From: Candidatus Nomurabacteria bacterium
Lineage (GTDB): Bacteria > Patescibacteriota > Minisyncoccia > Phycocordibacterales > UBA918
Direction of reading: 5' to 3'
Assembly (NCBI GenBank): GCA_023898585.1
Contig: CP060229.1
Coordinates: 662,587-726,586 of the forward strand
DNA: 64,000 nt
The notes under the pieces: generated by a model
What the model was told of the DNA's origin: nothing
The model's input: the letters and a program-made list of their open reading frames with translations, nothing else
Databases searched by the model: none
Shown: positions 1-64,000 of the stretch, piece after piece
Numbering within the stretch: position 1 is the stretch's first letter
How the letters are laid out: the number at the start of each line of letters is the position of its first letter
Translations under genes and position numbers: made by a program

Positions 1-323
1 CGAAATCCCGGAACGAGATCGAAGGGAAAACTAAAAATTCCGACGGTGGTTATAAGAGACAGTTGGTTTTTTATGCACTGTTACTTAGTTTGCACGATGA
101 TGAGCGCTATTTGTGCAGGGAAGGAGTTCTGTCTTTTGTTCAAGGAGACGCAAAGGGACGTGTCAGAGAAGAGACTTTTATAGTTACTGATGAAGAAATT
201 GAGGAATTAAAATCATCTATCATTTCTGCAACCAAAGATATCATTTCCGGTAAATTCTTAGAGTATCCCTGTGATGACAAAATCAGTGATTACTGTCATT
301 TGGTTGAATTGTTAAGGAGGTGA
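1..323 (+). CDS. PD-(D/E)XK (Cas4/RecB-like) nuclease, C-terminal fragment; 5' end lies outside the window
   Basis: The frame is open from position 3. It contains ...DGGYKRQLVFYALLL (motif III DYK plus QxxxY of RecB-family nucleases) followed by a C-terminal Cys cluster (C..PCDDKISDYC). No CRISPR array is visible nearby. Confidence 0.45.
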   Translation, partial: KSRNEIEGKTKNSDGGYKRQLVFYALLLSLHDDERYLCREGVLSFVQGDAKGRVREETFIVTDEEIEELKSSIISATKDIISGKFLEYPCDDKISDYCHLVELLRR

Positions 324-507
324 TCCGGGTTGTTGTATAAGAAACTGAAGGTCTGAAATCACCCTTACGTGTAATGCTATCTAGAGCCTGTCTTCAAAAT
401 TCACAATTTCAAGACGTCAAATCGAGGTAGGTGAGGCGTATTATGGACATACGGTGAACCTGGCCGAGATGTCGACAACGTAGAAATTGGGGGTTTTGGA
501 ACATGCT

Positions 508-1302
508 CTACTCGATAATGGGAATCCCGGCCTCGTTAAGAGGAACCTCACTTTTCACAGCAGTTTCCGTTTCTACCGTACCTTCCAGTTGCTCAATTAG
601 ATTTTCGATAATACCTTTAACCACGTCATAAGATTGAGCCCCGTTTATGATAGCCTGTTTGTTGCCAACAATAAGAACAGTGTATGGAGTGCCACGTGCC
701 CCTGAGTTGAAGCCGTCTCTAATGCTTGATTCAACCACGCTTTCCATACGACCACTTTCAACGCAAGAGACGTAATCTGACTTCGAGACACCCGCTTCCT
801 CGGCGTATTGTTGCAGTTTGGTAACATTGGTCAATTCGTTTGAATCTCTATCGGTGAATATCCTGTCGGAGAATGCCCAGAAAGCCTCGTTACCTCCTAA
901 GTTTCCGACGCAAAGGGCGGCTTCAGAGATTTTGGGAGAATTGGGGTGTAGTTCCGCCAGTGGAAATTGACGATAGACCCAGGCCAGTTTACCGGTTACG
1001 CCGTACTCATCCATGATTTGGTTTAGTGTATTGTGGTATTGACCGCAGAAAGGACAGTCGTAATCAGAGTATTCGACAATAAGGATTGGAGCATTCGGGT
1101 TTCCTTTTATGTAATCGGTTTTGTCTACGGGTCTTGAGACATCAGACTCTGACGACCCTTCCGATTCTAGTTGAGTGATGCTTAATTGCCTCGGTGCGTT
1201 TCCGTCCTTGTTTGTAAAAAAAATTGCCAGAGCGATCATTGCGAATCCGCAAATGATGGCGATTGGGATGGCTGGTGATGAATCTTGAGACGATGGTTCC
1301 AT
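508..1302 (-). CDS. Membrane-anchored DsbA-family thiol:disulfide oxidoreductase
   Basis: CPFC active site (YSDYDCPFCGQYH), an N-terminal TM helix and a C-terminal cis-Pro region (GTPYTVL). The start is trimmed to MEPSS (M50 of the tracked ORF) so the gene does not overlap the divergent uppP. Confidence 0.7.
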   Translation of the reverse strand: MEPSSQDSSPAIPIAIICGFAMIALAIFFTNKDGNAPRQLSITQLESEGSSESDVSRPVDKTDYIKGNPNAPILIVEYSDYDCPFCGQYHNTLNQIMDEYGVTGKLAWVYRQFPLAELHPNSPKISEAALCVGNLGGNEAFWAFSDRIFTDRDSNELTNVTKLQQYAEEAGVSKSDYVSCVESGRMESVVESSIRDGFNSGARGTPYTVLIVGNKQAIINGAQSYDVVKGIIENLIEQLEGTVETETAVKSEVPLNEAGIPIIE

Positions 1303-1353
1303 ACGACGTTGGTAACTTATTCTTAATATGAAAAGTATAGCACAAGGATATAC

Positions 1354-2184
1354 GTGGTATACTCTGCAATTATGGAATGGGTGGATGCAATCGTGTTGGG
1401 TTTGGTTCAGGGGATTACTGAGTTTTTGCCCGTTTCTTCGAGCGGACATCTTGTCTTGGTAAGAGACTGGTTATCGACAGGGGCGGAAATGGATTTCTTG
1501 GCCTTTGATGCCGTCTTGCATTTTGCCACTACCGGAGCGGTGATTTTATACTTCAGGCAGGATATCTGGAACCTGCTTCAGGTTGCTTTACGTAAGCTTG
1601 GACGCTTGCCGGTTAATCAAAGAGACATCACACTTTTGTACGCTCTCGTAATTGGTACTATTCCGGCTTCGATACTTGGCTTCTTTCTGGAATCCGTTAT
1701 AACGGAATATTTGCGCACACCGGTATTCGTGGCAATTGTTCTCTTTTTAGTATCGATATTCTTCATGTATGCTGAATGGCGGTATTATTTGGCGCCAGCT
1801 CACGGGGAGATGACTTTGAAACACGGTTTCTTGGTCGGGGTCTTTCAAGCCCTGGCCCTGATTCCCGGTATGTCGCGCTCCGGGGCAACTATTGCTGGGG
1901 GAATGTTACTTGGTTTGTCTCGATATGAAGCCACGCGTTTTTCTTTCCTTCTCGCTATACCGATCACCCTTGCCGCCGGCGCTAAGAAAAGTTTGGATTT
2001 GCTGGAACAAGGAGCGACTGTCGATTGGCTACTCATCGGCGCCGGCGCCGGAGTCGCCTTTATTACAGCGCTTATTGTCATACACTTCTTTTTGAATTTC
2101 ATTCGTAAGTACACATTGTGGCCTTTTGTTTGGTACGGAATAATATTGGCTGGTATGGTTGGGTACGTGACATTGTTTACTTAA
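1354..2184 (+). CDS. uppP: Undecaprenyl-diphosphatase (BacA/UppP)
   Basis: Classic UppP N-terminus VQGITEFLPVSSSGHLVL, multi-TM, 276 aa. Confidence 0.9.
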   Translation: MVYSAIMEWVDAIVLGLVQGITEFLPVSSSGHLVLVRDWLSTGAEMDFLAFDAVLHFATTGAVILYFRQDIWNLLQVALRKLGRLPVNQRDITLLYALVIGTIPASILGFFLESVITEYLRTPVFVAIVLFLVSIFFMYAEWRYYLAPAHGEMTLKHGFLVGVFQALALIPGMSRSGATIAGGMLLGLSRYEATRFSFLLAIPITLAAGAKKSLDLLEQGATVDWLLIGAGAGVAFITALIVIHFFLNFIRKYTLWPFVWYGIILAGMVGYVTLFT

Positions 2185-2262
2185 CCGGTCCTGTTTTCTT
2201 GACTAAAAAATTGGGGATAGTATAAATTTCTTGGAAGTTTTGACTTGAACTGGAGGTTTGAA

Positions 2263-2664
2263 ATGATCAAAACTAGGTTGTCTGTTGTCATAATTACAAT
2301 TCTTCTTATTTCGTCTGACGTGACAGCATATGTTCCTAAAGGAGATTTTCACACACTGTTGTATCACTCTAACCGGTGGCAAAAACTCGGTGAGGTAAAC
2401 TGTGGTCAAGTATCAATGGTCAGTTCTCTGAAGGGCAAACTGGAGCGGGTTGATTTGTATGTCAACGGCGAAAGAGTAATGACTTCCTTTTCAAAGAGGG
2501 GAGCTACTCTCATCAGAGCTTACATTAGTTCACCGGTCGTAAGTGAATCTGATACGTATGAAGAAGTTACGTATGAGGAATGGAAAGGACTTGTGAAACA
2601 AGCTATAATCGATAACAACGGAGTGGTTCCAGTAAGAAGCGATCAGTGCGTCAAGATTTTTTGA
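2263..2664 (+). CDS. Secreted hypothetical protein
   Basis: GGAGG sits 7 nt upstream of the ATG at 2263 (MIKTRL...). A signal peptide is present. The promoter-like TTGACT-17-TATAAA lies at ~2199-2228. Confidence 0.5.
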   Translation: MIKTRLSVVIITILLISSDVTAYVPKGDFHTLLYHSNRWQKLGEVNCGQVSMVSSLKGKLERVDLYVNGERVMTSFSKRGATLIRAYISSPVVSESDTYEEVTYEEWKGLVKQAIIDNNGVVPVRSDQCVKIF

Positions 2665-2697
2665 TCGTGCTAATAAAGATGCAAATTCAATTTTATT

Positions 2698-2733
2698 GCC
2701 CGCCAATCTGCAAATCGGCGGGTAAATTTTTTA
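2698..2733. terminator. Rho-independent terminator between converging genes
   Basis: gcccgcc-(12 nt loop)-ggcggg followed by taaatttttt. Confidence 0.55.
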
Positions 2734-3351
2734 GAATAATAGTGAATGAGTCATCGCTGTTTCTTCTTTTATTTCCCAGTGGTTGGTGTCGAGAGGAATT
2801 TCTTTTTTCTTATGGCCGTCTTTAAACTTAACATGTCCGTGTTTGCGAGCGTATTCAAAAACTTCCTTGGTCACCCTTACATCTTGCTCACAGTATTTCT
2901 TTATATCTTTGATATTTCCTTCGCGCCACCAGCGGACGGCCTGCAGACCGTCCGCCGTCTTCTTAGCCCCGATGGTTGCTTGAGCCACGCTGTCGAGACG
3001 AAGCCTCCTGCCTAGCGCTAGCTTAATATCTTCAAGTAAGTCAATGCTTTTTATTTGGGTAAGATCCCCCGGATAGTATTTGTTAAGTAATGGGATATCA
3101 AAGTGGTTGCTGTTGTAGCCGACCAGGGCGTCAGCTTTTTCAATGATCGGCCAGAGTCGATCAATCTCGTCCACGGTAACGGTAGTGTACTGGTTGGTTT
3201 CGCTGTCATAGACAGTGGCCACCGAAATATCGAGCGCAGTCACATCATTGGACCCAACATCTTGAAAAAGATTTTGAGTTTCTAGATCAAAAACAATATA
3301 TCGCATGGGGATGATTGTAGCATACTCCAAATAATCGAAGCTTAGGGGCAA
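2731..3351 (-). CDS. DEDD-type 3'-5' exonuclease (RNase H-like fold)
   Basis: YIVFDLETQ (Exo I) and YNSNHFDIPLL (Exo II) motifs. The start may be at M16 (3306). Confidence 0.55.
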   Translation of the reverse strand: MPLSFDYLEYATIIPMRYIVFDLETQNLFQDVGSNDVTALDISVATVYDSETNQYTTVTVDEIDRLWPIIEKADALVGYNSNHFDIPLLNKYYPGDLTQIKSIDLLEDIKLALGRRLRLDSVAQATIGAKKTADGLQAVRWWREGNIKDIKKYCEQDVRVTKEVFEYARKHGHVKFKDGHKKKEIPLDTNHWEIKEETAMTHSLLF

Positions 3352-3391
3352 GTGAACTTTAAGCTTGATTGAAAGTAAATAACAAATTACA

Positions 3392-4696
3392 TCAGTTAAC
3401 TGAGGTATTTTGTTTTATGAAATCAGTTAATTCACTGGGTGTTCCACTTTTTTCTTCACTGGTTTTTAGATTTTTTACAGTTATGATTCCGGAAGTGATT
3501 TCAGTCTCACCGATGACGATGATGAATTTTGTTCCACGGTCGGAGGCGCGGGCTTTTTTCTTGTCTGTTTTTTGAGAACCGATATCGGTTGCAACGGAAA
3601 TTCCTGCTTGGCGGATTTCAGAAGCTATTTTTTCAGCAGGTAAGTTTTGCTCGATAGTCTCCGGAATAACCGTGACTGTAGCGGTTGTGCTTCGGACTCT
3701 TTCCGGAATGAGGTTGTTTTCTTCCAGAAAATCACGCAAAGTGACGTCTCCCATGCCAAAACCGATTCCCGAGACGGGTTCATTGCTGAACATCATCGTG
3801 AGGTTGTCGTAACGTCCGCCTCCTAGCATTGCTCTGCCGGTTGGGTTCCCGCCTTGGTCTACTTCGAAGACTTCAAAAATGGTACCGGTGTAATAATCAA
3901 ATCCACGGGCTAGAGAAGGTGAAAAAGCAGTTTCGATTCCCAGTTCTCGCAGACCGTCGATAACTCTCATAAGAGAGAGGTTTGTGTCAACTGAGTCAAT
4001 TAAAGATTTGTCTGCCTGGTTAAGCTCGGTATAAAATTTTTCGACATTGTTTTCTGGCACCACTTCTTTTAATAATTCTTTGAATTCTTCAACCGGTAAT
4101 TTGTCCATTCTGTCAATTACTCTGGTTGCTGAGATAATGTCGTTGCTACCATTTTTTCTCAATAATTCGCGTAAAAATGTACGGTGGTTTATTTTTATAA
4201 TAAATTTTTGTGGATTAACGCCAAAGTTAATCATCGTCTGATACGCCAGAGCAATCAGCTCGATGTCCGCCGTTATTTCGTCACCGCCAAAAATATCACA
4301 GTTAAACTGCCAGTGTTCACGAAGCCTGCCTTTTTGCGGGCGTTCGTAACGGAATAGATTGGGAATAGAATACCAGCGCAAGGGAAGGGCAAGTTCACGC
4401 TGTTTACCGGCTATCATACGGGCAACGGTTGGTGTCATTTCGGGACGAAGAGTCACTTCGCGACCGCCTCGGTCGGTAAAGGTGTAGGTTTGTTCATTGA
4501 CAAGTTCTTCATTCTCGGCTCCTTTGGCTTTATACAAATCTGCCGGCTCAAGAATAGATGCGTCGTATCGTTCAAAACCAAAACTTTCTGCGGTTTTGGT
4601 CCAAGTTTCAAAGATGTATTTCTGTACGGCCATGTCGGCCGGATAAAAGTCCCGCACACCCTTATAAGAATCAGTTGAGAGTTTTTTGTCTGACAT
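3392..4696 (-). CDS. hisS: Histidine--tRNA ligase
   Basis: Class II aaRS HisRS motifs and a C-terminal anticodon-binding domain, 434 aa. Confidence 0.9.
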   Translation of the reverse strand: MSDKKLSTDSYKGVRDFYPADMAVQKYIFETWTKTAESFGFERYDASILEPADLYKAKGAENEELVNEQTYTFTDRGGREVTLRPEMTPTVARMIAGKQRELALPLRWYSIPNLFRYERPQKGRLREHWQFNCDIFGGDEITADIELIALAYQTMINFGVNPQKFIIKINHRTFLRELLRKNGSNDIISATRVIDRMDKLPVEEFKELLKEVVPENNVEKFYTELNQADKSLIDSVDTNLSLMRVIDGLRELGIETAFSPSLARGFDYYTGTIFEVFEVDQGGNPTGRAMLGGGRYDNLTMMFSNEPVSGIGFGMGDVTLRDFLEENNLIPERVRSTTATVTVIPETIEQNLPAEKIASEIRQAGISVATDIGSQKTDKKKARASDRGTKFIIVIGETEITSGIITVKNLKTSEEKSGTPSELTDFIKQNTSVN

Positions 4697-4772
4697 AGTG
4701 TTGTGATTGTAGGGGAATTAAAGTTTATTATCAAGCTCAGCAACATTCCACGTACCAAAATGTTTTTGGTGA

Positions 4773-5339
4773 TTATTCAACCGAATCAGGATTGATGTGC
4801 AAGACCCGAAGTCTATCGTCCATAGCCTTTTGAATAATAGCTTGCAGTTCTTTAGGGTCGGGAAGACCGTTGGTTTTAAAATTGCTCTCATGCGCGCCGG
4901 CGGTCTGGGCTTGTAGTGTGCCGAAGTTCAATAAGGTAGGGATGATTCCTTTTATGTAGAATTCTATATCTTGTAGTCTCTCCAAACGAAATATACTGAC
5001 ATTACGGTTAAAAAAATGAATTTGATCCACCAAGATTATTCTTCGGTCAGTGATGATCCAAAGGTCAAGATAGTAGTGAGTCCAAGTCATAAATCCCGCC
5101 ATTAAGCAAAGGACAGACCAACCGGCAACGGCGAAAGTGATTATGGCTGTGTAGTGACCTAAATTAAAATCAAAATTTATTAATGTGTCTGGGAAAAGAG
5201 CGATGATAAACAATAGGAAAAAGGGGAACAGTAGCATTAAGAAAAAACCAAAAAGCTCTGCCACTATGACAAACCAATGTTTTCTTACTGTTTTAAGAAT
5301 TTTCTCACTTTCTTCAAGTTGTATTTTTTCAAATAGCAT
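4773..5339 (-). CDS. Membrane protein with bacterial PH (bPH_2/YdbS-like) domain
   Basis: Two TM helices followed by an ITDRRIILV-type bPH_2 domain. Confidence 0.5.
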   Translation of the reverse strand: MLFEKIQLEESEKILKTVRKHWFVIVAELFGFFLMLLFPFFLLFIIALFPDTLINFDFNLGHYTAIITFAVAGWSVLCLMAGFMTWTHYYLDLWIITDRRIILVDQIHFFNRNVSIFRLERLQDIEFYIKGIIPTLLNFGTLQAQTAGAHESNFKTNGLPDPKELQAIIQKAMDDRLRVLHINPDSVE

Positions 5340-5349
5340 GAATCTGTAT

Positions 5350-5577
5350 TTATATTATGACAGTCATTACACCCATTACTGCTAATAGTGGCAATGTGGT
5401 TGCGAAATATAGGAAGAAAGTCAAACCTGTCACCTTGGTGTCTGTGCTGTAGTTTGTCCAATGATAATAAAAAATAGCAGTGAAGATAACATAAGAGGCT
5501 AGAATAAAATAAAAAACCAACAAGAGTAAAGTTTCCATAGGAAGATCAATTGGTGGTGTTTGACTAATGAAATTCAC
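5350..5577 (-). CDS. Small membrane protein
   Basis: 75 aa, 2-3 TM helices. Confidence 0.3.
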   Translation of the reverse strand: MNFISQTPPIDLPMETLLLLVFYFILASYVIFTAIFYYHWTNYSTDTKVTGLTFFLYFATTLPLLAVMGVMTVII

Positions 5578-5584
5578 AGCTAGG

Positions 5585-6344
5585 TTATTGTAGCACTAAA
5601 ATCGAGTAACGCTCGATACCATACTGGTCTTTATGAGTAGTGACAGAAAAATTATTTTTGTGCCCCAGTTCCATTATCAGAGCGGACTGCTCAGGTTCGT
5701 GTTCGAGCCAGAGTTGTCCGGTTGGTTCGATATATGATGAAGTCTGGTTAATGATTTCGGTAATTACTTCCATGCCTTTCTCACCACCAAAGAGAGCAAC
5801 GTAGGGCTCGTGTTTTCTAACTGACTCTTCAGTGCGATTGAGGGAAGGGTCTATATACGGTGGGTTTGAAAGTATAAAGTCATATTTTCCAGTCAAACCA
5901 CCAAAAAGACTGGTGTGAAAAATGTTGTACCGGTCTTCTGATATGTTATTCTCCTCGAGATTTTTTCTTATAGTTGGGAGGAGGCGCGCGTCGATTTCGG
6001 AGAAATCGACGCGCGCCTCGGAATTGCCTTTGCCACCGCGATACCGATACAGCCACTGCCGGCGCAAAGATCGAGATGCGTGGCGGTACTTTACCGAGGC
6101 CGAGAGATAAAGTCTCTCTCCCTTTGATAACTTTTATTGCCTCCTCAGTCCAAAACTCTGTTTCGGGGCGAGGAATCAAAGGTTTTGAGTCCAGGCAAAT
6201 TTTACAGCCAAGAAAGGGTGTGTGGCCGATTAGGTAAGCAAGTGGTTCACCGAGGGCGAGGCGTTTGCAGTCGGCGAAAAAAGCTTCGCTTTTTTCGCCT
6301 CCGTACTTCTCCTCTAATAACCACTCCATCTCTTGACTTTCCAT
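5585..6344 (-). pseudogene. prmC: Release-factor glutamine methyltransferase PrmC/HemK, disrupted by two frameshifts (or assembly errors)
   Basis: HemK signature pieces sit in three different frames: the N-terminus through LIPRPETE, then [19 protein letters not shown], then [14 protein letters not shown]...ILSNPPYI. The second shift coincides with an 18-bp perfect GC-rich inverted repeat at 5981-6019. Confidence 0.55.
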
Positions 6345-6358
6345 ATATTTTTACTATT

Positions 6359-6802
6359 ATGCAATTCAGTAGTTATTTCGTCAAATTGTCTGATAAAAAC
6401 AGGAGAGTGTTAATGAACGCATCTATTAGTGAATGCGACGCATTCCGAAAAAGAAGAATTTCCGATTCGTTTGGAACACTGGAAGATGTCCGACATAAAC
6501 TATATGTCTGTACTGAAATAGACCAGCGTCTCAAGAGGATCTATTTTCTCGATGTCGGCACCTTCTTGGAGATGTGGAGTGCTTTGCGGAGCGTGGGTAC
6601 ATTCGACGGCGTCAAGCTTTACAAGGTAGCGTTCCAGCTGGAAATATCAGATTCTTTTCCGGTAACACAACCGGCCTCTGAAGACTTTTTCCGACCTTTA
6701 CAGCAGGTATATCGTCAGTTCCTGTGCGAAGCTCTGAAGTTGGCACGAGAGGAGCTGATCAGTCAGAAAAATACTCTAGCTTCTCTCTCTGTCAAGGCTT
6801 AG
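6359..6802 (+). CDS. Hypothetical protein
   Basis: The tracked ORF 6137-6802 is trimmed to the ATG at 6359 (MQFSSY) to remove its antisense overlap with prmC. Confidence 0.4.
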   Translation: MQFSSYFVKLSDKNRRVLMNASISECDAFRKRRISDSFGTLEDVRHKLYVCTEIDQRLKRIYFLDVGTFLEMWSALRSVGTFDGVKLYKVAFQLEISDSFPVTQPASEDFFRPLQQVYRQFLCEALKLAREELISQKNTLASLSVKA

Positions 6803-6875
6803 TTCTCAGATTATCGATTTTTTTTATGTAGCCGGCCATTAACCGCCGGCTATTATTTTTGCTACAATAACAATC

Positions 6876-7634
6876 ATGACACCCGGTCCAATCTTGGAAA
6901 TCAAAAATTTAACCAAAATCTACCGTAATGGTAGACGAGAAGAGACAGCTTTGAATAATGTCTCACTCGATGTTGAAAGAGGAGTTTTCTTCGGTCTGCT
7001 TGGTCCGAATGGGGCAGGGAAAAGCACTTTGATTCACTCTGTTACAGGCGTGACGGAACCGACTTCGGGTGCGATTTTGATTGACGGTGTTGATGTGGTC
7101 AAAGATTATAAAATCGCCCGAACGAAGGTGGGCCTTTCTCCGCAAGAATTCAACGTAAATATATTCAATACGCCTGCGCAAATTATGGACTACATGGCTG
7201 GTTATTACGGAATTCCCAAAGCTACTCGAAAAGAAAAAATAGACTCGTTAATCAAAAGGTTCAATTTGGAAAAACACCGAGATGTTTTGTTTCAAAAGCT
7301 TTCCGGTGGTTTAAAGCGCAGAGTATTGCTCGGACGTGCTTTGGTCCACACCCCGGATTTGTTGATTTTGGACGAGCCGACAGCCGGAGTGGATGTTGAA
7401 CAAAGACGTGGCTTGTGGGAATATCTGAAAGAGTTAAACAAGAGCGGAAAAACAATAATTCTGACGTCACATTATCTGGAAGAAGTGCAATATCTTTGTA
7501 ATGAGATAGCGATTATCAACCATGGGAAGATTGTCGCTTCGGGCACGAAAGCGGAATTCATGAGAGACGGGAAAAGCCTTGAAGAGAAATATCTTGAAAT
7601 TACCAAAAGCAACAATAACAAAAATGCTTTATGA
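6876..7634 (+). CDS. ABC transporter ATP-binding protein (ABC-2 exporter type)
   Basis: Walker A GPNGAGKST, signature LSGGLKRR, Walker B ILDEPT. Confidence 0.85.
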   Translation: MTPGPILEIKNLTKIYRNGRREETALNNVSLDVERGVFFGLLGPNGAGKSTLIHSVTGVTEPTSGAILIDGVDVVKDYKIARTKVGLSPQEFNVNIFNTPAQIMDYMAGYYGIPKATRKEKIDSLIKRFNLEKHRDVLFQKLSGGLKRRVLLGRALVHTPDLLILDEPTAGVDVEQRRGLWEYLKELNKSGKTIILTSHYLEEVQYLCNEIAIINHGKIVASGTKAEFMRDGKSLEEKYLEITKSNNNKNAL

Positions 7635-8392
7635 ATTGGATAGGACTGTATACATTGTTGCGACGTGAGGTAGAAAGAACACTGGCCGTGGCCATACAGA
7701 CACTAGCTGCGCCGGTAGTTTCCGCCACCCTGTACATTTTTATATTTGGGACGGTATTGGGAACCAAAATAGATGATTTTGCCGGAGTCCCCTACATTTC
7801 TTTTGTTTTTCCCGGCGTACTCATGATGTCAGTTATCAACGCGTCTTTTGCCAGTGCTTCTTCAGGACTTTACTTTATGCGTTTTTCTCGCGGAATCGAA
7901 GAGATTCTCGTCGCTCCCTTATCTTATTTTGAGATGTTAGTCGGTTTTGTCGGTAGTGCGGTTGCAAGATCTGTGATTGTCGGTGTACTGATTCTAATTG
8001 TAGGATTTTTCTTTGGCGCGGTGACATTGTCAAACCCTTTAGGTTTTATCTTCTACGTGGTCACCATTGCTTCCATCTTTGCTATGCTGGGAATAATAGT
8101 GGCTTTGTGGGCGGAAGACTTTGAACAACTGCAAGTTTTAAACACCTTCGTCATCACACCACTCACTTATTTGGGAGGAATTTTTTATTCAATATCGTTT
8201 TTGCCCGATCTGGTCGCTACTATTACTCGTCTCAACCCATTTTTCTATTTCGCTGATGGAATCAGAAGCACTATGATTGGGTATAGTGAGTCCAACTTAA
8301 TGGTTGGGGTGTTTATTATTTTGTTTCTCCTTGCATCTTTGGCACTTTTGGTTACGTATTTATTCAGGTCGGGATGGAAGATACGAACATGA
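7631..8392 (+). CDS. ABC-2 family transporter permease
   Basis: 6 TM helices, 4-nt overlap with the upstream ATPase gene. Confidence 0.75.
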   Translation: MNWIGLYTLLRREVERTLAVAIQTLAAPVVSATLYIFIFGTVLGTKIDDFAGVPYISFVFPGVLMMSVINASFASASSGLYFMRFSRGIEEILVAPLSYFEMLVGFVGSAVARSVIVGVLILIVGFFFGAVTLSNPLGFIFYVVTIASIFAMLGIIVALWAEDFEQLQVLNTFVITPLTYLGGIFYSISFLPDLVATITRLNPFFYFADGIRSTMIGYSESNLMVGVFIILFLLASLALLVTYLFRSGWKIRT

Positions 8393-8455
8393 GAGTATAG
8401 TTGTCTACAGAAGAGTGGCGCCGAAGGCGCCACTCTTTGTTAAACTTAATGAAGT

Positions 8456-9457
8456 ATGAAAAAGAACACCAAATTATATGAAACAGTAGCCGCTCTGTTG
8501 TCTCCCGGTAAAGGTATCTTAGCAGCCGATGAAAGTGATCCAACAGCCGGCAAGCGTTTGGCCATGGTGCATCTACCTAACAAGCCGGAGAACCGACAAG
8601 ATTTCAGAGAAATATTATTTACAGCTCCCGATATAGAGAAATATCTTTCTGGGGTGATTATGTACGATTCATCGATCCGTAACACGACCGATGATGGCAC
8701 TCCTTTTCCGGATGTGCTCACTGCAAAAGGTATCGTGCCAGGGATCAAGGTTGATTTAGGCACTTCCGAATTGCAAGGCTTTAAAGGCGAGGTGGTGACT
8801 CAAGGACTGGATAATTTAACTGATCGTTTTGAGGAATATTACGATATGGGGGCTCGTTTCGCTAAGTGGCGAGCGGTTATCACTATTGATGAAGATAAAA
8901 CACCGACAGACGAAGCGATAAAAATCAACTCCATAATGCTGGCTCGATATGCCCAAATCGCCCAAACGTCGAGCATTGTTCCAATTGTTGAGCCGGAAGT
9001 TATTCATGCCGGAGATCATTCTATTCAGAGAGCGGAATTGGTGACGACCCGAACACTGCAAATTCTTTTTCAGACTCTAATGGAATACAAAGTTGATTTG
9101 GCCGGACTTATTCTCAAATCATCAATGGTTTTGGCGGGGGACGTGTATTCTGAGCAGTCTTCACCCGAAGAGGTAGCGAATGCGACATTACGCACTTTCC
9201 ATATGAGCGTACCTTATGAGTGTGCCGGAATTGTCTTCCTATCCGGAGGACAGACCCCAGAGCGGTCAACCAAAAACCTTAACGCCATTGGTAAGATGGG
9301 TGAACAACCCTGGCCAATCACTTTTTCATTCTCTAGAGCCATTGAAGAGCCAGTCTTAAAAGCCTGGGAAGGAAAGAAAGAGAATGAAGGTAAGGCGAAA
9401 GAAGTATTGTTGGAAGTAAGTAAGCAAAACAGTCTGGCGAGCCTTGGTAAATTGTAG
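8456..9457 (+). CDS. fba: Fructose-bisphosphate aldolase, class I
   Basis: GKGILAADESDPTAGKRL N-terminal motif of class I aldolases, 333 aa. Confidence 0.85.
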   Translation: MKKNTKLYETVAALLSPGKGILAADESDPTAGKRLAMVHLPNKPENRQDFREILFTAPDIEKYLSGVIMYDSSIRNTTDDGTPFPDVLTAKGIVPGIKVDLGTSELQGFKGEVVTQGLDNLTDRFEEYYDMGARFAKWRAVITIDEDKTPTDEAIKINSIMLARYAQIAQTSSIVPIVEPEVIHAGDHSIQRAELVTTRTLQILFQTLMEYKVDLAGLILKSSMVLAGDVYSEQSSPEEVANATLRTFHMSVPYECAGIVFLSGGQTPERSTKNLNAIGKMGEQPWPITFSFSRAIEEPVLKAWEGKKENEGKAKEVLLEVSKQNSLASLGKL

Positions 9458-9483
9458 ATTTGGTAGAAACTGGTGGAAAATAG

Positions 9484-9527
9484 AAAATGCGCTCGAAGAT
9501 GAGCGCATTTTCTACTTCTTTTGTTTG
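9484..9527. terminator. Bidirectional rho-independent terminator (fba / rpmG)
   Basis: aaaatgcgctc-gaagat-gagcgcatttt perfect hairpin followed by a T-rich tract. Confidence 0.6.
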
Positions 9528-9691
9528 TAAACTGTGTGCGTTTTGGCAATCGGATTAAATTTCGTGGTTTCGTATTTCTTGCCTGGATCTTTCTTGTTTT
9601 TGTTGTTATACCGGGTGTAATAGACATGGCCTTTACCAACGCCATTTTTGTCGCCGACTGACACCAGTTTGATTAGTAAATCCTGTGACAT
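9512..9691 (-). CDS. rpmG: 50S ribosomal protein L33, Cys-less type; below the 60-aa ORF-track cutoff
   Basis: Manual translation: MSQDLLIKLVSVGDKNGVGKGHVYYTRYNNKNKKDPGKKYETTKFNPIAKTHTVYKQKK. This matches the bL33 pattern Y.TtkNK..P..lE.kKy.P..kHT...E.K. Confidence 0.55.
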   Translation of the reverse strand: MSQDLLIKLVSVGDKNGVGKGHVYYTRYNNKNKKDPGKKYETTKFNPIAKTHTVYKQKK

Positions 9692-9952
9692 AGTGGCGCT
9701 AGCATACCAAATTGACTCTAATCGTCAATAGCAAAAGTATGTTCTTTATAAACCAAGAAAGTTAGTAGAAACCATACCAAACAGCGACCAATACATAGAC
9801 TACCGTTTTTTGAGCTGACTGTAAATTTAGACATACACAATCGCCATTTATACACCACAATAAATGTCACTTGCCCCATTACCCATGTTATCATAAGTTC
9901 TAAGCTTGGCGCGAGTAATGTCTTATTTGGGGTGCTAAGTGTACAGCTATAC

Positions 9953-11176
9953 ATGAGAGTACTAACATTTGGCTGGGAATACCCGCCCGCAAAAAATGGT
10001 GGTTTAGGCGTAGCTTGTTACGGCCTTACTCGTGAGCTTCTACAAAGTGGCGTAGAGGTAATTTTTGTGTTACCTAAAACCCAAACCACTCGCGGGGACG
10101 CGAGATTTTTGTTTGCCGATCAGGAAAGACTGCTCAAAGTTAGACACACAGACGTTTCTCTCAAGCCGTATCACCAAGCGGACGACCTTATAAATATTAT
10201 TGTTGGCTATGAAAAAGACGGCACTCCGATTATAAGATCCAGAACCATTATCGAGGAGGCTCACCGGTTTGCTCATCAGGCGTCCCTTATTGCAAAAGAG
10301 GAGGAGTTCGACGTCATTCACGCGCACGATTGGACATCATTTTTGGCCGGAGTCGCTGCTAAAATCGCTAGCGGAAAAAAATTGATCCTTCACGTGCATG
10401 CCACTTCTTTCGATCAAGCAGCTAGCAATAATGTCGACCCTGCCATTTTTAAAATTGAGAAGGAGTGCTTAGCGATGGCCGATAAGGTTGTGACAGTGAG
10501 TGGTTACACGAAAAATATAGTTGTCCACAAACATGGAGTGCCGGCCGAAAAAGTTGAAGTAGTGTACAACGGATGTGACGCACATGAGCCCGATAGATTA
10601 CCGCCGGTCTTATCGACCTTGAAACAGCAAGGTAAAAAAATAGTTTTGTACCATGGTCGAATCAGTATTCAAAAAGGAGTAGATTATTTTGTTCGGGCGG
10701 CCCGAAGAGTTGTCGATGTAGATCCGAATGTTGTCTTTGTTATCTCTGGCTGGGGCGATATGAAAGCGGAAATAATTGAACTGGTTGGAAAGATGGGTCT
10801 TTCCGAAAATGTGCTTTTTGCGGGCGCTCTTTGGGAAGAAGACAGAGATCGTATGTACCAAAGTGCCGATCTGGTTGTCATGCCTTCCGTTTCGGAACCG
10901 TTCGGCCTCGTTCCTCTTGAAGCTCTGCAACAGGGAACACCCTCAGTGATCAGTAAACAATCCGGGGTTTCTGAGGTGCTGACTCATGCTCTCAAGGTTG
11001 ATTTTTGGGACATTGAAGAAATGGCGAACCAAATATTATCCAGCTTGCGCTACCCGGTCGTGCGTAGTCAATTGGTAAATGAGGGTAAGATACAGATGAG
11101 AGGTATCTCGTGGAGGCGGGCCGCGGAAAAGATACGTGAGATTTATCAAAATTTGGTACAATACGTCACAACCTAG
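9953..11176 (+). CDS. GT-B glycosyltransferase (GT4/GT5, glycogen-synthase-like)
   Basis: N-terminal GWEYPP.KNGGLGVA motif and a C-terminal EPFGLVPLEA motif. The start could also be at 9932. Confidence 0.75.
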   Translation: MRVLTFGWEYPPAKNGGLGVACYGLTRELLQSGVEVIFVLPKTQTTRGDARFLFADQERLLKVRHTDVSLKPYHQADDLINIIVGYEKDGTPIIRSRTIIEEAHRFAHQASLIAKEEEFDVIHAHDWTSFLAGVAAKIASGKKLILHVHATSFDQAASNNVDPAIFKIEKECLAMADKVVTVSGYTKNIVVHKHGVPAEKVEVVYNGCDAHEPDRLPPVLSTLKQQGKKIVLYHGRISIQKGVDYFVRAARRVVDVDPNVVFVISGWGDMKAEIIELVGKMGLSENVLFAGALWEEDRDRMYQSADLVVMPSVSEPFGLVPLEALQQGTPSVISKQSGVSEVLTHALKVDFWDIEEMANQILSSLRYPVVRSQLVNEGKIQMRGISWRRAAEKIREIYQNLVQYVTT

Positions 11177-11179
11177 TCT

Positions 11180-12619
11180 ATGCTTACAGTTTGTCCTTAT
11201 TTTCACGTTCACCAACCATACAGAATAAAGCGTTATCGCGTGTTTGATATCGGTAACGACACAGAGTATTTTAATGACAATAGCGAAACTGACTTAAACA
11301 ATAGGAGAATTGTCGAAAAAGTAGCCCATAAGTCTTATCGACCCACCAACAAAATTTTAAAGGAATTGTTGGATAATCATCCGGAGTTTCGTTTCAACCT
11401 TTCTTTTTCCGGAACTGTCCTTGACCAGTTTGAAGCATATGCGCCTGACGTATTGGAATCGTTTCAGGAATTAGTGGCGACCGGCCGAGTGGAAATCTTG
11501 GCTGACACTTACCACCACTCTCTGGCTTTCTTTTATTCCATTCCCGAGTTTGAGCGACAAGTGAAACAACACGAACGTCGAATCAAGCAGTTGTTCGGAG
11601 TGAAGCCCAGAGTATTCCGCAACACGGAGCTTTCGTACCGCAACGACTTAGCGAAGTGGTGTGAAGATAACGGCTATCTTGGCATTATGGCTGAGGGTTG
11701 GGATAAGTATCTGGGGTGGAGAAGTCCCAACTACTTATACCGACCGTCTGGTTGTAATAAGATAAAAGTCTTGCTGAAAAACTATAAGCTATCGGATGAC
11801 ATCGCTTTTCGTTTCGGCAACAAACAATGGTCGAGTTACCCACTCAAGGCCGACACCTACGCCAACTGGATTCATGCGCACCACGGAGATGGGGAAACGG
11901 TAAATTTGTTTATGGATTATGAGAGCTTCGGCGAACATCAGTGGGAAGACACGGGAATTTTTGATTTCCTTCGAGCTATACCGGAGATGATAATGCGTCA
12001 TCCTGATACGGGTTTTAAAACAGCGACTGAAACTGTTCAAAGCTACAATGTGACCGGAGAATATGATGTTCCGGAGGTGCTCACTTGGGCCGATACAGAC
12101 CGAGACCTGACCGCTTGGACCGGTAACGATATTCAGCGAGATGCAATCGCTACTATATACCGCATGGAGAAAGATGTTATGGCGACTCGTAAAAAGGACT
12201 TGATCGAGACTTGGCGTAAGCTTCAAACTTCTGATCATTTTTATTACATGTGTACCAAGTGGTCCAACGATGGGGATGTGCACGCTTACTTCAGTCCGTA
12301 CCAATCCCCATATGATGCGTATATCGCTTTCATGAATGCACTCAGTGATTTACAATTAAGGGTGAAGCACGTTATGGATGAAAAAGAAGCTAAAGAAAAA
12401 GCCGAACAGGCTTCACTGGCTTCAGAAGTAGGGAAGGAGGAAAAAGATAATGATGAAAGAAAGAAGGAAGAGGACTCCGGTTCCAATGATTCAGCTTTTG
12501 ACGATAAGACCGAAAAAGCCGCTCCTCCTTCACGCCCGTCACCACGTCGTTGGTGGGAGAAAATCATTAACGCTTTACCGTTCTTTAATAGCCTCCGTCG
12601 TGGGGAAATAAGTTCTTAG
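11180..12619 (+). CDS. GH57 family alpha-glucan enzyme (amylase/branching/4-alpha-glucanotransferase-like) with low-complexity K/E-rich C-terminal tail
   Basis: N-terminal FHVHQPYR (HQP motif of GH57). The last ~90 aa are KE-rich and low-complexity. Confidence 0.75.
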   Translation: MLTVCPYFHVHQPYRIKRYRVFDIGNDTEYFNDNSETDLNNRRIVEKVAHKSYRPTNKILKELLDNHPEFRFNLSFSGTVLDQFEAYAPDVLESFQELVATGRVEILADTYHHSLAFFYSIPEFERQVKQHERRIKQLFGVKPRVFRNTELSYRNDLAKWCEDNGYLGIMAEGWDKYLGWRSPNYLYRPSGCNKIKVLLKNYKLSDDIAFRFGNKQWSSYPLKADTYANWIHAHHGDGETVNLFMDYESFGEHQWEDTGIFDFLRAIPEMIMRHPDTGFKTATETVQSYNVTGEYDVPEVLTWADTDRDLTAWTGNDIQRDAIATIYRMEKDVMATRKKDLIETWRKLQTSDHFYYMCTKWSNDGDVHAYFSPYQSPYDAYIAFMNALSDLQLRVKHVMDEKEAKEKAEQASLASEVGKEEKDNDERKKEEDSGSNDSAFDDKTEKAAPPSRPSPRRWWEKIINALPFFNSLRRGEISS

Positions 12620-12623
12620 TTTT

Positions 12624-13040
12624 ATGTCAATAAAAAAAATAGCAAAAAAAACAGCCAAAAAAGTCCCGATTAAAAAAGTCACAGTAAAAAAAGCCACGGT
12701 AAAAAAAGTGGCAAAAAAAACTACACCTAAGAAATCGGTTAAAAAGGCGACAGGAAAGACTAGATCGTCTAAGAAAGATTTGATTTTTGCTAATGATCAA
12801 ACTTCCTTTTGGGTCAAAGACGGGCGAATCTTAAACAGTTTGATCGCCCTTCGTGATGCACTTAATGAGATGGAAAAAGAAGTTTACGTCTATCACGCAA
12901 CTGGCGAACATAATGATTTTGCTAATTGGGTGGAAGCGGTTTTGCGTGACAGTGTATGCGCCAAAGATTTGGAAAAAGCCAAAACTCCTAATTCCGCCAA
13001 AACCATTATAGTTCGTCATCTTAAATCTTACTCAGTTTAG
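12624..13040 (+). CDS. Lys-rich histone H1/Hc-like N-terminus fused to an uncharacterised C-terminal domain
   Basis: AKKTAKKVPIKKVTVKKATVKKVAKKTTPKK repeats followed by a ~80 aa globular domain. Confidence 0.5.
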   Translation: MSIKKIAKKTAKKVPIKKVTVKKATVKKVAKKTTPKKSVKKATGKTRSSKKDLIFANDQTSFWVKDGRILNSLIALRDALNEMEKEVYVYHATGEHNDFANWVEAVLRDSVCAKDLEKAKTPNSAKTIIVRHLKSYSV

Positions 13041-13049
13041 GACCTTAGT

Positions 13050-15026
13050 ATGGCCAGATCTGTAACAATTGGAAATGGCAATCTGCTGGTCGGTCTCGAT
13101 GCGCGAGGGCAGGTGAGAGATTTATACTTTCCTTACGTCGGAGAGGCCAACCATGTCAGTGGTGCGAGTGGAAATAATGTCCATCGCATCGGTATTTTTG
13201 TTGATGGAAAAATATCATGGTTAGATGATCCGGAATGGAAAATCACGATTTGTTCGGAAGAAAATTCTTGCATAGGAACGATGTTTGCGGAGAACCTTGA
13301 ACTGGGAATAGCTATCGCCAGCCGTGACGCAGTACATAATGAAAAAAATATTTTTTTAAGACATTTCACAATCCATAACAACAGAAGTGAAACTCGCACG
13401 GTAAAGTTATTTTTGTCACAACAGTTCAGAATCTTTGAGTCCAGGCGGGGGGACACTGGATTTTATGACCCGAGAGTCAACGCTATTATTCACTACAAAG
13501 GTGATACGACTATCTTGGTAAACGCCATGACCGGTAAGCAACCATTTCAAGAATACAACATCGGCTTATTTGGTATTGAGGGCAAGGAAGGAACTTACTT
13601 GGATGCGGTTGATGGTGTTCTTGAAAGAAACCCGATTGAGCACGGCTCGGTTGACTCTGTTATAGGCCTCACTTTTTCCATCGCTGGACATGCTTCCAAC
13701 GATACTTACTACTGGATTGTGTGTGGCTCTTCGATAGCCGAGGTGCACACACTGGACGAGTTGGTTTTAAGTGAAAAACCAGATAGGTTGATCGCTTCAA
13801 CCGAGGCTTACTGGCAAGCTTGGCTGAAGAAGGAGAAGACGGACTTGTCTATTTTACCGGCGGAGCTTCAGTCCTTGTATAGAAGATCGTTGATGGTTTT
13901 GCGTGTACACACAGACAACCGCGGAGGTATCATCGCTTCCAGTGACACTGACATGTTGCATCATGGTCGAGACACTTACAGTTACGTTTGGCCGAGAGAC
14001 GCCGCGATTATTGCTTACACTTTCGATCAAACCGGTTACAGAGATGCGTCTCGACGGTTTTTTGAGTTTGCGTCCGAACGCCTGGACCCAAGTGGCTACT
14101 TGATGCATAAGTATAGGAGTGACGGAGTACTTGGTAGTTCATGGCACCCGTGGATAATAAACGGCGAACCTAAACTGCCTATTCAAGAAGACGAAACCGC
14201 CACTGTCGTTTTTGTGCTGTGGGAGCATTATGAGAAATATCGCGACATTGAGTTTATAGAATCAATGTACAACTCATTTATTGAACCGGCGGCCGAATTT
14301 ATGTGTGAATACATCGAATCGACCACTGGCCTTCCGCAAGCTTCTTTTGATTTATGGGAAGAGAAGTACGGCACTTCGACGTATACAGCGTCTTCGGTCT
14401 ATGGTGGATTGATGGCGGCCGCTAAATTCGCCAATACTCTTGGTAAGGAAGACTCTTCTCGCACTTATCAGGCTATCGCGGAAAGAATGCGAACAGCCAT
14501 CGGTAATGTTTTGTATGATAAAGAGCGGGGATTTTTTGTGAAGCATGTACTTCATACCCCGGATGGTGAATTGACTTACGACAATACCATTGATAGTAGC
14601 AGTCTGTACGGACTATTGTTTTTCAGGGTGTTTGATGTAGATGATGAGAGAGTGACCAAAATGGTCAAGGCGGTAGAAGAAAAGTTGCAGATTAGTGGTC
14701 AAAGTAGAGGATTCATTCGTTATGAAGGAGATGCCTATTACCGAATGCACAATGCCGAGACTCCTAATCCTTGGGTCATTACTACTCTTTGGATCGCTCG
14801 CTATTACACAGAAAAGGCTGAGGCAATGAAAGATTTGAAGTACCCATTAGAAATTCTCAACTGGACAGGTTCGCACGCGAATAATGGTGGTATGTTGGCC
14901 GAACAAATGCATCCCAACACGAGAGAACAGCTTTCCACCTCACCGCTGGTCTGGAGTCACGCCGAATTTGTGTTAGCTGTCAGAGCTTATCTGAGTAAGG
15001 TTGAGGAGCTGAAAGGGAAAGAGTAG
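13050..15026 (+). CDS. GH15 glucoamylase/glucodextranase-like hydrolase
   Basis: 658 aa, (alpha/alpha)6 catalytic-region motifs such as YVWPRDAA and WEEK. Confidence 0.8.
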   Translation: MARSVTIGNGNLLVGLDARGQVRDLYFPYVGEANHVSGASGNNVHRIGIFVDGKISWLDDPEWKITICSEENSCIGTMFAENLELGIAIASRDAVHNEKNIFLRHFTIHNNRSETRTVKLFLSQQFRIFESRRGDTGFYDPRVNAIIHYKGDTTILVNAMTGKQPFQEYNIGLFGIEGKEGTYLDAVDGVLERNPIEHGSVDSVIGLTFSIAGHASNDTYYWIVCGSSIAEVHTLDELVLSEKPDRLIASTEAYWQAWLKKEKTDLSILPAELQSLYRRSLMVLRVHTDNRGGIIASSDTDMLHHGRDTYSYVWPRDAAIIAYTFDQTGYRDASRRFFEFASERLDPSGYLMHKYRSDGVLGSSWHPWIINGEPKLPIQEDETATVVFVLWEHYEKYRDIEFIESMYNSFIEPAAEFMCEYIESTTGLPQASFDLWEEKYGTSTYTASSVYGGLMAAAKFANTLGKEDSSRTYQAIAERMRTAIGNVLYDKERGFFVKHVLHTPDGELTYDNTIDSSSLYGLLFFRVFDVDDERVTKMVKAVEEKLQISGQSRGFIRYEGDAYYRMHNAETPNPWVITTLWIARYYTEKAEAMKDLKYPLEILNWTGSHANNGGMLAEQMHPNTREQLSTSPLVWSHAEFVLAVRAYLSKVEELKGKE

Positions 15027-15118
15027 TTTAGAGCATGTTCGAAAACCCTACACAAAAGAGTAAATTCTTGTCTAATATTTTGCAAACCTTTGGAGCTCGG
15101 AGGGTTTTTGGACATGCT

Positions 15119-15925
15119 CTAGAATTCCTTCCTCCAAGCTTTGTCGTTATCATTAAAAACCCCGATTTTGGTTCGGTGAATGTGCCAAGCCAAACCACAA
15201 GTATTTAATTTTTTTGCGATCACGCTAGCCAATGAACGCATGTACGAGCCTGAGGAGGCTGTACATGTGAAGCTTAAGATAAAGTATGTGTTGGGGAGTA
15301 GTGGATTTACGCGAAAATTTTCCCAGTCTGCTCTTACGTCGACGCGACGAAAGTCGTTACCAATAGCTTTTCTTAGATCAGTAACCGGGGGAATAGTGTC
15401 GATTTTGGCGCGTGCTTGATCGTAAATTTCTTCCCGGGTTAGCGTTTCGGCTTTTAAAAACTCCAACCCGTAAACAGTTGAGGTTTTGGTCGGTATTTCT
15501 ATTTCATCCAGTTTGCCTTCGAGAGTCCAGGTATGTAAGGGTTTACCCCGAACGGTTTTGGAAGAAAAACGAGGATAAGGAAGCTCTATTTCTCCCACCA
15601 AACCAGCAATCACGTCAAATATAATAGTACTATTAACCGTAATATCAGCCTTACATGTTTTTAGGCGCCCTAATACATCGAGTGAATCAGACTCAATCCC
15701 CAATAATACGGAAAAATCATACTCCTTATCCAGATTGTGATAGTCTTTTTGGTTTTTACATTCTTCTCCGAGCAAAATCAACAGCTTGCCGGAAGCCATC
15801 GGGTCGAGTCTTCCGGCGTAAGCCATCGCTACGCCTTCCAGCTCTGGATGTTTAGCTCTATAAGCTTCGGCACAAGAAAGGGGAGTCTCACCAATACTTT
15901 TTTCTAAAGTTATGTATTTCTCCAT
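15119..15925 (-). CDS. truB: tRNA pseudouridine(55) synthase
   Basis: GRLDPMASGKLLILLG (catalytic Asp motif). Confidence 0.85.
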   Translation of the reverse strand: MEKYITLEKSIGETPLSCAEAYRAKHPELEGVAMAYAGRLDPMASGKLLILLGEECKNQKDYHNLDKEYDFSVLLGIESDSLDVLGRLKTCKADITVNSTIIFDVIAGLVGEIELPYPRFSSKTVRGKPLHTWTLEGKLDEIEIPTKTSTVYGLEFLKAETLTREEIYDQARAKIDTIPPVTDLRKAIGNDFRRVDVRADWENFRVNPLLPNTYFILSFTCTASSGSYMRSLASVIAKKLNTCGLAWHIHRTKIGVFNDNDKAWRKEF

Positions 15926-16088
15926 ACCACTAACCCAGTGGATTTCCGCCTAAAAAAGAATTTACAATCAGTAGCAAGATAAATGCTCCAATCGCTAGAA
16001 CAACGTATTTCATATTTTCATATTATATCAAAAGAACGATATATTAGTGACAAGATGAAATTTATGTATTTTATCAAGACCCTTCCCC

Positions 16089-16116
16089 TTGACTGTGTTT
16101 TCTAAAGTAGTAGTAT
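16089..16116 (+). promoter_or_regulatory. Candidate sigma70-type promoter of the ATPase operon
   Basis: TTGACT-16 nt-TAGTAT, ~120 nt upstream of the first operon gene. Confidence 0.3.
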
Positions 16117-16235
16117 GCAGTCGCATAGGTGTTTCGGTATTATCGATTCTTTATGCAAAAAGTGTTTGCATACTGTTTTAACTCCTCCAAAAGTTTCTCA
16201 GTATTCGTTAATCTAACAACGTTTTTTATTTTTTT

Positions 16236-16538
16236 ATGACAGCCTTCAATGAAGTTCTGACTGCTGAGGAAGAAGCGGAAAAATTAATCAGTGTTACCAA
16301 GGAAGAAACAGAAGAAGCTGTTTCTGTTGCTCGTCAGGAACGACAAAAACGACTTGAAGCCGAAAAAACAAGATTGGCCGAGCTCGAAAAGAGTATTCTC
16401 GATTCCCACGAATCTGTTACCAAAAAAGCAACTGTCGATATCGAGTCTGGAGTAAAGGATCAAATTAATGTCGTTAAACAACGTTTTGATGCCAAGAAAA
16501 GCACTTTGAAGACTATAGTCAAGCAAAGTCTCTCATAA
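16236..16538 (+). CDS. atpH: A/V-type ATPase peripheral stalk subunit (H/G-like)
   Basis: 100 aa coiled-coil protein, first gene of the H-I-K-E-C-F-A-B-D operon. Confidence 0.5.
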   Translation: MTAFNEVLTAEEEAEKLISVTKEETEEAVSVARQERQKRLEAEKTRLAELEKSILDSHESVTKKATVDIESGVKDQINVVKQRFDAKKSTLKTIVKQSLS

Positions 16539-16555
16539 TATTTTTTTGATTACTT

Positions 16556-18523
16556 ATGTCTGTTGTCCCAATGCAAAAAGTCCGTTTGTCGGTACACACC
16601 GCTGATGTGGACGTTGCGCTTGGTATAGTCCAGCGTGTTAGTGCGGTTGAATTCATTCCAACAGAAATGGGAGACATGCGGGAAATCAGATTGAGTTTTC
16701 CTTATGCTGAATTGCTTCCCAGAATTCAGCACGCAGTGCAATTTCTTGAAGTTTACGCACCAAAAGTGGGTCTTTGGCGTACTTTGCGAGAAGGGTCAAG
16801 AACGGATTTGACTGAAAAAGATATAAAAAAAAGAATACAGAACACCGACGTTATGTTGCCTTTGGTTGAAGACTTTGAAACACTGCAGGTAGAGTTTGCT
16901 GAAGTAACTGAAAAAAAGCGTTTATTGGAGGAACAGCACGACCTTTTGCTTGTCTGGAAGAAATTGCCTATCAAGTTGAGCAAGCTCAACACCAAGAGAA
17001 CAAAGACGTTGTTGGTTGAGAAACACTTTTCAACCAAAGAGGTAGACTCACTCAAACAGCTGTTGGAAACAGCTTTGCTGGAAAAATCGATACCGAATCT
17101 AATAACTGAAGTTTCCGACAACGCGGTTGCTGTTACCTTAGTGAAAGATAACGAGCTTATTTCTCAAGTGGAGAAACTGATAGCATCGCTTAATGCCGAG
17201 GTGATCACTCCGCCTCAGGGTGAAGAAACGCCGGATGTAGAGTTTGTGGCCGTATCAGACAAATTGGCTAAGGTAAAGAATGAGTTAGCCCTTTTGCACG
17301 ATCAGGCTGAGCACTTTGCTATGACCCATATCAAGCCTTTACAAATAGCCGGTGAGATTCTTTCTTGGCAAAAAGCGCGTTTTGATATTGTGCATGATGC
17401 GGGAGCTACAAGATACACAGTAGTTTTCGACGGTTGGCTTAACGAGAGTAAACGAGAAGCGATTGAAGCTGAATTTGAAAGACAGAATGTCGCCGCGATG
17501 TTTATCGAACGCGCACTCGATAAAGACGAGCAACCACCGGTTGATATAGTCAATTCACCTTTTGTTCAGCCTTTTGAAGCTGTGACTCGATTGTACGGAA
17601 TGCCGGGTTACAGAGATCTTGACCCGACTGTGTTTTTGGCCGGTTTCTTTTTTCTTTTCTTCGGTCTATCTTTGACTGATGTGGGCTATGGTTTGTTTTT
17701 GATGGTGGCTTCGGCTGTCATCTTGACCTGGTTTAAGGTCACTCAACCTATTCGTCTCTTTGCTAAATTATTGCTGTTTGTCGGTTTTGCCACGGTGTTG
17801 GTCGGGGCTTTGTTTGGAGGTTATCTCGGTATTGATCCTAAGTTGTTGCCGGAATCTCTGAAGGCAATTCAAATGTTCGACCCGATTGGGAATCCTCTGC
17901 CTGTGTTCTACCTGGCTCTTGGCCTTGGAGTGTTTCAAGTAATGGTCGGCATGTTGGTGAAGATCTACAGTGATCACAAGCAAGGCCGATTGGTGGAGGG
18001 TGTTATGGATCAGGGTCCGTGGTTGCTTGTGTTTTCTTTAGCCCTACTTTACTTGGCTACCAGTCTTGAGTATGTTAGTTTCTTGTCTCTCGGACAGATA
18101 ACCAATTTGATTTACGTCGGTATCGTTTTGATCATACTCTCAAGTGGTCGAAAAGGGGAAACCATTTTTGCTAAAATCAAAGATGCTCTGTCAGGGCTTT
18201 ACAGTAGTATCGGATACTTCTCGGACATACTATCTTACTCGCGTTTGTTGGCCCTCGGTTTAGCCACTACTGCTCTCGCTTTTGCAGTGAACATGATAGC
18301 CGGAATGGTTTTTGATAAGGAATCGTATATCACGTATGTTATCGCCGGCATTATTTTGATTATAGGACATCTATTTACTCTGGCTGTCAATACCTTGGGC
18401 GCCTTCATTCATAGCGCTCGATTGCAGTTCGTTGAATTTTTTGGTAAGTTCATCGCTGGAACCGGGAAAGAATTTGCCCCGCTCTCTCGTACGGAAAAAC
18501 ATCTCACGATCGTAGATGATTGA
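16556..18523 (+). CDS. atpI: A/V-type ATPase subunit I (a)
   Basis: 655 aa, soluble N-terminal half plus C-terminal multi-TM domain. Confidence 0.8.
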   Translation: MSVVPMQKVRLSVHTADVDVALGIVQRVSAVEFIPTEMGDMREIRLSFPYAELLPRIQHAVQFLEVYAPKVGLWRTLREGSRTDLTEKDIKKRIQNTDVMLPLVEDFETLQVEFAEVTEKKRLLEEQHDLLLVWKKLPIKLSKLNTKRTKTLLVEKHFSTKEVDSLKQLLETALLEKSIPNLITEVSDNAVAVTLVKDNELISQVEKLIASLNAEVITPPQGEETPDVEFVAVSDKLAKVKNELALLHDQAEHFAMTHIKPLQIAGEILSWQKARFDIVHDAGATRYTVVFDGWLNESKREAIEAEFERQNVAAMFIERALDKDEQPPVDIVNSPFVQPFEAVTRLYGMPGYRDLDPTVFLAGFFFLFFGLSLTDVGYGLFLMVASAVILTWFKVTQPIRLFAKLLLFVGFATVLVGALFGGYLGIDPKLLPESLKAIQMFDPIGNPLPVFYLALGLGVFQVMVGMLVKIYSDHKQGRLVEGVMDQGPWLLVFSLALLYLATSLEYVSFLSLGQITNLIYVGIVLIILSSGRKGETIFAKIKDALSGLYSSIGYFSDILSYSRLLALGLATTALAFAVNMIAGMVFDKESYITYVIAGIILIIGHLFTLAVNTLGAFIHSARLQFVEFFGKFIAGTGKEFAPLSRTEKHLTIVDD

Positions 18524-18536
18524 TCGTAGAGTTTAA

Positions 18537-19052
<516 letters not shown>

Positions 19053-19064
19053 ATTTAATTACTC

Positions 19065-19634
19065 ATGTCTCAAAAAACGCTGATCGAAAAAATCGCACAG
19101 GATGCATCCAACACGGTTGCGGAAATAAAATCAAAAGGAGCGACTGAAATCGAAGTGATTCAGCGTGAGACTGAGAGAATGATTGCAGAACTCAACAAAT
19201 CACAAAATATCGCCTTGGAGAAAAAGAAAGCGCAAATGGAACTGGTGGCGATTTCACGAGCAAAACAAACCGGCAACATTTCCATTCAGAGCGCAAAAAG
19301 AGACTGTATCAATGAGATATTTGATGAGGTTTGCAAAGAATTGGAAGAACAATCCGCCGATGAATACGTGACTTTCTTTAAGAAGCATGCAGTAGACACT
19401 GTTCCGAAAACAGTGGAGGTTGTTAAGATTCACGCTCCCGCAAAGAGGCGAGAAGAAACCGGTAAAATTCTTGAGAGCCTCGGTTTGACGGGAGAGATTG
19501 TCGCTGATTCGGATATTAAGGCCGGGCTGGTCGTCTATGCAAAAGATGGCGTGTACGACGTGACCCTTGGTCGTCTTATGGGTGAGAGGCGAGCGGATTT
19601 GGAAATGTTGGTGGTAAGTAAGGTCATGTCTTAA
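19065..19634 (+). CDS. atpE: A/V-type ATPase subunit E
   Basis: 189 aa, coiled-coil N-terminus, operon position. Confidence 0.7.
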   Translation: MSQKTLIEKIAQDASNTVAEIKSKGATEIEVIQRETERMIAELNKSQNIALEKKKAQMELVAISRAKQTGNISIQSAKRDCINEIFDEVCKELEEQSADEYVTFFKKHAVDTVPKTVEVVKIHAPAKRREETGKILESLGLTGEIVADSDIKAGLVVYAKDGVYDVTLGRLMGERRADLEMLVVSKVMS

Positions 19635-19642
19635 TTATCGAT

Positions 19643-20635
19643 ATGAAGACCTCGTATATCTATAGTGTCAGTCGAGTCAATGCTTTATCGCAGTTTTTGT
19701 TAACCAAGACTGACATTGACCGTCTGTTAGTCGCTGACAAAGGAGAAGATATGCAATCAGCTTTGAAAGAAACATATTTGGCTCCCTATATAGTACGGGT
19801 ACCGAATGAGGATGTCTCTCTGGCGATAGAGCAAACACTTATAGACGCAAAACACCTCGTGCACAGGTTGTCACCCAATAGCGATAGCGACATGTTTCGT
19901 ATCATGTGGATTCAATATGATATTCACAACTTGCGTGTGTTCGCTAAGGCAACGGCGAGTAAGTTGGCTTACGAAGAATGCGGAGCTTTTCTGTCTCATC
20001 GGGGAGTTTATGATCCCGAATATTTATATTCGTGTGTGGAGAAAGGATCGTTAGACTCGCTTCAGCCGGGTTGGCAAAAAGCTTATGAAAAAGCCCTTCA
20101 AACCGTAGCTGTCGGTGATATTCATGTCGTGGATGGAATTTTTGACGAACTTTATTTTACCACCAGTAAAGCTATCTTAAATGTCGTCGGTGATCAGTTC
20201 ATGAAGTCCTATTTGTCAACTTATATAGATCTTTATAATCTGAAAAGTCGATTGCGACATCTCAAAAATGAAGGAGTGGATTTCAAACCGGTCTTTGTGG
20301 ACGGAGGAAGCTTTACTGCGGACAAAATTGAAACGGCAGAAGATGTCTATACTATTTTTTCTCGCTTTGGCGGATCAGATTTTTGGAAGGAGGCTATCGA
20401 GTACTACCAAGCGACTGGCAATACAACAAGTATCGACGCCCGCTCCGGCGAGTTTATGCTTGTTTTTGCAAAGGAGGGAAGTTACGATATGTTCTCGCCT
20501 GCTTCACTAGTTCTTTATTATTTGAAGTGTAGACAAGCGGCAGCCAATATCCGCATTATTGTGGTAGGGATAAACAGTGGTATGAAGGAGTCTGCAATTC
20601 GAGCAAATTTACGCATGGCCTATGTCAACGACTAA
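19643..20635 (+). CDS. atpC: A/V-type ATPase subunit C (d)
   Basis: 330 aa helical protein, operon position. Confidence 0.7.
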   Translation: MKTSYIYSVSRVNALSQFLLTKTDIDRLLVADKGEDMQSALKETYLAPYIVRVPNEDVSLAIEQTLIDAKHLVHRLSPNSDSDMFRIMWIQYDIHNLRVFAKATASKLAYEECGAFLSHRGVYDPEYLYSCVEKGSLDSLQPGWQKAYEKALQTVAVGDIHVVDGIFDELYFTTSKAILNVVGDQFMKSYLSTYIDLYNLKSRLRHLKNEGVDFKPVFVDGGSFTADKIETAEDVYTIFSRFGGSDFWKEAIEYYQATGNTTSIDARSGEFMLVFAKEGSYDMFSPASLVLYYLKCRQAAANIRIIVVGINSGMKESAIRANLRMAYVND

Positions 20636-20972
20636 TCATTACAAAATAGCCATTATCGGGCCTAATGATACGGTTTCGGGATTTAAGGCACTCGGGGTCG
20701 ATTGCTTCGACGCGCAAAATGCCGAAGATGCTCTTAATGTCTTAAAAAAGATTAAACAACAAACACTGGATTCACAGTCAGGCACCAATTACGCCATCGT
20801 TTGTATTATCGAAGATCTGGTCTCGTCAGTTGAGCAGTCCGAATATTCAAAGGTGGTAGAAGGTCCGTTACCGGCTGTCGTGATTTTACCCGGTCCGGAA
20901 GGGAGTAAGGGCTTTGCTCTAAATAGATTGAGAAAACTCGCCGAGCAGGCAGTTGGCTCAGCCATTATTTAA
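20622..20972 (+). CDS. atpF: A/V-type ATPase subunit F
   Basis: 116 aa, operon position, overlaps atpC by 14 nt. Confidence 0.7.
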   Translation: MSTTNHYKIAIIGPNDTVSGFKALGVDCFDAQNAEDALNVLKKIKQQTLDSQSGTNYAIVCIIEDLVSSVEQSEYSKVVEGPLPAVVILPGPEGSKGFALNRLRKLAEQAVGSAII

Positions 20973-20997
20973 TAATTTATTCATTTACAAGATTACC

Positions 20998-22800
20998 ATG
21001 ACAAATTCACAGGAAACAACAACACTAAACAACGAAGACCAAGCAACCGGCGTAATTGAGCGAGTGACCGGACCGTTGGTTCGAGCCAATGGGATGTCAT
21101 CCGCCAAGCTCTATGAAGTTGTAAAAGTATCTGAGGAGAAATTACTCGGTGAAATAATCGAGCTTCACGGTGACATTGCCGCTATTCAGGTCTATGAAGA
21201 AACAGCCGGTATTGGCCCGGGAGATGTTGTCTATAGAACCGGCCGAACCATGTCTGTCGCACTTGCTCCCGGGCTTCTTGAGTCCATATATGACGGGGTA
21301 CAACGACCGCTGAAAAAGATTGAGGTTGCCTCGGGAAACTGCTATATCAAGCGTGGTATCGAAGCCGATGCGGTTGATATGTCGAAGGTTTGGAAATTCA
21401 CACCAACCGTAAAAGTCGGTGATAAAGTTGAATCCGGTGATGTTCTCGGTGAGGTGCAAGAGACTTCCGTGATTGTACACAAGGTCATGGTACCACCCAA
21501 TGAAGGAGGGGTTGTCGCTTCCATCAAGGAGGGTGAATTTAAAGTGACTGATGAGATTGTAGCCTTAAAGCGAGAAGATGATTCGATCGCTTCTATAACA
21601 ATGCTACAGTACTGGCCGATTCGTAAGCCACGGCCAAAGAAGAATAAAATTTTCCCCAGTGAACCACTCCGTACCGGAGGCCGGTCAGTTGACACTTTCT
21701 TCCCGATTGCCAAGGGGGGAGCGGGATGTATTCCCGGGCCATTTGGAGCTGGTAAAACCGTCACTCAACAGTCTATCGCCAAACACTGTGATGCTCAAAT
21801 TATTGTTTACATTGGGTGTGGCGAGCGTGGTAATGAGATGACGGAAGTGCTCTCAGAATTTCCGCACTTGATAGACCCTAATACCGGTGAGCCACTCATG
21901 AAACGAACCATTTTGATTGCTAATACTTCAAACATGCCGGTTGCGGCGCGAGAAGCATCTGTCTATACGGGAATCACTATCGCCGAATACTACCGCGATA
22001 TGGGATACAATGTCGCCCTGATGGCTGATTCGACTTCTCGCTGGGCGGAGGCAATGCGTGAAATTTCCGGTCGTCTTGAAGAAATGCCGGGAGAAGAGGG
22101 TTATCCGGCTTATCTTTCATCACGAACTGCGGAGTTCTATGAGCGAGCCGGCATCGTGAAAACTCTCGGTAGTGATGATCGAACCGGCTCATTGACGGTG
22201 ATTGGCGCTGTGTCTCCTCCCGGTGGAGACCTTTCTGAACCGGTCTCGCAAGCGACCTTACGAGTTACAAAAACTTTCTGGTCACTCGACGCTGACTTGG
22301 CCTACAAGAAACACTTTCCTTCAATTAACTGGTTGAACTCCTATTCACTGTACGCACAGAACTTTGAGGAGTTCTGGAAAAAAGAAATTGCAATCGACTT
22401 TGCTGATGTACGAAAAACAGCTATGACTTTGCTGGAAAAAGAATCGAAGTTGTTGGAAATCGTACGTTTAGTAGGTATGGAATCGTTGTCAAACGGAGAT
22501 CGTCTAGTACTTGAGGTTGCTAGAATGATTCGTGAAGATTTTCTGTTTCAAAATGCTTTTGACAAGGACGACGCCTATACTCCTTTGGAAAGGCAATACG
22601 GAATACTGAAGTCGATCGTGACATTTTATGATGCCGGACTCGATGCAGTGCAATTGCCAGAATTCAACTTCGTTGACTTCACTAAAATGCCATGCTACGC
22701 GGAGGTGGCGAACTTGAAAAATCAACTTAAGTGGACGGAAGAAGATTATCAGACATTCCAAGACAGAGTACGAAATGAAATAGGTGCTTTAGCCGGATAG
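20998..22800 (+). CDS. atpA: A/V-type ATPase catalytic subunit A
   Basis: Walker [10 protein letters not shown] and an A-subunit non-homologous region. The start is trimmed to the ATG at 20998, after the atpF stop. Confidence 0.9.
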
Positions 22801-22819
22801 TTTTAGTCAATCATTTACC

Positions 22820-24211
22820 ATGAGTCAAAAAGAATATACAGACATTTCTTCAATTGCCGGACCGCTAGTGATAGTGGAAGGGGTTGAAGGAGCAAAATAT
22901 GAAGAATTGGTGGAGGTTAATGTAACCGGTGAAAGCGTACCACGCTTTGGTAAAGTGCTTGATATTTCCAAGGGTAGGGCGGTTGTGCAGATGTTTGGTG
23001 ATACCAGTGGTATGACGGCCGACGGTGCTCGCGCTCGTTTTCGTGGCGAGACCCTCAAACTTGGTGTGTCAGAAGACATGCTCGGTCGAGTGTTTAACGG
23101 CGCCGGTAGAGTGGCTGACGGTGGTCCTGAGATAGTGCCAGAACAGCGACTTAATATCGGTGGAGAACCAATGAATCCATACAGTCGCGAATTCCCGAAT
23201 GATTTTATCCAAACCGGAATTGGTTCCATTGATGTGATGAACACGCTTGTTCGTGGACAAAAACTTCCAATTTTTTCCGGAGCGGGACTACCACATGCCA
23301 GACTGGCGGCTCAAATTGCGAGACAAGCGAAGGTAAATGACGGTGGAGAATTCGCTATCGTGTTTGCTACCCTCGGAGTTTCTTTTGAAGAAGCCGAGTA
23401 TTTCCGCAGGGAATTTGAAGAAGCCGGTGCGCTGGAACGTTCCGTACTCTTTATCAACACTGCCGCCGACCCGGTGGTGGAACGTATTTCCACTCCACGT
23501 ATGGCTTTGACCACGGCAGAATATTTAGCCTTCGAGAAAGGTAAGCATGTTCTCGTTATCCTGACCGACCTTACCAATTACTGCGAAGCTCTTCGAGAAG
23601 TATCCGCGGCCCGCAAAGAAGTTCCTGGTCGAAGAGGGTATCCCGGTTACTTATACACCGACCTTTCAACTTTGTATGAACGGGCCGGACGAGTGAAAGG
23701 AAAGAAGGGAACTATTACTCAGATTCCGATTTTGACCATGCCTGATGATGATAAGACCCACCCGGTACCCGATCTCACAGGTTACATCACTGAAGGGCAG
23801 TTTGTGATTTCTCGTGAGCTTTACCGAAAGGGTATTTTCCCTCCGGTTGATGTGCAAGGGTCACTCTCGCGACTTTGGTCGGCCGGAGTCGGTGAAGGAA
23901 AAACCAGAGAAGATCACTCGGCTTTAAAGGACCAACTTTTCGCATCATACGCGACTGGTCGGGAAGTGCGTGAATTGGCGGTGGTGCTTGGGGAAGCTTC
24001 GCTCGACGATGCTGATCGCGCTCATCTTAAATTTGCTGATGCCTTCGAGTCTGAATTCGTCGGACAAGGTGAGTACGAGAACAGGTCGGTTCAAGAATCT
24101 CTCGATCTGGGTTGGAAATTGTTGACGCTTTTGCCTCAAACATCACTGAAGCGTGTCAAACCGGCGCAAATCGAAAAGTACATGCCAAAAACAGAAGCGG
24201 TTAAAAAGTAA
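22820..24211 (+). CDS. atpB: A/V-type ATPase subunit B
   Basis: 463 aa, non-catalytic nucleotide-binding subunit. Confidence 0.9.
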
Positions 24212-24255
24212 ACCGGGTGAACTTTGTTTAGACACATTAATTAACAGAGACAACT

Positions 24256-24888
24256 ATGGCGATACTAAAAGTAAATCCCACCAGAATTGCACTCCTTGGT
24301 CTCAAGAAGGAGCTTAAAGTGGCCAAGAAGGGACATAAATTACTTAAGGACAAACGAGACGGTTTGGTTAAGAAATTTATGGTGGTTATTTACAAAGCCA
24401 AGTCCTTGCGCGAATCGGTTGAGGAACGTCTTGGTTCTGCTTTCGACTCCTACACCAGAGCTAGTGGAATGACTGCTTCGGTTGCTTTAGACACCGCTTT
24501 TATGGTTCCTAACGCTAAAATAGATTTGGATGTTAAAGTGACCAGTGTGATGTCGGTTAAAATTCCCGAATTCAAAATTCAAAAAACAGGCACGGCCTTT
24601 TCCTATGGGCAATTAGAAACGACCGGCGATCTCGATAATGCGATGGTAAAGTTCGATGAAGTTTTTGTCGATATTTTGCATTTGGCTGAACTGGAAAAGA
24701 CAGCCGAGAACCTGGCCGAAGAAATTGAAAAAACCCGGCGTCGCGTGTCGGCTCTTGAGAATGTGCGCATCCCCAATTTAAATGACACTATTAAGTTCAT
24801 CACTATGCAACTAGACGAACGTGGGCGTGACGCTATTGTTTCTACTATGCGCGTAAAGGCTATGATTATGGCGAAAGAGGGAGGGTGA
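24256..24888 (+). CDS. atpD: A/V-type ATPase subunit D
   Basis: 210 aa central-stalk coiled-coil subunit. Confidence 0.85.
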   Translation: MAILKVNPTRIALLGLKKELKVAKKGHKLLKDKRDGLVKKFMVVIYKAKSLRESVEERLGSAFDSYTRASGMTASVALDTAFMVPNAKIDLDVKVTSVMSVKIPEFKIQKTGTAFSYGQLETTGDLDNAMVKFDEVFVDILHLAELEKTAENLAEEIEKTRRRVSALENVRIPNLNDTIKFITMQLDERGRDAIVSTMRVKAMIMAKEGG

Positions 24889-24911
24889 TCTGAAATTAAG
24901 AGTTTGGTTGT

Positions 24912-24950
24912 AAAAGTTGGTTGGCGCCTACGGCGCCAACCAACTTTTAC
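24912..24950 (+). terminator. Rho-independent terminator of the ATPase operon
   Basis: aaaagttggttggcgcc-tac-ggcgccaaccaactttt, a perfect 17-bp stem. Confidence 0.65.
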
Positions 24951-25021
24951 AATTGACAATCACATCCAATCTGCTTAAATGCTGGCAGAAAGTTCGGTTT
25001 TAATCTGGGGAGTAAAAATAC

Positions 25022-25555
25022 ATGAGCAATTTTGGCCTGGTCGTTGTGTTAAAAGGGTGGTTTGGCGTGTTATTTGACTGGCTCGATACCATTTTTGATT
25101 GGTTGTATCATAGGTATCTGTTATTTGAATACCACATACTTACTCGCTTTCGTAATCGTCGGTATCTTTATGTGAGAGGAGACAAGACTACATATCACGT
25201 AGTTGAACCTCCAGGAAAGGGAGAGCGTGAATGGAAGGTGAAAAAGTCTACCGGTGAAACAATTTTCACTTTTAATTCCAAAGAAGTCCGCAAGATCAAC
25301 AGTGACTTCAGCAGTAGTCATACTGTCTTAGACTGGTTACATCACGTATATCTATTGTGGCAGTACAGGTACGCTAGCGATTGTGATCGACAGTATCTTC
25401 ATGTAAGGGGAGATCAGACTACGTACTATGTAGTTGAACCTCCAGGAAAGGGAGAGCGTGAATGGAAGGTGAAAAAGTCTACCGGTGAAACAATTTTCAC
25501 TTTTTATTCCAAAGAAGTGCATAAGATCGGCGGTGACTTCAGCAGTCACGATTGA
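25022..25555 (+). CDS. Hypothetical Trp/Tyr-rich protein built from two tandem ~77-aa repeats
   Basis: YL(Y/H)VRGD(K/Q)TTY(H/Y)VVEPPGKGEREWKVKKSTGETIFTF(N/Y)SKEV occurs twice. The DNA is 74/74 nt identical between 25200-25273 and 25431-25504. Confidence 0.5.
   Translation: MSNFGLVVVLKGWFGVLFDWLDTIFDWLYHRYLLFEYHILTRFRNRRYLYVRGDKTTYHVVEPPGKGEREWKVKKSTGETIFTFNSKEVRKINSDFSSSHTVLDWLHHVYLLWQYRYASDCDRQYLHVRGDQTTYYVVEPPGKGEREWKVKKSTGETIFTFYSKEVHKIGGDFSSHD
25091..25552 (+). repeat. Intragenic tandem duplication, 2 x ~231 bp
   Basis: Direct nucleotide repeat with a 100% identical 74-nt core. Confidence 0.8.
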
Positions 25556-25587
25556 TCGTAAACATAAGCAATTTCGAGATGTCTTTA

Positions 25588-25625
25588 AAGGGGCGACAAG
25601 TTTTTAGTCGCCTTTTGTTTTTGTC
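25588..25625 (+). terminator. Rho-independent terminator
   Basis: ggcgac-loop-gtcgcc followed by ttttgttttt. Confidence 0.55.
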
Positions 25626-25779
25626 ATACTGAATGTTTCGACCGTTTGTTGTTACCATTAAACTCATCGTCGTTCCACCAGTAAATCTCACTTTTGTAGT
25701 GGAATTTCAAATACCCATTGGCCTTACTGAAATACTTACAACCAAAAACAACATGGGCGGAAATGGGTAAGTGAAACAT
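25624..25779 (-). pseudogene. Remnant of a uracil-DNA glycosylase 3' end (51-codon ORF)
   Basis: Translation MFHLPISAHVVFGCKYFSKANGYLK... parallels the ung C-terminus HPSPFSVHSGFFGCRHFSKTNEYLK. At the DNA level it matches 26495-26545. Confidence 0.45.
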
Positions 25780-25831
25780 CTTCAAAATTTATATCACAGA
25801 GCTGATGATGCCCATTGTTTTACTTGTCATT

Positions 25832-26317
25832 TTACTTTTGAAGAATGAGTTCAGCCTTGTTGGCTAAAGAAACAAAGATACCAAGTTCCTCAATGTTAAA
25901 ATCTCTCGGTTGATCGTCCTTTACGCAAAACACACCAAGCGGTTGTCCTGTTGTATGGTCAGTTAGACGCATTCCAGCGTAAAAGCGAAGAAATGGTGGT
26001 CCAGCAACATAGGGATTATCTATGTAACGATTGTCTTTCAAGGTATCTCTTACTATTAAAACATCCTTCTGTGCTAGCGCATGTCCGCAAAACGAAATGT
26101 TTCGTGGTCCGCAAGTACGGTGCTCACCTTGGCATGAAATATAGACTTCCTCGTCACTGGTTATAAGTGAGACGACACTGATTTTAACATGCAGTTTATC
26201 AATTGCCTCAGCAGTAATCTCGTCAAATCGATCATCTCTATCGACTGACATTAACCCTTTTTGCTTCATTACAGCCAAACGTTCGCTTTCGTTTGGTAAT
26301 ACTGGGCTTTGTATCAT
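25832..26317 (-). CDS. GAF-domain protein (fRMsr-like)
   Basis: 161 aa single GAF fold with conserved Cys residues. Confidence 0.55.
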   Translation of the reverse strand: MIQSPVLPNESERLAVMKQKGLMSVDRDDRFDEITAEAIDKLHVKISVVSLITSDEEVYISCQGEHRTCGPRNISFCGHALAQKDVLIVRDTLKDNRYIDNPYVAGPPFLRFYAGMRLTDHTTGQPLGVFCVKDDQPRDFNIEELGIFVSLANKAELILQK

Positions 26318-26464
26318 GTACGTTCTTTGTTATTTTATTTATAAGTGGTCATAACACACCCTCTATTATTAATTGTACTTAACCAAAGATAAATTTTTTA
26401 TAAAATTATAAAACGAACCACACCAAGGTTTTGGCTGAGGGGATGAAAAAAGTGGAATTTTTAT

Positions 26465-27127
26465 TCACCACATGATCATTTTTAAACCATTAATTTTCAA
26501 ATATTCATTGGTCTTACTGAAGTGCCTACAACCGAAAAAACCTGAATGTACCGAGAAAGGTGATGGGTGCGGTGCTTCGAGTACCAAGTGTTTTTGTTTG
26601 TCTACCAATGTTGCCTTTGATCTGGCAAAGTTGCCCCAGAGTAGGAATACTGCATGTTCTTTTTGGTCGGAGATGGTTTTAATTACCGCGTCGGTGAAAG
26701 TTTCCCAGCCCAACCCTTGATGGCTCCCGGCGTTATCTTTTTCTACTGTGAGTGTGGCGTTAAGAAGTAAGACACCTTGTTTGGCCCATCTTTCTAAATT
26801 GCCACTTTCCGGAATTTCCGTGCCAATGTCAGCTTCTATCTCTTTGTAGATATTTTGGAGGGATGGTGGCTGTCGTACTCCGTCTTGAACCGAGAAGGAA
26901 AGGCCGTGCGCTTGTCCTGGGCCATGATAAGGGTCTTGGCCGAGAATGACCACATTGACTTTATCAAGCGGACAAAGGTTAAAAGCGTTAAAGACATTTT
27001 TAGGAGCAGGGAAGACGGTTCTCTCAATATAGGCTGTTTTAATCTTGTTTGTTAGTTCGGAAAAATAGGGTTTCTCGAATTCCTCCGCCAAAGCAGTTTT
27101 CCACGATTTTTCGATTTTGACCTCCAT
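26465..27127 (-). CDS. ung: Uracil-DNA glycosylase, family 1
   Basis: GQDPYH catalytic motif and a HPSPFS...GFFGC C-terminal motif. Confidence 0.9.
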   Translation of the reverse strand: MEVKIEKSWKTALAEEFEKPYFSELTNKIKTAYIERTVFPAPKNVFNAFNLCPLDKVNVVILGQDPYHGPGQAHGLSFSVQDGVRQPPSLQNIYKEIEADIGTEIPESGNLERWAKQGVLLLNATLTVEKDNAGSHQGLGWETFTDAVIKTISDQKEHAVFLLWGNFARSKATLVDKQKHLVLEAPHPSPFSVHSGFFGCRHFSKTNEYLKINGLKMIMW

Positions 27128-27157
27128 GCGGGCAGTATATCAAGTAAACTTAAGAAT

Positions 27158-27379
27158 ATGAAAGATTCACGAATGAGAAGCGTTGTGAAGGGCTTGACGT
27201 GGCGTGTCATTGCCACCTGCACGACAATGTCGCTGGTGTACATAGGAACAGGTGATTTGACTTTGATGGCTCATGTAGGGATTGCTGATGTTGTTATTAA
27301 ACTATTCTTCTATTACGGACACGAACGAGCTTGGGGGAGACTGGCCTGGGGTAGAGCGGTAATGTCGGTGAATAAGTAA
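27158..27379 (+). CDS. DUF2061-family small membrane protein
   Basis: KGLTWRVIAT...YYGHERAW pattern. Confidence 0.5.
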   Translation: MKDSRMRSVVKGLTWRVIATCTTMSLVYIGTGDLTLMAHVGIADVVIKLFFYYGHERAWGRLAWGRAVMSVNK

Positions 27380-27392
27380 GAACTGTAGCTAT

Positions 27393-28256
27393 TTATTTCT
27401 GACACCTCGAACAATAATGCGTCCCGCGACCGGCAACTCGGATTTTTTTGATGGCGTTACCACATCTTTCGCAGGCTTGTTCCTGCTTGCCAAACACTTT
27501 TAGATGTTGGGTGAAATTGCCTTTTCTTCCATCGGTGTCTTTGAAGTGCTGGAAAGTGGTGCCACCGACGGCTATAGATTCGCGCATGACGTCTCCGGAG
27601 GCGGTGGCTAAAGCCACCGCCTCTTTCTTGGTAACCTTGTCAGACCTTCGCGTCGGCTTCACTTTAGCCCGCCACAGTGCCTCATCGACATAAATATTTC
27701 CCAAGCCAGCAATGAAGGTCTGGTCTAGCAAAACCGCTTTTATCGGAGCCTTGCGTTTTTTTAATTTTTCATAAAACCACTCGCTGTCAAACTCCGGGTG
27801 AATTGGTTCCGGACCGAATCGAGCTTTGGCGACTTCCAAACCTTTCTTGTTAGTGAGTTTGAGATAACCGAAAATCCGCATGTCATTGAAATGTAGGGAA
27901 GTGCGGTCTTTTAAATGGATGGTTACTCTTGTGTGTCGGCCGGGGAGGTTGAGGTCGGTGGCGGCCACGGAGTGGCCACCACCCGCGATACCACCCTCTC
28001 TGTCGACAAAGAAAAACTGCCCAGTCATCTTCAAGTGTGCCAAGAGAAATAGATCATCTTCACCAACAAATGAAAAAATCATCAGCTTTCCAATTCTGTC
28101 GATGTTGGAAATAGTCTTATTTCTCAATCTGTCTTCGATATTGTTGTCTCCTTTTATACTCTTATCATGAAAAACCTCGACACTCGAGATTGTCTTGCCT
28201 ACGATTTTACTTTTGAGTTGTAACCGTACGGTCTCAACCTCCGGAAGTTCTGGCAT
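27393..28256 (-). CDS. mutM: Formamidopyrimidine-DNA glycosylase
   Basis: N-terminal MPELPEVE (catalytic Pro2), H2TH and a C-terminal zinc finger CxxC...CxxC. The start is trimmed to MPELPEV. Confidence 0.85.
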   Translation of the reverse strand: MPELPEVETVRLQLKSKIVGKTISSVEVFHDKSIKGDNNIEDRLRNKTISNIDRIGKLMIFSFVGEDDLFLLAHLKMTGQFFFVDREGGIAGGGHSVAATDLNLPGRHTRVTIHLKDRTSLHFNDMRIFGYLKLTNKKGLEVAKARFGPEPIHPEFDSEWFYEKLKKRKAPIKAVLLDQTFIAGLGNIYVDEALWRAKVKPTRRSDKVTKKEAVALATASGDVMRESIAVGGTTFQHFKDTDGRKGNFTQHLKVFGKQEQACERCGNAIKKIRVAGRGTHYCSRCQK

Positions 28257-28454
28257 GACGAAATTGTACCAGCAAATCAAGGTCTGGCTATTGAATAATC
28301 ATTATATTTCGGTACAATGCTTTCCATCTGTTACTGATTGAAAGGTGACAGGAATATGATGATGGCGTACAACTAAATATATTCCGCAGTAAGTGAAAAC
28401 TTTCTGTGTTCATTCGAAAGGCACATGAAAATAAACTTTCATAATCTTTCTCAT

Positions 28455-28526
28455 TCCGCAGTAGCTCAGTGGTAGAGCAGGTCGCTGTTAACGACTTGGT
28501 CGTAGGTTCGAATCCTACCTGCGGAG
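28455..28526 (+). tRNA. tRNA-Asn (anticodon GTT)
   Basis: Hand-folded cloverleaf: acceptor tccgcag/ctgcgga, D-arm gctc-agtggtag-agc, anticodon stem ggtcg/cgact with loop cuGUUaa, T-arm gtagg-ttcgaat-cctac, discriminator G. Confidence 0.85.
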
Positions 28527-30209
28527 CATAATAGAAAAAACAGGGTCTTTTGGCTCTGTTTTTTCATTTGAGCCTTTATCTACAACATAATTTTTAGGTT
28601 CGAACTTTGGATTTACAGCTTTTGCTCGTTTAATACCTTCAATCAGTTTCTCAATAGCAATATCGTTGTAAATCTTGAGTTCTTCGTTGTTCCAAACTAG
28701 GTTCGAACCAAGTTTTGAAAGCATCGTTCTTTTTGCTTCAACATCGTCTTCAGTAAAGACTCCAGCAATGGTGGAAGTGATGTCTGTAATCTCCATCATT
28801 CGTGCATACCAATCAACTGTTTCTTCGTCACTTACTGTTACGTCAGCATATGATTCATTGAGTCGCCTCAAGTCCTCGTTATATTCTTCCTCGGTAAATT
28901 TACCGTCTCGGTACATTGCTCGGAGTTTCGCCTTCTTTTCTTCAAACTCCTGCTTACGTGCTTCTCGGTTTCTGCTCATCGCGACCTTTTCAACTGCTTC
29001 CTGCCCCTTGAGTTCATGAATATGCTTCTTTGACCACTCAACTAGCTCTGGTGAAAATTGTAGGTTCTCAAGGGCAAAATTTGCCATATACACGTCGATG
29101 TCACTCGAAGCAATAGATTTGTATGTTTCGCCAGCTTTCTTTGCTTTGACGTTGTAGTGCCAGATGTAGGATAGATATTTTGGGTGCTCCATTTTGTCTA
29201 TCTCAACACCACAACTAGGGCAGTGGGTTTTGCTTCGGTAGGCAAACTTGTGTTTACAATCACAGATAACTTGAAACTTCACATCCTGACCAATAGTGCC
29301 TTCATCGTGGCTACTAATGAATCCAGAGTATGTGGTCTGGTGATGCTGTACTTTTGGAATATGTGCCTTTGAAAGAATCATCTTTATTTTGTTATGTTCA
29401 GCTTCTGTGATGAGTCGTGGTAGTGATTTATCCAACTCAAATCTTTCACCACCATAGAAAAAGAAACCAGCATAGATTGGGTCTTTCAAAATCTCATACA
29501 TTCGGGAAAGTACAATTAGTTCGCCACCGGTCTTCTTTCTTGGAACAGTAGTCAATTTTAGTTCCTCAACTGCGTACTTGTGCAGTTTGCCTGCTGAATA
29601 TGTGCCAGTGAGAAACTTCTTTAGAAGTATCTCAATCAGTGGAAGTCTTACTTGGTCAACCAACCATTTACGATTTCCTTTTTCTTCACTTTTATCATTA
29701 AGGAATCCTAGCGTGGCTACACCATGGGGTACTCCCATTCGTGCTTTTTTGAATTGTCCTCGTTTTACGTCCCTACTCAAGTTTTTTGAATATTGCTTTG
29801 AAGCTCCAAAATGGTATGACAAAATTCCAGCGTCAGAATTTTCGTCATAAACTTCGGTCGGAGTTATTACAACCAACTTTCCCGCACCTAGGAGGTCAAT
29901 TAAAATACCACCCTCGGTCATATTTCTAGCAAGACGATTTATATGCCAGCATACAATAGCGTTTATTTCCCCTTTAAATATTTTTTGCATCATTTCATTA
30001 AATTGTGGACGCAAACCAGCTTCTTTAGCTGATTTTGCATCTTGAAATTTTATGAAAGGTGTTTTGAGTTTGTAATACTCTGCAATATTGTTACATTCAT
30101 CTTCTTGTGAAGACAAAGAAAGCATCTGCCTATCTTCCCCTTCAGTAGATTTGCGATGATAATTTGCAGGTTTAAGTTTTGTAAAATCTAGTGTTTTTTC
30201 CATAAACAA
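28515..30209 (-). CDS. Large serine recombinase (resolvase/invertase catalytic domain, recombinase domain and zinc-ribbon region)
   Basis: N-terminal YHRKSTEGEDRQ...LSLSSQ (catalytic Ser region), later ...GILIDLLGAGKLVVI, a Cys cluster CDCKHKF...CPSCG and a coiled-coil C-terminus. The 3' end overlaps the last 12 nt of tRNA-Asn. Confidence 0.8.
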   Translation of the reverse strand: MFMEKTLDFTKLKPANYHRKSTEGEDRQMLSLSSQEDECNNIAEYYKLKTPFIKFQDAKSAKEAGLRPQFNEMMQKIFKGEINAIVCWHINRLARNMTEGGILIDLLGAGKLVVITPTEVYDENSDAGILSYHFGASKQYSKNLSRDVKRGQFKKARMGVPHGVATLGFLNDKSEEKGNRKWLVDQVRLPLIEILLKKFLTGTYSAGKLHKYAVEELKLTTVPRKKTGGELIVLSRMYEILKDPIYAGFFFYGGERFELDKSLPRLITEAEHNKIKMILSKAHIPKVQHHQTTYSGFISSHDEGTIGQDVKFQVICDCKHKFAYRSKTHCPSCGVEIDKMEHPKYLSYIWHYNVKAKKAGETYKSIASSDIDVYMANFALENLQFSPELVEWSKKHIHELKGQEAVEKVAMSRNREARKQEFEEKKAKLRAMYRDGKFTEEEYNEDLRRLNESYADVTVSDEETVDWYARMMEITDITSTIAGVFTEDDVEAKRTMLSKLGSNLVWNNEELKIYNDIAIEKLIEGIKRAKAVNPKFEPKNYVVDKGSNEKTEPKDPVFSIMLRR

Positions 30210-30238
30210 AAATGAGGAAACGAGATGACTTTTAGTTG

Positions 30239-30319
30239 CTACACCAAAGGATACTCATTTCCTCGTTTTTATTAACAAAAAACTTTCTATGAAGTCTTTT
30301 GTGAATTCCTTTGGTGTAG
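30239..30319. repeat. Inverted repeat pair (14 bp, gctacaccaaagga / tcctttggtgtagc) just upstream of the recombinase start
   Basis: 30239-30251 pairs with 30307-30319, separated by ~55 nt. Confidence 0.5.
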
Positions 30320-30615
30320 CTTAAGTATTTTATCAATACTCATATTATTCCACTAGCCCCGCTTTACCTTTTGAACTGTAAAGGCTTTTGAGGTATTTGA
30401 ACTAGTCAAAAACTTTTATGAAGTAACTACTGGATACGCGACTATGTGACCTTGAACACATAATCCATATCGGAGTGATTACGGTACAGATTCAATGGCT
30501 GGGTGGAGCGGTAAACCATTTGCCCAGCTTTCGCATCTACACCTTAATTCACCCTTATTATTTGAGAGGAGCTTCTTTGTCTCTCTGCCCCTAAAAGAGT
30601 TTCGTAATTACGTTG

Positions 30616-30807
30616 TTATATATATTTCTCAATATTGTCGGAAACAGTTTCTTTTTTCATAGATAGTAGTAGCCCACTCATCAATAGGTGACCAATTTTC
30701 TCGAGTTCATCTTCTGAAATTGAGTTTACAAAATCAGTCCCGATAGTGATTTCGAGAGTAGAGCGAAGCTCGTTCAAAGCTTTATTACTGATTCTAAATT
30801 GAGTCAC
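30616..30807 (-). CDS. Hypothetical small protein
   Basis: 63 aa, island ORFan. Confidence 0.3.
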   Translation of the reverse strand: MTQFRISNKALNELRSTLEITIGTDFVNSISEDELEKIGHLLMSGLLLSMKKETVSDNIEKYI

Positions 30808-31081
30808 AAGAGTGTGCTTTTTCTGAAGCGTAGAAAAAGAAAAAGACGACCTAATGTCGCCTTATTCACTCGAGGTTTTGTTCAAACACCAAGAATAAAT
30901 AAGACATTATGTTTGCAGTATTCTGCAAACGAAATTCATTTATTTATTCAACGTGTTCGAGCAAAACTGAACTGTTTTGTCTTTTGGAGCACGAGCTCCG
31001 CCAATTTCTTGACTTGCTCATTATAGCATTTACCAAAACAGAAACCAAGAAAATATACAAAAAATGGAGTATAATCAAAAC

Positions 31082-31230
31082 GCTGACAGTAACTATAAGT
31101 ATAAGTTTCCGAAAGGAAGCTTTGTCGTTAATCGTGTGCGGAATACGCACTCTCGCTTCTTGAGGAAACACGATTAGCGGCGAAAGCTTCTAGTTGCTGT
31201 CAGCACCTCTCGCGGGGGTGCGTTTTCTTT
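31082..31230 (+). ncRNA. Candidate structured leader/small RNA with intrinsic terminator
   Basis: Perfect TATAAT at 31070-31075; an 8-bp closing stem gctgacag(31082-89)/ctgtcagc(31197-204); an internal GNRA hairpin aagtttcc-GAAA-ggaagctt; a gtgcg-gaata-cgcac hairpin; and a terminator gcacc-(9 nt)-ggtgc plus gttttcttt. It ends 18 nt before the ATG at 31248. Confidence 0.3.
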
Positions 31231-31247
31231 ATATATAACTAAACTAT

Positions 31248-31481
31248 ATGGTTGACCAAATACTAATAGCAGGATTGAGTGGACTGTTGATTATCGCTAT
31301 AGTCCACGGACTTGCGGTGTTTTCTAAAATTATCAAGATGAAAAATCAATCAAGTATTACTTTGATTGAATCAGTGAAGCAATCTAAACTTGGCGCTCTG
31401 TCTTGGGTAACACTCACTATCTTTGTGTTGTTTTTAGCCATGATTATCTTTGGAATCGGGGCTTCTGCTATTCTTGGATAA
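31248..31481 (+). CDS. Small 2-TM membrane protein
   Basis: 77 aa, two hydrophobic helices. Confidence 0.45.
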   Translation: MVDQILIAGLSGLLIIAIVHGLAVFSKIIKMKNQSSITLIESVKQSKLGALSWVTLTIFVLFLAMIIFGIGASAILG

Positions 31482-31503
31482 CCAAGCTTAACCAAGGTTA
31501 ACT

Positions 31504-31737
31504 ATGGCTAAATATGTCGACATCACTGGCCATGTGAAGTTTTTAAATACAAAAGATGGTCATGGAGCAGTCATGCCAAATGTTCTTGTCGGTGCTCACA
31601 ATCAACTTATATTTTTTACCCAAGAAAACACAGAAGATTGGGACCGTCTTAAGCGAGGAAGTATCGTCATGACAGATGTTAAATCAGAGAACGGAAAACT
31701 ATACGCAAACAACTTGTCTCTGCTTCAAATTTCCTAG
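31504..31737 (+). CDS. Degenerate cold-shock-domain (OB-fold) protein
   Basis: GHVKFLNTKDGHGAV...QLIFF...LKRGSIVMTDV...NGKLYANNLSLL aligns with CspA G.VKWFN..KGFGFI...VFVHF...L.EGQ.V.F.....KGP.A.NV, but most RNP aromatic residues are substituted. Confidence 0.45.
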   Translation: MAKYVDITGHVKFLNTKDGHGAVMPNVLVGAHNQLIFFTQENTEDWDRLKRGSIVMTDVKSENGKLYANNLSLLQIS

Positions 31738-31739
31738 AT

Positions 31740-32102
31740 TTAGCTAGTTTCTGCCAAATCACCAAGGAGTTGGCCGATTGTAATGTTTACTCCAGATTCC
31801 TTCTCTTTAGTAAGAATATTTAGAGCTGTATAAATAATACGGCGGTCTGCCGAACCTGCTGATGTTGGACGAGACGCAGACTTAATCAAAGCATCATTTA
31901 TTCGTGGCAAAACTGCACCTATTTGCTCAACAAAACCCTGTTTCAGTAGTTCTTCCCGAATCAGCTCTTTTTCAACCTCCTCGACCTTTTTACGCCTTGT
32001 ACGGTAAGTCGTTGGACGCTCTGAAACAGCAGCCTTCTGACTAGCTTTCTTGCGGATTTCTGGGTTTTGAAAGTTAAATTTTTTTACGCTCATTTCAAGC
32101 AT
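31740..32102 (-). CDS. Hypothetical basic protein
   Basis: 120 aa, Lys/Arg-rich N-terminus, divergent from the OLD nuclease gene. Confidence 0.4.
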   Translation of the reverse strand: MLEMSVKKFNFQNPEIRKKASQKAAVSERPTTYRTRRKKVEEVEKELIREELLKQGFVEQIGAVLPRINDALIKSASRPTSAGSADRRIIYTALNILTKEKESGVNITIGQLLGDLAETS

Positions 32103-32115
32103 TATATCATCAACA

Positions 32116-32146
32116 TTGTGCCAGTTTTCCTAGAAAATGGTAAAAT
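32116..32146 (+). promoter_or_regulatory. Candidate promoter giving a leaderless or very short-leader transcript for the OLD-family gene
   Basis: TTGTGC-19 nt-TGgTAAAAT, with the ATG 7 nt downstream of the -10. Confidence 0.3.
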
Positions 32147-32153
32147 CACGCTA

Positions 32154-34043
32154 ATGATTTTTAAAGAACTAAAATTGTCTTCAAGAGGTCTTGAAAATTA
32201 CGTTATTTTAGGTAGTAGTGATGAAAAAATTTTAAAAAATCTCTCAAAAATAAACATATTTGTAGGACAAAATAATTCAGGTAAGAGTAGATTTTTACGT
32301 GGACTATCAATGTTTGAAGAATATGAGTTTATTCCAAAAGATTTTGATTATGATGGCGCAACTCAATTTGCCAACGAAGCAGTTAAACGCATTGACGAGA
32401 TACTAAAAAATCATAATTCAAACACTCTTGGCGATATTCAAAGCAAGTTTTTATCCGCTGTCCAGCCGAACAGTTTTTTTAAGCCGAAAAATAATAGTTT
32501 ACATCGACTAGATGAGCTATTTAGCTATATTTCTAGAACAACTCTAAACAATGTCCCTCATAACGGTCAAAATATGGAACGTTGTGTAGAAACTTTAAAA
32601 ACTTATGTAACAAGTCAAAGGGAGACTTTGAATAAATATCTTGAAGAATTAAAAGATAAAGATTCTGGAAAGTATGTGAGGATGTATGTTCCTGTTATGC
32701 GAGGTTTACGCCCCCCGAGAGTAGGTAATCATAATGATGATGACTATTTTAATAGAACGAACTCTGATTATTATGGGGGTAGTGTAGGCTCTGGTGATTT
32801 AACAAACAATCAAATTTTTTCAGGCCTGTCTTTGTATGAGAATATAAGAAAACGGTTGCTTGGTTCGCAGGAAGAAAGAAAGTTAGTTAGAGATTTCGAG
32901 ATTTTCTTGAGTGAAAATTTCTTTGATGGAGAACCTATTACTCTCATCCCAGCTCATGATGCTGATGTGTTGACAGTGAGTATCGGAAAAATTGAAAACA
33001 AGAGAATTTATGAGCTGGGTGACGGTATACAGAGTCTTATAATCCTCAACTATCCAATTTTTGAATTCGTGAGAAGCAGGCCAAAAGATTCACTGTTGGT
33101 TTTTATTGAAGAGCCAGAGCTTTATGTGCATCCAGGTTTACAAAGAAAGCTGTTGGAACAATGGCAAAAATCGGGGTATGAGAAGGTGCAATTTTTTGTT
33201 ACAACTCATTCGAATCACTTCCTTGACATGACGATAGATTTTAGTGACATGTCTATTTTTAAGATTTCTTTACATGGATATAACGAAAGTTATAAAGAAA
33301 ATGAGTTTGTGGTCGAAAATTTAAGCTCGGGTGATAAGAGTTTGCTTGAATCTCTAGGTGTTAGGAATTCTTCAGTATTCCTCTCAAATGCAACGATATG
33401 GGTGGAAGGCATCTCTGACCGAATTTATTTTAGAAAGTTTCTAGAACTATATCTAAAAAAGAAAGGCGAGTCTTTAACATATTTAGAAGATACACACTAT
33501 TCCTTTGTTGAATACGGTGGCGGCAATCTACCGCACTGGTCATTTGACGAGGATGGCTCTGATGATGACTCCATAGATGTTAGCAGGATAGTTTCAAATA
33601 TCTATCTTGTCGCAGATAGGGATGACACAGAAACTAATACATCATCTGCAAAAGCGAAAAGACTTGCTCATCTAAAAAAGATTTTAGGTCCAAAGAATAG
33701 TACCGTCTTACCGGTTAGAGAAACCGAAAATCTCATAACTTTTGAATTACTGTCTAAAGTTATTGCAAGCCGAGGAGATTCACTTAAAGAAAAATTAAAG
33801 CTTGATACAGTCCGAGAAAAATTAAAGAGTGAGTACCTTGGACACTATATAGAGTCCAAGTTACTAGTTGGTGACCCAAAGAAGCGGTATTGCTCAAGTA
33901 CATCAAAAACAATTAAAAATAAAGCTAGTTTTGCCAAAGAAGTATGCGAGCAACTTAAATCATTTGATGAATTGAGTGACGGAGCAAAAAAGTTGACTAG
34001 GTCATTGTATAGGTTCATTGTTAAGACAAATACTGATGAGTGA
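32154..34043 (+). CDS. OLD-family nuclease: N-terminal ABC-type ATPase plus C-terminal Toprim domain
   Basis: Walker A GQNNSGKS, a long insertion, then Walker B/D-loop LLVFIEEPELYVHPGLQRKL and H-loop FFVTTHSNH. Toprim motifs ATIWVEGISDRIYF (Glu), YLVADRDDTE (DxD) and LPVRETENL follow. The start is trimmed to the ATG at 32154. Confidence 0.75.
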   Translation: MIFKELKLSSRGLENYVILGSSDEKILKNLSKINIFVGQNNSGKSRFLRGLSMFEEYEFIPKDFDYDGATQFANEAVKRIDEILKNHNSNTLGDIQSKFLSAVQPNSFFKPKNNSLHRLDELFSYISRTTLNNVPHNGQNMERCVETLKTYVTSQRETLNKYLEELKDKDSGKYVRMYVPVMRGLRPPRVGNHNDDDYFNRTNSDYYGGSVGSGDLTNNQIFSGLSLYENIRKRLLGSQEERKLVRDFEIFLSENFFDGEPITLIPAHDADVLTVSIGKIENKRIYELGDGIQSLIILNYPIFEFVRSRPKDSLLVFIEEPELYVHPGLQRKLLEQWQKSGYEKVQFFVTTHSNHFLDMTIDFSDMSIFKISLHGYNESYKENEFVVENLSSGDKSLLESLGVRNSSVFLSNATIWVEGISDRIYFRKFLELYLKKKGESLTYLEDTHYSFVEYGGGNLPHWSFDEDGSDDDSIDVSRIVSNIYLVADRDDTETNTSSAKAKRLAHLKKILGPKNSTVLPVRETENLITFELLSKVIASRGDSLKEKLKLDTVREKLKSEYLGHYIESKLLVGDPKKRYCSSTSKTIKNKASFAKEVCEQLKSFDELSDGAKKLTRSLYRFIVKTNTDE

Positions 34044-34335
34044 TATTTTTACACAAGTTGTTGGAATGATTATCGGGACCGTGCTGCTCGGGTGGTTTGG
34101 GTTGGGTGGCGGTCATAGGACTGTAACAGTTGTTTCTAGAACAAGACAGTCAAAGAAATGGAAACTGGCAATTATTTTTGGAATTCTAATGATTCTGGGA
34201 GGTGCTGTTATATTCAGTAATAATTATCCACTTGGAGGTTTTAATAACCCTTATAGTGGGCTAGGTTTTTCGCTGGCCTTCCTTGGAGTAGTCACTTACC
34301 TAGTTGGAAAGTTTGGAGTTTGGTGGAATAGATAA
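34018..34335 (+). CDS. Small 3-TM membrane protein, translationally coupled to the OLD-family gene
   Basis: 105 aa; 26-nt overlap with the OLD ORF end; Gly-rich TM helices. Confidence 0.45.
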   Translation: MLRQILMSDIFTQVVGMIIGTVLLGWFGLGGGHRTVTVVSRTRQSKKWKLAIIFGILMILGGAVIFSNNYPLGGFNNPYSGLGFSLAFLGVVTYLVGKFGVWWNR

Positions 34336-34336
34336 T

Positions 34337-35149
34337 TTACTGTTTAGTTGATGACTTTGTTGAGGATGTTTTTGAGCGGTCTTTTACACATTCCGTTTGT
34401 TTGGTATTCCATTTATAGCCGTCTTTGCATGTACACTGGTCTTCTCCATACGGAGCTGATTTTGAACCAAATTCAGCTTTGCAAATACGCTCCAGAGTCA
34501 CACAAGAATTCTTTAGCACAAAGAAACCATCGTTACAGTACAGGGTCGAACCAACAATCTTTCCATTATTCGGTTTTTCACATTTATCACCCTTTTCGAT
34601 GTAGCCAGAATCACAATATAAAGTGTCGCCAATCACATACCCGTTCTTTGGTTGCTTCACACACTTATCATTTTTCTCATAATATCCAGAGTCACAGTAG
34701 GTAACTCCGTATGACTTCCAGCCACCTTTAATTTCCTTGTAAATGTAATCTGAACTTAAGCTAGAATACCCTGAATAACTTGGCACATACGATGAGTACG
34801 ATGATTTATATGAAGGTGTATATGATGGCGTATAGCTAGGAGTATATGAAGGGAATGTGTATGAGGAGCGATATGTTGGAAGCGAAAATCCTGATGAACC
34901 ACTATTGTTGTAGTAGTTATTGAGATAGGTGCTTGCATTACCACCTGCTGTAACTCCAGTGTACGGATTGGTGTTTCCTGGGAAGCTGAAATTGTTGTAT
35001 GGATTACCGTCTGGGGTAGAACGCCAATAGCCATTTACGTACGTCCCGTTACTTCGGTAGTATCCGTTGACGTATTGGTCGGCTAAAACGGTGCCGAAGC
35101 TACCAAAAATGACCCCAAATGAGAGCAGAATAGTGATAATGTATTTCAT
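34337..35149 (-). CDS. Secreted Tyr/Ser/Asn-rich protein with C-terminal cysteine-repeat modules
   Basis: Signal peptide; YVNGYYRS/YVNGYWRS; (SYTP)3SYKSSYSSYVPSY; and three YCDSGYxEKxDKC-type repeats. Confidence 0.55.
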   Translation of the reverse strand: MKYIITILLSFGVIFGSFGTVLADQYVNGYYRSNGTYVNGYWRSTPDGNPYNNFSFPGNTNPYTGVTAGGNASTYLNNYYNNSGSSGFSLPTYRSSYTFPSYTPSYTPSYTPSYKSSYSSYVPSYSGYSSLSSDYIYKEIKGGWKSYGVTYCDSGYYEKNDKCVKQPKNGYVIGDTLYCDSGYIEKGDKCEKPNNGKIVGSTLYCNDGFFVLKNSCVTLERICKAEFGSKSAPYGEDQCTCKDGYKWNTKQTECVKDRSKTSSTKSSTKQ

Positions 35150-35280
35150 ATATAAAAATCATATACCTCTTTAAAGAAAAAGCTAGGGACCTGTACAAAC
35201 AGTCATTCTTATTATATTCTGCGTCCAGCTTCTGGGCTTGAGCCCTATAAGTTCAACACATCATCAAGAAGGAGTACGAA

Positions 35281-35913
35281 ATGAACGATATCGCCAAGAT
35301 TTCTGTTCCATCCTATGGCGGAACTGGGTCGGCCAAAGACGGCCTGCATGTTGATGTCAGGGGCCTGACATCTGATGAGATGGAACGCCTACGTGCGTCC
35401 ATGCTCGGAGGTCATCACTGGGTTCGACGCGGCGATGATGGTCGTTTGCAGCATGTTCCTTCATACGAAGAACTGCCTGGTCCTGTGACTGACGACCAAA
35501 TGCTCCCGTTCTGGCGTCAGCCGACTGATGGCGAAACCCGTCAAGCAGACATGTTCGGTTTCGACGAAAGCACTGAAGCGGCCTTGAAGCATGCTAGTCC
35601 GTCCATCTACATCACCAGCTTGTGCGGCTACCACTATTCGGATGAAAATTACAAGTGTGAAGCGGCCAAGTTGACCGAATGGGGTTTCGTCTGCATGCGG
35701 TCGCCGCGCGATTCTGACAGTGGGCGGTACTGGGAAGTCTGGTACCTGTCTGGTGTTTGGGCAGTCAAGGGGCGCCTGGGCGAAGCATTGACAGACAGCA
35801 ATGCAAAGACCAACGACGAAAAATTCAAGTTCGTTCTCGAATTTCTTCGTCGTAACGCCAGCTTCGGCAGCTTGGACGTTTCCATGCAACGTATGGCAAT
35901 GGTCATGGACTGA
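35281..35913 (+). CDS. Hypothetical protein encoded in a GC-rich (~55%) insert
   Basis: AAGGAG lies 9 nt upstream. The codon usage is G/C3-rich, unlike the flanks. No recognisable domain. Confidence 0.55.
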   Translation: MNDIAKISVPSYGGTGSAKDGLHVDVRGLTSDEMERLRASMLGGHHWVRRGDDGRLQHVPSYEELPGPVTDDQMLPFWRQPTDGETRQADMFGFDESTEAALKHASPSIYITSLCGYHYSDENYKCEAAKLTEWGFVCMRSPRDSDSGRYWEVWYLSGVWAVKGRLGEALTDSNAKTNDEKFKFVLEFLRRNASFGSLDVSMQRMAMVMD

Positions 35914-36052
35914 CTCGCTCACACCCTCCGCCAAGAAAGCATCCTGCTTTCAGTAATGGCGGTGGGGTGTTTTCTTTTATCACAAGAATCCAGCGCCATT
36001 TTTACCCATAATTACTGACCGAACGTCGTCCCAAGTTCGGAGCAGAATATTT

Positions 36053-36080
36053 AGTGCGTAATTTAAATTACGCACTTTTT
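36053..36080. terminator. Bidirectional terminator: 24-bp perfect palindrome plus T-run
   Basis: agtgcgtaattt|aaattacgcact followed by ttttt. It overlaps the stop codon of the TerC-like gene. Confidence 0.5.
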
Positions 36081-37057
36081 CTATGACGCAGAGATGAATA
36101 GTAAGCGGCTAAGACAAAAGAAACACCAACGGTGCCCGTAATCAACTCCGGTACTTCTGTCAACATAGAAACCAGCATGGAAATAGCCAGACCAAAAATA
36201 GCCCAGTGTGCGCCATGCTCCAGGTATTTGAGTTTGTCTAAAGTTTTTTCCCGAACCATGAATATAGTCAAAGAACGAACAAAAAAGGCACCGATACCGA
36301 GTCCGATGGCAATAATTAATATCGAAGAGGTTAGCGCAAACGCTCCAATGACGCCATCAAGCGAAAATGAAGCATCGAGTATTTCAAGGTATAAAAATAA
36401 CGCAAGGCAGTTTGTTGTCATTTGGTTTGTTTCCACTGAAAAAGTGTTGGTCAAACCTTGCATGAATATGAATAGTATTATGCCGAAGACGCCTGCCATC
36501 ATAACGGTTGCTTTGACTTCTTGTGGCACGAGGAAAGCAATTGAAGTTATTGCCAGTAAGACAAGTACAATCTCCACTGACTCTATTCGGCCCCATTTAA
36601 TCAACCTTTTCTCTATGATGTTTATCCAGTGCAACTCCTTCTTCTTGTCTAAGAAATATTTAAGCGCAACGAGGAGAAGGAATGATGCTCCAAAACCATG
36701 GATGGCATATTTTGCTCCTTCCAGGAGTTCTCCATAATGATGCGCATCGAAAAGTGCCATCTGCATAATTAGCCAAGGTGAAGATAAAGTCACTAAGCTA
36801 ACTATTACAATAGGTAACACAAAGCGGGTGACAAAAACAGCAAGCAAAATACCCCAGGTCAAGAACCGACGTTGCCAGGTTGGAGTCATTTTTTCCAAGA
36901 CACGAGCGTTTACAACCGCGTTATCAAACGAGAGAGTGACTTCCAGTAAGACAAGCAAGACGGCAATAAAGAGCGCCTCCCACGAACCATACCAAAAGAG
37001 AGCAACTAGTCCTAAAATGGTTACCAATATGGAACCCTTAAAATGTTTGAGTAACAT
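36068..37057 (-). CDS. TerC-family integral membrane protein
   Basis: EVTLSFDNAVVNA motif, ~8 TM helices, 329 aa. Confidence 0.65.
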   Translation of the reverse strand: MLLKHFKGSILVTILGLVALFWYGSWEALFIAVLLVLLEVTLSFDNAVVNARVLEKMTPTWQRRFLTWGILLAVFVTRFVLPIVIVSLVTLSSPWLIMQMALFDAHHYGELLEGAKYAIHGFGASFLLLVALKYFLDKKKELHWINIIEKRLIKWGRIESVEIVLVLLAITSIAFLVPQEVKATVMMAGVFGIILFIFMQGLTNTFSVETNQMTTNCLALFLYLEILDASFSLDGVIGAFALTSSILIIAIGLGIGAFFVRSLTIFMVREKTLDKLKYLEHGAHWAIFGLAISMLVSMLTEVPELITGTVGVSFVLAAYYSSLRHRKSA

Positions 37058-37280
37058 GTGTGCAAAATTCTAACATGAAGTATGGTCGGTGTAATTAAGA
37101 AAAAATGGAAATGGGAGGAAATCAGGTCATAAGGAAATAGAGAGGAAATGGGGCCAAGTCACTACTAATGAAGTCTTGGCGAATGAGGTGAGTGCTGTCC
37201 AATGGGGAAGTAAGGAGGTTTTGTCTATTACGGTCTGCAATGATTGATCTTAACTCAATAAGCGGGGTATACTTCTGAAT

Positions 37281-37724
37281 ATGAAAAAATTAACCTACAC
37301 AATAAAAATCAATAAGCCGGTGGAATTTGTTTTTGGCAAAATGACAGACAAAGAAGCCTATCCAGGATGGGCTAAGGCGTGGGGTGAAGGAATGGCATAT
37401 GAGGGGGAGTGGAAAGAAGGTGGTCACATCTCATTCTTTGATACTTCAGGTCAAGGTACGAAGGTGGTGGTGGAAGAAATCGTGCCTAACGTATCAATAA
37501 AAATGAAGCATGTCGCTATGATTGAAGAAGGAAATAAGGAAGTGAAAGGGCTCGATGAAACGATGCAAAAATGGATCGGTTCGCAAGAAGACTACTTCTT
37601 CAATGCACTAAGTGGAGATGAGACCGAATTGAAGATTGTCATTGAAGCTGATGAAGCTTTTGAAGAAATGATGCAAGCCTGGCCCAAGGCATTGGAATAT
37701 TTAAAGGAAATCTGCGAAGCGTAA
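37281..37724 (+). CDS. SRPBCC (AHSA1/Bet v1-like) domain protein
   Basis: 147 aa; fold signature INKPVEFVF...W. Confidence 0.5.
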   Translation: MKKLTYTIKINKPVEFVFGKMTDKEAYPGWAKAWGEGMAYEGEWKEGGHISFFDTSGQGTKVVVEEIVPNVSIKMKHVAMIEEGNKEVKGLDETMQKWIGSQEDYFFNALSGDETELKIVIEADEAFEEMMQAWPKALEYLKEICEA

Positions 37725-37764
37725 CAAGACATATGTATATTGTTTAATAAAGACAGAGAGTTGT

Positions 37765-38307
37765 ATGAAAAAGTACGTGGCGCTACTTCGGGGTATTAAC
37801 GTTGGTGGTAACAACAAGATCGGTATGTCCGAGCTCAAACAGTGTTTCGAGTCGTTGGGCTATAACAAAGTCTCAACCTACATAAACTCCGGAAACGTCA
37901 TATTTGAATCTCCAAAAACCGAAATCACTGAATTGGCTGGTGAAATTGAGACAGCGATTAAGGAGGCTTTCTCACTTGATATTTCAGTTGTGATCCGCGA
38001 TAAAAATAACATCGAAAAAATATGTCGCAAGATACCGGCCGACTGGGTTAACAATAAAGATTATAAGACTGACGTCATGTTTTTATGGCCGAAATTCGCT
38101 AGTAGGAATACACTTGAGCAGATACGTATCAACCCGCTTGTTGATACGTTACTTTATATTGAGGGTGCGATAGTCTGGCATCTTAAAAAGGAGGATTACG
38201 GAAAAAGTAAGATGGGAGACATTATAGGTACAAGTGTCTACAAAAACATGACCGTAAGAAATATTAATACTGTCAGAAAGCTTGCTTCGTTGATGAAGGA
38301 AGGGTAG
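37765..38307 (+). CDS. DUF1697 family protein
   Basis: LLRGINVGGNNKIGMSELK...TYINSGNVIF matches the DUF1697 hallmark. Confidence 0.7.
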   Translation: MKKYVALLRGINVGGNNKIGMSELKQCFESLGYNKVSTYINSGNVIFESPKTEITELAGEIETAIKEAFSLDISVVIRDKNNIEKICRKIPADWVNNKDYKTDVMFLWPKFASRNTLEQIRINPLVDTLLYIEGAIVWHLKKEDYGKSKMGDIIGTSVYKNMTVRNINTVRKLASLMKEG

Positions 38308-38515
38308 TTTGGTTTTTTGTGCAATAAGGTAGATTTTTTGTCATTTTTGACTCATTTTATTTTTTGTGGTGAAAAAAGTTATTCGACTTACTCTCTATAC
38401 AGAGAGGTTGCGTGGTCTTAAAATTATGTGTAGCGAGGGAACTCGTCTAAAACATTTAACTTAAGATGGCAACAAAGAAAGCAAAGAAAAAATAGTCTAA
38501 TTGTACTTTTTTTCA

Positions 38516-38548
38516 CAAAAAGCACGGACCCCCGGTCCGTGCTTTTTG
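38516..38548. terminator. Bidirectional rho-independent terminator
   Basis: aaaaagcacggacc-ccc-ggtccgtgcttttt, a perfect hairpin with A and T tracts on both sides. Confidence 0.7.
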
Positions 38549-38551
38549 CAT

Positions 38552-39298
38552 CTAAATTTCTCCCTTGAGAAACCGCCTTCTTATTTTTTCGGGAAATTTT
38601 TCAATGGCATATCTTAACATGGTGCGAGGCATCTGCTTATAGTGTCTTCGCAGGAATTTCATCTCGACATCTTGATCGCGCTTACCAACTTCACGCAACA
38701 TCCAACCGACTGCTTTGTGGATCAAATCATGATCATCGTTCAATAGAACTTTTGCGGTGTTAATTGTTTCGTTAAAACGATCTCGTTGAATAAAATAAGC
38801 TGTGGCTATGATCGCAATGCGTCTTTCCCAAATGTCGTCTGAATTGGCTAAACACTGTAAGGTCTCTTCCGCGTAAGACTTTGGTGCTTCATGGAGGTAT
38901 GCTCCCACGATCTTATGAGCTGAGATATCGACCAGATCCCAATTGTTGATATGTGTTGTGTGAGACAGGTAAGCGTCATAAATTTGTTTTTTTCCTCTCT
39001 CTGTAGAGACGATAAATTGTTCAGTGAGTATGACAAGTGCACATAACCTTTCGTCGTGGATCGTTGATTTAAGGAGCAAGATTACTTCTGTTAGTGAAAG
39101 TTTACGGTGAGTACTTGCTACCTTCCTGATATCCGGCATACGCACGCCTATAAAAATGTCCCCCTCGCCGTACTGACCGGGTCCGGTTTTGAAATAACGA
39201 CTGAGTGCCGAAGCATGTTGAGAACAAGCCTTGGTTTGTAGTTCGGATTTCACTGACTCTACTGCCGATAGCGAAATGTCATTTTCATTGATCGTCAT
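38552..39298 (-). CDS. DNA alkylation repair enzyme (AlkC/AlkD HEAT-like repeat family)
   Basis: 248 aa, PF08713-like pattern (RYFKTGPGQYGEGDIFIGVRMP...). Confidence 0.7.
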   Translation of the reverse strand: MTINENDISLSAVESVKSELQTKACSQHASALSRYFKTGPGQYGEGDIFIGVRMPDIRKVASTHRKLSLTEVILLLKSTIHDERLCALVILTEQFIVSTERGKKQIYDAYLSHTTHINNWDLVDISAHKIVGAYLHEAPKSYAEETLQCLANSDDIWERRIAIIATAYFIQRDRFNETINTAKVLLNDDHDLIHKAVGWMLREVGKRDQDVEMKFLRRHYKQMPRTMLRYAIEKFPEKIRRRFLKGEI

Positions 39299-39393
39299 AT
39301 CTCAAGATTATATAATAATCAGAATGAAGGTGTTTGGTTCGTGAATCCGGTAACATCTTATGTTAAGCTATTTATGTTTGTGATAGTTTATTT

Positions 39394-39870
39394 ATGCAAA
39401 ATAAAGATGTTGATGATTTGAAAAATAATTTAACAGCGGTTAACGACTATCTTTCGGGGATGTTGCCGGAAATTCGACTTGCGGTATTTGAATTGATTAA
39501 GCCATATATTGAAAAAGGCATACCTTTCTCTCAAGAACAGAAAAGAAAAGGAAGTGCAGTTAACACTAGTGTCAGGGATTTTTTTGTTACTCACGACCCA
39601 CAAAAACCAGCCGACGCCACGCTGATTTTAGCCGCCTGGCTCTATACTCAGCGTGGCAACACAGCATTCTCATTGGATGAATTGTACAAGTTGTTTGATG
39701 AAGTCGGTTCGCCGAGGCCGAATAAAGTAAATATGACACTAAGAACCTGTTCTAGAAAAGGTAAAATATTATTTATGAGCGCCGGCCATGGTAAATTCCG
39801 CCCCAATATCAACGGCGAAAATTATTTCAAAAGCGACATGAACCTAAGGCCGAGTGCGAGGGACACATAA
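39394..39870 (+). CDS. Hypothetical protein
   Basis: 158 aa, no recognisable motif. Confidence 0.4.
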   Translation: MQNKDVDDLKNNLTAVNDYLSGMLPEIRLAVFELIKPYIEKGIPFSQEQKRKGSAVNTSVRDFFVTHDPQKPADATLILAAWLYTQRGNTAFSLDELYKLFDEVGSPRPNKVNMTLRTCSRKGKILFMSAGHGKFRPNINGENYFKSDMNLRPSARDT

Positions 39871-40050
39871 TCTTCTTTTTTCAAAAGGTTTCAAAAGACA
39901 ATTGTCGAATACTCACACTTCTTATTGTGTGGTCATACAATCTTCCGCCTGTGAATGAAGAAGTTAACAATTTTTGTCATTGGCTAAATAAAAGAATAAT
40001 AAAAATCGGCACCAAGACGATGCCGACCTATTGCGTTAATGTCTATAACT

Positions 40051-40500
40051 TTATAACGCGTAGAAATAGTCTTCAAAAACTTGTTGTAGTTTTTCTTGTA
40101 TATCTTCTCTGAAGTGTGGTTTTATGATTTGGATTTCATGACCGTTTAAACCGTAAGAAATCGCCTGGTCGTAACTAACCTCAAACCCATGTTCCTTTTT
40201 GACATCAAGCGGTGCGTGAACCAAGAGAGTTTTTCTTTCGGTGTTATTTTCGCTTACTATTAGCCAGGTGTAGGTTTGAGTTTCTTCTGTAACCGGCAGT
40301 CCGACCACGCTTCCTACGTCAATTGTTAAAAGTTGATTGTTCAAACGTTTGAGACGCAATTCCAACAACTGCTCATCAGTGTACGTAGGAAATTCTATTC
40401 GGTGTAGACCAGTTCCGTAAAAAATCAGTAGTACAAGGAAGATAATCAACAGCTTCCAAGCAAGCCCACGAAAAGATTCTTTGAAATTAATTTCGCTCAT
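40051..40500 (-). CDS. Membrane-anchored hypothetical protein
   Basis: N-terminal TM helix plus a ~120 aa extracytoplasmic domain. Confidence 0.4.
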   Translation of the reverse strand: MSEINFKESFRGLAWKLLIIFLVLLIFYGTGLHRIEFPTYTDEQLLELRLKRLNNQLLTIDVGSVVGLPVTEETQTYTWLIVSENNTERKTLLVHAPLDVKKEHGFEVSYDQAISYGLNGHEIQIIKPHFREDIQEKLQQVFEDYFYAL

Positions 40501-40597
40501 TGTTTTCTCCGGAAGGAAAATGACTAACTTTCTCTATAATACAATAATTATAGAGAAAGTCAAAAAGAAAAAACACCCCTGCATCCATACCGGGGTG

Positions 40598-41443
40598 TTA
40601 GCTTGTTTCGGAAGTTGTTTCCCTGGGGTCTACTGTCGTTGACTCAGGGAGAGTTTCCTCAGTACCTTTTTTAGTGACCCGATGATTTTTAATGGCCACA
40701 ATCGGCTTTCTCAATAGCTCGCGCTTCTGGTTGGCTACTTTGAGAATAACTCGTTTGGCTTGTCGTTTTTTAAGCAGGGCTACTCTTACTGGCCTTGATT
40801 TTCTGATATGTTCTGGTGCCTTGTTCCATAATCCTGGCAATAGTTTATTTTCAATCAATCCAGCAAACGTGCCGGAAAGGATTTTCGGACCAAGGGTTAA
40901 AAAGACAAATTTAACTCCTCGCCATAACCATTTGAAAATTGGCCAGGCCAAGAATACTGCTACTGTCCAAATCATATCCTCTTTGGTAGCTACGAACGGG
41001 AGACTGACCAGTACTAAAATTGCCGTCAAGGCAATTGCGGTAATGATTGTCTGTTGCCGTTCACTTTTGCCATTCCACCAAGTGGCTGGTCGCTCAAGAG
41101 TGTGGTGTTTAAAAGCTACCACGGCGGCCTCTTTACTGTTTAGTACAACTTGTTTTTCTTCCGCGTCTAGTAACCACCAAGCGGGTACAAACAGTAGCGC
41201 TCTAATCCAGCGCTTAGCAAATGCTCGCAACATCAGACGTGGTACAACTTCGGCTAACACCGCTCCCCAAGCAGGGATTGTCTTTGTCACAAACGACTTA
41301 AACAACGCTGGGGCTGAGACGATGTCCCAGTAATGATGAATGGTAAACGCTATTCCACCCAGTAAAAATATCAAGATGAGTATTTGTGGCTGAAGTAGCC
41401 AATTGACCACCCGCGACAGGAGGTCGACGATAACGCGTAGCAT
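40598..41443 (-). CDS. Polytopic membrane protein
   Basis: 281 aa, ~6 TM helices. Confidence 0.45.
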   Translation of the reverse strand: MLRVIVDLLSRVVNWLLQPQILILIFLLGGIAFTIHHYWDIVSAPALFKSFVTKTIPAWGAVLAEVVPRLMLRAFAKRWIRALLFVPAWWLLDAEEKQVVLNSKEAAVVAFKHHTLERPATWWNGKSERQQTIITAIALTAILVLVSLPFVATKEDMIWTVAVFLAWPIFKWLWRGVKFVFLTLGPKILSGTFAGLIENKLLPGLWNKAPEHIRKSRPVRVALLKKRQAKRVILKVANQKRELLRKPIVAIKNHRVTKKGTEETLPESTTVDPRETTSETS

Positions 41444-41624
41444 CGCAGATCCTCCCCGTAGGTTTTTAAAAAAGAACTTTTTTGATTATGGCATAAATAT
41501 CAAGACAGTGCAATAGTAGCGGTAAAGAGCTTCAAAATTTTGTCTTTGTATGTAAAAACCCTCCCAACGCAGGAAGCGAAGGGAGGGCGCCGTGTTGACT
41601 TGGTTGAAGGTTCAGGTCAGCCTG

Positions 41625-42110
41625 CTAGTCGTCAGAATCGTCCGGCTCTTCCTCGGTGCTGTAGAGACCGAGAGCCTTACGACGAACTAGCCGATGTCTT
41701 AGACTGTAGCCCATCACTAGTGACAGAACTGCAATACCCAGCCAGACTATCTGATTAGGGTTGTTGATATCGATGATATTGTAATAGAACAGACTCCAAA
41801 TTGTGGGGGCAACGAGTAGGAAAAGTGAGATTTTTCCTAGTATTCCCGTTGCCATGATGATGGCGCGCAGTCCTATAAGCCACCCCACCAACAGTATACC
41901 ACCCATGATCATCGGAATCGGTTGCCAGATATTTTCCAGGCCCTTGGCATAGGTGTAGTAGTTGTAGTTGGTAGGGTTGTAGGTGAGCGCAATGATCGTG
42001 GCTGCGATCAGTACACCCGGGAAGATTATCTGGAAATATTCCAGAGGATGTTTAAAGAAAAAACCGATGGTTGAACCAATGGTTGATCCTACTTTTTTCA
42101 CTGTTGTCAT
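41625..42110 (-). CDS. Membrane protein with acidic C-terminus
   Basis: 161 aa, 4 TM helices, ends EEEPDDSDD. Confidence 0.4.
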   Translation of the reverse strand: MTTVKKVGSTIGSTIGFFFKHPLEYFQIIFPGVLIAATIIALTYNPTNYNYYTYAKGLENIWQPIPMIMGGILLVGWLIGLRAIIMATGILGKISLFLLVAPTIWSLFYYNIIDINNPNQIVWLGIAVLSLVMGYSLRHRLVRRKALGLYSTEEEPDDSDD

Positions 42111-42206
42111 TTCACCCTTCTCCTTTTATTGAACAAGCCTTTCGGCTGGGGAACACATTTCAGCGACAACCGTAACATATTTTGTTAAAAAGTCAAACAA
42201 ATTCCG

Positions 42207-42236
42207 GACCACAAAAAAGCCGACTTTTTGGGTCGG
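42207..42236 (-). terminator. Rho-independent terminator (minus strand)
   Basis: agccgac-loop-gtcggct followed by tttttt on the minus strand. Confidence 0.55.
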
Positions 42237-42266
42237 CTCGAAGTACGAAAAGTTGTCTTTCTATGT

Positions 42267-42710
42267 TTACGCTTTTCTTTTTCTGTTTATCTGGCGGGTA
42301 CGTTGTCTTCTCCCGTTAGTGTCAATATGTTTATAGTAGGCAAGCAAATTTGGTCCATATGACCATGTACCAAATAACACTGTGAATACTATTACATTTG
42401 ACCAGGCAGCCCATGTTTCCGTCATTGCGACTGCGCTGTAAGTAAAGAACATTACGGATCCCAGTACCATGATAATGAGTATTACGAACCATCTCCAATT
42501 ACTCGCCGTCTTTATCCTTACGTTCCTGAAAACCAGAAAAGCGATTATTACCAACAAGACGAGCAGGATCCAAGTAGCAATCTCTCCGAGGCCGGTTTTC
42601 AATTGTGTGAAGAGTGACCATAATGGATTAAAAACCAACGTGAAGTAGATAGTGGATAAAATTAATCTGGCCACAAATCCTGCCCAAGAAGCTTTTTCTG
42701 TCTGATTCAT
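42267..42710 (-). CDS. Membrane protein
   Basis: 147 aa, 4 TM helices, basic C-terminus. Confidence 0.4.
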   Translation of the reverse strand: MNQTEKASWAGFVARLILSTIYFTLVFNPLWSLFTQLKTGLGEIATWILLVLLVIIAFLVFRNVRIKTASNWRWFVILIIMVLGSVMFFTYSAVAMTETWAAWSNVIVFTVLFGTWSYGPNLLAYYKHIDTNGRRQRTRQINRKRKA

Positions 42711-42967
42711 CTCTCGTATCCTTTGTGGGGTTGGTTGTGAAGAACTGCCCTGTAATACAGTACTAATGTCTTAAAGTCAACCTTTTAAGCAAAGAAAAAG
42801 CTTGTCTCTTAAATATCCAAGAGACAAGCTTCTGATAATTTTCTGTAGATGCAAATTGATTTAAAAGAGCCAGGCATCAAGTCTCTTCTTTGGTTTCGAA
42901 CCTCTGCCTGAGGTAAGAAATCCAGTTGGCGACAAGTTTCTTCGCCTTTCGGAGAGCGATGTGAATT

Positions 42968-43321
42968 TCAGTTATCGAGTCTCCGATTAGCAGGAAGAGG
43001 TACTTTCTGGCATCCTCTTTTTTTAAGAGTTTTGCAATTATCGGCCAACACCATGTCCACTGGCCTGTAGGCAGCTGTAAAGCTGTTGATCTCATCGTTT
43101 CCGATATAGTTCCAAAAGAGAAGGAATCTTACGAACCTCTCAACTATTGCCCCAGCGACGTGCTGAATAATGCTTACGGTGCGGACAGGAGCTACTAGTG
43201 CGCCTATGCCCAGAACGATAAGCTTGATTGAAGCAAGTAAAATCAGCTTAAGGAGCGGGGTTAACAGTGCAAGAAAACCAATTACTCCGAAATGATAAAC
43301 CAGCAGGATTGTTGCAGACAA
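42968..43321 (-). CDS. Membrane protein
   Basis: 117 aa, 2-3 TM helices. Confidence 0.35.
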   Translation of the reverse strand: MSATILLVYHFGVIGFLALLTPLLKLILLASIKLIVLGIGALVAPVRTVSIIQHVAGAIVERFVRFLLFWNYIGNDEINSFTAAYRPVDMVLADNCKTLKKRGCQKVPLPANRRLDN

Positions 43322-43572
43322 CGTGATTATGATCAGGACAAGTTTTTTCTGGACACGAGAGTCTCCTTATTAGAAAGGTATGTTATGTCGCCTAGCGACA
43401 GAAGTGTAAATTACTGCTGACGGGACAATAGCACAGCGAAAACCCATGTCAAATTGAATATATCTGGTATTTCTGTGATGAACAATTAAAAAAGGCCCTT
43501 ACTCTCGTGAGAGAGCAGGAGCCTTGTGAGTGGAGTGGGGCGATAAATCGCCCCACGGTTCTTTGGACTCGA

Positions 43573-44634
43573 TCAGTTGACTTTTCCGGCCAACTCCTCG
43601 ATTTTGGCCTTGGAGGCCTGGAGGATGCCGTTCAGCTTCTCTGCGCCGACGTCAGACACAGAGTCGAGGTAGTCACGCCAGGAGCTGAACTGCTCTACCA
43701 CCTTCTGCTTGAAGGAGTCGCCATCGATGCCGGAGGCACGCTGAATGGTTGCCTCGAGGCGGCGCTTGTCACGCGACTGGTCTTCGGTCAGCATGGCTGG
43801 ATTACCCGTGATCAGCTGTACCTGGGTACAGGCGGTCTCGTGGTACTTGGCCTTCTCGCCGAAGCCGCCCCAAGTCGAGTTGGATACCTTCAGCCGCTTG
43901 AAGCGGTAGACGTCTTCGATGTCGAAATCGATGACCGGCACCAACGTCAGGCCGTTGTCGTTGATCATCTGGAACACCTTGTTCTCCGGATCCGGTCGCA
44001 TGACGAAGAAGCCGAAGTTGGTGTTGCCGTTGATGACCGACTGGACGATGTTGCTGGAGCTGCCAACGCTCGAGACCTCAGCGTCCTTCAGGGCCGGATA
44101 GCGGTCCATCAGTACCTTGGTCAGCGTGCCGAACGAGCCGGACTGTTCTCCACCAGTGGCGATCTTGATGTCCCAGGCGTTTTCGAGCACGTGTCCCCAT
44201 GTCTCGTAGTGCGGTGACTTGGTCACCATGTAGAGGCACTCGTCGGCGATGTCGTCCTGGACTGGCGTGAACTGATAGGTCCACGTCGTGCCCGGAATCG
44301 ACTGTCCGTTGAGGGCTTGCAGGATGTCGGCTTGGCCGAGCGCCAGGTGGGTCGGATTGACCGTGACCTTCATGGCGTTCATGACCGTGCCTTCCGACGG
44401 GCCACCCCATTGGTAGCCGGCCAGGCGTTCACTGGCGAGTTCGTTGATCACGACCGGTACGATCTTGCCGGAGTAGGAAGAGGTTTCCTTGGCTCCACCG
44501 CCCCAGACGACTTTTTTGTCGGAACTCACGTGCTCCTTGAGAGATGCGGGAACCGCACCTTCGTTGGCTGCCATAGTGAGACCCGGAGCAGAGATGACGG
44601 CTACAATGGCGATCGAGATGATTGTTTTCCGCAT
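43573..44634 (-). CDS. Periplasmic solute-binding-protein-like lipo/secreted protein (TAXI/TctC-like fold) encoded in a GC-rich insert
   Basis: Signal peptide MRKTIISIAIVAVISAPGLTMA, 353 aa, GC ~58% against ~40% flanks. No cognate permease or ATPase is adjacent. Confidence 0.5.
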   Translation of the reverse strand: MRKTIISIAIVAVISAPGLTMAANEGAVPASLKEHVSSDKKVVWGGGAKETSSYSGKIVPVVINELASERLAGYQWGGPSEGTVMNAMKVTVNPTHLALGQADILQALNGQSIPGTTWTYQFTPVQDDIADECLYMVTKSPHYETWGHVLENAWDIKIATGGEQSGSFGTLTKVLMDRYPALKDAEVSSVGSSSNIVQSVINGNTNFGFFVMRPDPENKVFQMINDNGLTLVPVIDFDIEDVYRFKRLKVSNSTWGGFGEKAKYHETACTQVQLITGNPAMLTEDQSRDKRRLEATIQRASGIDGDSFKQKVVEQFSSWRDYLDSVSDVGAEKLNGILQASKAKIEELAGKVN

Positions 44635-44921
44635 TATATTTTCTCCTATGTTGCGGTTGGTTATTGGTACTGTTTTCGAAAACAGCTTGAGTCCAAAAAT
44701 TTCGAAGAGCTCAAACCTGAGCGAAACCCTAGCATACTTCTGAAAAAAGTCAACAGCTAAAAGTGGGTTGTCGAGGAGAAGAGCAGGGTCAAAAAGATTC
44801 TAAATCATTGACATAACCAATATAAATGGTATGGTCTTACTCAGAATTTTGTTTTGTTGAAAATTATTGTTTGTTCAAACTAACCAAACTTAAAACCTAA
44901 TAAACGAAGACGAGGAGAGCT

Positions 44922-46043
44922 GTGATGACAGTTCAAGATGCTGAGGTATTAGAAGGAGTTGCGGAAAAATCCGTAAAAAAAGTATCATGGAAGAAAGCGC
45001 GTCGTTTCTACGTCGCGATAGTAATCGCTGTAACCCTCTCGGTAATGTCAAAACACGGATTGCAGTGGAGCGTTCTATTGCTTCTGCTGACCCTTCCGTA
45101 TTTCTCTGCATTCTGGAAGTGGTGCACAAATGTTTTTCCATTGGTGGCCAAAATTTTGGTCTTCGGTCTGGGGTCTGTCGCCTTTCCTTCCACGATTCCA
45201 AGGTGGTTACAGACTGTACATATGCGCCAGTCTGGGACGTGGGAAGAGGATGTTGTGCCTGATTTGGGTGCGAGAAAGTATCTACTTCTAATGTTTTGGA
45301 AGAACCTGACAGGTTTACCCGACGCCTTAGTATCGTTCCTGCCTGAGCCGGTTGACCAGCTTAGCCGAAAGGGTCACATATTGCTCTGGTGCTTTATTGT
45401 TGGTCTCGCTATGGCTGAGCTGTATGGAACGTTTTTGCTTTGGGTTCACATGGTCAAAATCTACGAAAGTGTAGTTCCTGATGCCGAACAGGTCCTTGTT
45501 TCTGCTTATGATGTTGTTTCCGGAGTGGTGGGGTTTGATGTCTTTGCGGCAGTTTGGTCATTTCTTGGTTTTGTTTGGAGAGTGGTCATTTTTCTGGCTT
45601 GGATGATACCGGAAGCAGGCATTCGTTTTTTTCTTTTGTTGTCTGCCACCCTCGGTTTTGAAAAGTTGCATGCAAAAAGTATCAAGTTCCAAAGATGGTG
45701 GTATCGAGTGAAGTGGTGGATGCGGGCGCGGTGGCGGTTAAATAAGAGAAGGGCGTTGTACTTTTTATCGCGCATCCCGCGTGTCAAAAGAGCTCTGATC
45801 TATCTGCTAGTTGCTCCGGCGACAATCATTATTACGGTGCCCTTCTATATCTATGACGGTTTAAGATTGTTTTTGTGGAAGAAGGTGGCCGTTTTCACCA
45901 ACCAGACTGTTTTGAAGAAGCTTCATAAGTCTGGTCTGGTAGGACATGTGGCAAGAATGATCAGGTACCACACACTAAGAACTAAGCGTCGGTATCGGAA
46001 CATGATGCGACGTCGAGCGCGCAAACGGATGGCCGAAACATAA
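44922..46043 (+). CDS. Polytopic membrane protein with Arg-rich C-terminal tail
   Basis: 373 aa, ~8 TM helices, C-terminus RRYRNMMRRRARKRMAET. Confidence 0.45.
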   Translation: MMTVQDAEVLEGVAEKSVKKVSWKKARRFYVAIVIAVTLSVMSKHGLQWSVLLLLLTLPYFSAFWKWCTNVFPLVAKILVFGLGSVAFPSTIPRWLQTVHMRQSGTWEEDVVPDLGARKYLLLMFWKNLTGLPDALVSFLPEPVDQLSRKGHILLWCFIVGLAMAELYGTFLLWVHMVKIYESVVPDAEQVLVSAYDVVSGVVGFDVFAAVWSFLGFVWRVVIFLAWMIPEAGIRFFLLLSATLGFEKLHAKSIKFQRWWYRVKWWMRARWRLNKRRALYFLSRIPRVKRALIYLLVAPATIIITVPFYIYDGLRLFLWKKVAVFTNQTVLKKLHKSGLVGHVARMIRYHTLRTKRRYRNMMRRRARKRMAET

Positions 46044-46207
46044 GTACATTAACCTTCCTTATAAAAGGAGGTAAACAAAACCCGTAGTCAGGGAAAGACT
46101 ACGGGTTTTAAAATTATTGCTCACATAACAAATGCTGGTTGTTTTGGTAAACAAAAAAGCCCGGGGTTATTTCCGGGCTCTTGTTGTTTCTTAACAACTA
46201 GGCTTGC

Positions 46208-46870
46208 CTAGGCGGGTAATAACCGGTCGGCGAGCGTATATCCTTTTTTCTCAGTAGCTTCGAACTCTTTGGTAAACTCAGAGTAGCCGGCCCCCATAGA
46301 GATGATTGATCTCATGAAGTCGACCGGTGACACCTTCGGAAGTTCGAAAATATTTACGTTATCTACTGCAAATATCATTCCGTTGGTTGGGCTTGGTGAT
46401 GTGGGTACAAAAACTGTGCTTACTGAATCGTCGGTAGAGGTCAGGTATCCGAGGCGAATGTGTCCGTTCTGACGAAAACCGACAACTAAATCGAGCGGCA
46501 TCTCGTCTTTCCCTAGGAATTGGAGCATGGTCTCCCGTATTGCCTTGTAAACAGGGCCAATTCCGGGGAGTTCTCTCAGGACTCCGTCAATCACTGCGTG
46601 GAGTCTGTTTACCACTACGATACGGAGCAACAGTCCGGTGATGAAAAATATTGCCAGAACAACGGTAACCGACAGAATGGTTAGCCAGTTCTCTCCGAGT
46701 GTCACGTAGTTCAGAAAGACCTGGTTTAAAAGAGACATCATGTTTTTTGTTACCCCGAACAGCCAGTAGAAAAACGCTATTGCTCCGGCTATCGGTATGA
46801 TTGCGATTGCGCCAGTAAGGGTGTCTTTCTTTATGTGGCCAAAGAGGTCGTTAAGGTGTTTCGCCATCAT
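46208..46870 (-). CDS. DUF502-family membrane protein
   Basis: GPVYKAI...VFVPTSPSPTNG motifs. The start is trimmed to MMAKHL. Confidence 0.65.
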   Translation of the reverse strand: MMAKHLNDLFGHIKKDTLTGAIAIIPIAGAIAFFYWLFGVTKNMMSLLNQVFLNYVTLGENWLTILSVTVVLAIFFITGLLLRIVVVNRLHAVIDGVLRELPGIGPVYKAIRETMLQFLGKDEMPLDLVVGFRQNGHIRLGYLTSTDDSVSTVFVPTSPSPTNGMIFAVDNVNIFELPKVSPVDFMRSIISMGAGYSEFTKEFEATEKKGYTLADRLLPA

Positions 46871-47067
46871 TTTCTCCCAGTTTTGTCCGAGCTCAAAAGA
46901 GCAAAAAGTAAGATATACAAATATACAACTGCGGAAACAATACAAAAAAAATATGTTATGTCAAGCATCATGTTGACATTTCTAAAAATCAGTGTACTTT
47001 TTTAGTAGCTAGCAAATTAAAAAGTAATAGTTTCCAACTAAACATCACTTTATTTAGGAGAAGAACG

Positions 47068-48060
47068 ATGCAAGAGGAAGTTAAGAGTTCAGGGCTTCAG
47101 GATTTTTTGAGGAACACCGGTTTTATCAGTTGGTGGACTGGGCAGGTTGATTCACCTGACACCGTCATCGGTAAAACGGTGGCGTGGATCAAGGAATTCA
47201 AACTGATTATCATGATCGTCGTGGCCGGAATAGTGGGTTGGCTACTGTGGCATTACCGGACTGAGATCATTGAGTTTACTGCCTGGACAACAGTCGTTTT
47301 GACAGTCGCCATGGCAGTCAGCTGGTATTTCGGGCGGGGTACCAGGTTCTACAATCTGGTCATCGACAAGATTAGTTCGGTGCTTAGGTTGCAGGAGGTG
47401 AGAGAGGTCATGCATCGCAATCGAGGCTGGCTTTATCTTGGTGTGGCTTGGTTCGCCTTTGTTTTGGTGGCGACCCTGTACTTATTTTTCCACCAGGATA
47501 ACCTCACCGGAATCCTTACAGTAATCGGCGGACTCGGCATACCATCGTCACTAGGTTTGATGCTACGTAGCGAAGGATTCAAGAAAAAAGCTCTGGCTTT
47601 TGGGCTGGTTCTATTATCTTTCTCTGTCATAGCGGCCAAACCGATGTGGGTCTATGAGATCAGCTCTCAGACGTCGTGCGAAGTCATCAGTGATTATGAC
47701 GATAAAGGCGATGATACGAGAGTTACTGTCAATACGGAGTACAGTTATGTGCTCGACCCATCTTGGTTTGAGTTTGGTGCCATTCGAAAGGGTTTCAGCA
47801 ACGAAGCCTTCGACGCTGACGAACTTTTCTGGACCCGGTTTACTGATCCTCGTTCTCGAATGGGGGGAGTTGCCAGTGCTGGTGGGGGAAACCATAAGTC
47901 CGTATGCCTACTTCAAGTTGCCGGTCGTCATGTATCGAGTACCGAACTCGGCACACATAGGCGGTACATAACCCACACACCGGAGTGTGCGCCGATCGAG
48001 GAGGTGCGGGCTGGAAGAGCACTACCGCAGTGCAGTGGTATGAAGTTGCCACAAATTTGA
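47068..48060 (+). CDS. Membrane-associated hypothetical protein
   Basis: 330 aa, 5 TM helices in the N-terminal half. Confidence 0.4.
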   Translation: MQEEVKSSGLQDFLRNTGFISWWTGQVDSPDTVIGKTVAWIKEFKLIIMIVVAGIVGWLLWHYRTEIIEFTAWTTVVLTVAMAVSWYFGRGTRFYNLVIDKISSVLRLQEVREVMHRNRGWLYLGVAWFAFVLVATLYLFFHQDNLTGILTVIGGLGIPSSLGLMLRSEGFKKKALAFGLVLLSFSVIAAKPMWVYEISSQTSCEVISDYDDKGDDTRVTVNTEYSYVLDPSWFEFGAIRKGFSNEAFDADELFWTRFTDPRSRMGGVASAGGGNHKSVCLLQVAGRHVSSTELGTHRRYITHTPECAPIEEVRAGRALPQCSGMKLPQI

Positions 48061-48267
48061 AATGTTCGTTAATTGACTGAACTAAGAAGTTTCGAAATAC
48101 TCTGAGGTGGAGGCTCAGGGAGGGCGCGCTTGCGATAGCTTGCGCGCCTTTGTTTATTCGTAAAAATACTTCGCAGCTCTGCTGCGGGGTAGTTCATTAA
48201 ATCGTATGTTACGCGCCCTGTGTCTGGCTGTCGACTCACATGTCTGGTTTGTCGTCGATGATTGGTT

Positions 48268-50208
48268 CTACGTGTAGTGATTATTCCAAAATAATAAACG
48301 TAGGCCGTTCGCGACCACAAGCAGAGTGCCTCCTTCGTGACCAATCACGCCAAGGGGAAGTGGGAGGTGGAAAAAGATGGTCGTAACAACCATGATTGAA
48401 AGGATGCCGATAGCAAAGACTAAATTTTGCTTGATTATTCGGTTGGCTTTTTGGGATAGTTGATAGGCAGACAAAAACTTACGCATATCTTCCGATAGGA
48501 GTGCAACATCGGATGCTTCGAGAGCCACGTCAGTTCCCGCTCCGCCCATGGCTATTCCAACGTGAGAAGTTACTAAAGCGGCGGCATCATTGACACCATC
48601 ACCCACAAAAGCCACCACCCCTTCTTCGCGTAATTTTTTTACTATAGAAACCTTATCTTCCGGCAAGAGTCCGGTATATATGTCGTCGGGTGAAATTCCC
48701 AGTTCCTTACCGATCGATTGTGCTACCGAATCGTGATCACCAGTTAACATAACTATCTTTTTAACCCCCGCCTTGCGCATCTTCATCAATGTCTCCTTGG
48801 CTGTGTCACGGATGGTGTCAGCGATACCAATAAAACCAAATATCTCAGAATCATTTCCGACTATAATAGCTGTTCTACCTTTCGCCTCCAGTTCTGTAAG
48901 TTTTTCACTGGCCACTGTATCGAGAGTTAAGCCAGAGTCAGACAACATTTTTCGGTTACCGGCCCAGTAGGTGACCCCGTCTATTTTAGCGGTCAAGCCC
49001 TTGCCGGGAACGGATTTGGTTGAATGTGCGCCGTTCTGTTGGATACCTTTTGAAGTCGCGTATTCAATTATGCTACGAGCAAGCGGATGCTCAGAATGAG
49101 ACTCAAGCGAGGAGGCAATTTGTAAAAACTCATGTTCAGGTAAGTGTAAAGGAATTACATCTGTGACATGCATTTTACCCTCAGTTAAAGTGCCGGTTTT
49201 GTCGAAAGCGATAATGTCGACAGTACCGAATTCTTCCAGTGACGCACCACCTTTAAACAGCACCCCGGCCTTAGCTGCGCTTGCTAGAGCGGAAAGAATC
49301 GCAGCCGGTACGCTGATGACGATGGCACACGGACTAGCTACCACCAAGAGAGTAGCTGCCTTGTACAAGGCTTCGCTCACTGGTGTCCCGATTAGGATAA
49401 ATACTACGAGAGCCAAAATACTACCCAGTAAGACTACAATGGTATATCGTGAACCAAACCATTCGCTGAATCTCTCGCTAGGAGAGCGCTCGGCACGAGC
49501 GGAAGTGACCAGGTCGATCATTCTTGCCAAGGTGGATTGATTAGCAAGCTTTTGAACTGTGACTTTTAGTGTGTGGTGTCCGTTAACTGATCCGGCAAAA
49601 ACGCTGTCGCCGGTACTTTTATCTACCGGGATGGATTCTCCCGTCACCGGTGATTGATCAATAGCGCTTTCCCCATGAGTAATCATTCCATCAACCGGTA
49701 TTCTTTCCCCGGCCTTCACGACTACTGTTTGACCGATGGTCAGATTTTCGACTTTTACTCGTTGCAACTGCCCGTCAGTTTTTTCCAGGTTTGCCTCATC
49801 GGGTCGTATCTGCATCAAAGCGACCACAGCACGTTTGGTGTTTCCCATGGCATAGCCTTCCAGTGTTCCAGCCAAACTGAATAAAAGTAACAAAATTGCG
49901 CCGTCTCTAACCTCGCCAACACCGGCTGCTGCGAGAGCTGCCAGCACCATAAGAAGATCAATATCGAGATGACCCTTCGCCAGATTTCGTACAGCACCTG
50001 TAGCCGCAGGTAAGCCCCCAGTTAAGTAGGTCACAAAAAAAGCAAGACCAATGGCTATTGTTGAACCATCTATTATCTGAAGTGTTACTCCGGTTGCGAA
50101 ACCGATAAAAGTCAGTAGCGTCAGAAACACCTCAGTTCGTAACTCTTTTCTTTCTTTGTTCAACTCTTCGGCCAGTCTCTCTGCGGGACTGCATGCGGTA
50201 TTACACAT
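48268..50208 (-). CDS. P1B-type heavy-metal translocating ATPase
   Basis: DKTGTLT phosphorylation site, GDGVNDAAAL, TGDH and membrane CPC-type helices. A CNTAC N-terminal motif replaces a canonical HMA domain. Confidence 0.85.
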   Translation of the reverse strand: MCNTACSPAERLAEELNKERKELRTEVFLTLLTFIGFATGVTLQIIDGSTIAIGLAFFVTYLTGGLPAATGAVRNLAKGHLDIDLLMVLAALAAAGVGEVRDGAILLLLFSLAGTLEGYAMGNTKRAVVALMQIRPDEANLEKTDGQLQRVKVENLTIGQTVVVKAGERIPVDGMITHGESAIDQSPVTGESIPVDKSTGDSVFAGSVNGHHTLKVTVQKLANQSTLARMIDLVTSARAERSPSERFSEWFGSRYTIVVLLGSILALVVFILIGTPVSEALYKAATLLVVASPCAIVISVPAAILSALASAAKAGVLFKGGASLEEFGTVDIIAFDKTGTLTEGKMHVTDVIPLHLPEHEFLQIASSLESHSEHPLARSIIEYATSKGIQQNGAHSTKSVPGKGLTAKIDGVTYWAGNRKMLSDSGLTLDTVASEKLTELEAKGRTAIIVGNDSEIFGFIGIADTIRDTAKETLMKMRKAGVKKIVMLTGDHDSVAQSIGKELGISPDDIYTGLLPEDKVSIVKKLREEGVVAFVGDGVNDAAALVTSHVGIAMGGAGTDVALEASDVALLSEDMRKFLSAYQLSQKANRIIKQNLVFAIGILSIMVVTTIFFHLPLPLGVIGHEGGTLLVVANGLRLLFWNNHYT

Positions 50209-50295
50209 TATGTTTATGATACCGCATTTTCAGTATAAGCGCGAAAAAGATCTCTTTTTTGGATTAATCGGCAGAGGATCTGCTAGAATGTATGG

Positions 50296-50544
50296 ATGAT
50301 GAAGAAAATCGCCTCCGGAGTTGTTCATAATGTGCCTGCGGATTTGAAAAAGAGTCTTCGGTGCTCGCCTGCATTGTTTGAAATTTGGAACGGTCTAACT
50401 CCGCTGGCTCGTAATGAATGGATTTGTTGGGTTATTTCTGTTAAAAAGCCGGAAACGAGAGTAAAGCATATCGAACGTCTTTGTTCAGACCTGATCAAAG
50501 GTAAACGGCGACCCTGCTGTTGGCCCAGGTGTCCACATCGTTAA
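50296..50544 (+). CDS. YdeI/OmdA-family protein (DUF1905-associated domain)
   Basis: NEWICWVISVKKPETRVKHIERLCSDL pattern. Confidence 0.55.
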   Translation: MMKKIASGVVHNVPADLKKSLRCSPALFEIWNGLTPLARNEWICWVISVKKPETRVKHIERLCSDLIKGKRRPCCWPRCPHR

Positions 50545-50606
50545 GAGACCGATGTCTTCAATAAGAGATAGAACAAAATCATCCCCACTTACTTTTATCT
50601 TATTTT

Positions 50607-50978
50607 TTAACTCTTACTTTTCTTGTAGCAGTCGAGACATTTTAAGTTGTTGGTACTGCGTGGGGTAAATGGTAGGGAAGTAATCTCGGCTCCACAGTCG
50701 GCGCACTGCCAATTACCGGTGAATCTGGTTTTTTCTCCCGGGGTAACGACTTCTCCTTCATCGTCTCCTGGGGCAGGTTCTGTCGCTACCTCCGCATGCT
50801 CTGGCGCATCATCCGGTATCTCAGTCGCTGAAACAACGCCAGAATCGTGTTGATTGTCTCTGTCTTTTTTCTTACTCCAACAACTTCTACAGGTTAATCC
50901 CGATTCGCTTCTCGGTTCAAATGGGAGTTCGGTTATCGCCCCTCCGCAATTACTACATTTCCAATTTCCTTGATACAT
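50607..50978 (-). CDS. Tandem CxxC-x17-CxxC zinc-ribbon protein with acidic linker
   Basis: GNWKCSNCGGAITELPFEPRS...CRSC and GNWQCADCGAEITSLPFTPRS...CLDC, separated by a D/E/P-rich linker. Confidence 0.5.
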   Translation of the reverse strand: MYQGNWKCSNCGGAITELPFEPRSESGLTCRSCWSKKKDRDNQHDSGVVSATEIPDDAPEHAEVATEPAPGDDEGEVVTPGEKTRFTGNWQCADCGAEITSLPFTPRSTNNLKCLDCYKKSKS

Positions 50979-51110
50979 ATTTTGGTGTAAAAATTATCTT
51001 ATGTGATGTAGTATACATTACACTGTATGGGTCGCGGAAAGTAATTGCCCTTCATCTTCTACAGTAAGTCTGTTCAAACCTAATCCGTCGGAACTCCTTT
51101 TCCTTCATTT

Positions 51111-52394
51111 TTGTTTATGCACTTCTTCGAATCATTAGCTAGTCTATCCTTCTTCGATTTTAGCTATTGGAGTTATGTTTTGATTTTTGTCACCGCCTCT
51201 CTTGAAGCAGTGCCGTTGTTGGGCTTCTTTTCTCCCGGGATGGTCATTGTGATAATTGGTGGGTTGCTGGCTAAGTTGGGTGTTCTCGGTCTCGGGGAGG
51301 TGGTTTTGTTTGCTTCCTTGGGGGCGACAATAGGAGATTTGATTGGGTATTATATTGGCAGTAGATACGGGTATTCTTTTTTGGATAAATATGGAAAGTA
51401 TTTCTTGTTTCGAAAGAGGCAGTACGAAATAACAAAGCATGTGATGAATAATCACACCGGAAAATCGCTTATTATAGGTAGGTTTAATTCTTTTACTCGG
51501 TCATTCGCTCCGTTTATCGCTGGATCGACCGATACACCTTTTGGTCGATTTTTGATGTTTAACGTCATTGGGGGAATAGCCTGGGCTGTTACCTTTGTGA
51601 TGGTTGGATATATTTTCGGACATAGTTACGAGTTGGTTTCAAGATATATAGGATTTTTTGTCACCGGTGCCATACTTTTGAGTATAGGGATTATCTACAG
51701 TTACCGATTCATAAACAACAAAAGACATATATTTTCGAGGTACCACCTTCATATCCTTATGTTGAACATTTTCACGTTGTATGTTTTTTCGAAACTGGTA
51801 GAAGAAGTGGCGCGTGGTGAGGGTGGAAGAATTGCTAACTTTGACATCTGGCTTGGCTCCGAAGTAATGTCTTGGTGGTCGTCGCATTTAAATAGCGCTA
51901 TGATTGTTGTCACTAATGTGGCCAGTCCGTTGTGTCTGTCACTTCTCACAACAATCCTACTTTGTGTCTTTTATGTGAAGCGGAAATGGTACCATTTGTT
52001 TCTTTTGATTTTCGGCATGGCGGGTGGTTTGTTGACTGAAATAAGCATTAAAATTTTGGTACAAAGAGAGAGGCCACTTTTTTCTCTAGTCGATGAAACT
52101 GGTTATAGTTTTCCGAGTGGTCATGCCACTATGGCCACTATCTTTTTCCTCGTCTTCTTACTTGCCTTTAAGGACGACATAAAAAACAAGTACTTAAAAT
52201 ATGCTTTTATTGTAGCTGTCATTTTAACTTTCATTTCCGTGGGATTCAGTCGTATTTATCTCAGCGCGCATTGGTTTAGTGATGTGTTGGCCGGTTTTGT
52301 TTTGGGAATATTTTGGCTTACGCTGTTGATGCTTGTTTTTAAATTTATCATTACCGTTGTCTATAAAAGATTGGATAAACTAAGAAATACATGA
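51111..52394 (+). CDS. DedA (SNARE-associated) domain fused to a PAP2 phosphatase domain
   Basis: DedA core (GFFSPG...GYYIGSRYG...GRFNSFTRSFAPFIAG) followed by PAP2 motifs KILVQRERP, PSGH and SRIYLSAHWFSD. Confidence 0.7.
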   Translation: MFMHFFESLASLSFFDFSYWSYVLIFVTASLEAVPLLGFFSPGMVIVIIGGLLAKLGVLGLGEVVLFASLGATIGDLIGYYIGSRYGYSFLDKYGKYFLFRKRQYEITKHVMNNHTGKSLIIGRFNSFTRSFAPFIAGSTDTPFGRFLMFNVIGGIAWAVTFVMVGYIFGHSYELVSRYIGFFVTGAILLSIGIIYSYRFINNKRHIFSRYHLHILMLNIFTLYVFSKLVEEVARGEGGRIANFDIWLGSEVMSWWSSHLNSAMIVVTNVASPLCLSLLTTILLCVFYVKRKWYHLFLLIFGMAGGLLTEISIKILVQRERPLFSLVDETGYSFPSGHATMATIFFLVFLLAFKDDIKNKYLKYAFIVAVILTFISVGFSRIYLSAHWFSDVLAGFVLGIFWLTLLMLVFKFIITVVYKRLDKLRNT

Positions 52395-52430
52395 CCGGAG
52401 GGCGAGCTAGGTATATAGATTCGTAATAGT

Positions 52431-53099
52431 ATGAAAAATGTTGCTACACACAAAAAATCGTACGTCAGTTTCAACGGTTTTGGAATTGATGTGGCGATTG
52501 GTAGGGCTGACGATTTGGATAGAATGTCGCTTGTGGATATTGACATGAGAGATTGTCCCCGTGTTCTTGATTTGGGTTGCGGAGCCGGTGGCCATTCATT
52601 TCGGATGGCCGGAAGAGGAGCAGTTGTTACGGCGGTTGATAGGTGTGATTTTTCTCAAGAATTCAGGCAAAACAAAGAGTCTATGGATGCTCTGGCCGGT
52701 TTTGTAGAATTTATTCAAGGCGACATAGCCGAATTAAGTAAGCATATAAAAGATAAAAGCTTCCATTTAGGCTATATGCAAAGGACTCTCCATTATTTGA
52801 AATACCCACAAGCCTTCCAGTTACTAGTCTATCTGCATGAAATAATTCTCGACAAATTATTCATATCTGTCACAGGGATCGAATCGGAAGTGGGTGTTGA
52901 TTATGAAGGCCGAAATGTTGCGATTGAAGATAGGTTTTTTTTACTCCATCCCGAGCGAGCCGAGATGTTTAGTATTCACGAGCCGGTTTGTCTTTTTTCG
53001 GAAAGAGAATTTGTAGAGTTGTTAGAGAGTGCTGGTTGGAGAGTCGAGCGTTGCTGGCTGTCCGCTTTCGGCAATATAAAAGTTGTCTGCACACATTAA
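52431..53099 (+). CDS. Class I SAM-dependent methyltransferase
   Basis: Motif I VLDLGCGAGGHS. Confidence 0.65.
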   Translation: MKNVATHKKSYVSFNGFGIDVAIGRADDLDRMSLVDIDMRDCPRVLDLGCGAGGHSFRMAGRGAVVTAVDRCDFSQEFRQNKESMDALAGFVEFIQGDIAELSKHIKDKSFHLGYMQRTLHYLKYPQAFQLLVYLHEIILDKLFISVTGIESEVGVDYEGRNVAIEDRFFLLHPERAEMFSIHEPVCLFSEREFVELLESAGWRVERCWLSAFGNIKVVCTH

Positions 53100-53125
53100 A
53101 TATCATATTCTATTAAACAAATTTT

Positions 53126-53872
53126 ATGGACAAAAACACCTCAGTCGGGAGAAGAAAAAGTGATAGAGATTTGCTTTATATCAAAGACACGCAAAAGGTT
53201 ACGGAACTGGCCATGGAAGCGGTGGTGCTGTATTTAAGTAGTGCAGAAAAACCGACTTCCGAAGAGGCTCATAAAATAATTGATGAGGTGCTGAAGGATC
53301 ATGACTGTGAATCACCGCACGGCCATATAGTGGCTGGTGGAGCACAGAGCGCTAAGCCACATGAAATCGGGGAGGGTGAAATAGAAAAAGGCGTGCCGAT
53401 AGTGATTGATATTTTTCCAAGATCACGAACTACCGGTTATTTCGCGGACATGAGCAGAACCGTTTGTATCGGCCAACCCTCTGACAAATTACAAAAAATG
53501 TACCATGATGTTCTGTCTCTGCAATTGCTTGCCATATCAATGATTAAACCGGGAGTTAAGTGTTCTGAAATACATACGGCTGTGGCTGATCATTTTAAAA
53601 AGGCCGGCTATGTCACTTCAGGTAAGGGTGAAGAATTCAGGTTTGCTGAAGGGTTTGTTCATAGTGTTGGTCACGGTGTCGGACTTAACATTCACGAAGC
53701 TCCGTATTTAGGTAGCGAGAGCGTTGATGTTTTGTGTGAGGGTGATGTGATAACAATCGAACCGGGACTTTATTATAAAGAGATTGGTGGAGTGAGATTG
53801 GAAGATCTGCTGGTAGTCACTTCTGAAGGCTCTGAAAATCTGACTAATTATCCAAAAAATATCTCAATATAA
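53126..53872 (+). CDS. M24-family metallopeptidase (catalytic pita-bread domain only)
   Basis: Metal ligands in DIFPRS...ADMSRT, HSVGHGVGLNIHE, ITIEPGLY and RLEDL. Confidence 0.7.
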   Translation: MDKNTSVGRRKSDRDLLYIKDTQKVTELAMEAVVLYLSSAEKPTSEEAHKIIDEVLKDHDCESPHGHIVAGGAQSAKPHEIGEGEIEKGVPIVIDIFPRSRTTGYFADMSRTVCIGQPSDKLQKMYHDVLSLQLLAISMIKPGVKCSEIHTAVADHFKKAGYVTSGKGEEFRFAEGFVHSVGHGVGLNIHEAPYLGSESVDVLCEGDVITIEPGLYYKEIGGVRLEDLLVVTSEGSENLTNYPKNISI

Positions 53873-53892
53873 AATAATGCTAAACTAGTGTC

Positions 53893-54753
53893 ATGAAAAT
53901 ACTTGCCGAAATAAGTGAAAAATCTCTCGGTCTTACCGGTGATTGTGAGAGGTTGGGAAGTGATTACGAGTTAAGAAAAAGTGCTAGAGTCATTTTGCTC
54001 AATAAAAAAGGAGAAATGGCTGTCCAGTATTTAAGCAATTATGGTTTCCATAAACTACCGGGTGGTGGTGTTGATGCGGGAGAGACGATAGAAGAAGCTT
54101 TGAAGCGAGAGGCTTTGGAAGAGGTTGGTTGTGATTGTGAGATTGTTCGGGAAGTGGGAATGACTATTGAATATCGTAATAAGTATCAGCTATTGCACAT
54201 CTCATATTGCTTTGTTGCTAATATGGTCGGAGAAGTGGGGCAGACTAAACTAGAGGAAGGAGAAATCGAAGAAGGTCAGGAAACCCTCTGGATGCCACCA
54301 GCGATCGCTTTCGAGAAGATGAAAAAAGATAAGCCGGGAAAGTTTGAAGGTCACTTCATCCTTGAGAGAGAAACCAGTTTCTTGGATGAATATTTAAAAA
54401 ACAACAACTCAAAACAGAAACACGAACAAATACAGTACATCGAGTTCTTGTCGAACGATATAGAAAGAATAAAGAAATTTTATTCAGGATGTTTTGGTTG
54501 GGAATTTACAGATTACGGAAAAGAATATTCCGCTTTTTCCGGTGAATATGTCGATGGAGGTTTTGGTGTCGGAGAGCCGGTCAAAGGTAGTGTCCTGACT
54601 GTTTTGTATTCTGAAGATTTGGAAACCACTAAAGAAAAAGTGAAAAAGGCTGGCGGGGTGATTACTAAAGAGACTTTTTCATTTCCGGGAGGGAGGAGGT
54701 TTGAGTTCGAAGATATCGACGGAAACAAATTGGCCGTCTGGTCAGATCGATAG
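53893..54753 (+). CDS. Nudix hydrolase fused to a VOC/glyoxalase-like domain
   Basis: Nudix box GGGVDAGETIEEALKREALEEVG, and a C-terminal VOC pattern FSGCFGWEF...FEFEDIDGNKLAVWS. Confidence 0.65.
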   Translation: MKILAEISEKSLGLTGDCERLGSDYELRKSARVILLNKKGEMAVQYLSNYGFHKLPGGGVDAGETIEEALKREALEEVGCDCEIVREVGMTIEYRNKYQLLHISYCFVANMVGEVGQTKLEEGEIEEGQETLWMPPAIAFEKMKKDKPGKFEGHFILERETSFLDEYLKNNNSKQKHEQIQYIEFLSNDIERIKKFYSGCFGWEFTDYGKEYSAFSGEYVDGGFGVGEPVKGSVLTVLYSEDLETTKEKVKKAGGVITKETFSFPGGRRFEFEDIDGNKLAVWSDR

Positions 54754-54903
54754 TCTTAAAAGAAACCCCAGTGTATACTTGGTGTTGCGGTATCCCGACC
54801 TCTCAACCCCTTACATATTTCTTTAGTCTCACAACATCACTAATAATGGTGTTCATTCTGGTATATTAAATACGTAGAGCAAGTTGAGTTAAATGAGTAA
54901 TTC

Positions 54904-55845
54904 ATGCCATTTACTATAAACAAAGAGCCGTTTGGTAATTTCACCAAGCTCAATATAAGACACGATGACACCGGCAATACCATAACCATATTGCCGGAGA
55001 TGGGGGCTCGGCTAAATCACTTTCAGGTCGGACTCCACGGTGAATCGGTCGATATAATTGACGGTTATTCTGACACTGATGCTTTGGCTAAAGAGTCGAT
55101 GTCAAAGAGTTCTTTTTTAGCGCCATACCCCAACCGTATCGCTGACGGTAAATATAGATTTAATAATAATGTTTATCAGTTTGATATCAACAAGCCGAGA
55201 GAAAACAATTCCATACACGGCTTCTTATCGAACCAAATATTTACGGGAATCAAGAGCGGTGATGTCGATGATTGTTATGAAATTATCCTTAGTTGCAAGG
55301 TTGAGGGTGTTTCCGGATATCCTTTTCCTTTCTCGGTTGATGTGGTTTACAGGTTCGGTGGTGTTTGGCTTCAAGTTGATACCATAATAACAAACACAGG
55401 GCAAAATGTAATTCCGGTTGGTTTTGGCTGGCACCCTTACTTTAGAATGACCGGGACGGTTGATAATTTACTGATGCAAATGTCGGGAGTGGATAAAATC
55501 GAAGTGGATAAAAGACTGATTCCGACCGGAGAAAAGATCAAATATAAAAGATTTGACAAATTTACCCGAATAGGCGACATAGAGCTAGACACAGGATTTG
55601 TTTTTTTGAATGATCAAAAGGAAATTCAGCTACTTGATGAGGCACACGGTATGTATGTAACTATCTCAATGAGGGGAAAAGATAATCAATACAAATATGT
55701 ACAACTTTATACACCACCTCATAGGGGGTCCATCGCCATCGAGCCAATGACTTGCGCAACCGATGCTTTTAACAATGGTTGGGGACTCAAGAAATTAAGC
55801 CCTAGAGAGTGTCTCCGCGCGCAATTTACAATCATGGTGTCATGA
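54904..55845 (+). CDS. Aldose 1-epimerase family protein
   Basis: 313 aa, mutarotase-like pattern (GFGWHPYF, IAIEPMT). Confidence 0.7.
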   Translation: MPFTINKEPFGNFTKLNIRHDDTGNTITILPEMGARLNHFQVGLHGESVDIIDGYSDTDALAKESMSKSSFLAPYPNRIADGKYRFNNNVYQFDINKPRENNSIHGFLSNQIFTGIKSGDVDDCYEIILSCKVEGVSGYPFPFSVDVVYRFGGVWLQVDTIITNTGQNVIPVGFGWHPYFRMTGTVDNLLMQMSGVDKIEVDKRLIPTGEKIKYKRFDKFTRIGDIELDTGFVFLNDQKEIQLLDEAHGMYVTISMRGKDNQYKYVQLYTPPHRGSIAIEPMTCATDAFNNGWGLKKLSPRECLRAQFTIMVS

Positions 55846-55901
55846 CATCGAGTTTTAGCTGATTTTTGTCAGCTGTGTTATGGTAGGTAAATTAAAAAAT
55901 C

Positions 55902-57695
55902 ATGATACGAGATATCTTGCAACAAATAAGAAATGAAGTCGAAAACTGGCTTTTGTCACAGAGTGTTGTTTCGCCGGATGTTGTTTTGGAGCGGGCGGCT
56001 TCTCCGGAGTTTGGTGAGTTTTCTATCAACTCAGCGATGCGATACGCGAAGAAGCTTGGTCGCAATCCATTGGAATTTGCCGATGAACTGGCTTCTTTTT
56101 TGCAGGATAAAGCGATTGACGGACTCGGCCGAGTTGAGTCGGTCAAACCCGGTTTTGTGAATTTTTACCTCAGTTCGGTTGCTAAGAGGCAACATGTAGA
56201 AGACATAATAGAGGTTGGCTCAGCTTTTGGTAGTAATAAACTTCATCAGGGAGAAAAGTGGGTAGTTGAACACACTTCTCCTAATCCCAACAAGGCGATG
56301 CATATCGGTCACTTAAGAATCAATCTGATCGGAATGGGTATTGTTCGTCTGATGAAGGCGTCAGGGGCTGAGGTGGTTTCTGATGGTCTCTATAACGATC
56401 GGGGGATTTCGATTGCTAAAGTCATGTACGGTTATCTGGCTCATAGTAAGAAAGACAGTGAGATTCCAACTGATGTTACTTATTGGTCAAAGCATAAAGA
56501 CCAGTGGTTTACTCCGGCCGAAAAAGAAATGAAACCGGATCATTTTGTATCGGAATGTTATGTTTGGGGAGAAAAAGATTTTTCCTCAGACCACGAAATC
56601 GAGAAAACAGTGAGAAAGATGGTTGTTGATTGGGAGAGTAATCATGAAGAAACATGGCAATTATGGAAATTGGTTCTCCAGTATGCTTATGAGGGAAACG
56701 AAAGAGTTTTAAGACGTCTAGGAAGTCATTGGGACAAAATCTGGTACGAGCACGAACATTATCAGGGGGGAAAGCAATACGTGGAGGAAGGACTGAATAA
56801 GGGAGTATTTAAACGATTGGAAGATGGTGCGGTCATTACCAAACTTGAAGATAAATACGGACTTACAGATACGGTAGTCTTGAAAAACGATGGTACTTCT
56901 TTGTATCTAACCCAAGATATAGCTCTAACCGACTTAAAGAAAAAAACGTATGGTGCGGATAAACTAATTTGGGTTGTTGGTCCCGAGCAAACACTGCACA
57001 TGAAGCAACTCTTTTCAGTCTGTGAACAGTTAGGAATTGGAAAGGTTTCAGATTTTACCCACGTGTCCTACGGTAACGTCGGTCTTAAGAGTGCTGAAGG
57101 CAGGGTGGCTAAAATGTCATCGCGTGACGGAACCGTCATATTAGCTGATAATGTTATTGATGAGGTTAAAGGCACGATAATAAATCGATTTTTAAAGGAA
57201 GGTCGTGGGGAAAATTCTTCGAGTGGAGACCTGGCTGAAAAACTGGCTTTGACTGCAGTGAAATTCGGTTTTCTGAAAATGGATAAGATGCAGAATATCG
57301 CTTTTGATGTCGAACAGTCTGTGGATGTGCACGGTGACTCTGGTTTGTATGTGATGTATTCGTACGTGAGGACGCAGTCGATATTGAGGAAAGCCGGCGC
57401 CTACGGCGCCGGCCAAACAGCAGCCAACTCTGAATCAGGTGCGGAGGCACAGCTTTTACGTTCTTTACTTTACTACGAAAGTGTCGTAGTTAAATCCGTT
57501 GAGGAACTGTCTGTTCATCATATAGCTCAGTACTTGCTTGAGTTAAGTAGTGAGTTTAACGCTTGGTACGCAAAAGAGACTATTCTCGACGGTTCGGAAG
57601 CTCAAGGTTTTAAACTGGCCTTAGTCGAGGCGGTTGGAATAATCATTCAGAATGGATTAAATCTACTGGGTATTGAGACAGTAGATGAGATGTAA
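55902..57695 (+). CDS. argS: Arginine--tRNA ligase
   Basis: HIGHLR motif, KMSSRDG (KMSK-like) and a DALR anticodon-binding C-terminus. Confidence 0.9.
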   Translation: MIRDILQQIRNEVENWLLSQSVVSPDVVLERAASPEFGEFSINSAMRYAKKLGRNPLEFADELASFLQDKAIDGLGRVESVKPGFVNFYLSSVAKRQHVEDIIEVGSAFGSNKLHQGEKWVVEHTSPNPNKAMHIGHLRINLIGMGIVRLMKASGAEVVSDGLYNDRGISIAKVMYGYLAHSKKDSEIPTDVTYWSKHKDQWFTPAEKEMKPDHFVSECYVWGEKDFSSDHEIEKTVRKMVVDWESNHEETWQLWKLVLQYAYEGNERVLRRLGSHWDKIWYEHEHYQGGKQYVEEGLNKGVFKRLEDGAVITKLEDKYGLTDTVVLKNDGTSLYLTQDIALTDLKKKTYGADKLIWVVGPEQTLHMKQLFSVCEQLGIGKVSDFTHVSYGNVGLKSAEGRVAKMSSRDGTVILADNVIDEVKGTIINRFLKEGRGENSSSGDLAEKLALTAVKFGFLKMDKMQNIAFDVEQSVDVHGDSGLYVMYSYVRTQSILRKAGAYGAGQTAANSESGAEAQLLRSLLYYESVVVKSVEELSVHHIAQYLLELSSEFNAWYAKETILDGSEAQGFKLALVEAVGIIIQNGLNLLGIETVDEM

Positions 57696-57900
57696 TTTTT
57701 TCATCACCGGTAAAATCATCAATATCAAGGTTCCACCTTGATATTTGTAGTTGGATTTGCGGTTAGTAATTGGACATACGTCCAAAACTATTAGGTATTT
57801 TACTTTTTTAATCTGATTTTGTAGAGCTGGTCATATTAAGCGTGTATACTAGGCAACGAAACTCTAATTATCAAAACATAGAAAATCTCAACATATTTTT

Positions 57901-58623
57901 ATGAAAGACTTACTTATTCCAATTTCAATTGTGATTGCTGGTATATTTATCGGAGGGGGGCTTTATTTTGGGGGAGGAGGTGAACAGTTGGCCGGTACTG
58001 CTAAAAATGAACAAAACTCCCCAACTCCAGTTACTCCTTCCAAACAGAAAAGCTCAATGGAGGATTTGGTGAAGAGGGCTGGGGTGGATATGGGAGATTT
58101 TACGAAATGCTTCGAAGCCGGTGAAACACTATCGTCTGTTCAGGAAGATATTGACAACGCGATTGCAACCGGTGGACGAGGTACTCCTTGGGGAATTGTG
58201 ATTGGACCAGGTGGTAAAAAATACCCATTAAATGGGGCTGTTCCACAACAAGAAATTGAACGTTTGGTGGAACTAGCTAAATCAGAATCTGGAAGCGCGC
58301 CCGAGCAAACCGAGGAAGCCAAGATGCTGGAAGAAGTAAATCCTGTCACTTCTGAAGATAATGTTAAAGGAGACGTGGAGAATGCCAAAGTTACGATTGT
58401 TGAATATTCCGATTTCGATTGTCCTTTCTGTACCCGTTTTCATGCAACGATGAATTCCGTTTTTGCAAAATATAACGGAGAAGTGGCGTGGGTATATCGA
58501 CATTTTCCCTTGGAGCAATTACACCCTAACGCCAAAGCTGTAGCTGTAGCTTCAGAATGTGTCGCAAAACTCGGCGGTAATGACGCTTTCTGGACTTTTG
58601 CCGATGGATATTTGTCCGAATAA
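57901..58623 (+). CDS. Circularly permuted DsbA-like thioredoxin-fold protein, paralog of 508-1302
   Basis: The order of homologous segments is inverted relative to the paralog. The cis-Pro segment (CFEAGETLSSV...GGRGTPWGIVIG) comes first, followed by the CPFC half (VTIVEYSDFDCPFCTRFH...WVYRHFPLEQLHPN...LGGNDAFWTF). Confidence 0.6.
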   Translation: MKDLLIPISIVIAGIFIGGGLYFGGGGEQLAGTAKNEQNSPTPVTPSKQKSSMEDLVKRAGVDMGDFTKCFEAGETLSSVQEDIDNAIATGGRGTPWGIVIGPGGKKYPLNGAVPQQEIERLVELAKSESGSAPEQTEEAKMLEEVNPVTSEDNVKGDVENAKVTIVEYSDFDCPFCTRFHATMNSVFAKYNGEVAWVYRHFPLEQLHPNAKAVAVASECVAKLGGNDAFWTFADGYLSE

Positions 58624-58834
58624 CTCACACCACTCTTTTTAGAAAAGACGTATCTCGGATAGCTTTAAGTACCGTATGAACCCTTACGCACTGGAGGTGG
58701 ATCTTTCTTGCCTTCAACCGGGTTAATTGTGAACTCTAGAGCATGTCCAAAAACCCTCCGAGCTCCAAAGGTTTGCAGAATTTGAGACAAAAAATTGATA
58801 GAGTCTGATGTAATGTGTCAGTAACATCTAGACA

Positions 58835-59842
58835 TCAAGAACCTCGGCCATAAATGGAGTGTAGTTTGGAAACGTGTTCTTGGTATGTTTTAGAACAATG
58901 ATAACCATTTCTCGAAGAATGAAAGTAGAATAGGCAATCAGTCGCGATCGGATTCAGAGCGGCTAAAACAGCATCGGCAGAAGGGTTTGCGATCGGGGTC
59001 GGGGGAAGTCCTGAGTTTTTGTAGGTGTTGTAATCGGACTTAATAAACTTGTCTTGGGGGTTTACAGCCGGCCACCATTTAGGCTCATAAGGATTGCCTC
59101 CTTTTATATACTGGAGGGTCGCGTCAAGCTGTAGGGGCATGTCTATAAAAAGACGGTTCCATATAACACCGGATATTTCTCTCATATTATTAAAGTCGCT
59201 TGCTTCACGTTCCAGTAGCGAAGCTATAATCAAAGCATCATTTAGAGGTACTTGCGCCGAAATCTCTGGTGGGTATCTTTTCAGAATTTCCTCAGTGAAC
59301 TCTTTCTCGATAAGTAATTTTACCTCACGGGGAGTGGCTCCTCGGTGAGCGACGTACTGCCCCGGGAAATACTTACCTTCGTTCATGGCTGGCTCGGAAG
59401 TGTCTATTATTTCTTGAAAATCAATCCGGTCTTGTTTAGTCCAATGCAAAATATCACCGATATTTTTTGCAATTTCTTCCTTTCTTTCTCCGGGCCAGAT
59501 AACGACAATTCTGCTTACAGGTGAAGCGAGATTCTGGTACCAAGTTTCATCAGCAAAAAACGCCGCCACTTTATTCCACCAGTTGTTAGAAGAATTTGGC
59601 GCCGAGGCGAGCGAGTTTTGGTAATAAAAGTCTACCGTATTATTCTCAACTATAGTTTTTGTTTCGGGATTGACACTGATAGGAAATGGTTCGATTTTTT
59701 CCGTTTGGTTTTGCATGTTAACCGCAAACGAGAAAATCAAGTCTTTTGATTCAAGTATAAAAACAAAGGCAATTACGCAGGCTATAGCGAGCGAAACTGT
59801 TAGAGCGATAATGCTTTTAATGATTTGTTTCTTGGCGGGCAT
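58835..59842 (-). CDS. mltG: Endolytic murein transglycosylase MltG/YceG
   Basis: N-terminal TM helix and C-terminal GLPPTPIANP...YFHSSRNGYHCSKTYQEH. Confidence 0.8.
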   Translation of the reverse strand: MPAKKQIIKSIIALTVSLAIACVIAFVFILESKDLIFSFAVNMQNQTEKIEPFPISVNPETKTIVENNTVDFYYQNSLASAPNSSNNWWNKVAAFFADETWYQNLASPVSRIVVIWPGERKEEIAKNIGDILHWTKQDRIDFQEIIDTSEPAMNEGKYFPGQYVAHRGATPREVKLLIEKEFTEEILKRYPPEISAQVPLNDALIIASLLEREASDFNNMREISGVIWNRLFIDMPLQLDATLQYIKGGNPYEPKWWPAVNPQDKFIKSDYNTYKNSGLPPTPIANPSADAVLAALNPIATDCLFYFHSSRNGYHCSKTYQEHVSKLHSIYGRGS

Positions 59843-59953
59843 GTTGTTAATTATGTCATATTTATGTAATAAAATGATCGGGAGATGGGGGTTCGGATTA
59901 ATACTGAGTTAAATGAGGTATAATATAATAAAGTTAAGTTTGTAATTTAATTC

Positions 59954-60577
59954 ATGAAAAAGATGAAACACTTAATCCTTGTTGTTATTTTTGCACTAAC
60001 TGTTACTGGGTTCGCTTATTTCGCATTGTTTTCGACTCCCGCCTTTGAAGATCCGGTAAAGCGTGTCGATAACTTAGTCGACACCACCCCATCCCGAGAC
60101 GCAAAAGTTGATAATGAGACGGAGGATCTTTCCGGATTGGCAACGCTTTCGGAACTGCAGAAACTTGGAAAAAACATTGAATGTACAATCACGTACCAAC
60201 CGAATGAATTAGAGTCTGAAATAGAAGGTACTTATTTTGTCAGTGAAGATGGGGTGCGGGGAGACTTTCTGATTGATTCTCCGGATTTTTCTAGCCAGAT
60301 TCTTTCTTCAATGATCATTGTCGACGACACGATGTATCTTTGGACGGAAATAGAAGGGGAGGCCTATGGCACCAAAACCGATTTGTCAAAAGAATCAGAC
60401 GCTTCTCTCAAAACTAACGAACCTGTGCCTCTCGATGATAAAGTGAGATACAATTGCAAAACGTGGGAAAATGTCGACAGGACTGTTTTTGTCCCGCCAA
60501 GCAGTGTCTTGTTCCAAGATCTTGATAGTTTACCAAAGATTGATATGGAGTACGGAACGATTTACGAATCACCGTAA
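59954..60577 (+). CDS. Secreted hypothetical protein
   Basis: Signal peptide, 207 aa, acidic. Confidence 0.4.
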   Translation: MKKMKHLILVVIFALTVTGFAYFALFSTPAFEDPVKRVDNLVDTTPSRDAKVDNETEDLSGLATLSELQKLGKNIECTITYQPNELESEIEGTYFVSEDGVRGDFLIDSPDFSSQILSSMIIVDDTMYLWTEIEGEAYGTKTDLSKESDASLKTNEPVPLDDKVRYNCKTWENVDRTVFVPPSSVLFQDLDSLPKIDMEYGTIYESP

Positions 60578-60630
60578 GAATAGCCAATGGAGTTTGTCTA
60601 GAAGACAAACAGTCTCAACTCGATCTGTTT

Positions 60631-60987
60631 TTAAAAGAATTTACCAAACCCAATCACTGAAATTACTAAAATGAGAAACATGCTGGCGGTAAGGACAGCC
60701 CCAGCGGCCATGTCTTTGCTGTGTTTTATGTCATCGTGGATTTCGGGATGGAGTCTGTCTAGGGCAATTTCCAGGGCGGAGTTTTGCAGTTCTGTTATCA
60801 GTATCAAAGAATAGGAAAAGGCAATAAAAAGAAACTCATAGGCGGATATTGGTCTGAAGAACGCCAATAAGACAACAGCTATTGCCAAACCCAGATATAT
60901 TTGCGTCCGGTAACCAAAATCATTTACAAAAGCATGAACAATGCCTCTCATCGCGTGGGGAAAACGGTTAAAATATTTTTTTAACAT
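60631..60987 (-). CDS. dgkA: Diacylglycerol/undecaprenol kinase (DgkA family)
   Basis: 118 aa, 3 TM helices, ITELQNSALE motif. Confidence 0.75.
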   Translation of the reverse strand: MLKKYFNRFPHAMRGIVHAFVNDFGYRTQIYLGLAIAVVLLAFFRPISAYEFLFIAFSYSLILITELQNSALEIALDRLHPEIHDDIKHSKDMAAGAVLTASMFLILVISVIGFGKFF

Positions 60988-61110
60988 GTACTTGTATTAT
61001 TGACAGTCATGCATCCGGGCCTTTCAACTTTATGTACACAAATAGCATATCACATCGGTAAGTAATGATATTATGTAAATAATTATAGATCTTCATTCTA
61101 GACAACTATT

Positions 61111-62193
61111 ATGTTTAAAAATTTTACACGAAGAAGATATTATTTACTGGCCAGTTTACTTATTATTATCGCTTCAGGCGTGACTGCTTTTTCTTCATTC
61201 AACAGCTCTGAAAAAGCGGATGAGCAAGTCGGTAAAGGTAGTTTAGTTCTGTACAACTGGGAAGGGTATATGGACATGGAAGTTATTCAGCAGTTCATCG
61301 ACGAAACAGGGATAGAGGTTACTGTTAAAGAATACAATTTAGCTTCAGAGATGTTATCTAACCTTAAAGGTAACCCATCTTCCTACGACATAATAGTAAC
61401 CGATGGTTCCACCGTCTCTACGTTGGTGTTGGAAAGACTGCTTAAACCTCTTGATAAAGAAAAGTTGCCAAACATAAAGTTTCTTAATCGGGATTTTACC
61501 GATCTGTATTATGATCCGGGCAATTCCTATTCCGTACCTTATGTTTGGGGTACGACCGGTCTTGGGGTTAATGCTAGTTATGTATCATCTCCGATAGTGA
61601 GCTGGAACGATTTGCTTGATCCTCAATATGAAGGAAAAATAGGCATTTTTGATGAACCTCTGGAATCGATACTTCCGGTTATGATGTCTCTCGGCCACTC
61701 TATCAACACTCAAGACCCCGAGCATTACAAACAAGCTATGGAGCAAGCAGAACGCTTCAGAGACAATAATGTAGTACTTAGTGATTCGGTCGAGTTGCTC
61801 GATCAACTGGTCGCCGGGGATCTGTGGATTGTTATGGCTTACAATGGCGACCTTATGGCTGTGGCAGAAGAGAATGAAAACATAAACTTTGTAATACCTG
61901 AAGAAGGCTCTGTCAGATGGGTTGATAATTTTGTTGTCTCAAACCAATCTCGTAACGTTGAAAGTGCCCACGTTTTTCTCAACTACATAATGCGTCCTGA
62001 AATAGCAGCTGATATTTCAAGTGAGTTGTACTACGCAACTCCCAATGCCAAGGCGGAAACGTTATTAGATGCAGATTTATTTAGTAACCATATTATTTAT
62101 CCAACGGATGAAACGATGTCCAGACTTGAAGTCCTTCATGAGTTGGAATTACCTTTAAGCGAGTTGAATAAGATTCATAATTTACTGAAGTAA
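61111..62193 (+). CDS. Polyamine (PotD/PotF-like) ABC substrate-binding protein
   Basis: Signal anchor and LVLYNWEGYMD N-terminal motif, 360 aa. Confidence 0.7.
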   Translation: MFKNFTRRRYYLLASLLIIIASGVTAFSSFNSSEKADEQVGKGSLVLYNWEGYMDMEVIQQFIDETGIEVTVKEYNLASEMLSNLKGNPSSYDIIVTDGSTVSTLVLERLLKPLDKEKLPNIKFLNRDFTDLYYDPGNSYSVPYVWGTTGLGVNASYVSSPIVSWNDLLDPQYEGKIGIFDEPLESILPVMMSLGHSINTQDPEHYKQAMEQAERFRDNNVVLSDSVELLDQLVAGDLWIVMAYNGDLMAVAEENENINFVIPEEGSVRWVDNFVVSNQSRNVESAHVFLNYIMRPEIAADISSELYYATPNAKAETLLDADLFSNHIIYPTDETMSRLEVLHELELPLSELNKIHNLLK

Positions 62194-62247
62194 AACAACA
62201 CTTATCACTAATGGTCAATTGTCTAATTATCTTTATAGTACGCGCTT

Positions 62248-63507
62248 ATGCTCAAGACACTTTTACAAAAAATAGTAACTTACTTTTTTTTGGTCATTGT
62301 GATAACTGTAGTCGGGATAGTGACGCTTTCCATGTACGCCACCAGACAGGCTATAATAAAAGAAACTACAAATAACTTGGGTGTAATCGCCAATGAAGTT
62401 AGTCATAATGTTAACGCGATATTATCCGACGGTATAAATGACGCGCGTCTTATATCAGAAAACCCTGTCATACTAAACACTAATTCTTCTGGGTCAGAAA
62501 AAGAGAACGAGCTTCTAAAGTTTAAAAAATTGCTCCGGCGTTATGAGGATATCACCATTATTGATGAAAAAGGTAAAGTCATATCGTCTACCGATTACAA
62601 TTATCGTGAGAGATGGCAGGACAACGTTTGGTACAGGGAGGCGATCAACGGTTATTATACTGCATCAAATGTTCATGTAATCACCAATCCTACCAAATTT
62701 GTCATCAATTTTTTCGCTCCCATTTTTTCAACAGAAGGAATAGTGATTGGTGTCGTATCTCTCCAATTAAACATGGAGTCGATTTGGGATTTGACAGATT
62801 CGGTCCAGATAGGTAAGACCGGAAGGGTAATCGTCCTCGATGAAAAAGAACGTATTATTGCCGATCGCAACAAAGATAGGATACTGAGGGGGACTGAAGA
62901 ACACAGAGGCCATGGTAAACATGCGGTAGACACAACATTCCTTGACTCGATTCTCCAGAGTTACTTAATTAGCTCAGACTCAATAACAATTGAGAACTCG
63001 GTGGTCAGCGTGGGAGATGTGGAATATGATAATTTATTTTCTGGTTGGACAATAATCGCGATCCAAGATGAGCAAGAAGCTCTTTCTTTATTGTCGACAT
63101 ACAGGAGAGACATCTTCATTTTTTCGCTTCTAATATTGCTAGTTACTTTACTAATCAGCCTCAGGTTTGCCAGAAGTATCACAACACCCATTAAGGAGTT
63201 TGTGACGTTTGCGGAATCAGCCGGTAAAGGTTTACTGGATAAAGAAATGTCATCTGCTACTTTAGCAGAAAAAAATGAAATAGGTGACCTTTCACGCGCG
63301 CTTTCAAAAATGGCGCACGATCTTGAGAAATCACAGAAAAGAATCAAGAATTACAGTGATGACCTAGAGAAAATGGTGACAGAGCGAACAAATGACTTAG
63401 AATCCAAAAACCTTGAGTTGGAGAAATTTAACAAAATCGTAATTGGTAGAGAATTAAAAATGATTGAGTTGAAAAATAAAATCAAAGAATTAGAAAGTGG
63501 GCATTAA
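62248..63507 (+). CDS. Membrane sensor with dCache-like periplasmic domain, HAMP and coiled coil, but no output domain
   Basis: TM1 - ~270 aa sensor - TM2 - HAMP (PIKEFVTFAESAGKG...) - heptad coiled coil, then stop. No HisKA/HATPase or MCP domain. Confidence 0.55.
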   Translation: MLKTLLQKIVTYFFLVIVITVVGIVTLSMYATRQAIIKETTNNLGVIANEVSHNVNAILSDGINDARLISENPVILNTNSSGSEKENELLKFKKLLRRYEDITIIDEKGKVISSTDYNYRERWQDNVWYREAINGYYTASNVHVITNPTKFVINFFAPIFSTEGIVIGVVSLQLNMESIWDLTDSVQIGKTGRVIVLDEKERIIADRNKDRILRGTEEHRGHGKHAVDTTFLDSILQSYLISSDSITIENSVVSVGDVEYDNLFSGWTIIAIQDEQEALSLLSTYRRDIFIFSLLILLVTLLISLRFARSITTPIKEFVTFAESAGKGLLDKEMSSATLAEKNEIGDLSRALSKMAHDLEKSQKRIKNYSDDLEKMVTERTNDLESKNLELEKFNKIVIGRELKMIELKNKIKELESGH

Positions 63508-63551
63508 GCCTATAGTGTTTAATGTGTCATTTAACCAAATCATGATTAAAA

Positions 63552-64000
63552 TCATCGGTAATCTTTTTCCGCGTAAACGGAAATAGTTCGGCGCTTGCGC
63601 GCACGACCCTTGAAAGTGTGTTTGTGTGACCGATAGATTTTGTGAACAATAAACTTTTCGCTTAGAAATTTAACCAACTCTTCTTCGGAATACACGTATT
63701 CAGCTACACCCATAACAGGGTGAATATAGCTCCCTTCCTCCTCCCCGGGTCTTTCGTCTATCATTCTAGCAGTGTGAATATCCTTGTCTTTGAGAAAAGT
63801 TTTCATGAAGAAGAATCCGCCCGGCCTTAGTGTGCGATATATTTCGTCACGCAATTTCACTCGTTCATTTTTATTGAGAAAATGTGATGTCATCATGTCC
63901 AAAGCTAGTGCTTGGGATTCGTTGTCTGTTGGTAGAACATCGCCACCACTTTGTATAGAGTATTCGATTTGTAGTCCCAAAGATGACTTCTTAGCTTGAG
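63552..64000 (-). CDS. Class I SAM-dependent methyltransferase, C-terminal part; 5' end beyond the window
   Basis: LRPGGFFFMKTF (post-motif II/III region of the Methyltransf_11 type). Confidence 0.45.
   Translation of the reverse strand, partial: QAKKSSLGLQIEYSIQSGGDVLPTDNESQALALDMMTSHFLNKNERVKLRDEIYRTLRPGGFFFMKTFLKDKDIHTARMIDERPGEEEGSYIHPVMGVAEYVYSEEELVKFLSEKFIVHKIYRSHKHTFKGRARKRRTISVYAEKDYR

What the first reader, a model, noticed from the sequence alone, without database searches (positions are those of the whole stretch)
28455..35150. tRNA-Asn-integrated element with a large serine recombinase and a defence-like cargo
The recombinase ORF overlaps the 3' end of tRNA-Asn(GTT), which is the classic arrangement for an integrative element. 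About 6.5 kb of atypical cargo lies downstream: small ORFans, a degenerate cold-shock-domain protein, a structured RNA, an OLD-family ATPase/Toprim nuclease coupled to a small membrane protein, and a secreted cysteine-repeat protein. This is the clearest accessory region in the window. The element may be active or only recently fixed.
Basis: partly seen in the sequence, partly recalled or inferred. Interest (0 to 1): 0.7.

Follow-up and report, generated by a model that had tools for sequence, protein, structure and literature searches.

The report
Serine-recombinase defence island in tRNA-Asn
This is a real 7.5-kb mobile island inserted in the end of a tRNA-Asn gene of a tiny-celled (Patescibacteria) bacterium by a large serine recombinase, and both of its ends can be mapped to within a few bases; it belongs to a widespread, apparently undescribed group of such islands that carry anti-virus genes and stack up at this one tRNA.

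Summary
The tRNA-Asn(GTT) at 28455-28527 and a 562-aa large serine recombinase (LSR, 28515-30203, minus strand) overlap by 13 nt.

**Ends.** I mapped both to a shared 7-nt block, CGGAGCA. attL carries GAGC at 28524-28527. attR carries GAGC at 36040-36043, not 35150. The island (E1) is 7,516 bp.

**Site anatomy.** The tRNA side has the T-loop motif TCGAA 13 nt from the core. The far-end arm has it 18 nt out. A 5-bp outward shift is the published signature of LSR attB versus attP half-sites.

**Family.**
- Of 80 metagenome loci with LSR relatives (31-64% identity), 26 end in tRNA-Asn in the same register.
- About 16 carry a longer tail encoded by an attP-type arm.
- Some sit in tandem arrays. 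A strain variant identical to the window over 13.9 kb appears to have a second island between the tRNA and E1.

**Overlapping code.** The LSR's last codons also encode, on the other strand, a covarying terminator hairpin for the tRNA.

**Cargo.** Here it is an OLD-family ATPase without GajB. Related islands carry restriction-modification genes, GmrSD, a reverse transcriptase and Gabija-like pairs.

**Limits.** No excised or empty form of E1 was found, so it looks fixed. I rate this a new variant of a known kind.

The parts
28455..28527 (+). tRNA-Asn(GTT), the integration target. Positions 28455-28523 are host-derived (B arm). The last bases, GAGC, are shared with or supplied by the island.
   Evidence: ARAGORN; Rfam 72.9 bits; break of identity with contig L058 at 28523/28524.
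28524..28527 (.). attL core GAGC. The crossover dinucleotide lies within CGGAGCA, the block shared by the inferred attB and attP.
   Evidence: Junction comparison of the window with L058. The same GCTC core occurs in all related loci.
28528..28565 (+). P' arm of the island. It includes a 14-bp hairpin plus T-run (28534-28565) that acts as a terminator for the tRNA. It is encoded antisense to the LSR's C-terminal codons (...NEKTEPKDPVFSIML).
   Evidence: dG -19.1 kcal/mol on the tRNA-sense strand against -9.8 on the other. In 30 family members, 93% of cells are paired and 10 of 14 pairs show compensatory changes; 0 of 500 shuffles match this. The G-U pairs are valid only on the tRNA-sense strand.
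28515..30203 (-). Large serine recombinase, 562 aa in the integrated ('short') form. Predicted nucleophile S19 in the motif Y15-x-R17-x-S19. Four invariant Cys residues (C314, C316, C328, C331) form the zinc ribbon. A long coiled coil spans about 385-484.
   Evidence: Pfam, PHROG and NCBIfam matches; invariant columns; 55/55 relatives match Resolvase and 47/55 match Recombinase; AF2 model plus Foldseek hits to SPbeta, Bxb1, PhiC31 and LI integrases.
30616..30807 (-). 63-aa ORF upstream of the LSR on the same strand. No family match. Function unknown; a regulator or directionality factor is a guess only.
   Evidence: called as a gene in metagenome contigs.
30874..30968 (.). 95-nt near-perfect hairpin or inverted repeat in the divergent intergenic region. 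Role unknown.
   Evidence: Inverted repeat I1; z=-6.7 on plus and -6.0 on minus; no Rfam match.
31248..31737 (+). Two 77-aa ORFs. The second (31504-31737) has a very weak cold-shock-domain resemblance.
   Evidence: CspE model 19.9 bits against a cut-off of 120.
31740..32102 (-). 120-aa ORF with no family match.
32154..34043 (+). OLD-family ABC-type ATPase with a probable Toprim nuclease domain (629 aa). This is the defence-like cargo.
   Evidence: AAA_15 at 1e-19 and AAA_21 at 3e-17; OLD Toprim at 0.005; GajA, AriA, Old and NsnB PADLOC models at about 1e-19; retron Eco8 effector at 1e-10; PDB 6p74, an OLD-family endonuclease, at 2.4e-5.
34036..34335 (+). 99-aa protein whose start overlaps the end of the OLD gene by 8 nt, suggesting translational coupling.
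   Evidence: gene call in contigs; sub-threshold hits to membrane families TctB and SfLAP. No transmembrane prediction was run.
34337..35149 (-). 270-aa Tyr/Ser-rich, Cys-repeat protein with a hydrophobic N-terminus, read by eye as a signal peptide.
   Evidence: DUF4215 at 0.007; phrog_29674 at 9e-9 on residues 13-66.
35281..35913 (+). 210-aa ORF with GC 0.54 and no family match.
   Evidence: It lies between the cargo and the P arm.
36014..36043 (-). attR: an attP-type (P) arm, GCTCCGAACTTGGGACGACGTTCGGTCAGT, with the core GCTC at 36040-36043. On excision it would extend the LSR to 579 aa (...SIML-RTWDDVRSVIMGKNGAGFL*).
   Evidence: PWM built from 14 P arms scores 19.8 bits here; the next best site in the window scores 11.4, and the maximum over 20 shuffles is 16.3. 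The class-II consensus is unique in the window, with 0 of 100 shuffles matching. The same motif sits 7.9-11.6 kb upstream of the LSR end in other elements and matches the consensus exactly in L077, L082, L102, L121 and L126. Sequence read.
36044..36080 (+). B' arm: the original sequence downstream of tRNA-Asn, including its native terminator hairpin at 36053-36076.
   Evidence: Terminator scan; dG -13.9 kcal/mol, z=-4.2. Relatives have similar hairpins directly after tRNA-Asn.

Best explanation
Window 28524-36043 is a 7,516-bp integrative island, E1. It entered the 3' end of the host tRNA-Asn(GTT) gene by attP x attB recombination, catalysed by its own large serine recombinase (LSR).

**Site layout**
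- The attP core lies inside the last codons of the LSR gene (...S-I-M-L = ...ATGCTC).
- Integration therefore does three things. It replaces the LSR's native tail of about 19 aa with two codons and a stop read from the tRNA antisense strand. It restores the last bases of the tRNA. It gives the tRNA a new terminator hairpin, encoded on the opposite strand of the LSR's C-terminal codons.
- The displaced native terminator now follows attR at 36044-36080.

**Recognition**
The enzyme appears to recognise the tRNA T-loop sequence (A/T)TCGAAC as its zinc-ribbon-domain motif. That motif sits 13 nt from the GCTC core on the tRNA arm and 17-18 nt out on the island's P arm.

**Cargo**
Cargo differs between family members and is rich in defence-type genes. 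Here it is a solitary OLD-family ATPase/nuclease with a small downstream partner.

**Arrays**
Related islands stack in tandem at the same tRNA. The inner LSR then regains a long tail, encoded by its neighbour's P arm.

**Shown versus inferred**
- Shown: the anatomy, the family-wide register, the 5-bp motif shift, hairpin covariation, arrays in other genomes, and strain polymorphism at the junction.
- Inferred: that E1 can still excise; that the strain variant L058 is a tandem second element; how arrays form; how the island moves between cells; and that the OLD protein defends against phage.
For: **LSR identity**
- Pfam, PHROG and fold evidence.

**attL**
- Contig L058 is 100% identical to window 42433..28524, then diverges exactly inside the tRNA acceptor strand. 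There the LSR reads on for 30 more codons.

**Family register**
- 26 of 80 metagenome loci have tRNA-Asn antisense to the LSR stop, with stop = tRNA start + 12.
- 6 more share a break in the tRNA-Asn anticodon loop; a group I intron was confirmed there in two of them (L107, L133).
- About 16 loci have long tails.
- LSRs only 26-28% identical end ...WLRG* in the same register.

**5-bp shift**
- TCGAA is at +13 in 29 of 29 tRNA arms and at +17/18 in 23 of 23 P arms.
- This matches the published rule that the ZD motif sits 5 bp nearer the centre in attB than in attP (PMC3783163).

**attR**
- A single outlier P arm lies at 36014-36043, on the correct strand.
- It is nearly identical to the P arms found 7.9-11.6 kb from the LSR end in other elements.
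- A terminator hairpin follows it, as after empty tRNA-Asn genes in relatives.

**Terminator in the P' arm**
- Covariation and strand-specific G-U pairs.

**Arrays**
- L093 and L156 run tRNA-Asn | short LSR | about 6.5 kb | long-form LSR.
- L089 has three P arms.

**Foreignness**
- Lower GC.
- Cargo is absent from relatives and not shared between family members.

**Defence cargo elsewhere**
- GmrSD plus C5 methylase plus EcoRII-C; a reverse transcriptase; a LexA-methylase fusion; methylase plus HATPase; and a GajA/GajB-like pair.
Against: - No empty attB and no circular attP junction of E1 was seen.
- All 15 same-species contigs that reach the right end carry E1.
- Raw reads could not be searched.
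- No recombination directionality factor was identified.
- The right-hand arms (P', B') show no clear ZD motif, so the site is less symmetric than textbook LSR sites.
- Tandem arrays are not explained by the canonical rule that only attP x attB recombine.
- The second element, E2, in the strain variant is known only from 1.58 kb. Its link to the tRNA is inferred by analogy, and could not extend it.
- The exact crossover dinucleotide is not resolved within CGGAGCA.
- The window LSR itself scores below Pfam's cut-off for the Recombinase domain (17 bits against 21.1).
- The defence role of the OLD protein is untested, and its Toprim match is sub-threshold.
Confidence: 0.85

Rival explanations
1. 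E1 is a fixed, no-longer-mobile remnant. It was integrated by the LSR in the past, and it is now simply part of the species' chromosome. This rivals the 'still active' part of the explanation, not the origin.
For: - Every same-species contig that spans the right end (15 contigs from several samples) carries E1 with the same neighbours.
- Every Fpg contig that extends past the tRNA shows the same LSR.
- No family member was found in IMG/VR, and no attP junction was found there.
- No directionality factor was recognised.
Against: - The LSR ORF is intact and keeps all family-invariant residues.
- Both att arms match the family consensus.
- The junction at the tRNA is polymorphic between strains that are otherwise 100% identical over 13.9 kb.
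- Several contigs break exactly at the tRNA.
Confidence: 0.4
2. The LSR is a chromosomal inversion or rearrangement switch. The two junction forms (window against L058) would then be the two orientations of a large segment lying between the tRNA-Asn site and a distant site.
For: - L058 is identical to the window for 13.9 kb on the LSR side but has a different sequence beyond the core. That sequence is absent from the whole 64-kb window.
- The window holds core genes (Map, ArgRS, MltG) to the right. L058 therefore cannot be a simple excised circle of a larger element.
Against: - E1's own P arm and B' terminator sit 7.5 kb away in direct orientation and are intact in L058 too.
- Tandem arrays with exactly this junction type (long-form LSR next to another element that ends at tRNA-Asn) occur in L093, L156 and L089.
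- The L058 flank encodes accessory-type genes that are widely scattered across phyla.
Confidence: 0.05
3. The region is a degraded prophage or phage satellite rather than a simple recombinase-plus-cargo island.
For: - LSRs are common phage integrases, and phrog_95 matches.
- One cargo protein has a PHROG hit of unknown function.
Against: - No capsid, tail, terminase, replication or lysis genes were found by Pfam, PHROG or NCBIfam.
- Elements of the family are only 7.5-11.6 kb and share no gene but the LSR.
- There are no relatives in 2.9 million viral contigs.
Confidence: 0.05
4. The recombinase gene merely happens to lie next to the tRNA, and the overlap is chance.
For: There is no direct repeat of the tRNA 3' end anywhere in the window.
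Against: - The same 12-nt overlap register occurs in 26 of 80 distant loci and in a second LSR subfamily.
- The motif is shifted between the B and P arms.
- The hairpin covaries.
Confidence: 0.01

Closest known systems
Phage-type large serine integrases (SPbeta SprA/YokA, Bxb1, PhiC31, A118/LI)
   Same: - Same domain order: catalytic domain, alphaE helix, recombinase domain, zinc ribbon with a coiled-coil insert.
- Full-length fold matches.
- A short core with no long direct repeats.
- attB-type and attP-type arms differ by a 5-bp shift of the outer motif, as described for LI integrase (PMC3783163).
   Different: - The target is the 3' end of a tRNA gene. The mycobacteriophage literature read here describes tRNA targets as the common organisation for tyrosine integrases (PMC8092301). 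From my own knowledge, serine integrases usually target protein-coding genes.
- attP lies inside the integrase ORF, so the protein's C-terminus changes with integration state.
- The right-hand arms lack an obvious outer motif.
- The element is not a phage.
- Sequence identity to solved integrases is only 12-16%.
SCCmec-type cassettes moved by CcrA/B/C large serine recombinases
   Same: - Small non-phage, non-conjugative cassettes with variable accessory cargo.
- Insertion at the 3' end of one conserved housekeeping gene.
- Tandem composite arrays at that site (from my own knowledge).
- Weak NCBIfam matches to CcrB, CcrA and CcrC.
   Different: - The target is tRNA-Asn, not rlmH/orfX.
- There is a single recombinase, at the very end of the element and overlapping the att core.
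- The Ccr matches are far below the family cut-offs (32 bits against 900).
- The hosts are Patescibacteria.
[quoted passage not shown]
   Same: - Integration at the 3' end of a tRNA with restoration of the gene.
- The integrase lies next to the tRNA.
- Defence cargo, and tandem arrays at tRNA hot spots.
   Different: - A different, unrelated enzyme family and chemistry.
- No long identical core or direct repeat: only 7 nt are shared.
phiRSM-type filamentous phages that integrate into a tRNA gene through a small resolvase-like serine recombinase
   Same: A serine recombinase that uses a tRNA gene as attB. The paper is cited in PMC7192596. That the target is a tRNA-Ser gene is from my own knowledge.
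   Different: - That enzyme is a small serine recombinase without the recombinase, zinc-ribbon and coiled-coil domains.
- The element is an inovirus.
Class 1 OLD nucleases (P2 Old, Thermus scotoductus OLD) and Gabija GajA
   Same: The cargo protein has the ABC-type ATPase and probably the Toprim domain.
   Different: - There is no GajB helicase next to it. A small 99-aa protein is coupled instead.
- All model matches are partial.
- A true GajA+GajB-like pair occurs in a related locus, L138.

Membership tests
Large serine recombinase / serine integrase | N-terminal resolvase-type catalytic domain with the Y-x-R-x-S nucleophile motif | tested here: met
   PF00239 at E=7e-17 on residues 17-159. 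Y15, R17 and S19 are invariant in 55 relatives. 55/55 relatives match PF00239.
Large serine recombinase / serine integrase | Recombinase domain (PF07508) after the alphaE helix | tested here: met
   The window protein scores only 17 bits against a 21.1 cut-off. However, 47/55 relatives match at E<=1e-3, and the AF2 model aligns through this domain to 4kis and 9dxh.
Large serine recombinase / serine integrase | Zinc ribbon domain with four Cys and an inserted coiled coil | tested here: met
   C314, C316, C328 and C331 are invariant. The model has a beta-rich segment at 296-351, helices at 385-432 and 438-484, and a return to strands at 501-512. Full-length Foldseek alignments to SPbeta, Bxb1 and PhiC31 integrases have E from 2e-18 to 5e-13. 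Pfam Zn_ribbon_recom is not matched by this subfamily, but the array partners in L093 and L156 do match it.
Large serine recombinase / serine integrase | attP and attB half-sites that share an outer (ZD) motif shifted by 5 bp, around a short core | tested here: met
   TCGAA lies at +13 in 29/29 tRNA arms and at +17/18 in 23/23 P arms. The rule is from PMC3783163. This was met for the left arms only; no clear motif was found in the P' and B' arms.
Large serine recombinase / serine integrase | Catalyses attP x attB integration; excision needs a directionality factor | not testable with these tools
   This needs biochemical or read-level evidence. No directionality factor could be recognised by sequence.
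Integrative genomic island | Two hybrid att sites that bound foreign DNA absent from relatives | tested here: met
   attL at 28524-27 and attR at 36040-43. Relatives lack the content. GC is lower.
Integrative genomic island | Presence/absence polymorphism or an excised form within the species | tested here: not met
   All same-species contigs carry E1. The only polymorphism concerns an adjacent second element. Reads could not be searched.
Gabija (GajA+GajB) | An OLD-type GajA next to a UvrD-like helicase GajB | tested here: not met
   GajA models match partially. The neighbours are a 99-aa small protein and a 120-aa ORF, and there is no helicase.
OLD family nuclease | ABC-type ATPase domain followed by a Toprim domain | tested here: inconclusive
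   The ATPase is clear: AAA_15 at 1e-19 and AAA_21 at 3e-17. Toprim PF20469 scores only 17.8 bits against a 23.2 cut-off. GajA models extend over residues 344-538. PDB 6p74 matches at 2.4e-5.
SCC-type cassette (Ccr recombinases) | Ccr-family recombinase and insertion at rlmH | tested here: not met
   CcrB scores 32 bits against a 900 cut-off, and the target is tRNA-Asn. The resemblance is functional only.

The most novel reading that the evidence does not exclude
These recombinases may recognise only one informative arm, the tRNA T-loop or its +5 copy in the island. The other arm would then be generic.

**Consequences**
- The hybrid attL would still work as an attB for newcomers, and attR as an attP.
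- That would make a serine-integrase system that builds and reshuffles tandem stacks of defence cassettes at a single tRNA, without the usual strict attP x attB directionality.
- The recombinase's own C-terminal tail (2 aa, about 19 aa or about 30 aa) would report its position in the stack and might tune its activity.

**Support and limits**
- It is consistent with the arrays.
- By eye, the few B' arms I could collect share no motif; this was not quantified.
- The conserved P' arm is consistent too.
- Nothing here tests it directly.
Probability: 0.25. Interest if true: 0.8.

Novelty: new variant of a known kind. Interest (0 to 1): 0.6.

Why it matters
**Mobile elements in an uncultured group.** The work gives base-level attachment sites for a whole clade of serine integrases in Patescibacteria. 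Mobile elements in this group are poorly charted, and my full-text searches found no paper linking serine integrases with it.

**A different route to tRNA targeting.** A tRNA 3' end is the classic target of tyrosine integrases. Here an LSR uses it by reading the universal T-loop sequence as its outer recognition motif. That offers a natural test bed for the 5-bp-shift model of attP/attB discrimination. It also offers a set of integrases with a target present in many bacteria, which could be useful for genome engineering.

**Dense overlapping code.** One 45-nt stretch simultaneously encodes the recombinase C-terminus, half of attP and, on the other strand, a terminator for the tRNA.

**An open mechanistic question.** The tandem arrays of small defence cassettes resemble SCC composites. 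How a directional serine integrase stacks elements is not explained by the canonical rules.

Tried and rejected
**1. Direct-repeat search for a displaced tRNA 3' end.** Nothing was found in the window. This was expected once the enzyme proved to be an LSR.

**2. Exact-protein look-ups with the longest ORFs.** These failed until the ATG starts were used (then 12, 13).

**3. L058 as the excised circle or an inversion partner.**
- I first took the long-form junction in L058 for one of these.
- It cannot be an excised circle. L058 keeps E1's own attR, and its 1.58-kb flank is absent from the 64-kb window, which includes Map, ArgRS and MltG.
- Inversion is kept only as a 0.05 rival, because tandem arrays in L093, L156 and L089 explain the junction.

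**4. First rigid patterns for the P arm.** These found nothing. A weight matrix and then the class-II consensus found one site.

**5. A weak P-arm look-alike at 35224-35243.** I noticed it by eye. It is not supported by the matrix and was dropped.

**6. Viral collection.** There are no LSR relatives and no attP junction.

**7. Extending the second element E2.**
- A homology search with E2's 307-aa protein returned only a 1-kb contig for the same cluster.

**8. Shared cargo between family members.** None was found, apart from an OLD-like gene in L130/L138.

**9. Rfam on the island.** Only the tRNA matched.

**10. Literature.** No paper was found on serine integrases in Patescibacteria or on this tRNA-Asn family. 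Absence from the held library does not prove novelty.

Full report
**1. What is in the sequence**

ARAGORN and Rfam both find one tRNA in the window, tRNA-Asn(GTT), at 28455-28527 on the plus strand.

On the minus strand an ORF runs from the ATG at 30203 to a TAG at 28515-28517. Its last three sense codons and its stop lie inside the tRNA's T arm and acceptor strand.

The 562-aa product is a large serine recombinase (LSR):
- It matches Resolvase PF00239 at E=7e-17 and PHROG integrase family phrog_95 at 1.6e-40.
- Its best solved relative by sequence is the SPbeta integrase.
- In an alignment of 55 relatives the Y15-x-R17-x-S19 motif and four cysteines (C314, C316, C328, C331) are invariant.
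- All 55 relatives match Resolvase and 47 match the Recombinase domain.
- An AlphaFold model (mean pLDDT 77) shows a catalytic domain, a helical domain, a beta-rich zinc-ribbon region and a long coiled coil.
- The model aligns over its full length to the SPbeta, Bxb1, PhiC31 and LI integrases, with E from 2e-18 to 6e-9.

Downstream cargo:
- Small ORFs with no family match.
- A 629-aa OLD-family ATPase. AAA_15 and AAA_21 match strongly, the Toprim match is sub-threshold, and there are partial GajA, AriA and Old matches.
- A 99-aa protein overlapping the end of the OLD gene by 8 nt. Its only matches are sub-threshold hits to membrane families.
- A 270-aa Cys-repeat protein with a hydrophobic N-terminus.
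- A GC-rich 210-aa ORF.

GC is 0.392 across the island, against 0.435 and 0.428 in the flanks.

**2. Host and relatives**

Exact-protein look-ups place the region in activated-sludge-type metagenomes and in the NCBI MAG GCA_020428745.1. A source annotation names the recombinase as from a Candidatus Kaiserbacteria bacterium.

A genome scan with the neighbouring Fpg protein returned 38 Patescibacteria MAGs with 56-76% identical Fpg.
- They keep the left-hand synteny: V-type ATPase operon, UDG, Fpg, and in several cases tRNA-Asn.
- None has any gene of window 28.5-64 kb on the other side of the tRNA.

These relatives are too distant to give the right boundary.

**3. The left junction**

Contig L058 (Logan SRR26387399) is 100% identical to window 42433..28524. 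It then diverges exactly at 28523/28524, inside the tRNA acceptor strand.
- In L058 the recombinase ORF does not stop. It reads on for 30 codons (...SIML-AWRDAFRSYDW...).
- It runs into 1.58 kb that is not in the window.
- The recombination core is therefore the GAGC at the end of the tRNA, which is GCTC in the Leu codon of ...ATG CTC.

**4. Family-wide pattern**

The LSR has hundreds of relatives (379 hits at E<=1e-5). The named ones come from Patescibacteria lineages: Kaiserbacteria, Nomurabacteria, Paceibacterota and Parcubacteria. Their C-termini fall into three classes:
- short forms that end ...FSTML plus two residues;
- forms that read on into ...QDSNLRPI, the antisense of a tRNA T arm;
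- long forms with a conserved tail.

In 80 metagenome loci of relatives at 31-64% identity:
- 26 have tRNA-Asn(GTT) antisense to the LSR stop in exactly the window's register, with stop = tRNA start + 12.
- 6 more share a break in the tRNA-Asn anticodon loop. A group I intron was confirmed there by Rfam in two of them, L107 and L133.
- One reads into tRNA-Gln and a few read into another tRNA.
- About 16 have long tails.

A second LSR subfamily, only 26-28% identical, also ends ...WLRG* in the same register on tRNA-Asn.

**5. attB-type and attP-type arms**

After the GCTC core, all 29 tRNA-joined arms have (A/T)TCGAA at +13. This is the tRNA T-loop. All 23 long-tail or far-end arms have a TCGAA-like motif at +17/18.

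A 5-bp outward shift of the zinc-ribbon-domain motif in attP relative to attB is the rule derived from the LI integrase-DNA structure (PMC3783163). The long tails are therefore attP-type (P) arms, and the tRNA is the attB-type (B) arm.

**6. The right junction**

A weight matrix built from 14 P arms gives one outlier in the window: 36014-36043 on the LSR strand, GCTCCGAACTTGGGACGACGTTCGGTCAGT.
- It scores 19.8 bits. The next best site scores 11.4, and the maximum over 20 shuffles is 16.3.
- The derived consensus GCTCCGNNCNTGGGANNANGTTCG is unique in the window and occurs in 0 of 100 shuffles.
- P arms of this type lie 7.9-11.6 kb upstream of the LSR end in other elements. L077, L082, L102, L121 and L126 match the consensus exactly.
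- Directly after its core comes a hairpin plus T-run (36053-76). This resembles the terminators that follow tRNA-Asn in relatives without an island.

The island E1 is therefore 28524-36043 and 7,516 bp long.

The reconstructed attB and attP share CGGAGCA. The crossover dinucleotide is somewhere within that block. Excision would restore a 579-aa LSR ending ...ML-RTWDDVRSVIMGKNGAGFL. This resembles the tail of L098.

**7. Overlapping code**

The last 45 nt of the LSR gene are highly conserved. On the tRNA-sense strand they form a 14-bp hairpin followed by a T-run.
- Folding energy is -19.1 kcal/mol on the tRNA-sense strand, against -9.8 on the LSR-sense strand.
- Across 30 family members, 93% of cells pair and 10 of 14 pairs show compensatory changes. 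No shuffle out of 500 and no slid register comes close.
- Many of the pairs are G-U, which is valid only on the tRNA-sense strand.

The island thus supplies a replacement terminator for the tRNA. The same bases also encode the recombinase C-terminus and the P' arm.

**8. Arrays and the strain variant**

- In L093 and L156 a long-form LSR lies about 8 kb from a tRNA-Asn. Between them sits another element, whose own short-form LSR ends in the tRNA.
- L089 has three P arms in series.
- L058 keeps E1's own attR, so it is not an excised circle.

The simplest reading is that L058-type strains carry a second element, E2, between tRNA-Asn and E1. This is an inference. E2 could not be extended.

Several contigs also break exactly at the tRNA, as expected at a branching junction.

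**9. Activity**

- I found no empty site or circle for E1.
- All 15 contigs that reach the right end carry E1.
- No relative or attP junction is present in IMG/VR.
- The LSR and both arms are intact.
- Whether E1 still moves is open. I put 'fixed remnant' at 0.4.

**10. Cargo**

- No cargo gene is shared across the family, apart from an OLD-like gene in L130/L138.
- Defence-type genes in related elements include GmrSD plus a C5 methylase plus EcoRII-C, a reverse transcriptase, a LexA-S24-methylase fusion with DUF4238, and a methylase plus a HATPase.
- A GajA-like/UvrD-like pair sits next to a long-form LSR in L138.
- The window's OLD protein lacks a GajB partner, so it is not Gabija. It is closest to solitary (class 1) OLD proteins, and its role is untested.

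**11. Comparison and novelty**

- The enzyme is a bona fide large serine integrase.
- The element behaves like a tRNA island of the tyrosine-integrase kind. In its small size, variable cargo and tandem stacking it also resembles an SCC cassette.
- A serine recombinase using a tRNA target has a precedent in phiRSM, which uses a small serine recombinase (reference in PMC7192596).
- I found no description of this family or of serine integrases in Patescibacteria in the held library. That does not prove novelty.
- I rate it a new variant of a known kind.

The least conventional reading not excluded is that only the tRNA/P arm is informative. Hybrid sites would then remain substrates, which would explain the arrays. 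I give this a probability of about 0.25.

Noticed in passing
L107 11711-11988; L133 1073-1349 (also L100, L103, L117, L128): In several related loci the target tRNA-Asn is broken at the same point in its anticodon loop. Rfam confirms a group I intron there in two of them: RF00028 scores 68.2 bits in L107 and 54.5 bits in L133. ARAGORN misses all of these tRNAs.
   Followed up: partly
L128 6686-6806; L103 168-291; L107 7550-7675: Three loci that carry related LSRs contain a LOOT RNA (Rfam RF03000, 77-86 bits). In L128 it lies inside the mapped element; in L103 and L107 the element ends were not mapped. The window's island has none.
   Followed up: no
window 30874-30968: A 95-nt near-perfect hairpin or inverted repeat lies in the divergent intergenic region of the island. 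It has z=-6.7 and -6.0, is equally stable on both strands, and matches no Rfam family. It could be an operator, an origin or an RNA.
   Followed up: partly
window 35281-35913: A 210-aa ORF with GC 0.54 sits inside an island whose remaining GC is 0.376. It matches no family in Pfam, PADLOC, NCBIfam or PHROGs. It was probably acquired separately.
   Followed up: partly
L138 12632-16290: A GajA-like OLD protein (662 aa) is followed by a UvrD-like helicase (562 aa). This Gabija-like pair sits directly beyond a long-form LSR on a 1.1-Mb contig.
   Followed up: partly
L151 11653-11724; L105, L110, L111: Some family members read into other tRNAs: tRNA-Gln(CTG) in L151, and a different tRNA (tail ...RRVWDSNPRGYYYP...) in the other three. 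Target switching therefore occurs within the clade.
   Followed up: no
L026 6038-6112 and 9652-9726: A relative has two full tRNA-Asn genes 3.5 kb apart, upstream of Fpg. This may be another kind of island, or a duplication at the same hot spot.
   Followed up: no
window about 16236-24888: A complete V-type ATPase operon (subunits I, K/C, E, C/AC39, F, A, B, D) lies left of the island. It is conserved in order in the Patescibacteria relatives.
   Followed up: no
L077 and L078 (LSR 600 aa): The closest JGI relatives (64% identity) end ...FSTIDVYPI* without the GCTC core or a tRNA. They still have a class-II P arm 8.8 kb upstream. This may be a decayed junction or a differently targeted one.
   Followed up: no
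L002 end; L009 start; L007, L008 and L010 starts: Several independent assemblies break inside the tRNA-Asn or inside the LSR gene. This is consistent with branching in the assembly graph caused by strain variants at this junction.
   Followed up: partly
L058 14164-15123: A 319-aa protein at the end of the putative second element has hundreds of 42-69% identical relatives. Source annotations place some in distant phyla (Chloroflexota, Omnitrophica, Deltaproteobacteria) and in archaea (Euryarchaeota). One relative carries a NucS-type domain (PF01939). It looks like a widely mobile gene of unknown function.
   Followed up: partly

What the first reader, a model, noticed from the sequence alone, without database searches (positions are those of the whole stretch)
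32154..34335. OLD-family ABC-ATPase/Toprim nuclease translationally coupled to a small 3-TM protein: candidate two-gene anti-phage system
The 630-aa protein has the full OLD architecture: Walker A GQNNSGKS, a long insert, Walker B LLVFIEEPE, an H-loop, and a Toprim domain with E...DxD motifs. The gene set does not match a canonical Gabija or class 2 OLD system, because there is no UvrD/GajB-like helicase. Instead the gene overlaps by 26 nt with a 105-aa triple-TM protein, which suggests an obligate pair. That pairing would be a class 1-OLD-plus-membrane-effector configuration that, as far as I know, is not a described defence type. The location inside an integrase-linked island fits a defence role.
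Basis: partly seen in the sequence, partly recalled or inferred. Interest (0 to 1): 0.7.

Follow-up and report, generated by a model that had tools for sequence, protein, structure and literature searches.

The report
Stand-alone OLD nuclease in defence hotspot
The large gene is a genuine OLD-type ATPase/nuclease of the single-gene kind, carried as anti-phage cargo on a small integrative element of a Candidate Phyla Radiation bacterium, and the small membrane gene behind it is real but is not its dedicated partner.

Summary
The observation largely holds. Window 32154-34043 (+) encodes a 629-aa protein with an intact ABC-ATPase head and an OLD-type Toprim domain. The ORF behind it is a real gene for a three-segment membrane protein under purifying selection. 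Its start is ATG 34036, giving 99 aa and an 8-nt overlap, not 105 aa and 26 nt.

The two-gene interpretation is not supported. The ATPase belongs to a large family found in bacteria and archaea (more than 2600 hits). In 80 genomes it has no conserved neighbour and no relative of the membrane protein ('TM99'). Three of the four close CPR homologues whose context was read lack TM99. In sister elements TM99 follows a PifA-like KAP NTPase instead of OLD. More distant TM99 relatives sit beside Gabija or beside a type I restriction-modification (RM)/Fic cluster.

The gene lies in a variable cargo slot next to a highly conserved 117-aa backbone gene. That backbone belongs to serine-recombinase elements, which here and in one sister element sit at tRNA genes. 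In sister elements the slot holds PifA, IetAS plus MmeI, a Cap4-nuclease/NACHT giant, an LmuA-like gene, or OLD plus a type II RM.

Best reading: a Class-1-like OLD defence nuclease in a defence hotspot. This is a new member of a known kind and of modest interest.

The parts
28455..28527 (+). tRNA-Asn (GTT), the likely integration site at the left edge of the element
   Evidence: ARAGORN and Rfam tRNA at 72.9 bits. The 3' end of the recombinase ORF overlaps it by 13 nt. No second copy of the tRNA 3' end exists in the window, so the right end of the element is undefined.
28515..30209 (-). Large serine recombinase, the element's integrase
   Evidence: Pfam Resolvase 7e-17 and a weak Recombinase match. 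It is 63% identical to the recombinase of sister element L093, which sits in the same Fpg/UDG neighbourhood, and 50% identical to those of L095 and L096.
30616..30807 (-). 63-aa backbone gene of unknown function
   Evidence: Called in public assemblies. A weak homologue occupies the same position in L093.
31248..31481 (+). 77-aa small hydrophobic protein; whether it is backbone or accessory is unknown
   Evidence: ORF list and public gene calls. It has no family match.
31504..31737 (+). 77-aa cold-shock-domain-like backbone gene
   Evidence: NCBIfam CspE-like 6e-4. It is 35-39% identical to the CSD gene that flanks p117 in L093-L103.
31740..32093 (-). p117, a highly conserved 117-aa backbone gene that borders the variable cargo slot
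   Evidence: It is 79-91% identical in elements carrying different cargo. It has 44 homologues. It matches no Pfam, PHROG or PADLOC family.
32118..32146 (+). Promoter-like site (GTGCCA, 17-nt spacer, TAAAAT, with TG upstream of the -10) just before the OLD start codon
   Evidence: Consensus scan. The number of such sites in the region is not above chance, so this is only a lead.
32154..34043 (+). OLD-family ABC-ATPase/Toprim nuclease, 629 aa, of the stand-alone (Class-1-like) type
32265..32288 (+). Walker A motif, GQNNSGKS (residues 38-45)
   Evidence: Read directly from the sequence. N40, G43, K44 and S45 are invariant and G38 and S42 nearly invariant in 62 sequences.
33093..33116 (+). Walker B plus catalytic glutamate, LLVFIEEP (residues 314-321)
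   Evidence: E320 and P321 are invariant and E319 is nearly invariant. This stretch aligns to VIIEEPE of Thermus scotoductus OLD, PDB 6p74.
33381..33743 (+). Toprim core (about residues 410-530) with E418, D422, D488-x-D490 and E523-x-E525
   Evidence: E418, D422, D488, E523 and E525 are invariant and D490 nearly invariant in 62 sequences. In the full-length model beta-strands end at E418 and precede D488; the separate C-terminal domain model matches OLD C-terminal structures 6njw and 6nk8.
34036..34335 (+). TM99, a 99-aa membrane protein with three hydrophobic segments; co-transcribed, with an 8-nt overlap on the OLD stop codon

Best explanation
The 629-aa gene is a single-gene (Class-1-like) OLD-family nuclease. 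It is carried as defence cargo on a small integrative element inserted at tRNA-Asn in a Kaiserbacteria/Nomurabacteria-type CPR genome.

Shown:
- The protein has an ABC-ATPase head with a long helical insertion and a C-terminal OLD-type Toprim domain, and all catalytic residues are conserved.
- Its family is widespread and patchily distributed across bacteria and archaea, occurs on plasmids and in a prophage, and has no conserved neighbour.
- In this lineage the gene sits in a cargo slot beside the conserved backbone gene p117. In sister elements that slot holds other known defence genes.

Inferred mechanism, by analogy with P2 OLD, Vc OLD and Ts OLD: the protein forms a dimer or higher oligomer through the insertion domain. 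ATP binding and hydrolysis by the paired heads license the two-metal Toprim site to cut nucleic acid during infection. It either nicks or cleaves invading DNA and blocks its replication (as Vc OLD does), or it cleaves host tRNA and aborts the infection (as P2 OLD does). Which substrate it uses cannot be told from sequence.

TM99 is a real small membrane protein co-transcribed with it. It most likely acts as an independent accessory or landmark gene of a sub-lineage of these elements, not as a required subunit.
For: Architecture:
- Pfam AAA_15 and AAA_21.
- Best PADLOC matches are GajA, AriA and Old profiles at only about 1e-19 to 1e-15, so the family is OLD-like but not one of the modelled families.
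- PDB sequence searches put Ts OLD 6p74 first.
- The AlphaFold model has pLDDT 86. Its top Foldseek hits are the retron Eco8 OLD effector, GajA, PtuA and Ts OLD.
- The C-terminal domain model best matches the Xcc and Bp OLD Toprim regions.
- Catalytic residues are invariant.

Stand-alone status:
- Across 80 genomes, all-against-all BLAST of three genes on each side gives no neighbour family larger than three loci, and none recurs at a fixed position.
- The upstream genes sampled include housekeeping genes such as carB, ribonucleotide reductase and methylmalonyl-CoA mutase.
- There are no TM99 or p117 relatives in those loci by tblastn or by family HMM.

Mobile and defence context:
- A tRNA-Asn gene and a serine recombinase lie at the left edge. 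GC drops to 0.34-0.39 in the island against about 0.42-0.45 nearby.
- p117 is 79-91% identical in sister elements. Their adjacent slots hold PifA (PADLOC 6e-92 and 1e-85), IetA plus IetS plus a type IIG RM, a Cap4-nuclease/NACHT protein of 1948 aa, an LmuA-like gene, and OLD plus an MvaI/BcnI RM.
- Family members also occur on Bacillus cereus plasmids and in a P2/186-like Vibrio prophage.

Known functions of single-gene OLDs are described in PMC12392090 and PMC12445682 and in the abstract of PMC13261556 (as listed).
Against: - There is no experimental evidence for defence by this family.
- Placement among the published OLD clades was not tested.
- TM99 is tightly coupled to the NTPase gene in four diverged loci: OLD twice (overlaps of 8 and 4 nt) and PifA-like twice (a 3-nt gap and a 4-nt overlap).
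- A TM99 relative also precedes a Gabija pair. A functional link is therefore not excluded.
- All five CPR-clade homologues have a closely spaced co-directional downstream gene, although of four different kinds.
- The right boundary of the element was not found.
Confidence: 0.75

Rival explanations
1. One reading: OLD and TM99 form a two-gene system. The ATPase/nuclease senses infection and the small membrane protein acts as a membrane-disrupting effector or as an anchor.
For: - There is an 8-nt stop/start overlap in the window and a 4-nt overlap in L088 (OLD 59% identical, TM99 65% identical), so the pair persisted through considerable divergence.
- TM99 is under purifying selection.
- A TM99-family member lies 89 nt upstream of GajA-GajB on the same strand.
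- Class 5 OLD has a conserved membrane-protein neighbour (PMC12796447).
Against: - No TM99-family gene lies near 80 family members or near the 53-62% identical homologues in L001-L003.
- TM99 follows an unrelated PifA-like KAP NTPase in L089 and L091.
- That PifA-like protein (67% identical) occurs without TM99 in L095-97.
- Other TM99 relatives stand alone beside an RM/Fic cluster or beside unrelated genes.
- OLD already carries its own intact nuclease effector.
- Gene overlaps are common in this compact genome.
Confidence: 0.12
2. In the CPR clade, the OLD-like protein is the constant module of a cassette with a swappable second gene. That second gene would be TM99, a 564-aa protein with three TM segments, a PIN_12 nuclease, or a HAD-like protein, by analogy with effector swapping in other defence systems.
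For: All five CPR-clade homologues have a co-directional downstream gene within -8 to +22 nt, of four different kinds. Two of the kinds are membrane proteins and one is a PIN nuclease.
Against: - The sample is only five loci, from very compact genomes.
- One of the 'partners' is a HAD-like hydrolase.
- None of the partners matches a PADLOC model.
- None recurs among 80 other loci.
- In the wider family, the sampled upstream neighbours include housekeeping genes and the downstream neighbour is often on the opposite strand.
Confidence: 0.08
3. The OLD-like protein has a non-defence role, for example in maintenance or replication of the element or in host cell-cycle control, as reported for the class 5 OLD Cran1.
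For: Cran1 shows that OLD-family ATPases can have housekeeping roles and a membrane-protein neighbour (PMC12796447). The protein has not been tested.
Against: - Its distribution across phyla and domains is patchy and horizontal, unlike the vertical inheritance described for class 5.
- It is absent from most sister elements that share the same backbone, so it is not needed for the element.
- It is positionally interchangeable with known defence genes.
Confidence: 0.05

Closest known systems
Class 1 OLD family nucleases (P2 Old, Thermus scotoductus OLD 6p74, Vibrio cholerae Vc OLD, E. coli YbjD)
   Same: [quoted passage not shown]
- It is encoded as a stand-alone gene in variable neighbourhoods and is often on mobile elements.
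- Ts OLD is the best sequence match in the PDB.
   Different: - Sequence similarity is very low (E 2e-5 for the single sequence, 4e-10 for the profile) and is confined to the ATPase core.
- The protein is longer than these (629 aa against 528 aa for the Ts OLD chain and, from my own knowledge, about 586 aa for P2 Old) and has an extra C-terminal helical region.
- The family forms its own well-conserved group, about 40% identical across phyla.
- Phylogenetic placement relative to the published clades was not tested.
Class 2 OLD / Gabija GajA
   Same: - Best PADLOC profile match is GajA at 2.8e-19, covering residues 315-509 including the Toprim motifs.
- The C-terminal domain model is closest to the class 2 Toprim regions 6njw and 6nk8.
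- Its length is similar to GajA.
   Different: There is no UvrD-like GajB next to it, either here or as a conserved neighbour in the 80 homologous loci.
Class 5 OLD (Cran1) with its membrane-protein neighbour in Sulfolobales
   Same: An OLD-family gene is followed by a gene for a predicted membrane protein in a putative operon (PMC12796447).
   Different: - The class 5 pair is conserved and vertically inherited across one archaeal order and is linked to the cell cycle.
- Here the membrane gene is present in only two of 85 loci of the family and also accompanies other proteins.
- Sequence relatedness to Cran1 or to SiRe_0087 was not tested.
Defence hotspots of mobile elements (the P2 old/tin locus, P4-like satellites, pipolins)
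   Same: A conserved integrative backbone carries a slot in which unrelated defence systems replace one another. Here these are OLD, PifA, IetAS plus MmeI, RM, and a Cap4-nuclease/NACHT protein. The concept is described in PMC10568477 (citing Rousset 2022) and in PMC11551731.
   Different: The backbone is different: a large serine recombinase, small FtsK-gamma-like or CSD-like genes, and p117. The elements are very small (about 5.6 kb in L089) and are found in CPR/Patescibacteria metagenomes.

Membership tests
OLD family (ABC ATPase + Toprim) | N-terminal ABC-type ATPase with Walker A, signature-like motif, Walker B plus catalytic Glu, and H-loop | tested here: met
   Pfam AAA_15 and AAA_21 are above threshold. 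K44, Q293, E320 and H352 are invariant and G38 and E319 nearly invariant in 62 sequences. The region aligns to Ts OLD.
OLD family (ABC ATPase + Toprim) | Helical dimerisation or insertion domain between Walker A and the signature motif | tested here: met
   The AlphaFold model (pLDDT 86) has long helices at 66-86, 115-128 and 141-170 between the Walker A strand and the signature region. Full-length OLD proteins are the top fold matches. Actual dimerisation was not tested.
OLD family (ABC ATPase + Toprim) | C-terminal Toprim domain with a conserved Glu and a DxD metal-binding motif | tested here: met
   E418, D422, D488-x-D490 and E523-x-E525 are conserved. The domain model best matches the OLD Toprim structures 6njw and 6nk8 with probability 1.0. 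The Pfam OLD-like_TOPRIM match alone is below threshold (0.0056).
OLD family (ABC ATPase + Toprim) | ATPase and metal-dependent nuclease activity | not testable with these tools
   This needs purified protein.
Class 1 OLD | Stand-alone gene in variable neighbourhoods with no conserved partner | tested here: met
   80 genome loci share no recurring neighbour. TM99 accompanies the gene in only two of 85 loci.
Class 1 OLD | Placement within the published Class 1 clades | not tested
   No reference set was available. Four RefSeq accessions of the family were not found in the 20 supplementary files of PMC12796447 that are held as text, which does not settle the question.
Class 2 OLD (Gabija) | Adjacent UvrD/PcrA/Rep-like helicase GajB | tested here: not met
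   No helicase domain occurs in the island genes. The 80 loci have no conserved neighbour.
Class 3 OLD (retron) | Adjacent reverse transcriptase and msr/msd non-coding RNA | tested here: not met
   No RT domain occurs in the island genes. Rfam finds only the tRNA and one chance-level sRNA match between 28000 and 36500. NCBIfam retron Eco8 effector scores 40.9 bits against a cut-off of 250.
Class 4 OLD (PARIS) | ATPase (AriA) and Toprim (AriB) encoded as separate proteins | tested here: not met
   Both domains lie in one 629-aa ORF.
Class 5 OLD (Cran1) | Conserved operon with a membrane protein, vertically inherited within one lineage | tested here: not met
   The membrane gene is not conserved next to homologues, and the family is spread horizontally. 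Sequence similarity to Cran1 was not tested.
Proposed two-gene 'OLD + small TM' system | The partner gene co-occurs with OLD homologues across genomes | tested here: not met
   No TM99-family ORF in 80 genome loci or in L001-L003. TM99 is found with PifA-like proteins, with Gabija, with RM/Fic, or alone.

The most novel reading that the evidence does not exclude
TM99-type proteins of about 100 aa (motifs KKWK...GGFxNP...GKFGxWWN) would be a so far undescribed, recurrent component of defence islands. They would functionally couple to different NTPase-type defence proteins (Class-1-like OLD, PifA-like KAP NTPase, Gabija), for example as a membrane tether or a membrane-damaging effector. In the CPR clade the OLD gene would then be the constant half of a cassette with a swappable second gene.
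Probability: 0.12. Interest if true: 0.6.

Novelty: new member of a known kind. Interest (0 to 1): 0.3.

Why it matters
Single-gene OLD nucleases are the least understood OLD class, with only P2 Old, Vc OLD and YbjD having phenotypes. This gene belongs to a large, well-conserved family that spans bacteria and archaea. In the records seen here it is named 'AAA family ATPase' or 'ATP-binding protein' by NCBI (some JGI records call it a predicted OLD-family endonuclease), and it matches PADLOC models only weakly. Naming it gives experimenters tractable homologues, for example in the Bacillus cereus group.

The more useful by-product is the context. A family of very small serine-recombinase elements in CPR bacteria carries a slot where OLD, PifA, IetAS, RM systems and a Cap4-nuclease/NACHT protein replace one another. 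That slot is a ready-made place to look for new defence genes in a group of organisms that I recall, without having checked it here, as being described as poor in defence systems.

The specific claim of a new OLD-plus-membrane-effector system does not stand.

Tried and rejected
- Direct repeats of the tRNA-Asn 3' end, to locate the right end of the element: none found. The boundary stays undefined, and serine recombinases need only short cores.
- IMG/VR scans with TM99 and with p117: no relatives.
- JGI metagenome scan with TM99: one remote relative only (L092).
- tblastn of TM99-family members against plasmids: no match. Against phages, the matches were weak and covered mainly the N-terminal, zinc-ribbon-containing part of the query, to longer or otherwise annotated proteins. 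I treated them as uninformative.
- PHROGs, Pfam, NCBIfam and PADLOC for TM99: nothing usable. For p117, Pfam, PADLOC, NCBIfam and PHROGs on the window protein or its L089 orthologue gave nothing. Pfam on 40 TM99-family members found only zinc-ribbon domains in some variants.
- Looking for family accessions in the Cran1 paper's supplements, to assign a clade: not found.
- Profile search of the family against PDB sequences captured only the ATPase core, so the Toprim test had to be done by fold.
- Terminator scan of 31600-35400: none found. Promoter-like sites are not above chance.
- A retron, PARIS or Gabija reading was considered and rejected on missing partners (see the membership test).
Full report
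**What is at the coordinates**

The ORF list and the sequence show a 629-codon gene at 32154-34043 (+), beginning MIFKELKL. A second ORF follows in another frame and ends at 34335.

An ATG at 34036 lies in the same frame. All four homologues begin there (MSD.../MND...), and both the NCBI and the Logan gene calls use it. The product is therefore 99 aa and overlaps the OLD stop codon by 8 nt.

An identical protein is annotated 'AAA family ATPase [Candidatus Kaiserbacteria bacterium]'. A 641-aa member of the same 90% cluster is annotated from a 995-kb 'Candidatus Nomurabacteria' record. The window therefore comes from a CPR/Patescibacteria genome.

**Is the large protein an OLD nuclease?**

Yes.

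- Pfam gives AAA_15 (8e-20) and AAA_21 (2e-17). The OLD-like_TOPRIM match is below threshold (0.0056).
- PADLOC's best profiles are GajA (2.8e-19, covering residues 315-509), AriA, NsnB, Old (1.2e-15) and the retron I-B ATPase-Toprim. All are weak, so no modelled family claims the protein.
- NCBIfam gives only sub-threshold matches to retron effectors.
- In alignments of 14 and 62 family members the following are invariant or nearly invariant:
  - Walker A (G38, N40, G43, K44, S45).
  - A signature-like D290-G291-x-Q293.
  - E319-E320-P321.
  - H352.
  - The Toprim acidic set E418-G419, D422, D488-x-D490 and E523-x-E525-N526.
- The best PDB sequence match is the Class 1 OLD of Thermus scotoductus (6p74), followed by PtuA and AriA.
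- A full-length AlphaFold model (pLDDT 86) finds the retron Eco8 OLD effector, GajA, PtuA and Ts OLD as its top Foldseek matches.
- Sequence searches covered only the ATPase core, so I modelled residues 396-629 separately (pLDDT 84). The best matches are the crystal structures of the C-terminal Toprim regions of Xanthomonas and Burkholderia OLD (probability 1.0, TM about 0.5), followed by GajA.

**Which kind of OLD?**

The published classes are defined mainly by gene context (PMC10568477; PMC12392090; PMC12796447):

| Class | Defining context |
|---|---|
| 1 | Stand-alone gene |
| 2 | With a UvrD-like GajB helicase |
| 4 | ATPase and Toprim split into AriA and AriB |
| 5 | With a conserved membrane-protein neighbour, in Sulfolobales |

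The protein search returned more than 2600 relatives. Many are about 40% identical over the full length, from Bacillus, Paenibacillus, Bacteroidota, Planctomycetota, Methanosarcina, Methanoculleus and others.

I fetched 80 genomic loci with 6-kb flanks, called ORFs, and clustered three neighbours on each side.

- No neighbour family exceeds three loci, and none recurs at a fixed position.
- The downstream gene is often on the opposite strand.
- The upstream genes sampled include carbamoyl-phosphate synthase, ribonucleotide reductase and methylmalonyl-CoA mutase.
- There is no helicase or reverse transcriptase among the island genes and no retron RNA.

By the context definition this is a Class-1-like, stand-alone OLD. 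Its placement among the published clades was not tested, and a look-up in one paper's supplements found nothing. Family members also occur on three Bacillus plasmids (two B. cereus, one B. tropicus) and in a P2/186-like Vibrio prophage.

**The small membrane gene (TM99)**

It is a real gene. Its four homologues are 65-84% identical to one another. Synonymous sites are saturated (pS 0.70-0.82) while pN is 0.09-0.19. DNA similarity begins at its ATG and ends at its stop codon. It has three hydrophobic segments.

It is not a dedicated OLD partner, on four lines of evidence:

- The close CPR homologues in L001, L002 and L003 (53-62% identical) are followed instead by a HAD-like 131-aa gene, a 564-aa protein with three TM segments, and a PIN_12 protein. 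They have no TM99.
- Only L088 (OLD 59% identical) repeats the pair, followed there by an MvaI/BcnI-type RM system. By pairwise identity, the two OLDs linked to TM99 are no closer to each other than to the unlinked ones.
- In L089, L090 and L091, TM99 follows a 680-aa KAP NTPase that matches PADLOC PifA over its full length (6e-92). A 67% identical PifA-like gene in L095-97 has no TM99.
- tblastn and a family HMM find no TM99 relative in any of the 80 genome loci.

A full profile search shows that TM99 belongs to a wider family of about 100-aa proteins: 78 clusters at 50% identity, with an N-terminus that is either a TM helix or a zinc ribbon. I could read only a few of their contexts:

- One member lies 89 nt upstream of a GajA-GajB pair.
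- One lies beside a type I RM plus Fic cluster, on the opposite strand.
- One lies among unrelated genes.

This hints that the family tends to sit in defence islands, but the sample is too small to say more.

**The wider context explains the arrangement**

The gene upstream on the opposite strand, p117 (31740-32093), is 91% identical in L089 and 80% identical in L088. It has 44 homologues. Reading their contigs shows a common backbone: a large serine recombinase, one or two small genes (FtsK-gamma-like, or unannotated), a cold-shock-domain-like gene, and then p117.

On the other side of p117 the content changes from element to element:

| Loci | Cargo next to p117 |
|---|---|
| window | OLD + TM99 |
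| L088 | OLD + TM99 + type II RM |
| L089 | PifA-like + TM99 + three unknown genes |
| L095-97 | PifA-like alone |
| L093/94 | IetA + IetS + an MmeI-type IIG enzyme |
| L098/99 | a 1948-aa Cap4-nuclease/NACHT protein |
| L100 | an LmuA-like gene + a 1120-aa protein |

L089 is a complete 5575-bp element at tRNA-Glu, bounded by 82-nt direct repeats. L093 lies in the same Fpg/UDG neighbourhood as the window element.

In the window, the element starts at tRNA-Asn (28455-28527) and the recombinase gene (28515-30209). GC falls to 0.34-0.39 across 30-35 kb. I could not find its right end.

This is a defence hotspot, and the OLD gene is one of its interchangeable cargos. That is the strongest argument available here that the gene serves defence.

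**How it most likely works**

Shown: the domain architecture, the conserved catalytic residues, the mobile and variable context, and co-transcription with TM99.

Inferred from characterised single-gene OLDs: the protein oligomerises through the insertion domain, and ATP binding and hydrolysis control a two-metal Toprim nuclease. The outcome is either DNA nicking that blocks phage replication (Vc OLD, PMC12392090) or tRNA anticodon-stem cleavage and abortive infection (P2 OLD, PMC12445682). In YbjD the ATPase is essential and the Toprim domain is dispensable (PMC13261556, abstract). The substrate and the trigger cannot be inferred for this family.

I commit to the stand-alone reading at about 0.75. 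I hold a functional OLD-TM99 pair at about 0.12, a swappable-second-gene cassette in the CPR clade at about 0.08, and a non-defence role at about 0.05.

**Verdict**

The defence reading is right and is now better supported. An OLD gene with a membrane-protein neighbour is in any case already described for class 5.

The gene is a new member of a known kind. The CPR defence hotspot and the TM99 family's habit of sitting beside defence genes are the parts worth following up.

Noticed in passing
window 31740-32093 (-); L088, L089, L093-L103: The 117-aa gene p117 is 79-91% identical across elements whose serine recombinases are only 50-63% identical and whose cargo differs completely. It matches no known family. 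It may be a key regulator or a recombination directionality factor of this element family.
   Followed up: partly
L093-L103, L088, L089 (sister elements of window 28455-34335): The slot beside p117 behaves as a defence hotspot in CPR integrative elements. It holds PifA-like KAP NTPase, IetAS plus MmeI, a 1948-aa Cap4-nuclease/NACHT protein, an LmuA-like gene plus a 1120-aa protein, or OLD with or without a type II RM. Several cargo proteins (1120 aa, at least 1607 aa, 262/80/276 aa) match no PADLOC model and are candidate new defence genes.
   Followed up: partly
L106-L109 (TM99 relative at L106 4563-4865; GajA 4955-6757; GajB 6741-8669): A 100-aa TM99-family protein sits 89 nt upstream of a Gabija pair on the same strand. 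The same arrangement appears on four of the five contigs found to carry this protein (the four that were shown).
   Followed up: no
L110-L113 (L110 6001-6303): The closest TM99 relative outside the CPR elements stands alone. It is divergent from a cluster of Fic, DUF7695, a type I-like restriction helicase, and a methylase/specificity fusion.
   Followed up: no
L089 2113-2194 and 7688-7769: 82-nt direct repeats (94% identical) bound a 5575-bp element at the 3' end of tRNA-Glu. Its recombinase gene is reduced to a 258-aa ORF with no Resolvase-domain match, so this copy is probably immobile.
   Followed up: partly
L001 7943-8338; L002 2973-4667; L003 3828-4718: The close CPR homologues of the OLD gene each have a different, tightly spaced co-directional downstream gene: a HAD-like 131-aa protein, a 564-aa protein with three N-terminal TM segments, and a PIN_12 protein with a C-terminal Cys cluster.
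   Followed up: partly
window 32118-32146 (+): A promoter-like site with an extended -10 ends 7 nt before the OLD ATG, which would give a leaderless or nearly leaderless mRNA. The count of such sites in the region is not above chance.
   Followed up: no
window 34337-35149 (-) and 35281-35913 (+): Convergent with TM99, with only 1 nt between the two stop codons, lies a 270-aa Tyr/Ser/Cys-rich protein with a hydrophobic N-terminus and a PHROG match (9e-9). Next comes a 210-aa gene with no family match in a stretch of 50% GC, much higher than its surroundings. Either could still belong to the island.
   Followed up: no
L104 3938-7146 (Vibrio phage 10N.286.45.F8_PE002): A 30% identical member of the OLD-like family in a P2/186-like prophage is followed, with a 4-nt overlap, by a DUF3427 gene. 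The pair lies between the repressor and lysis genes on one side and the integrase on the other.
   Followed up: no
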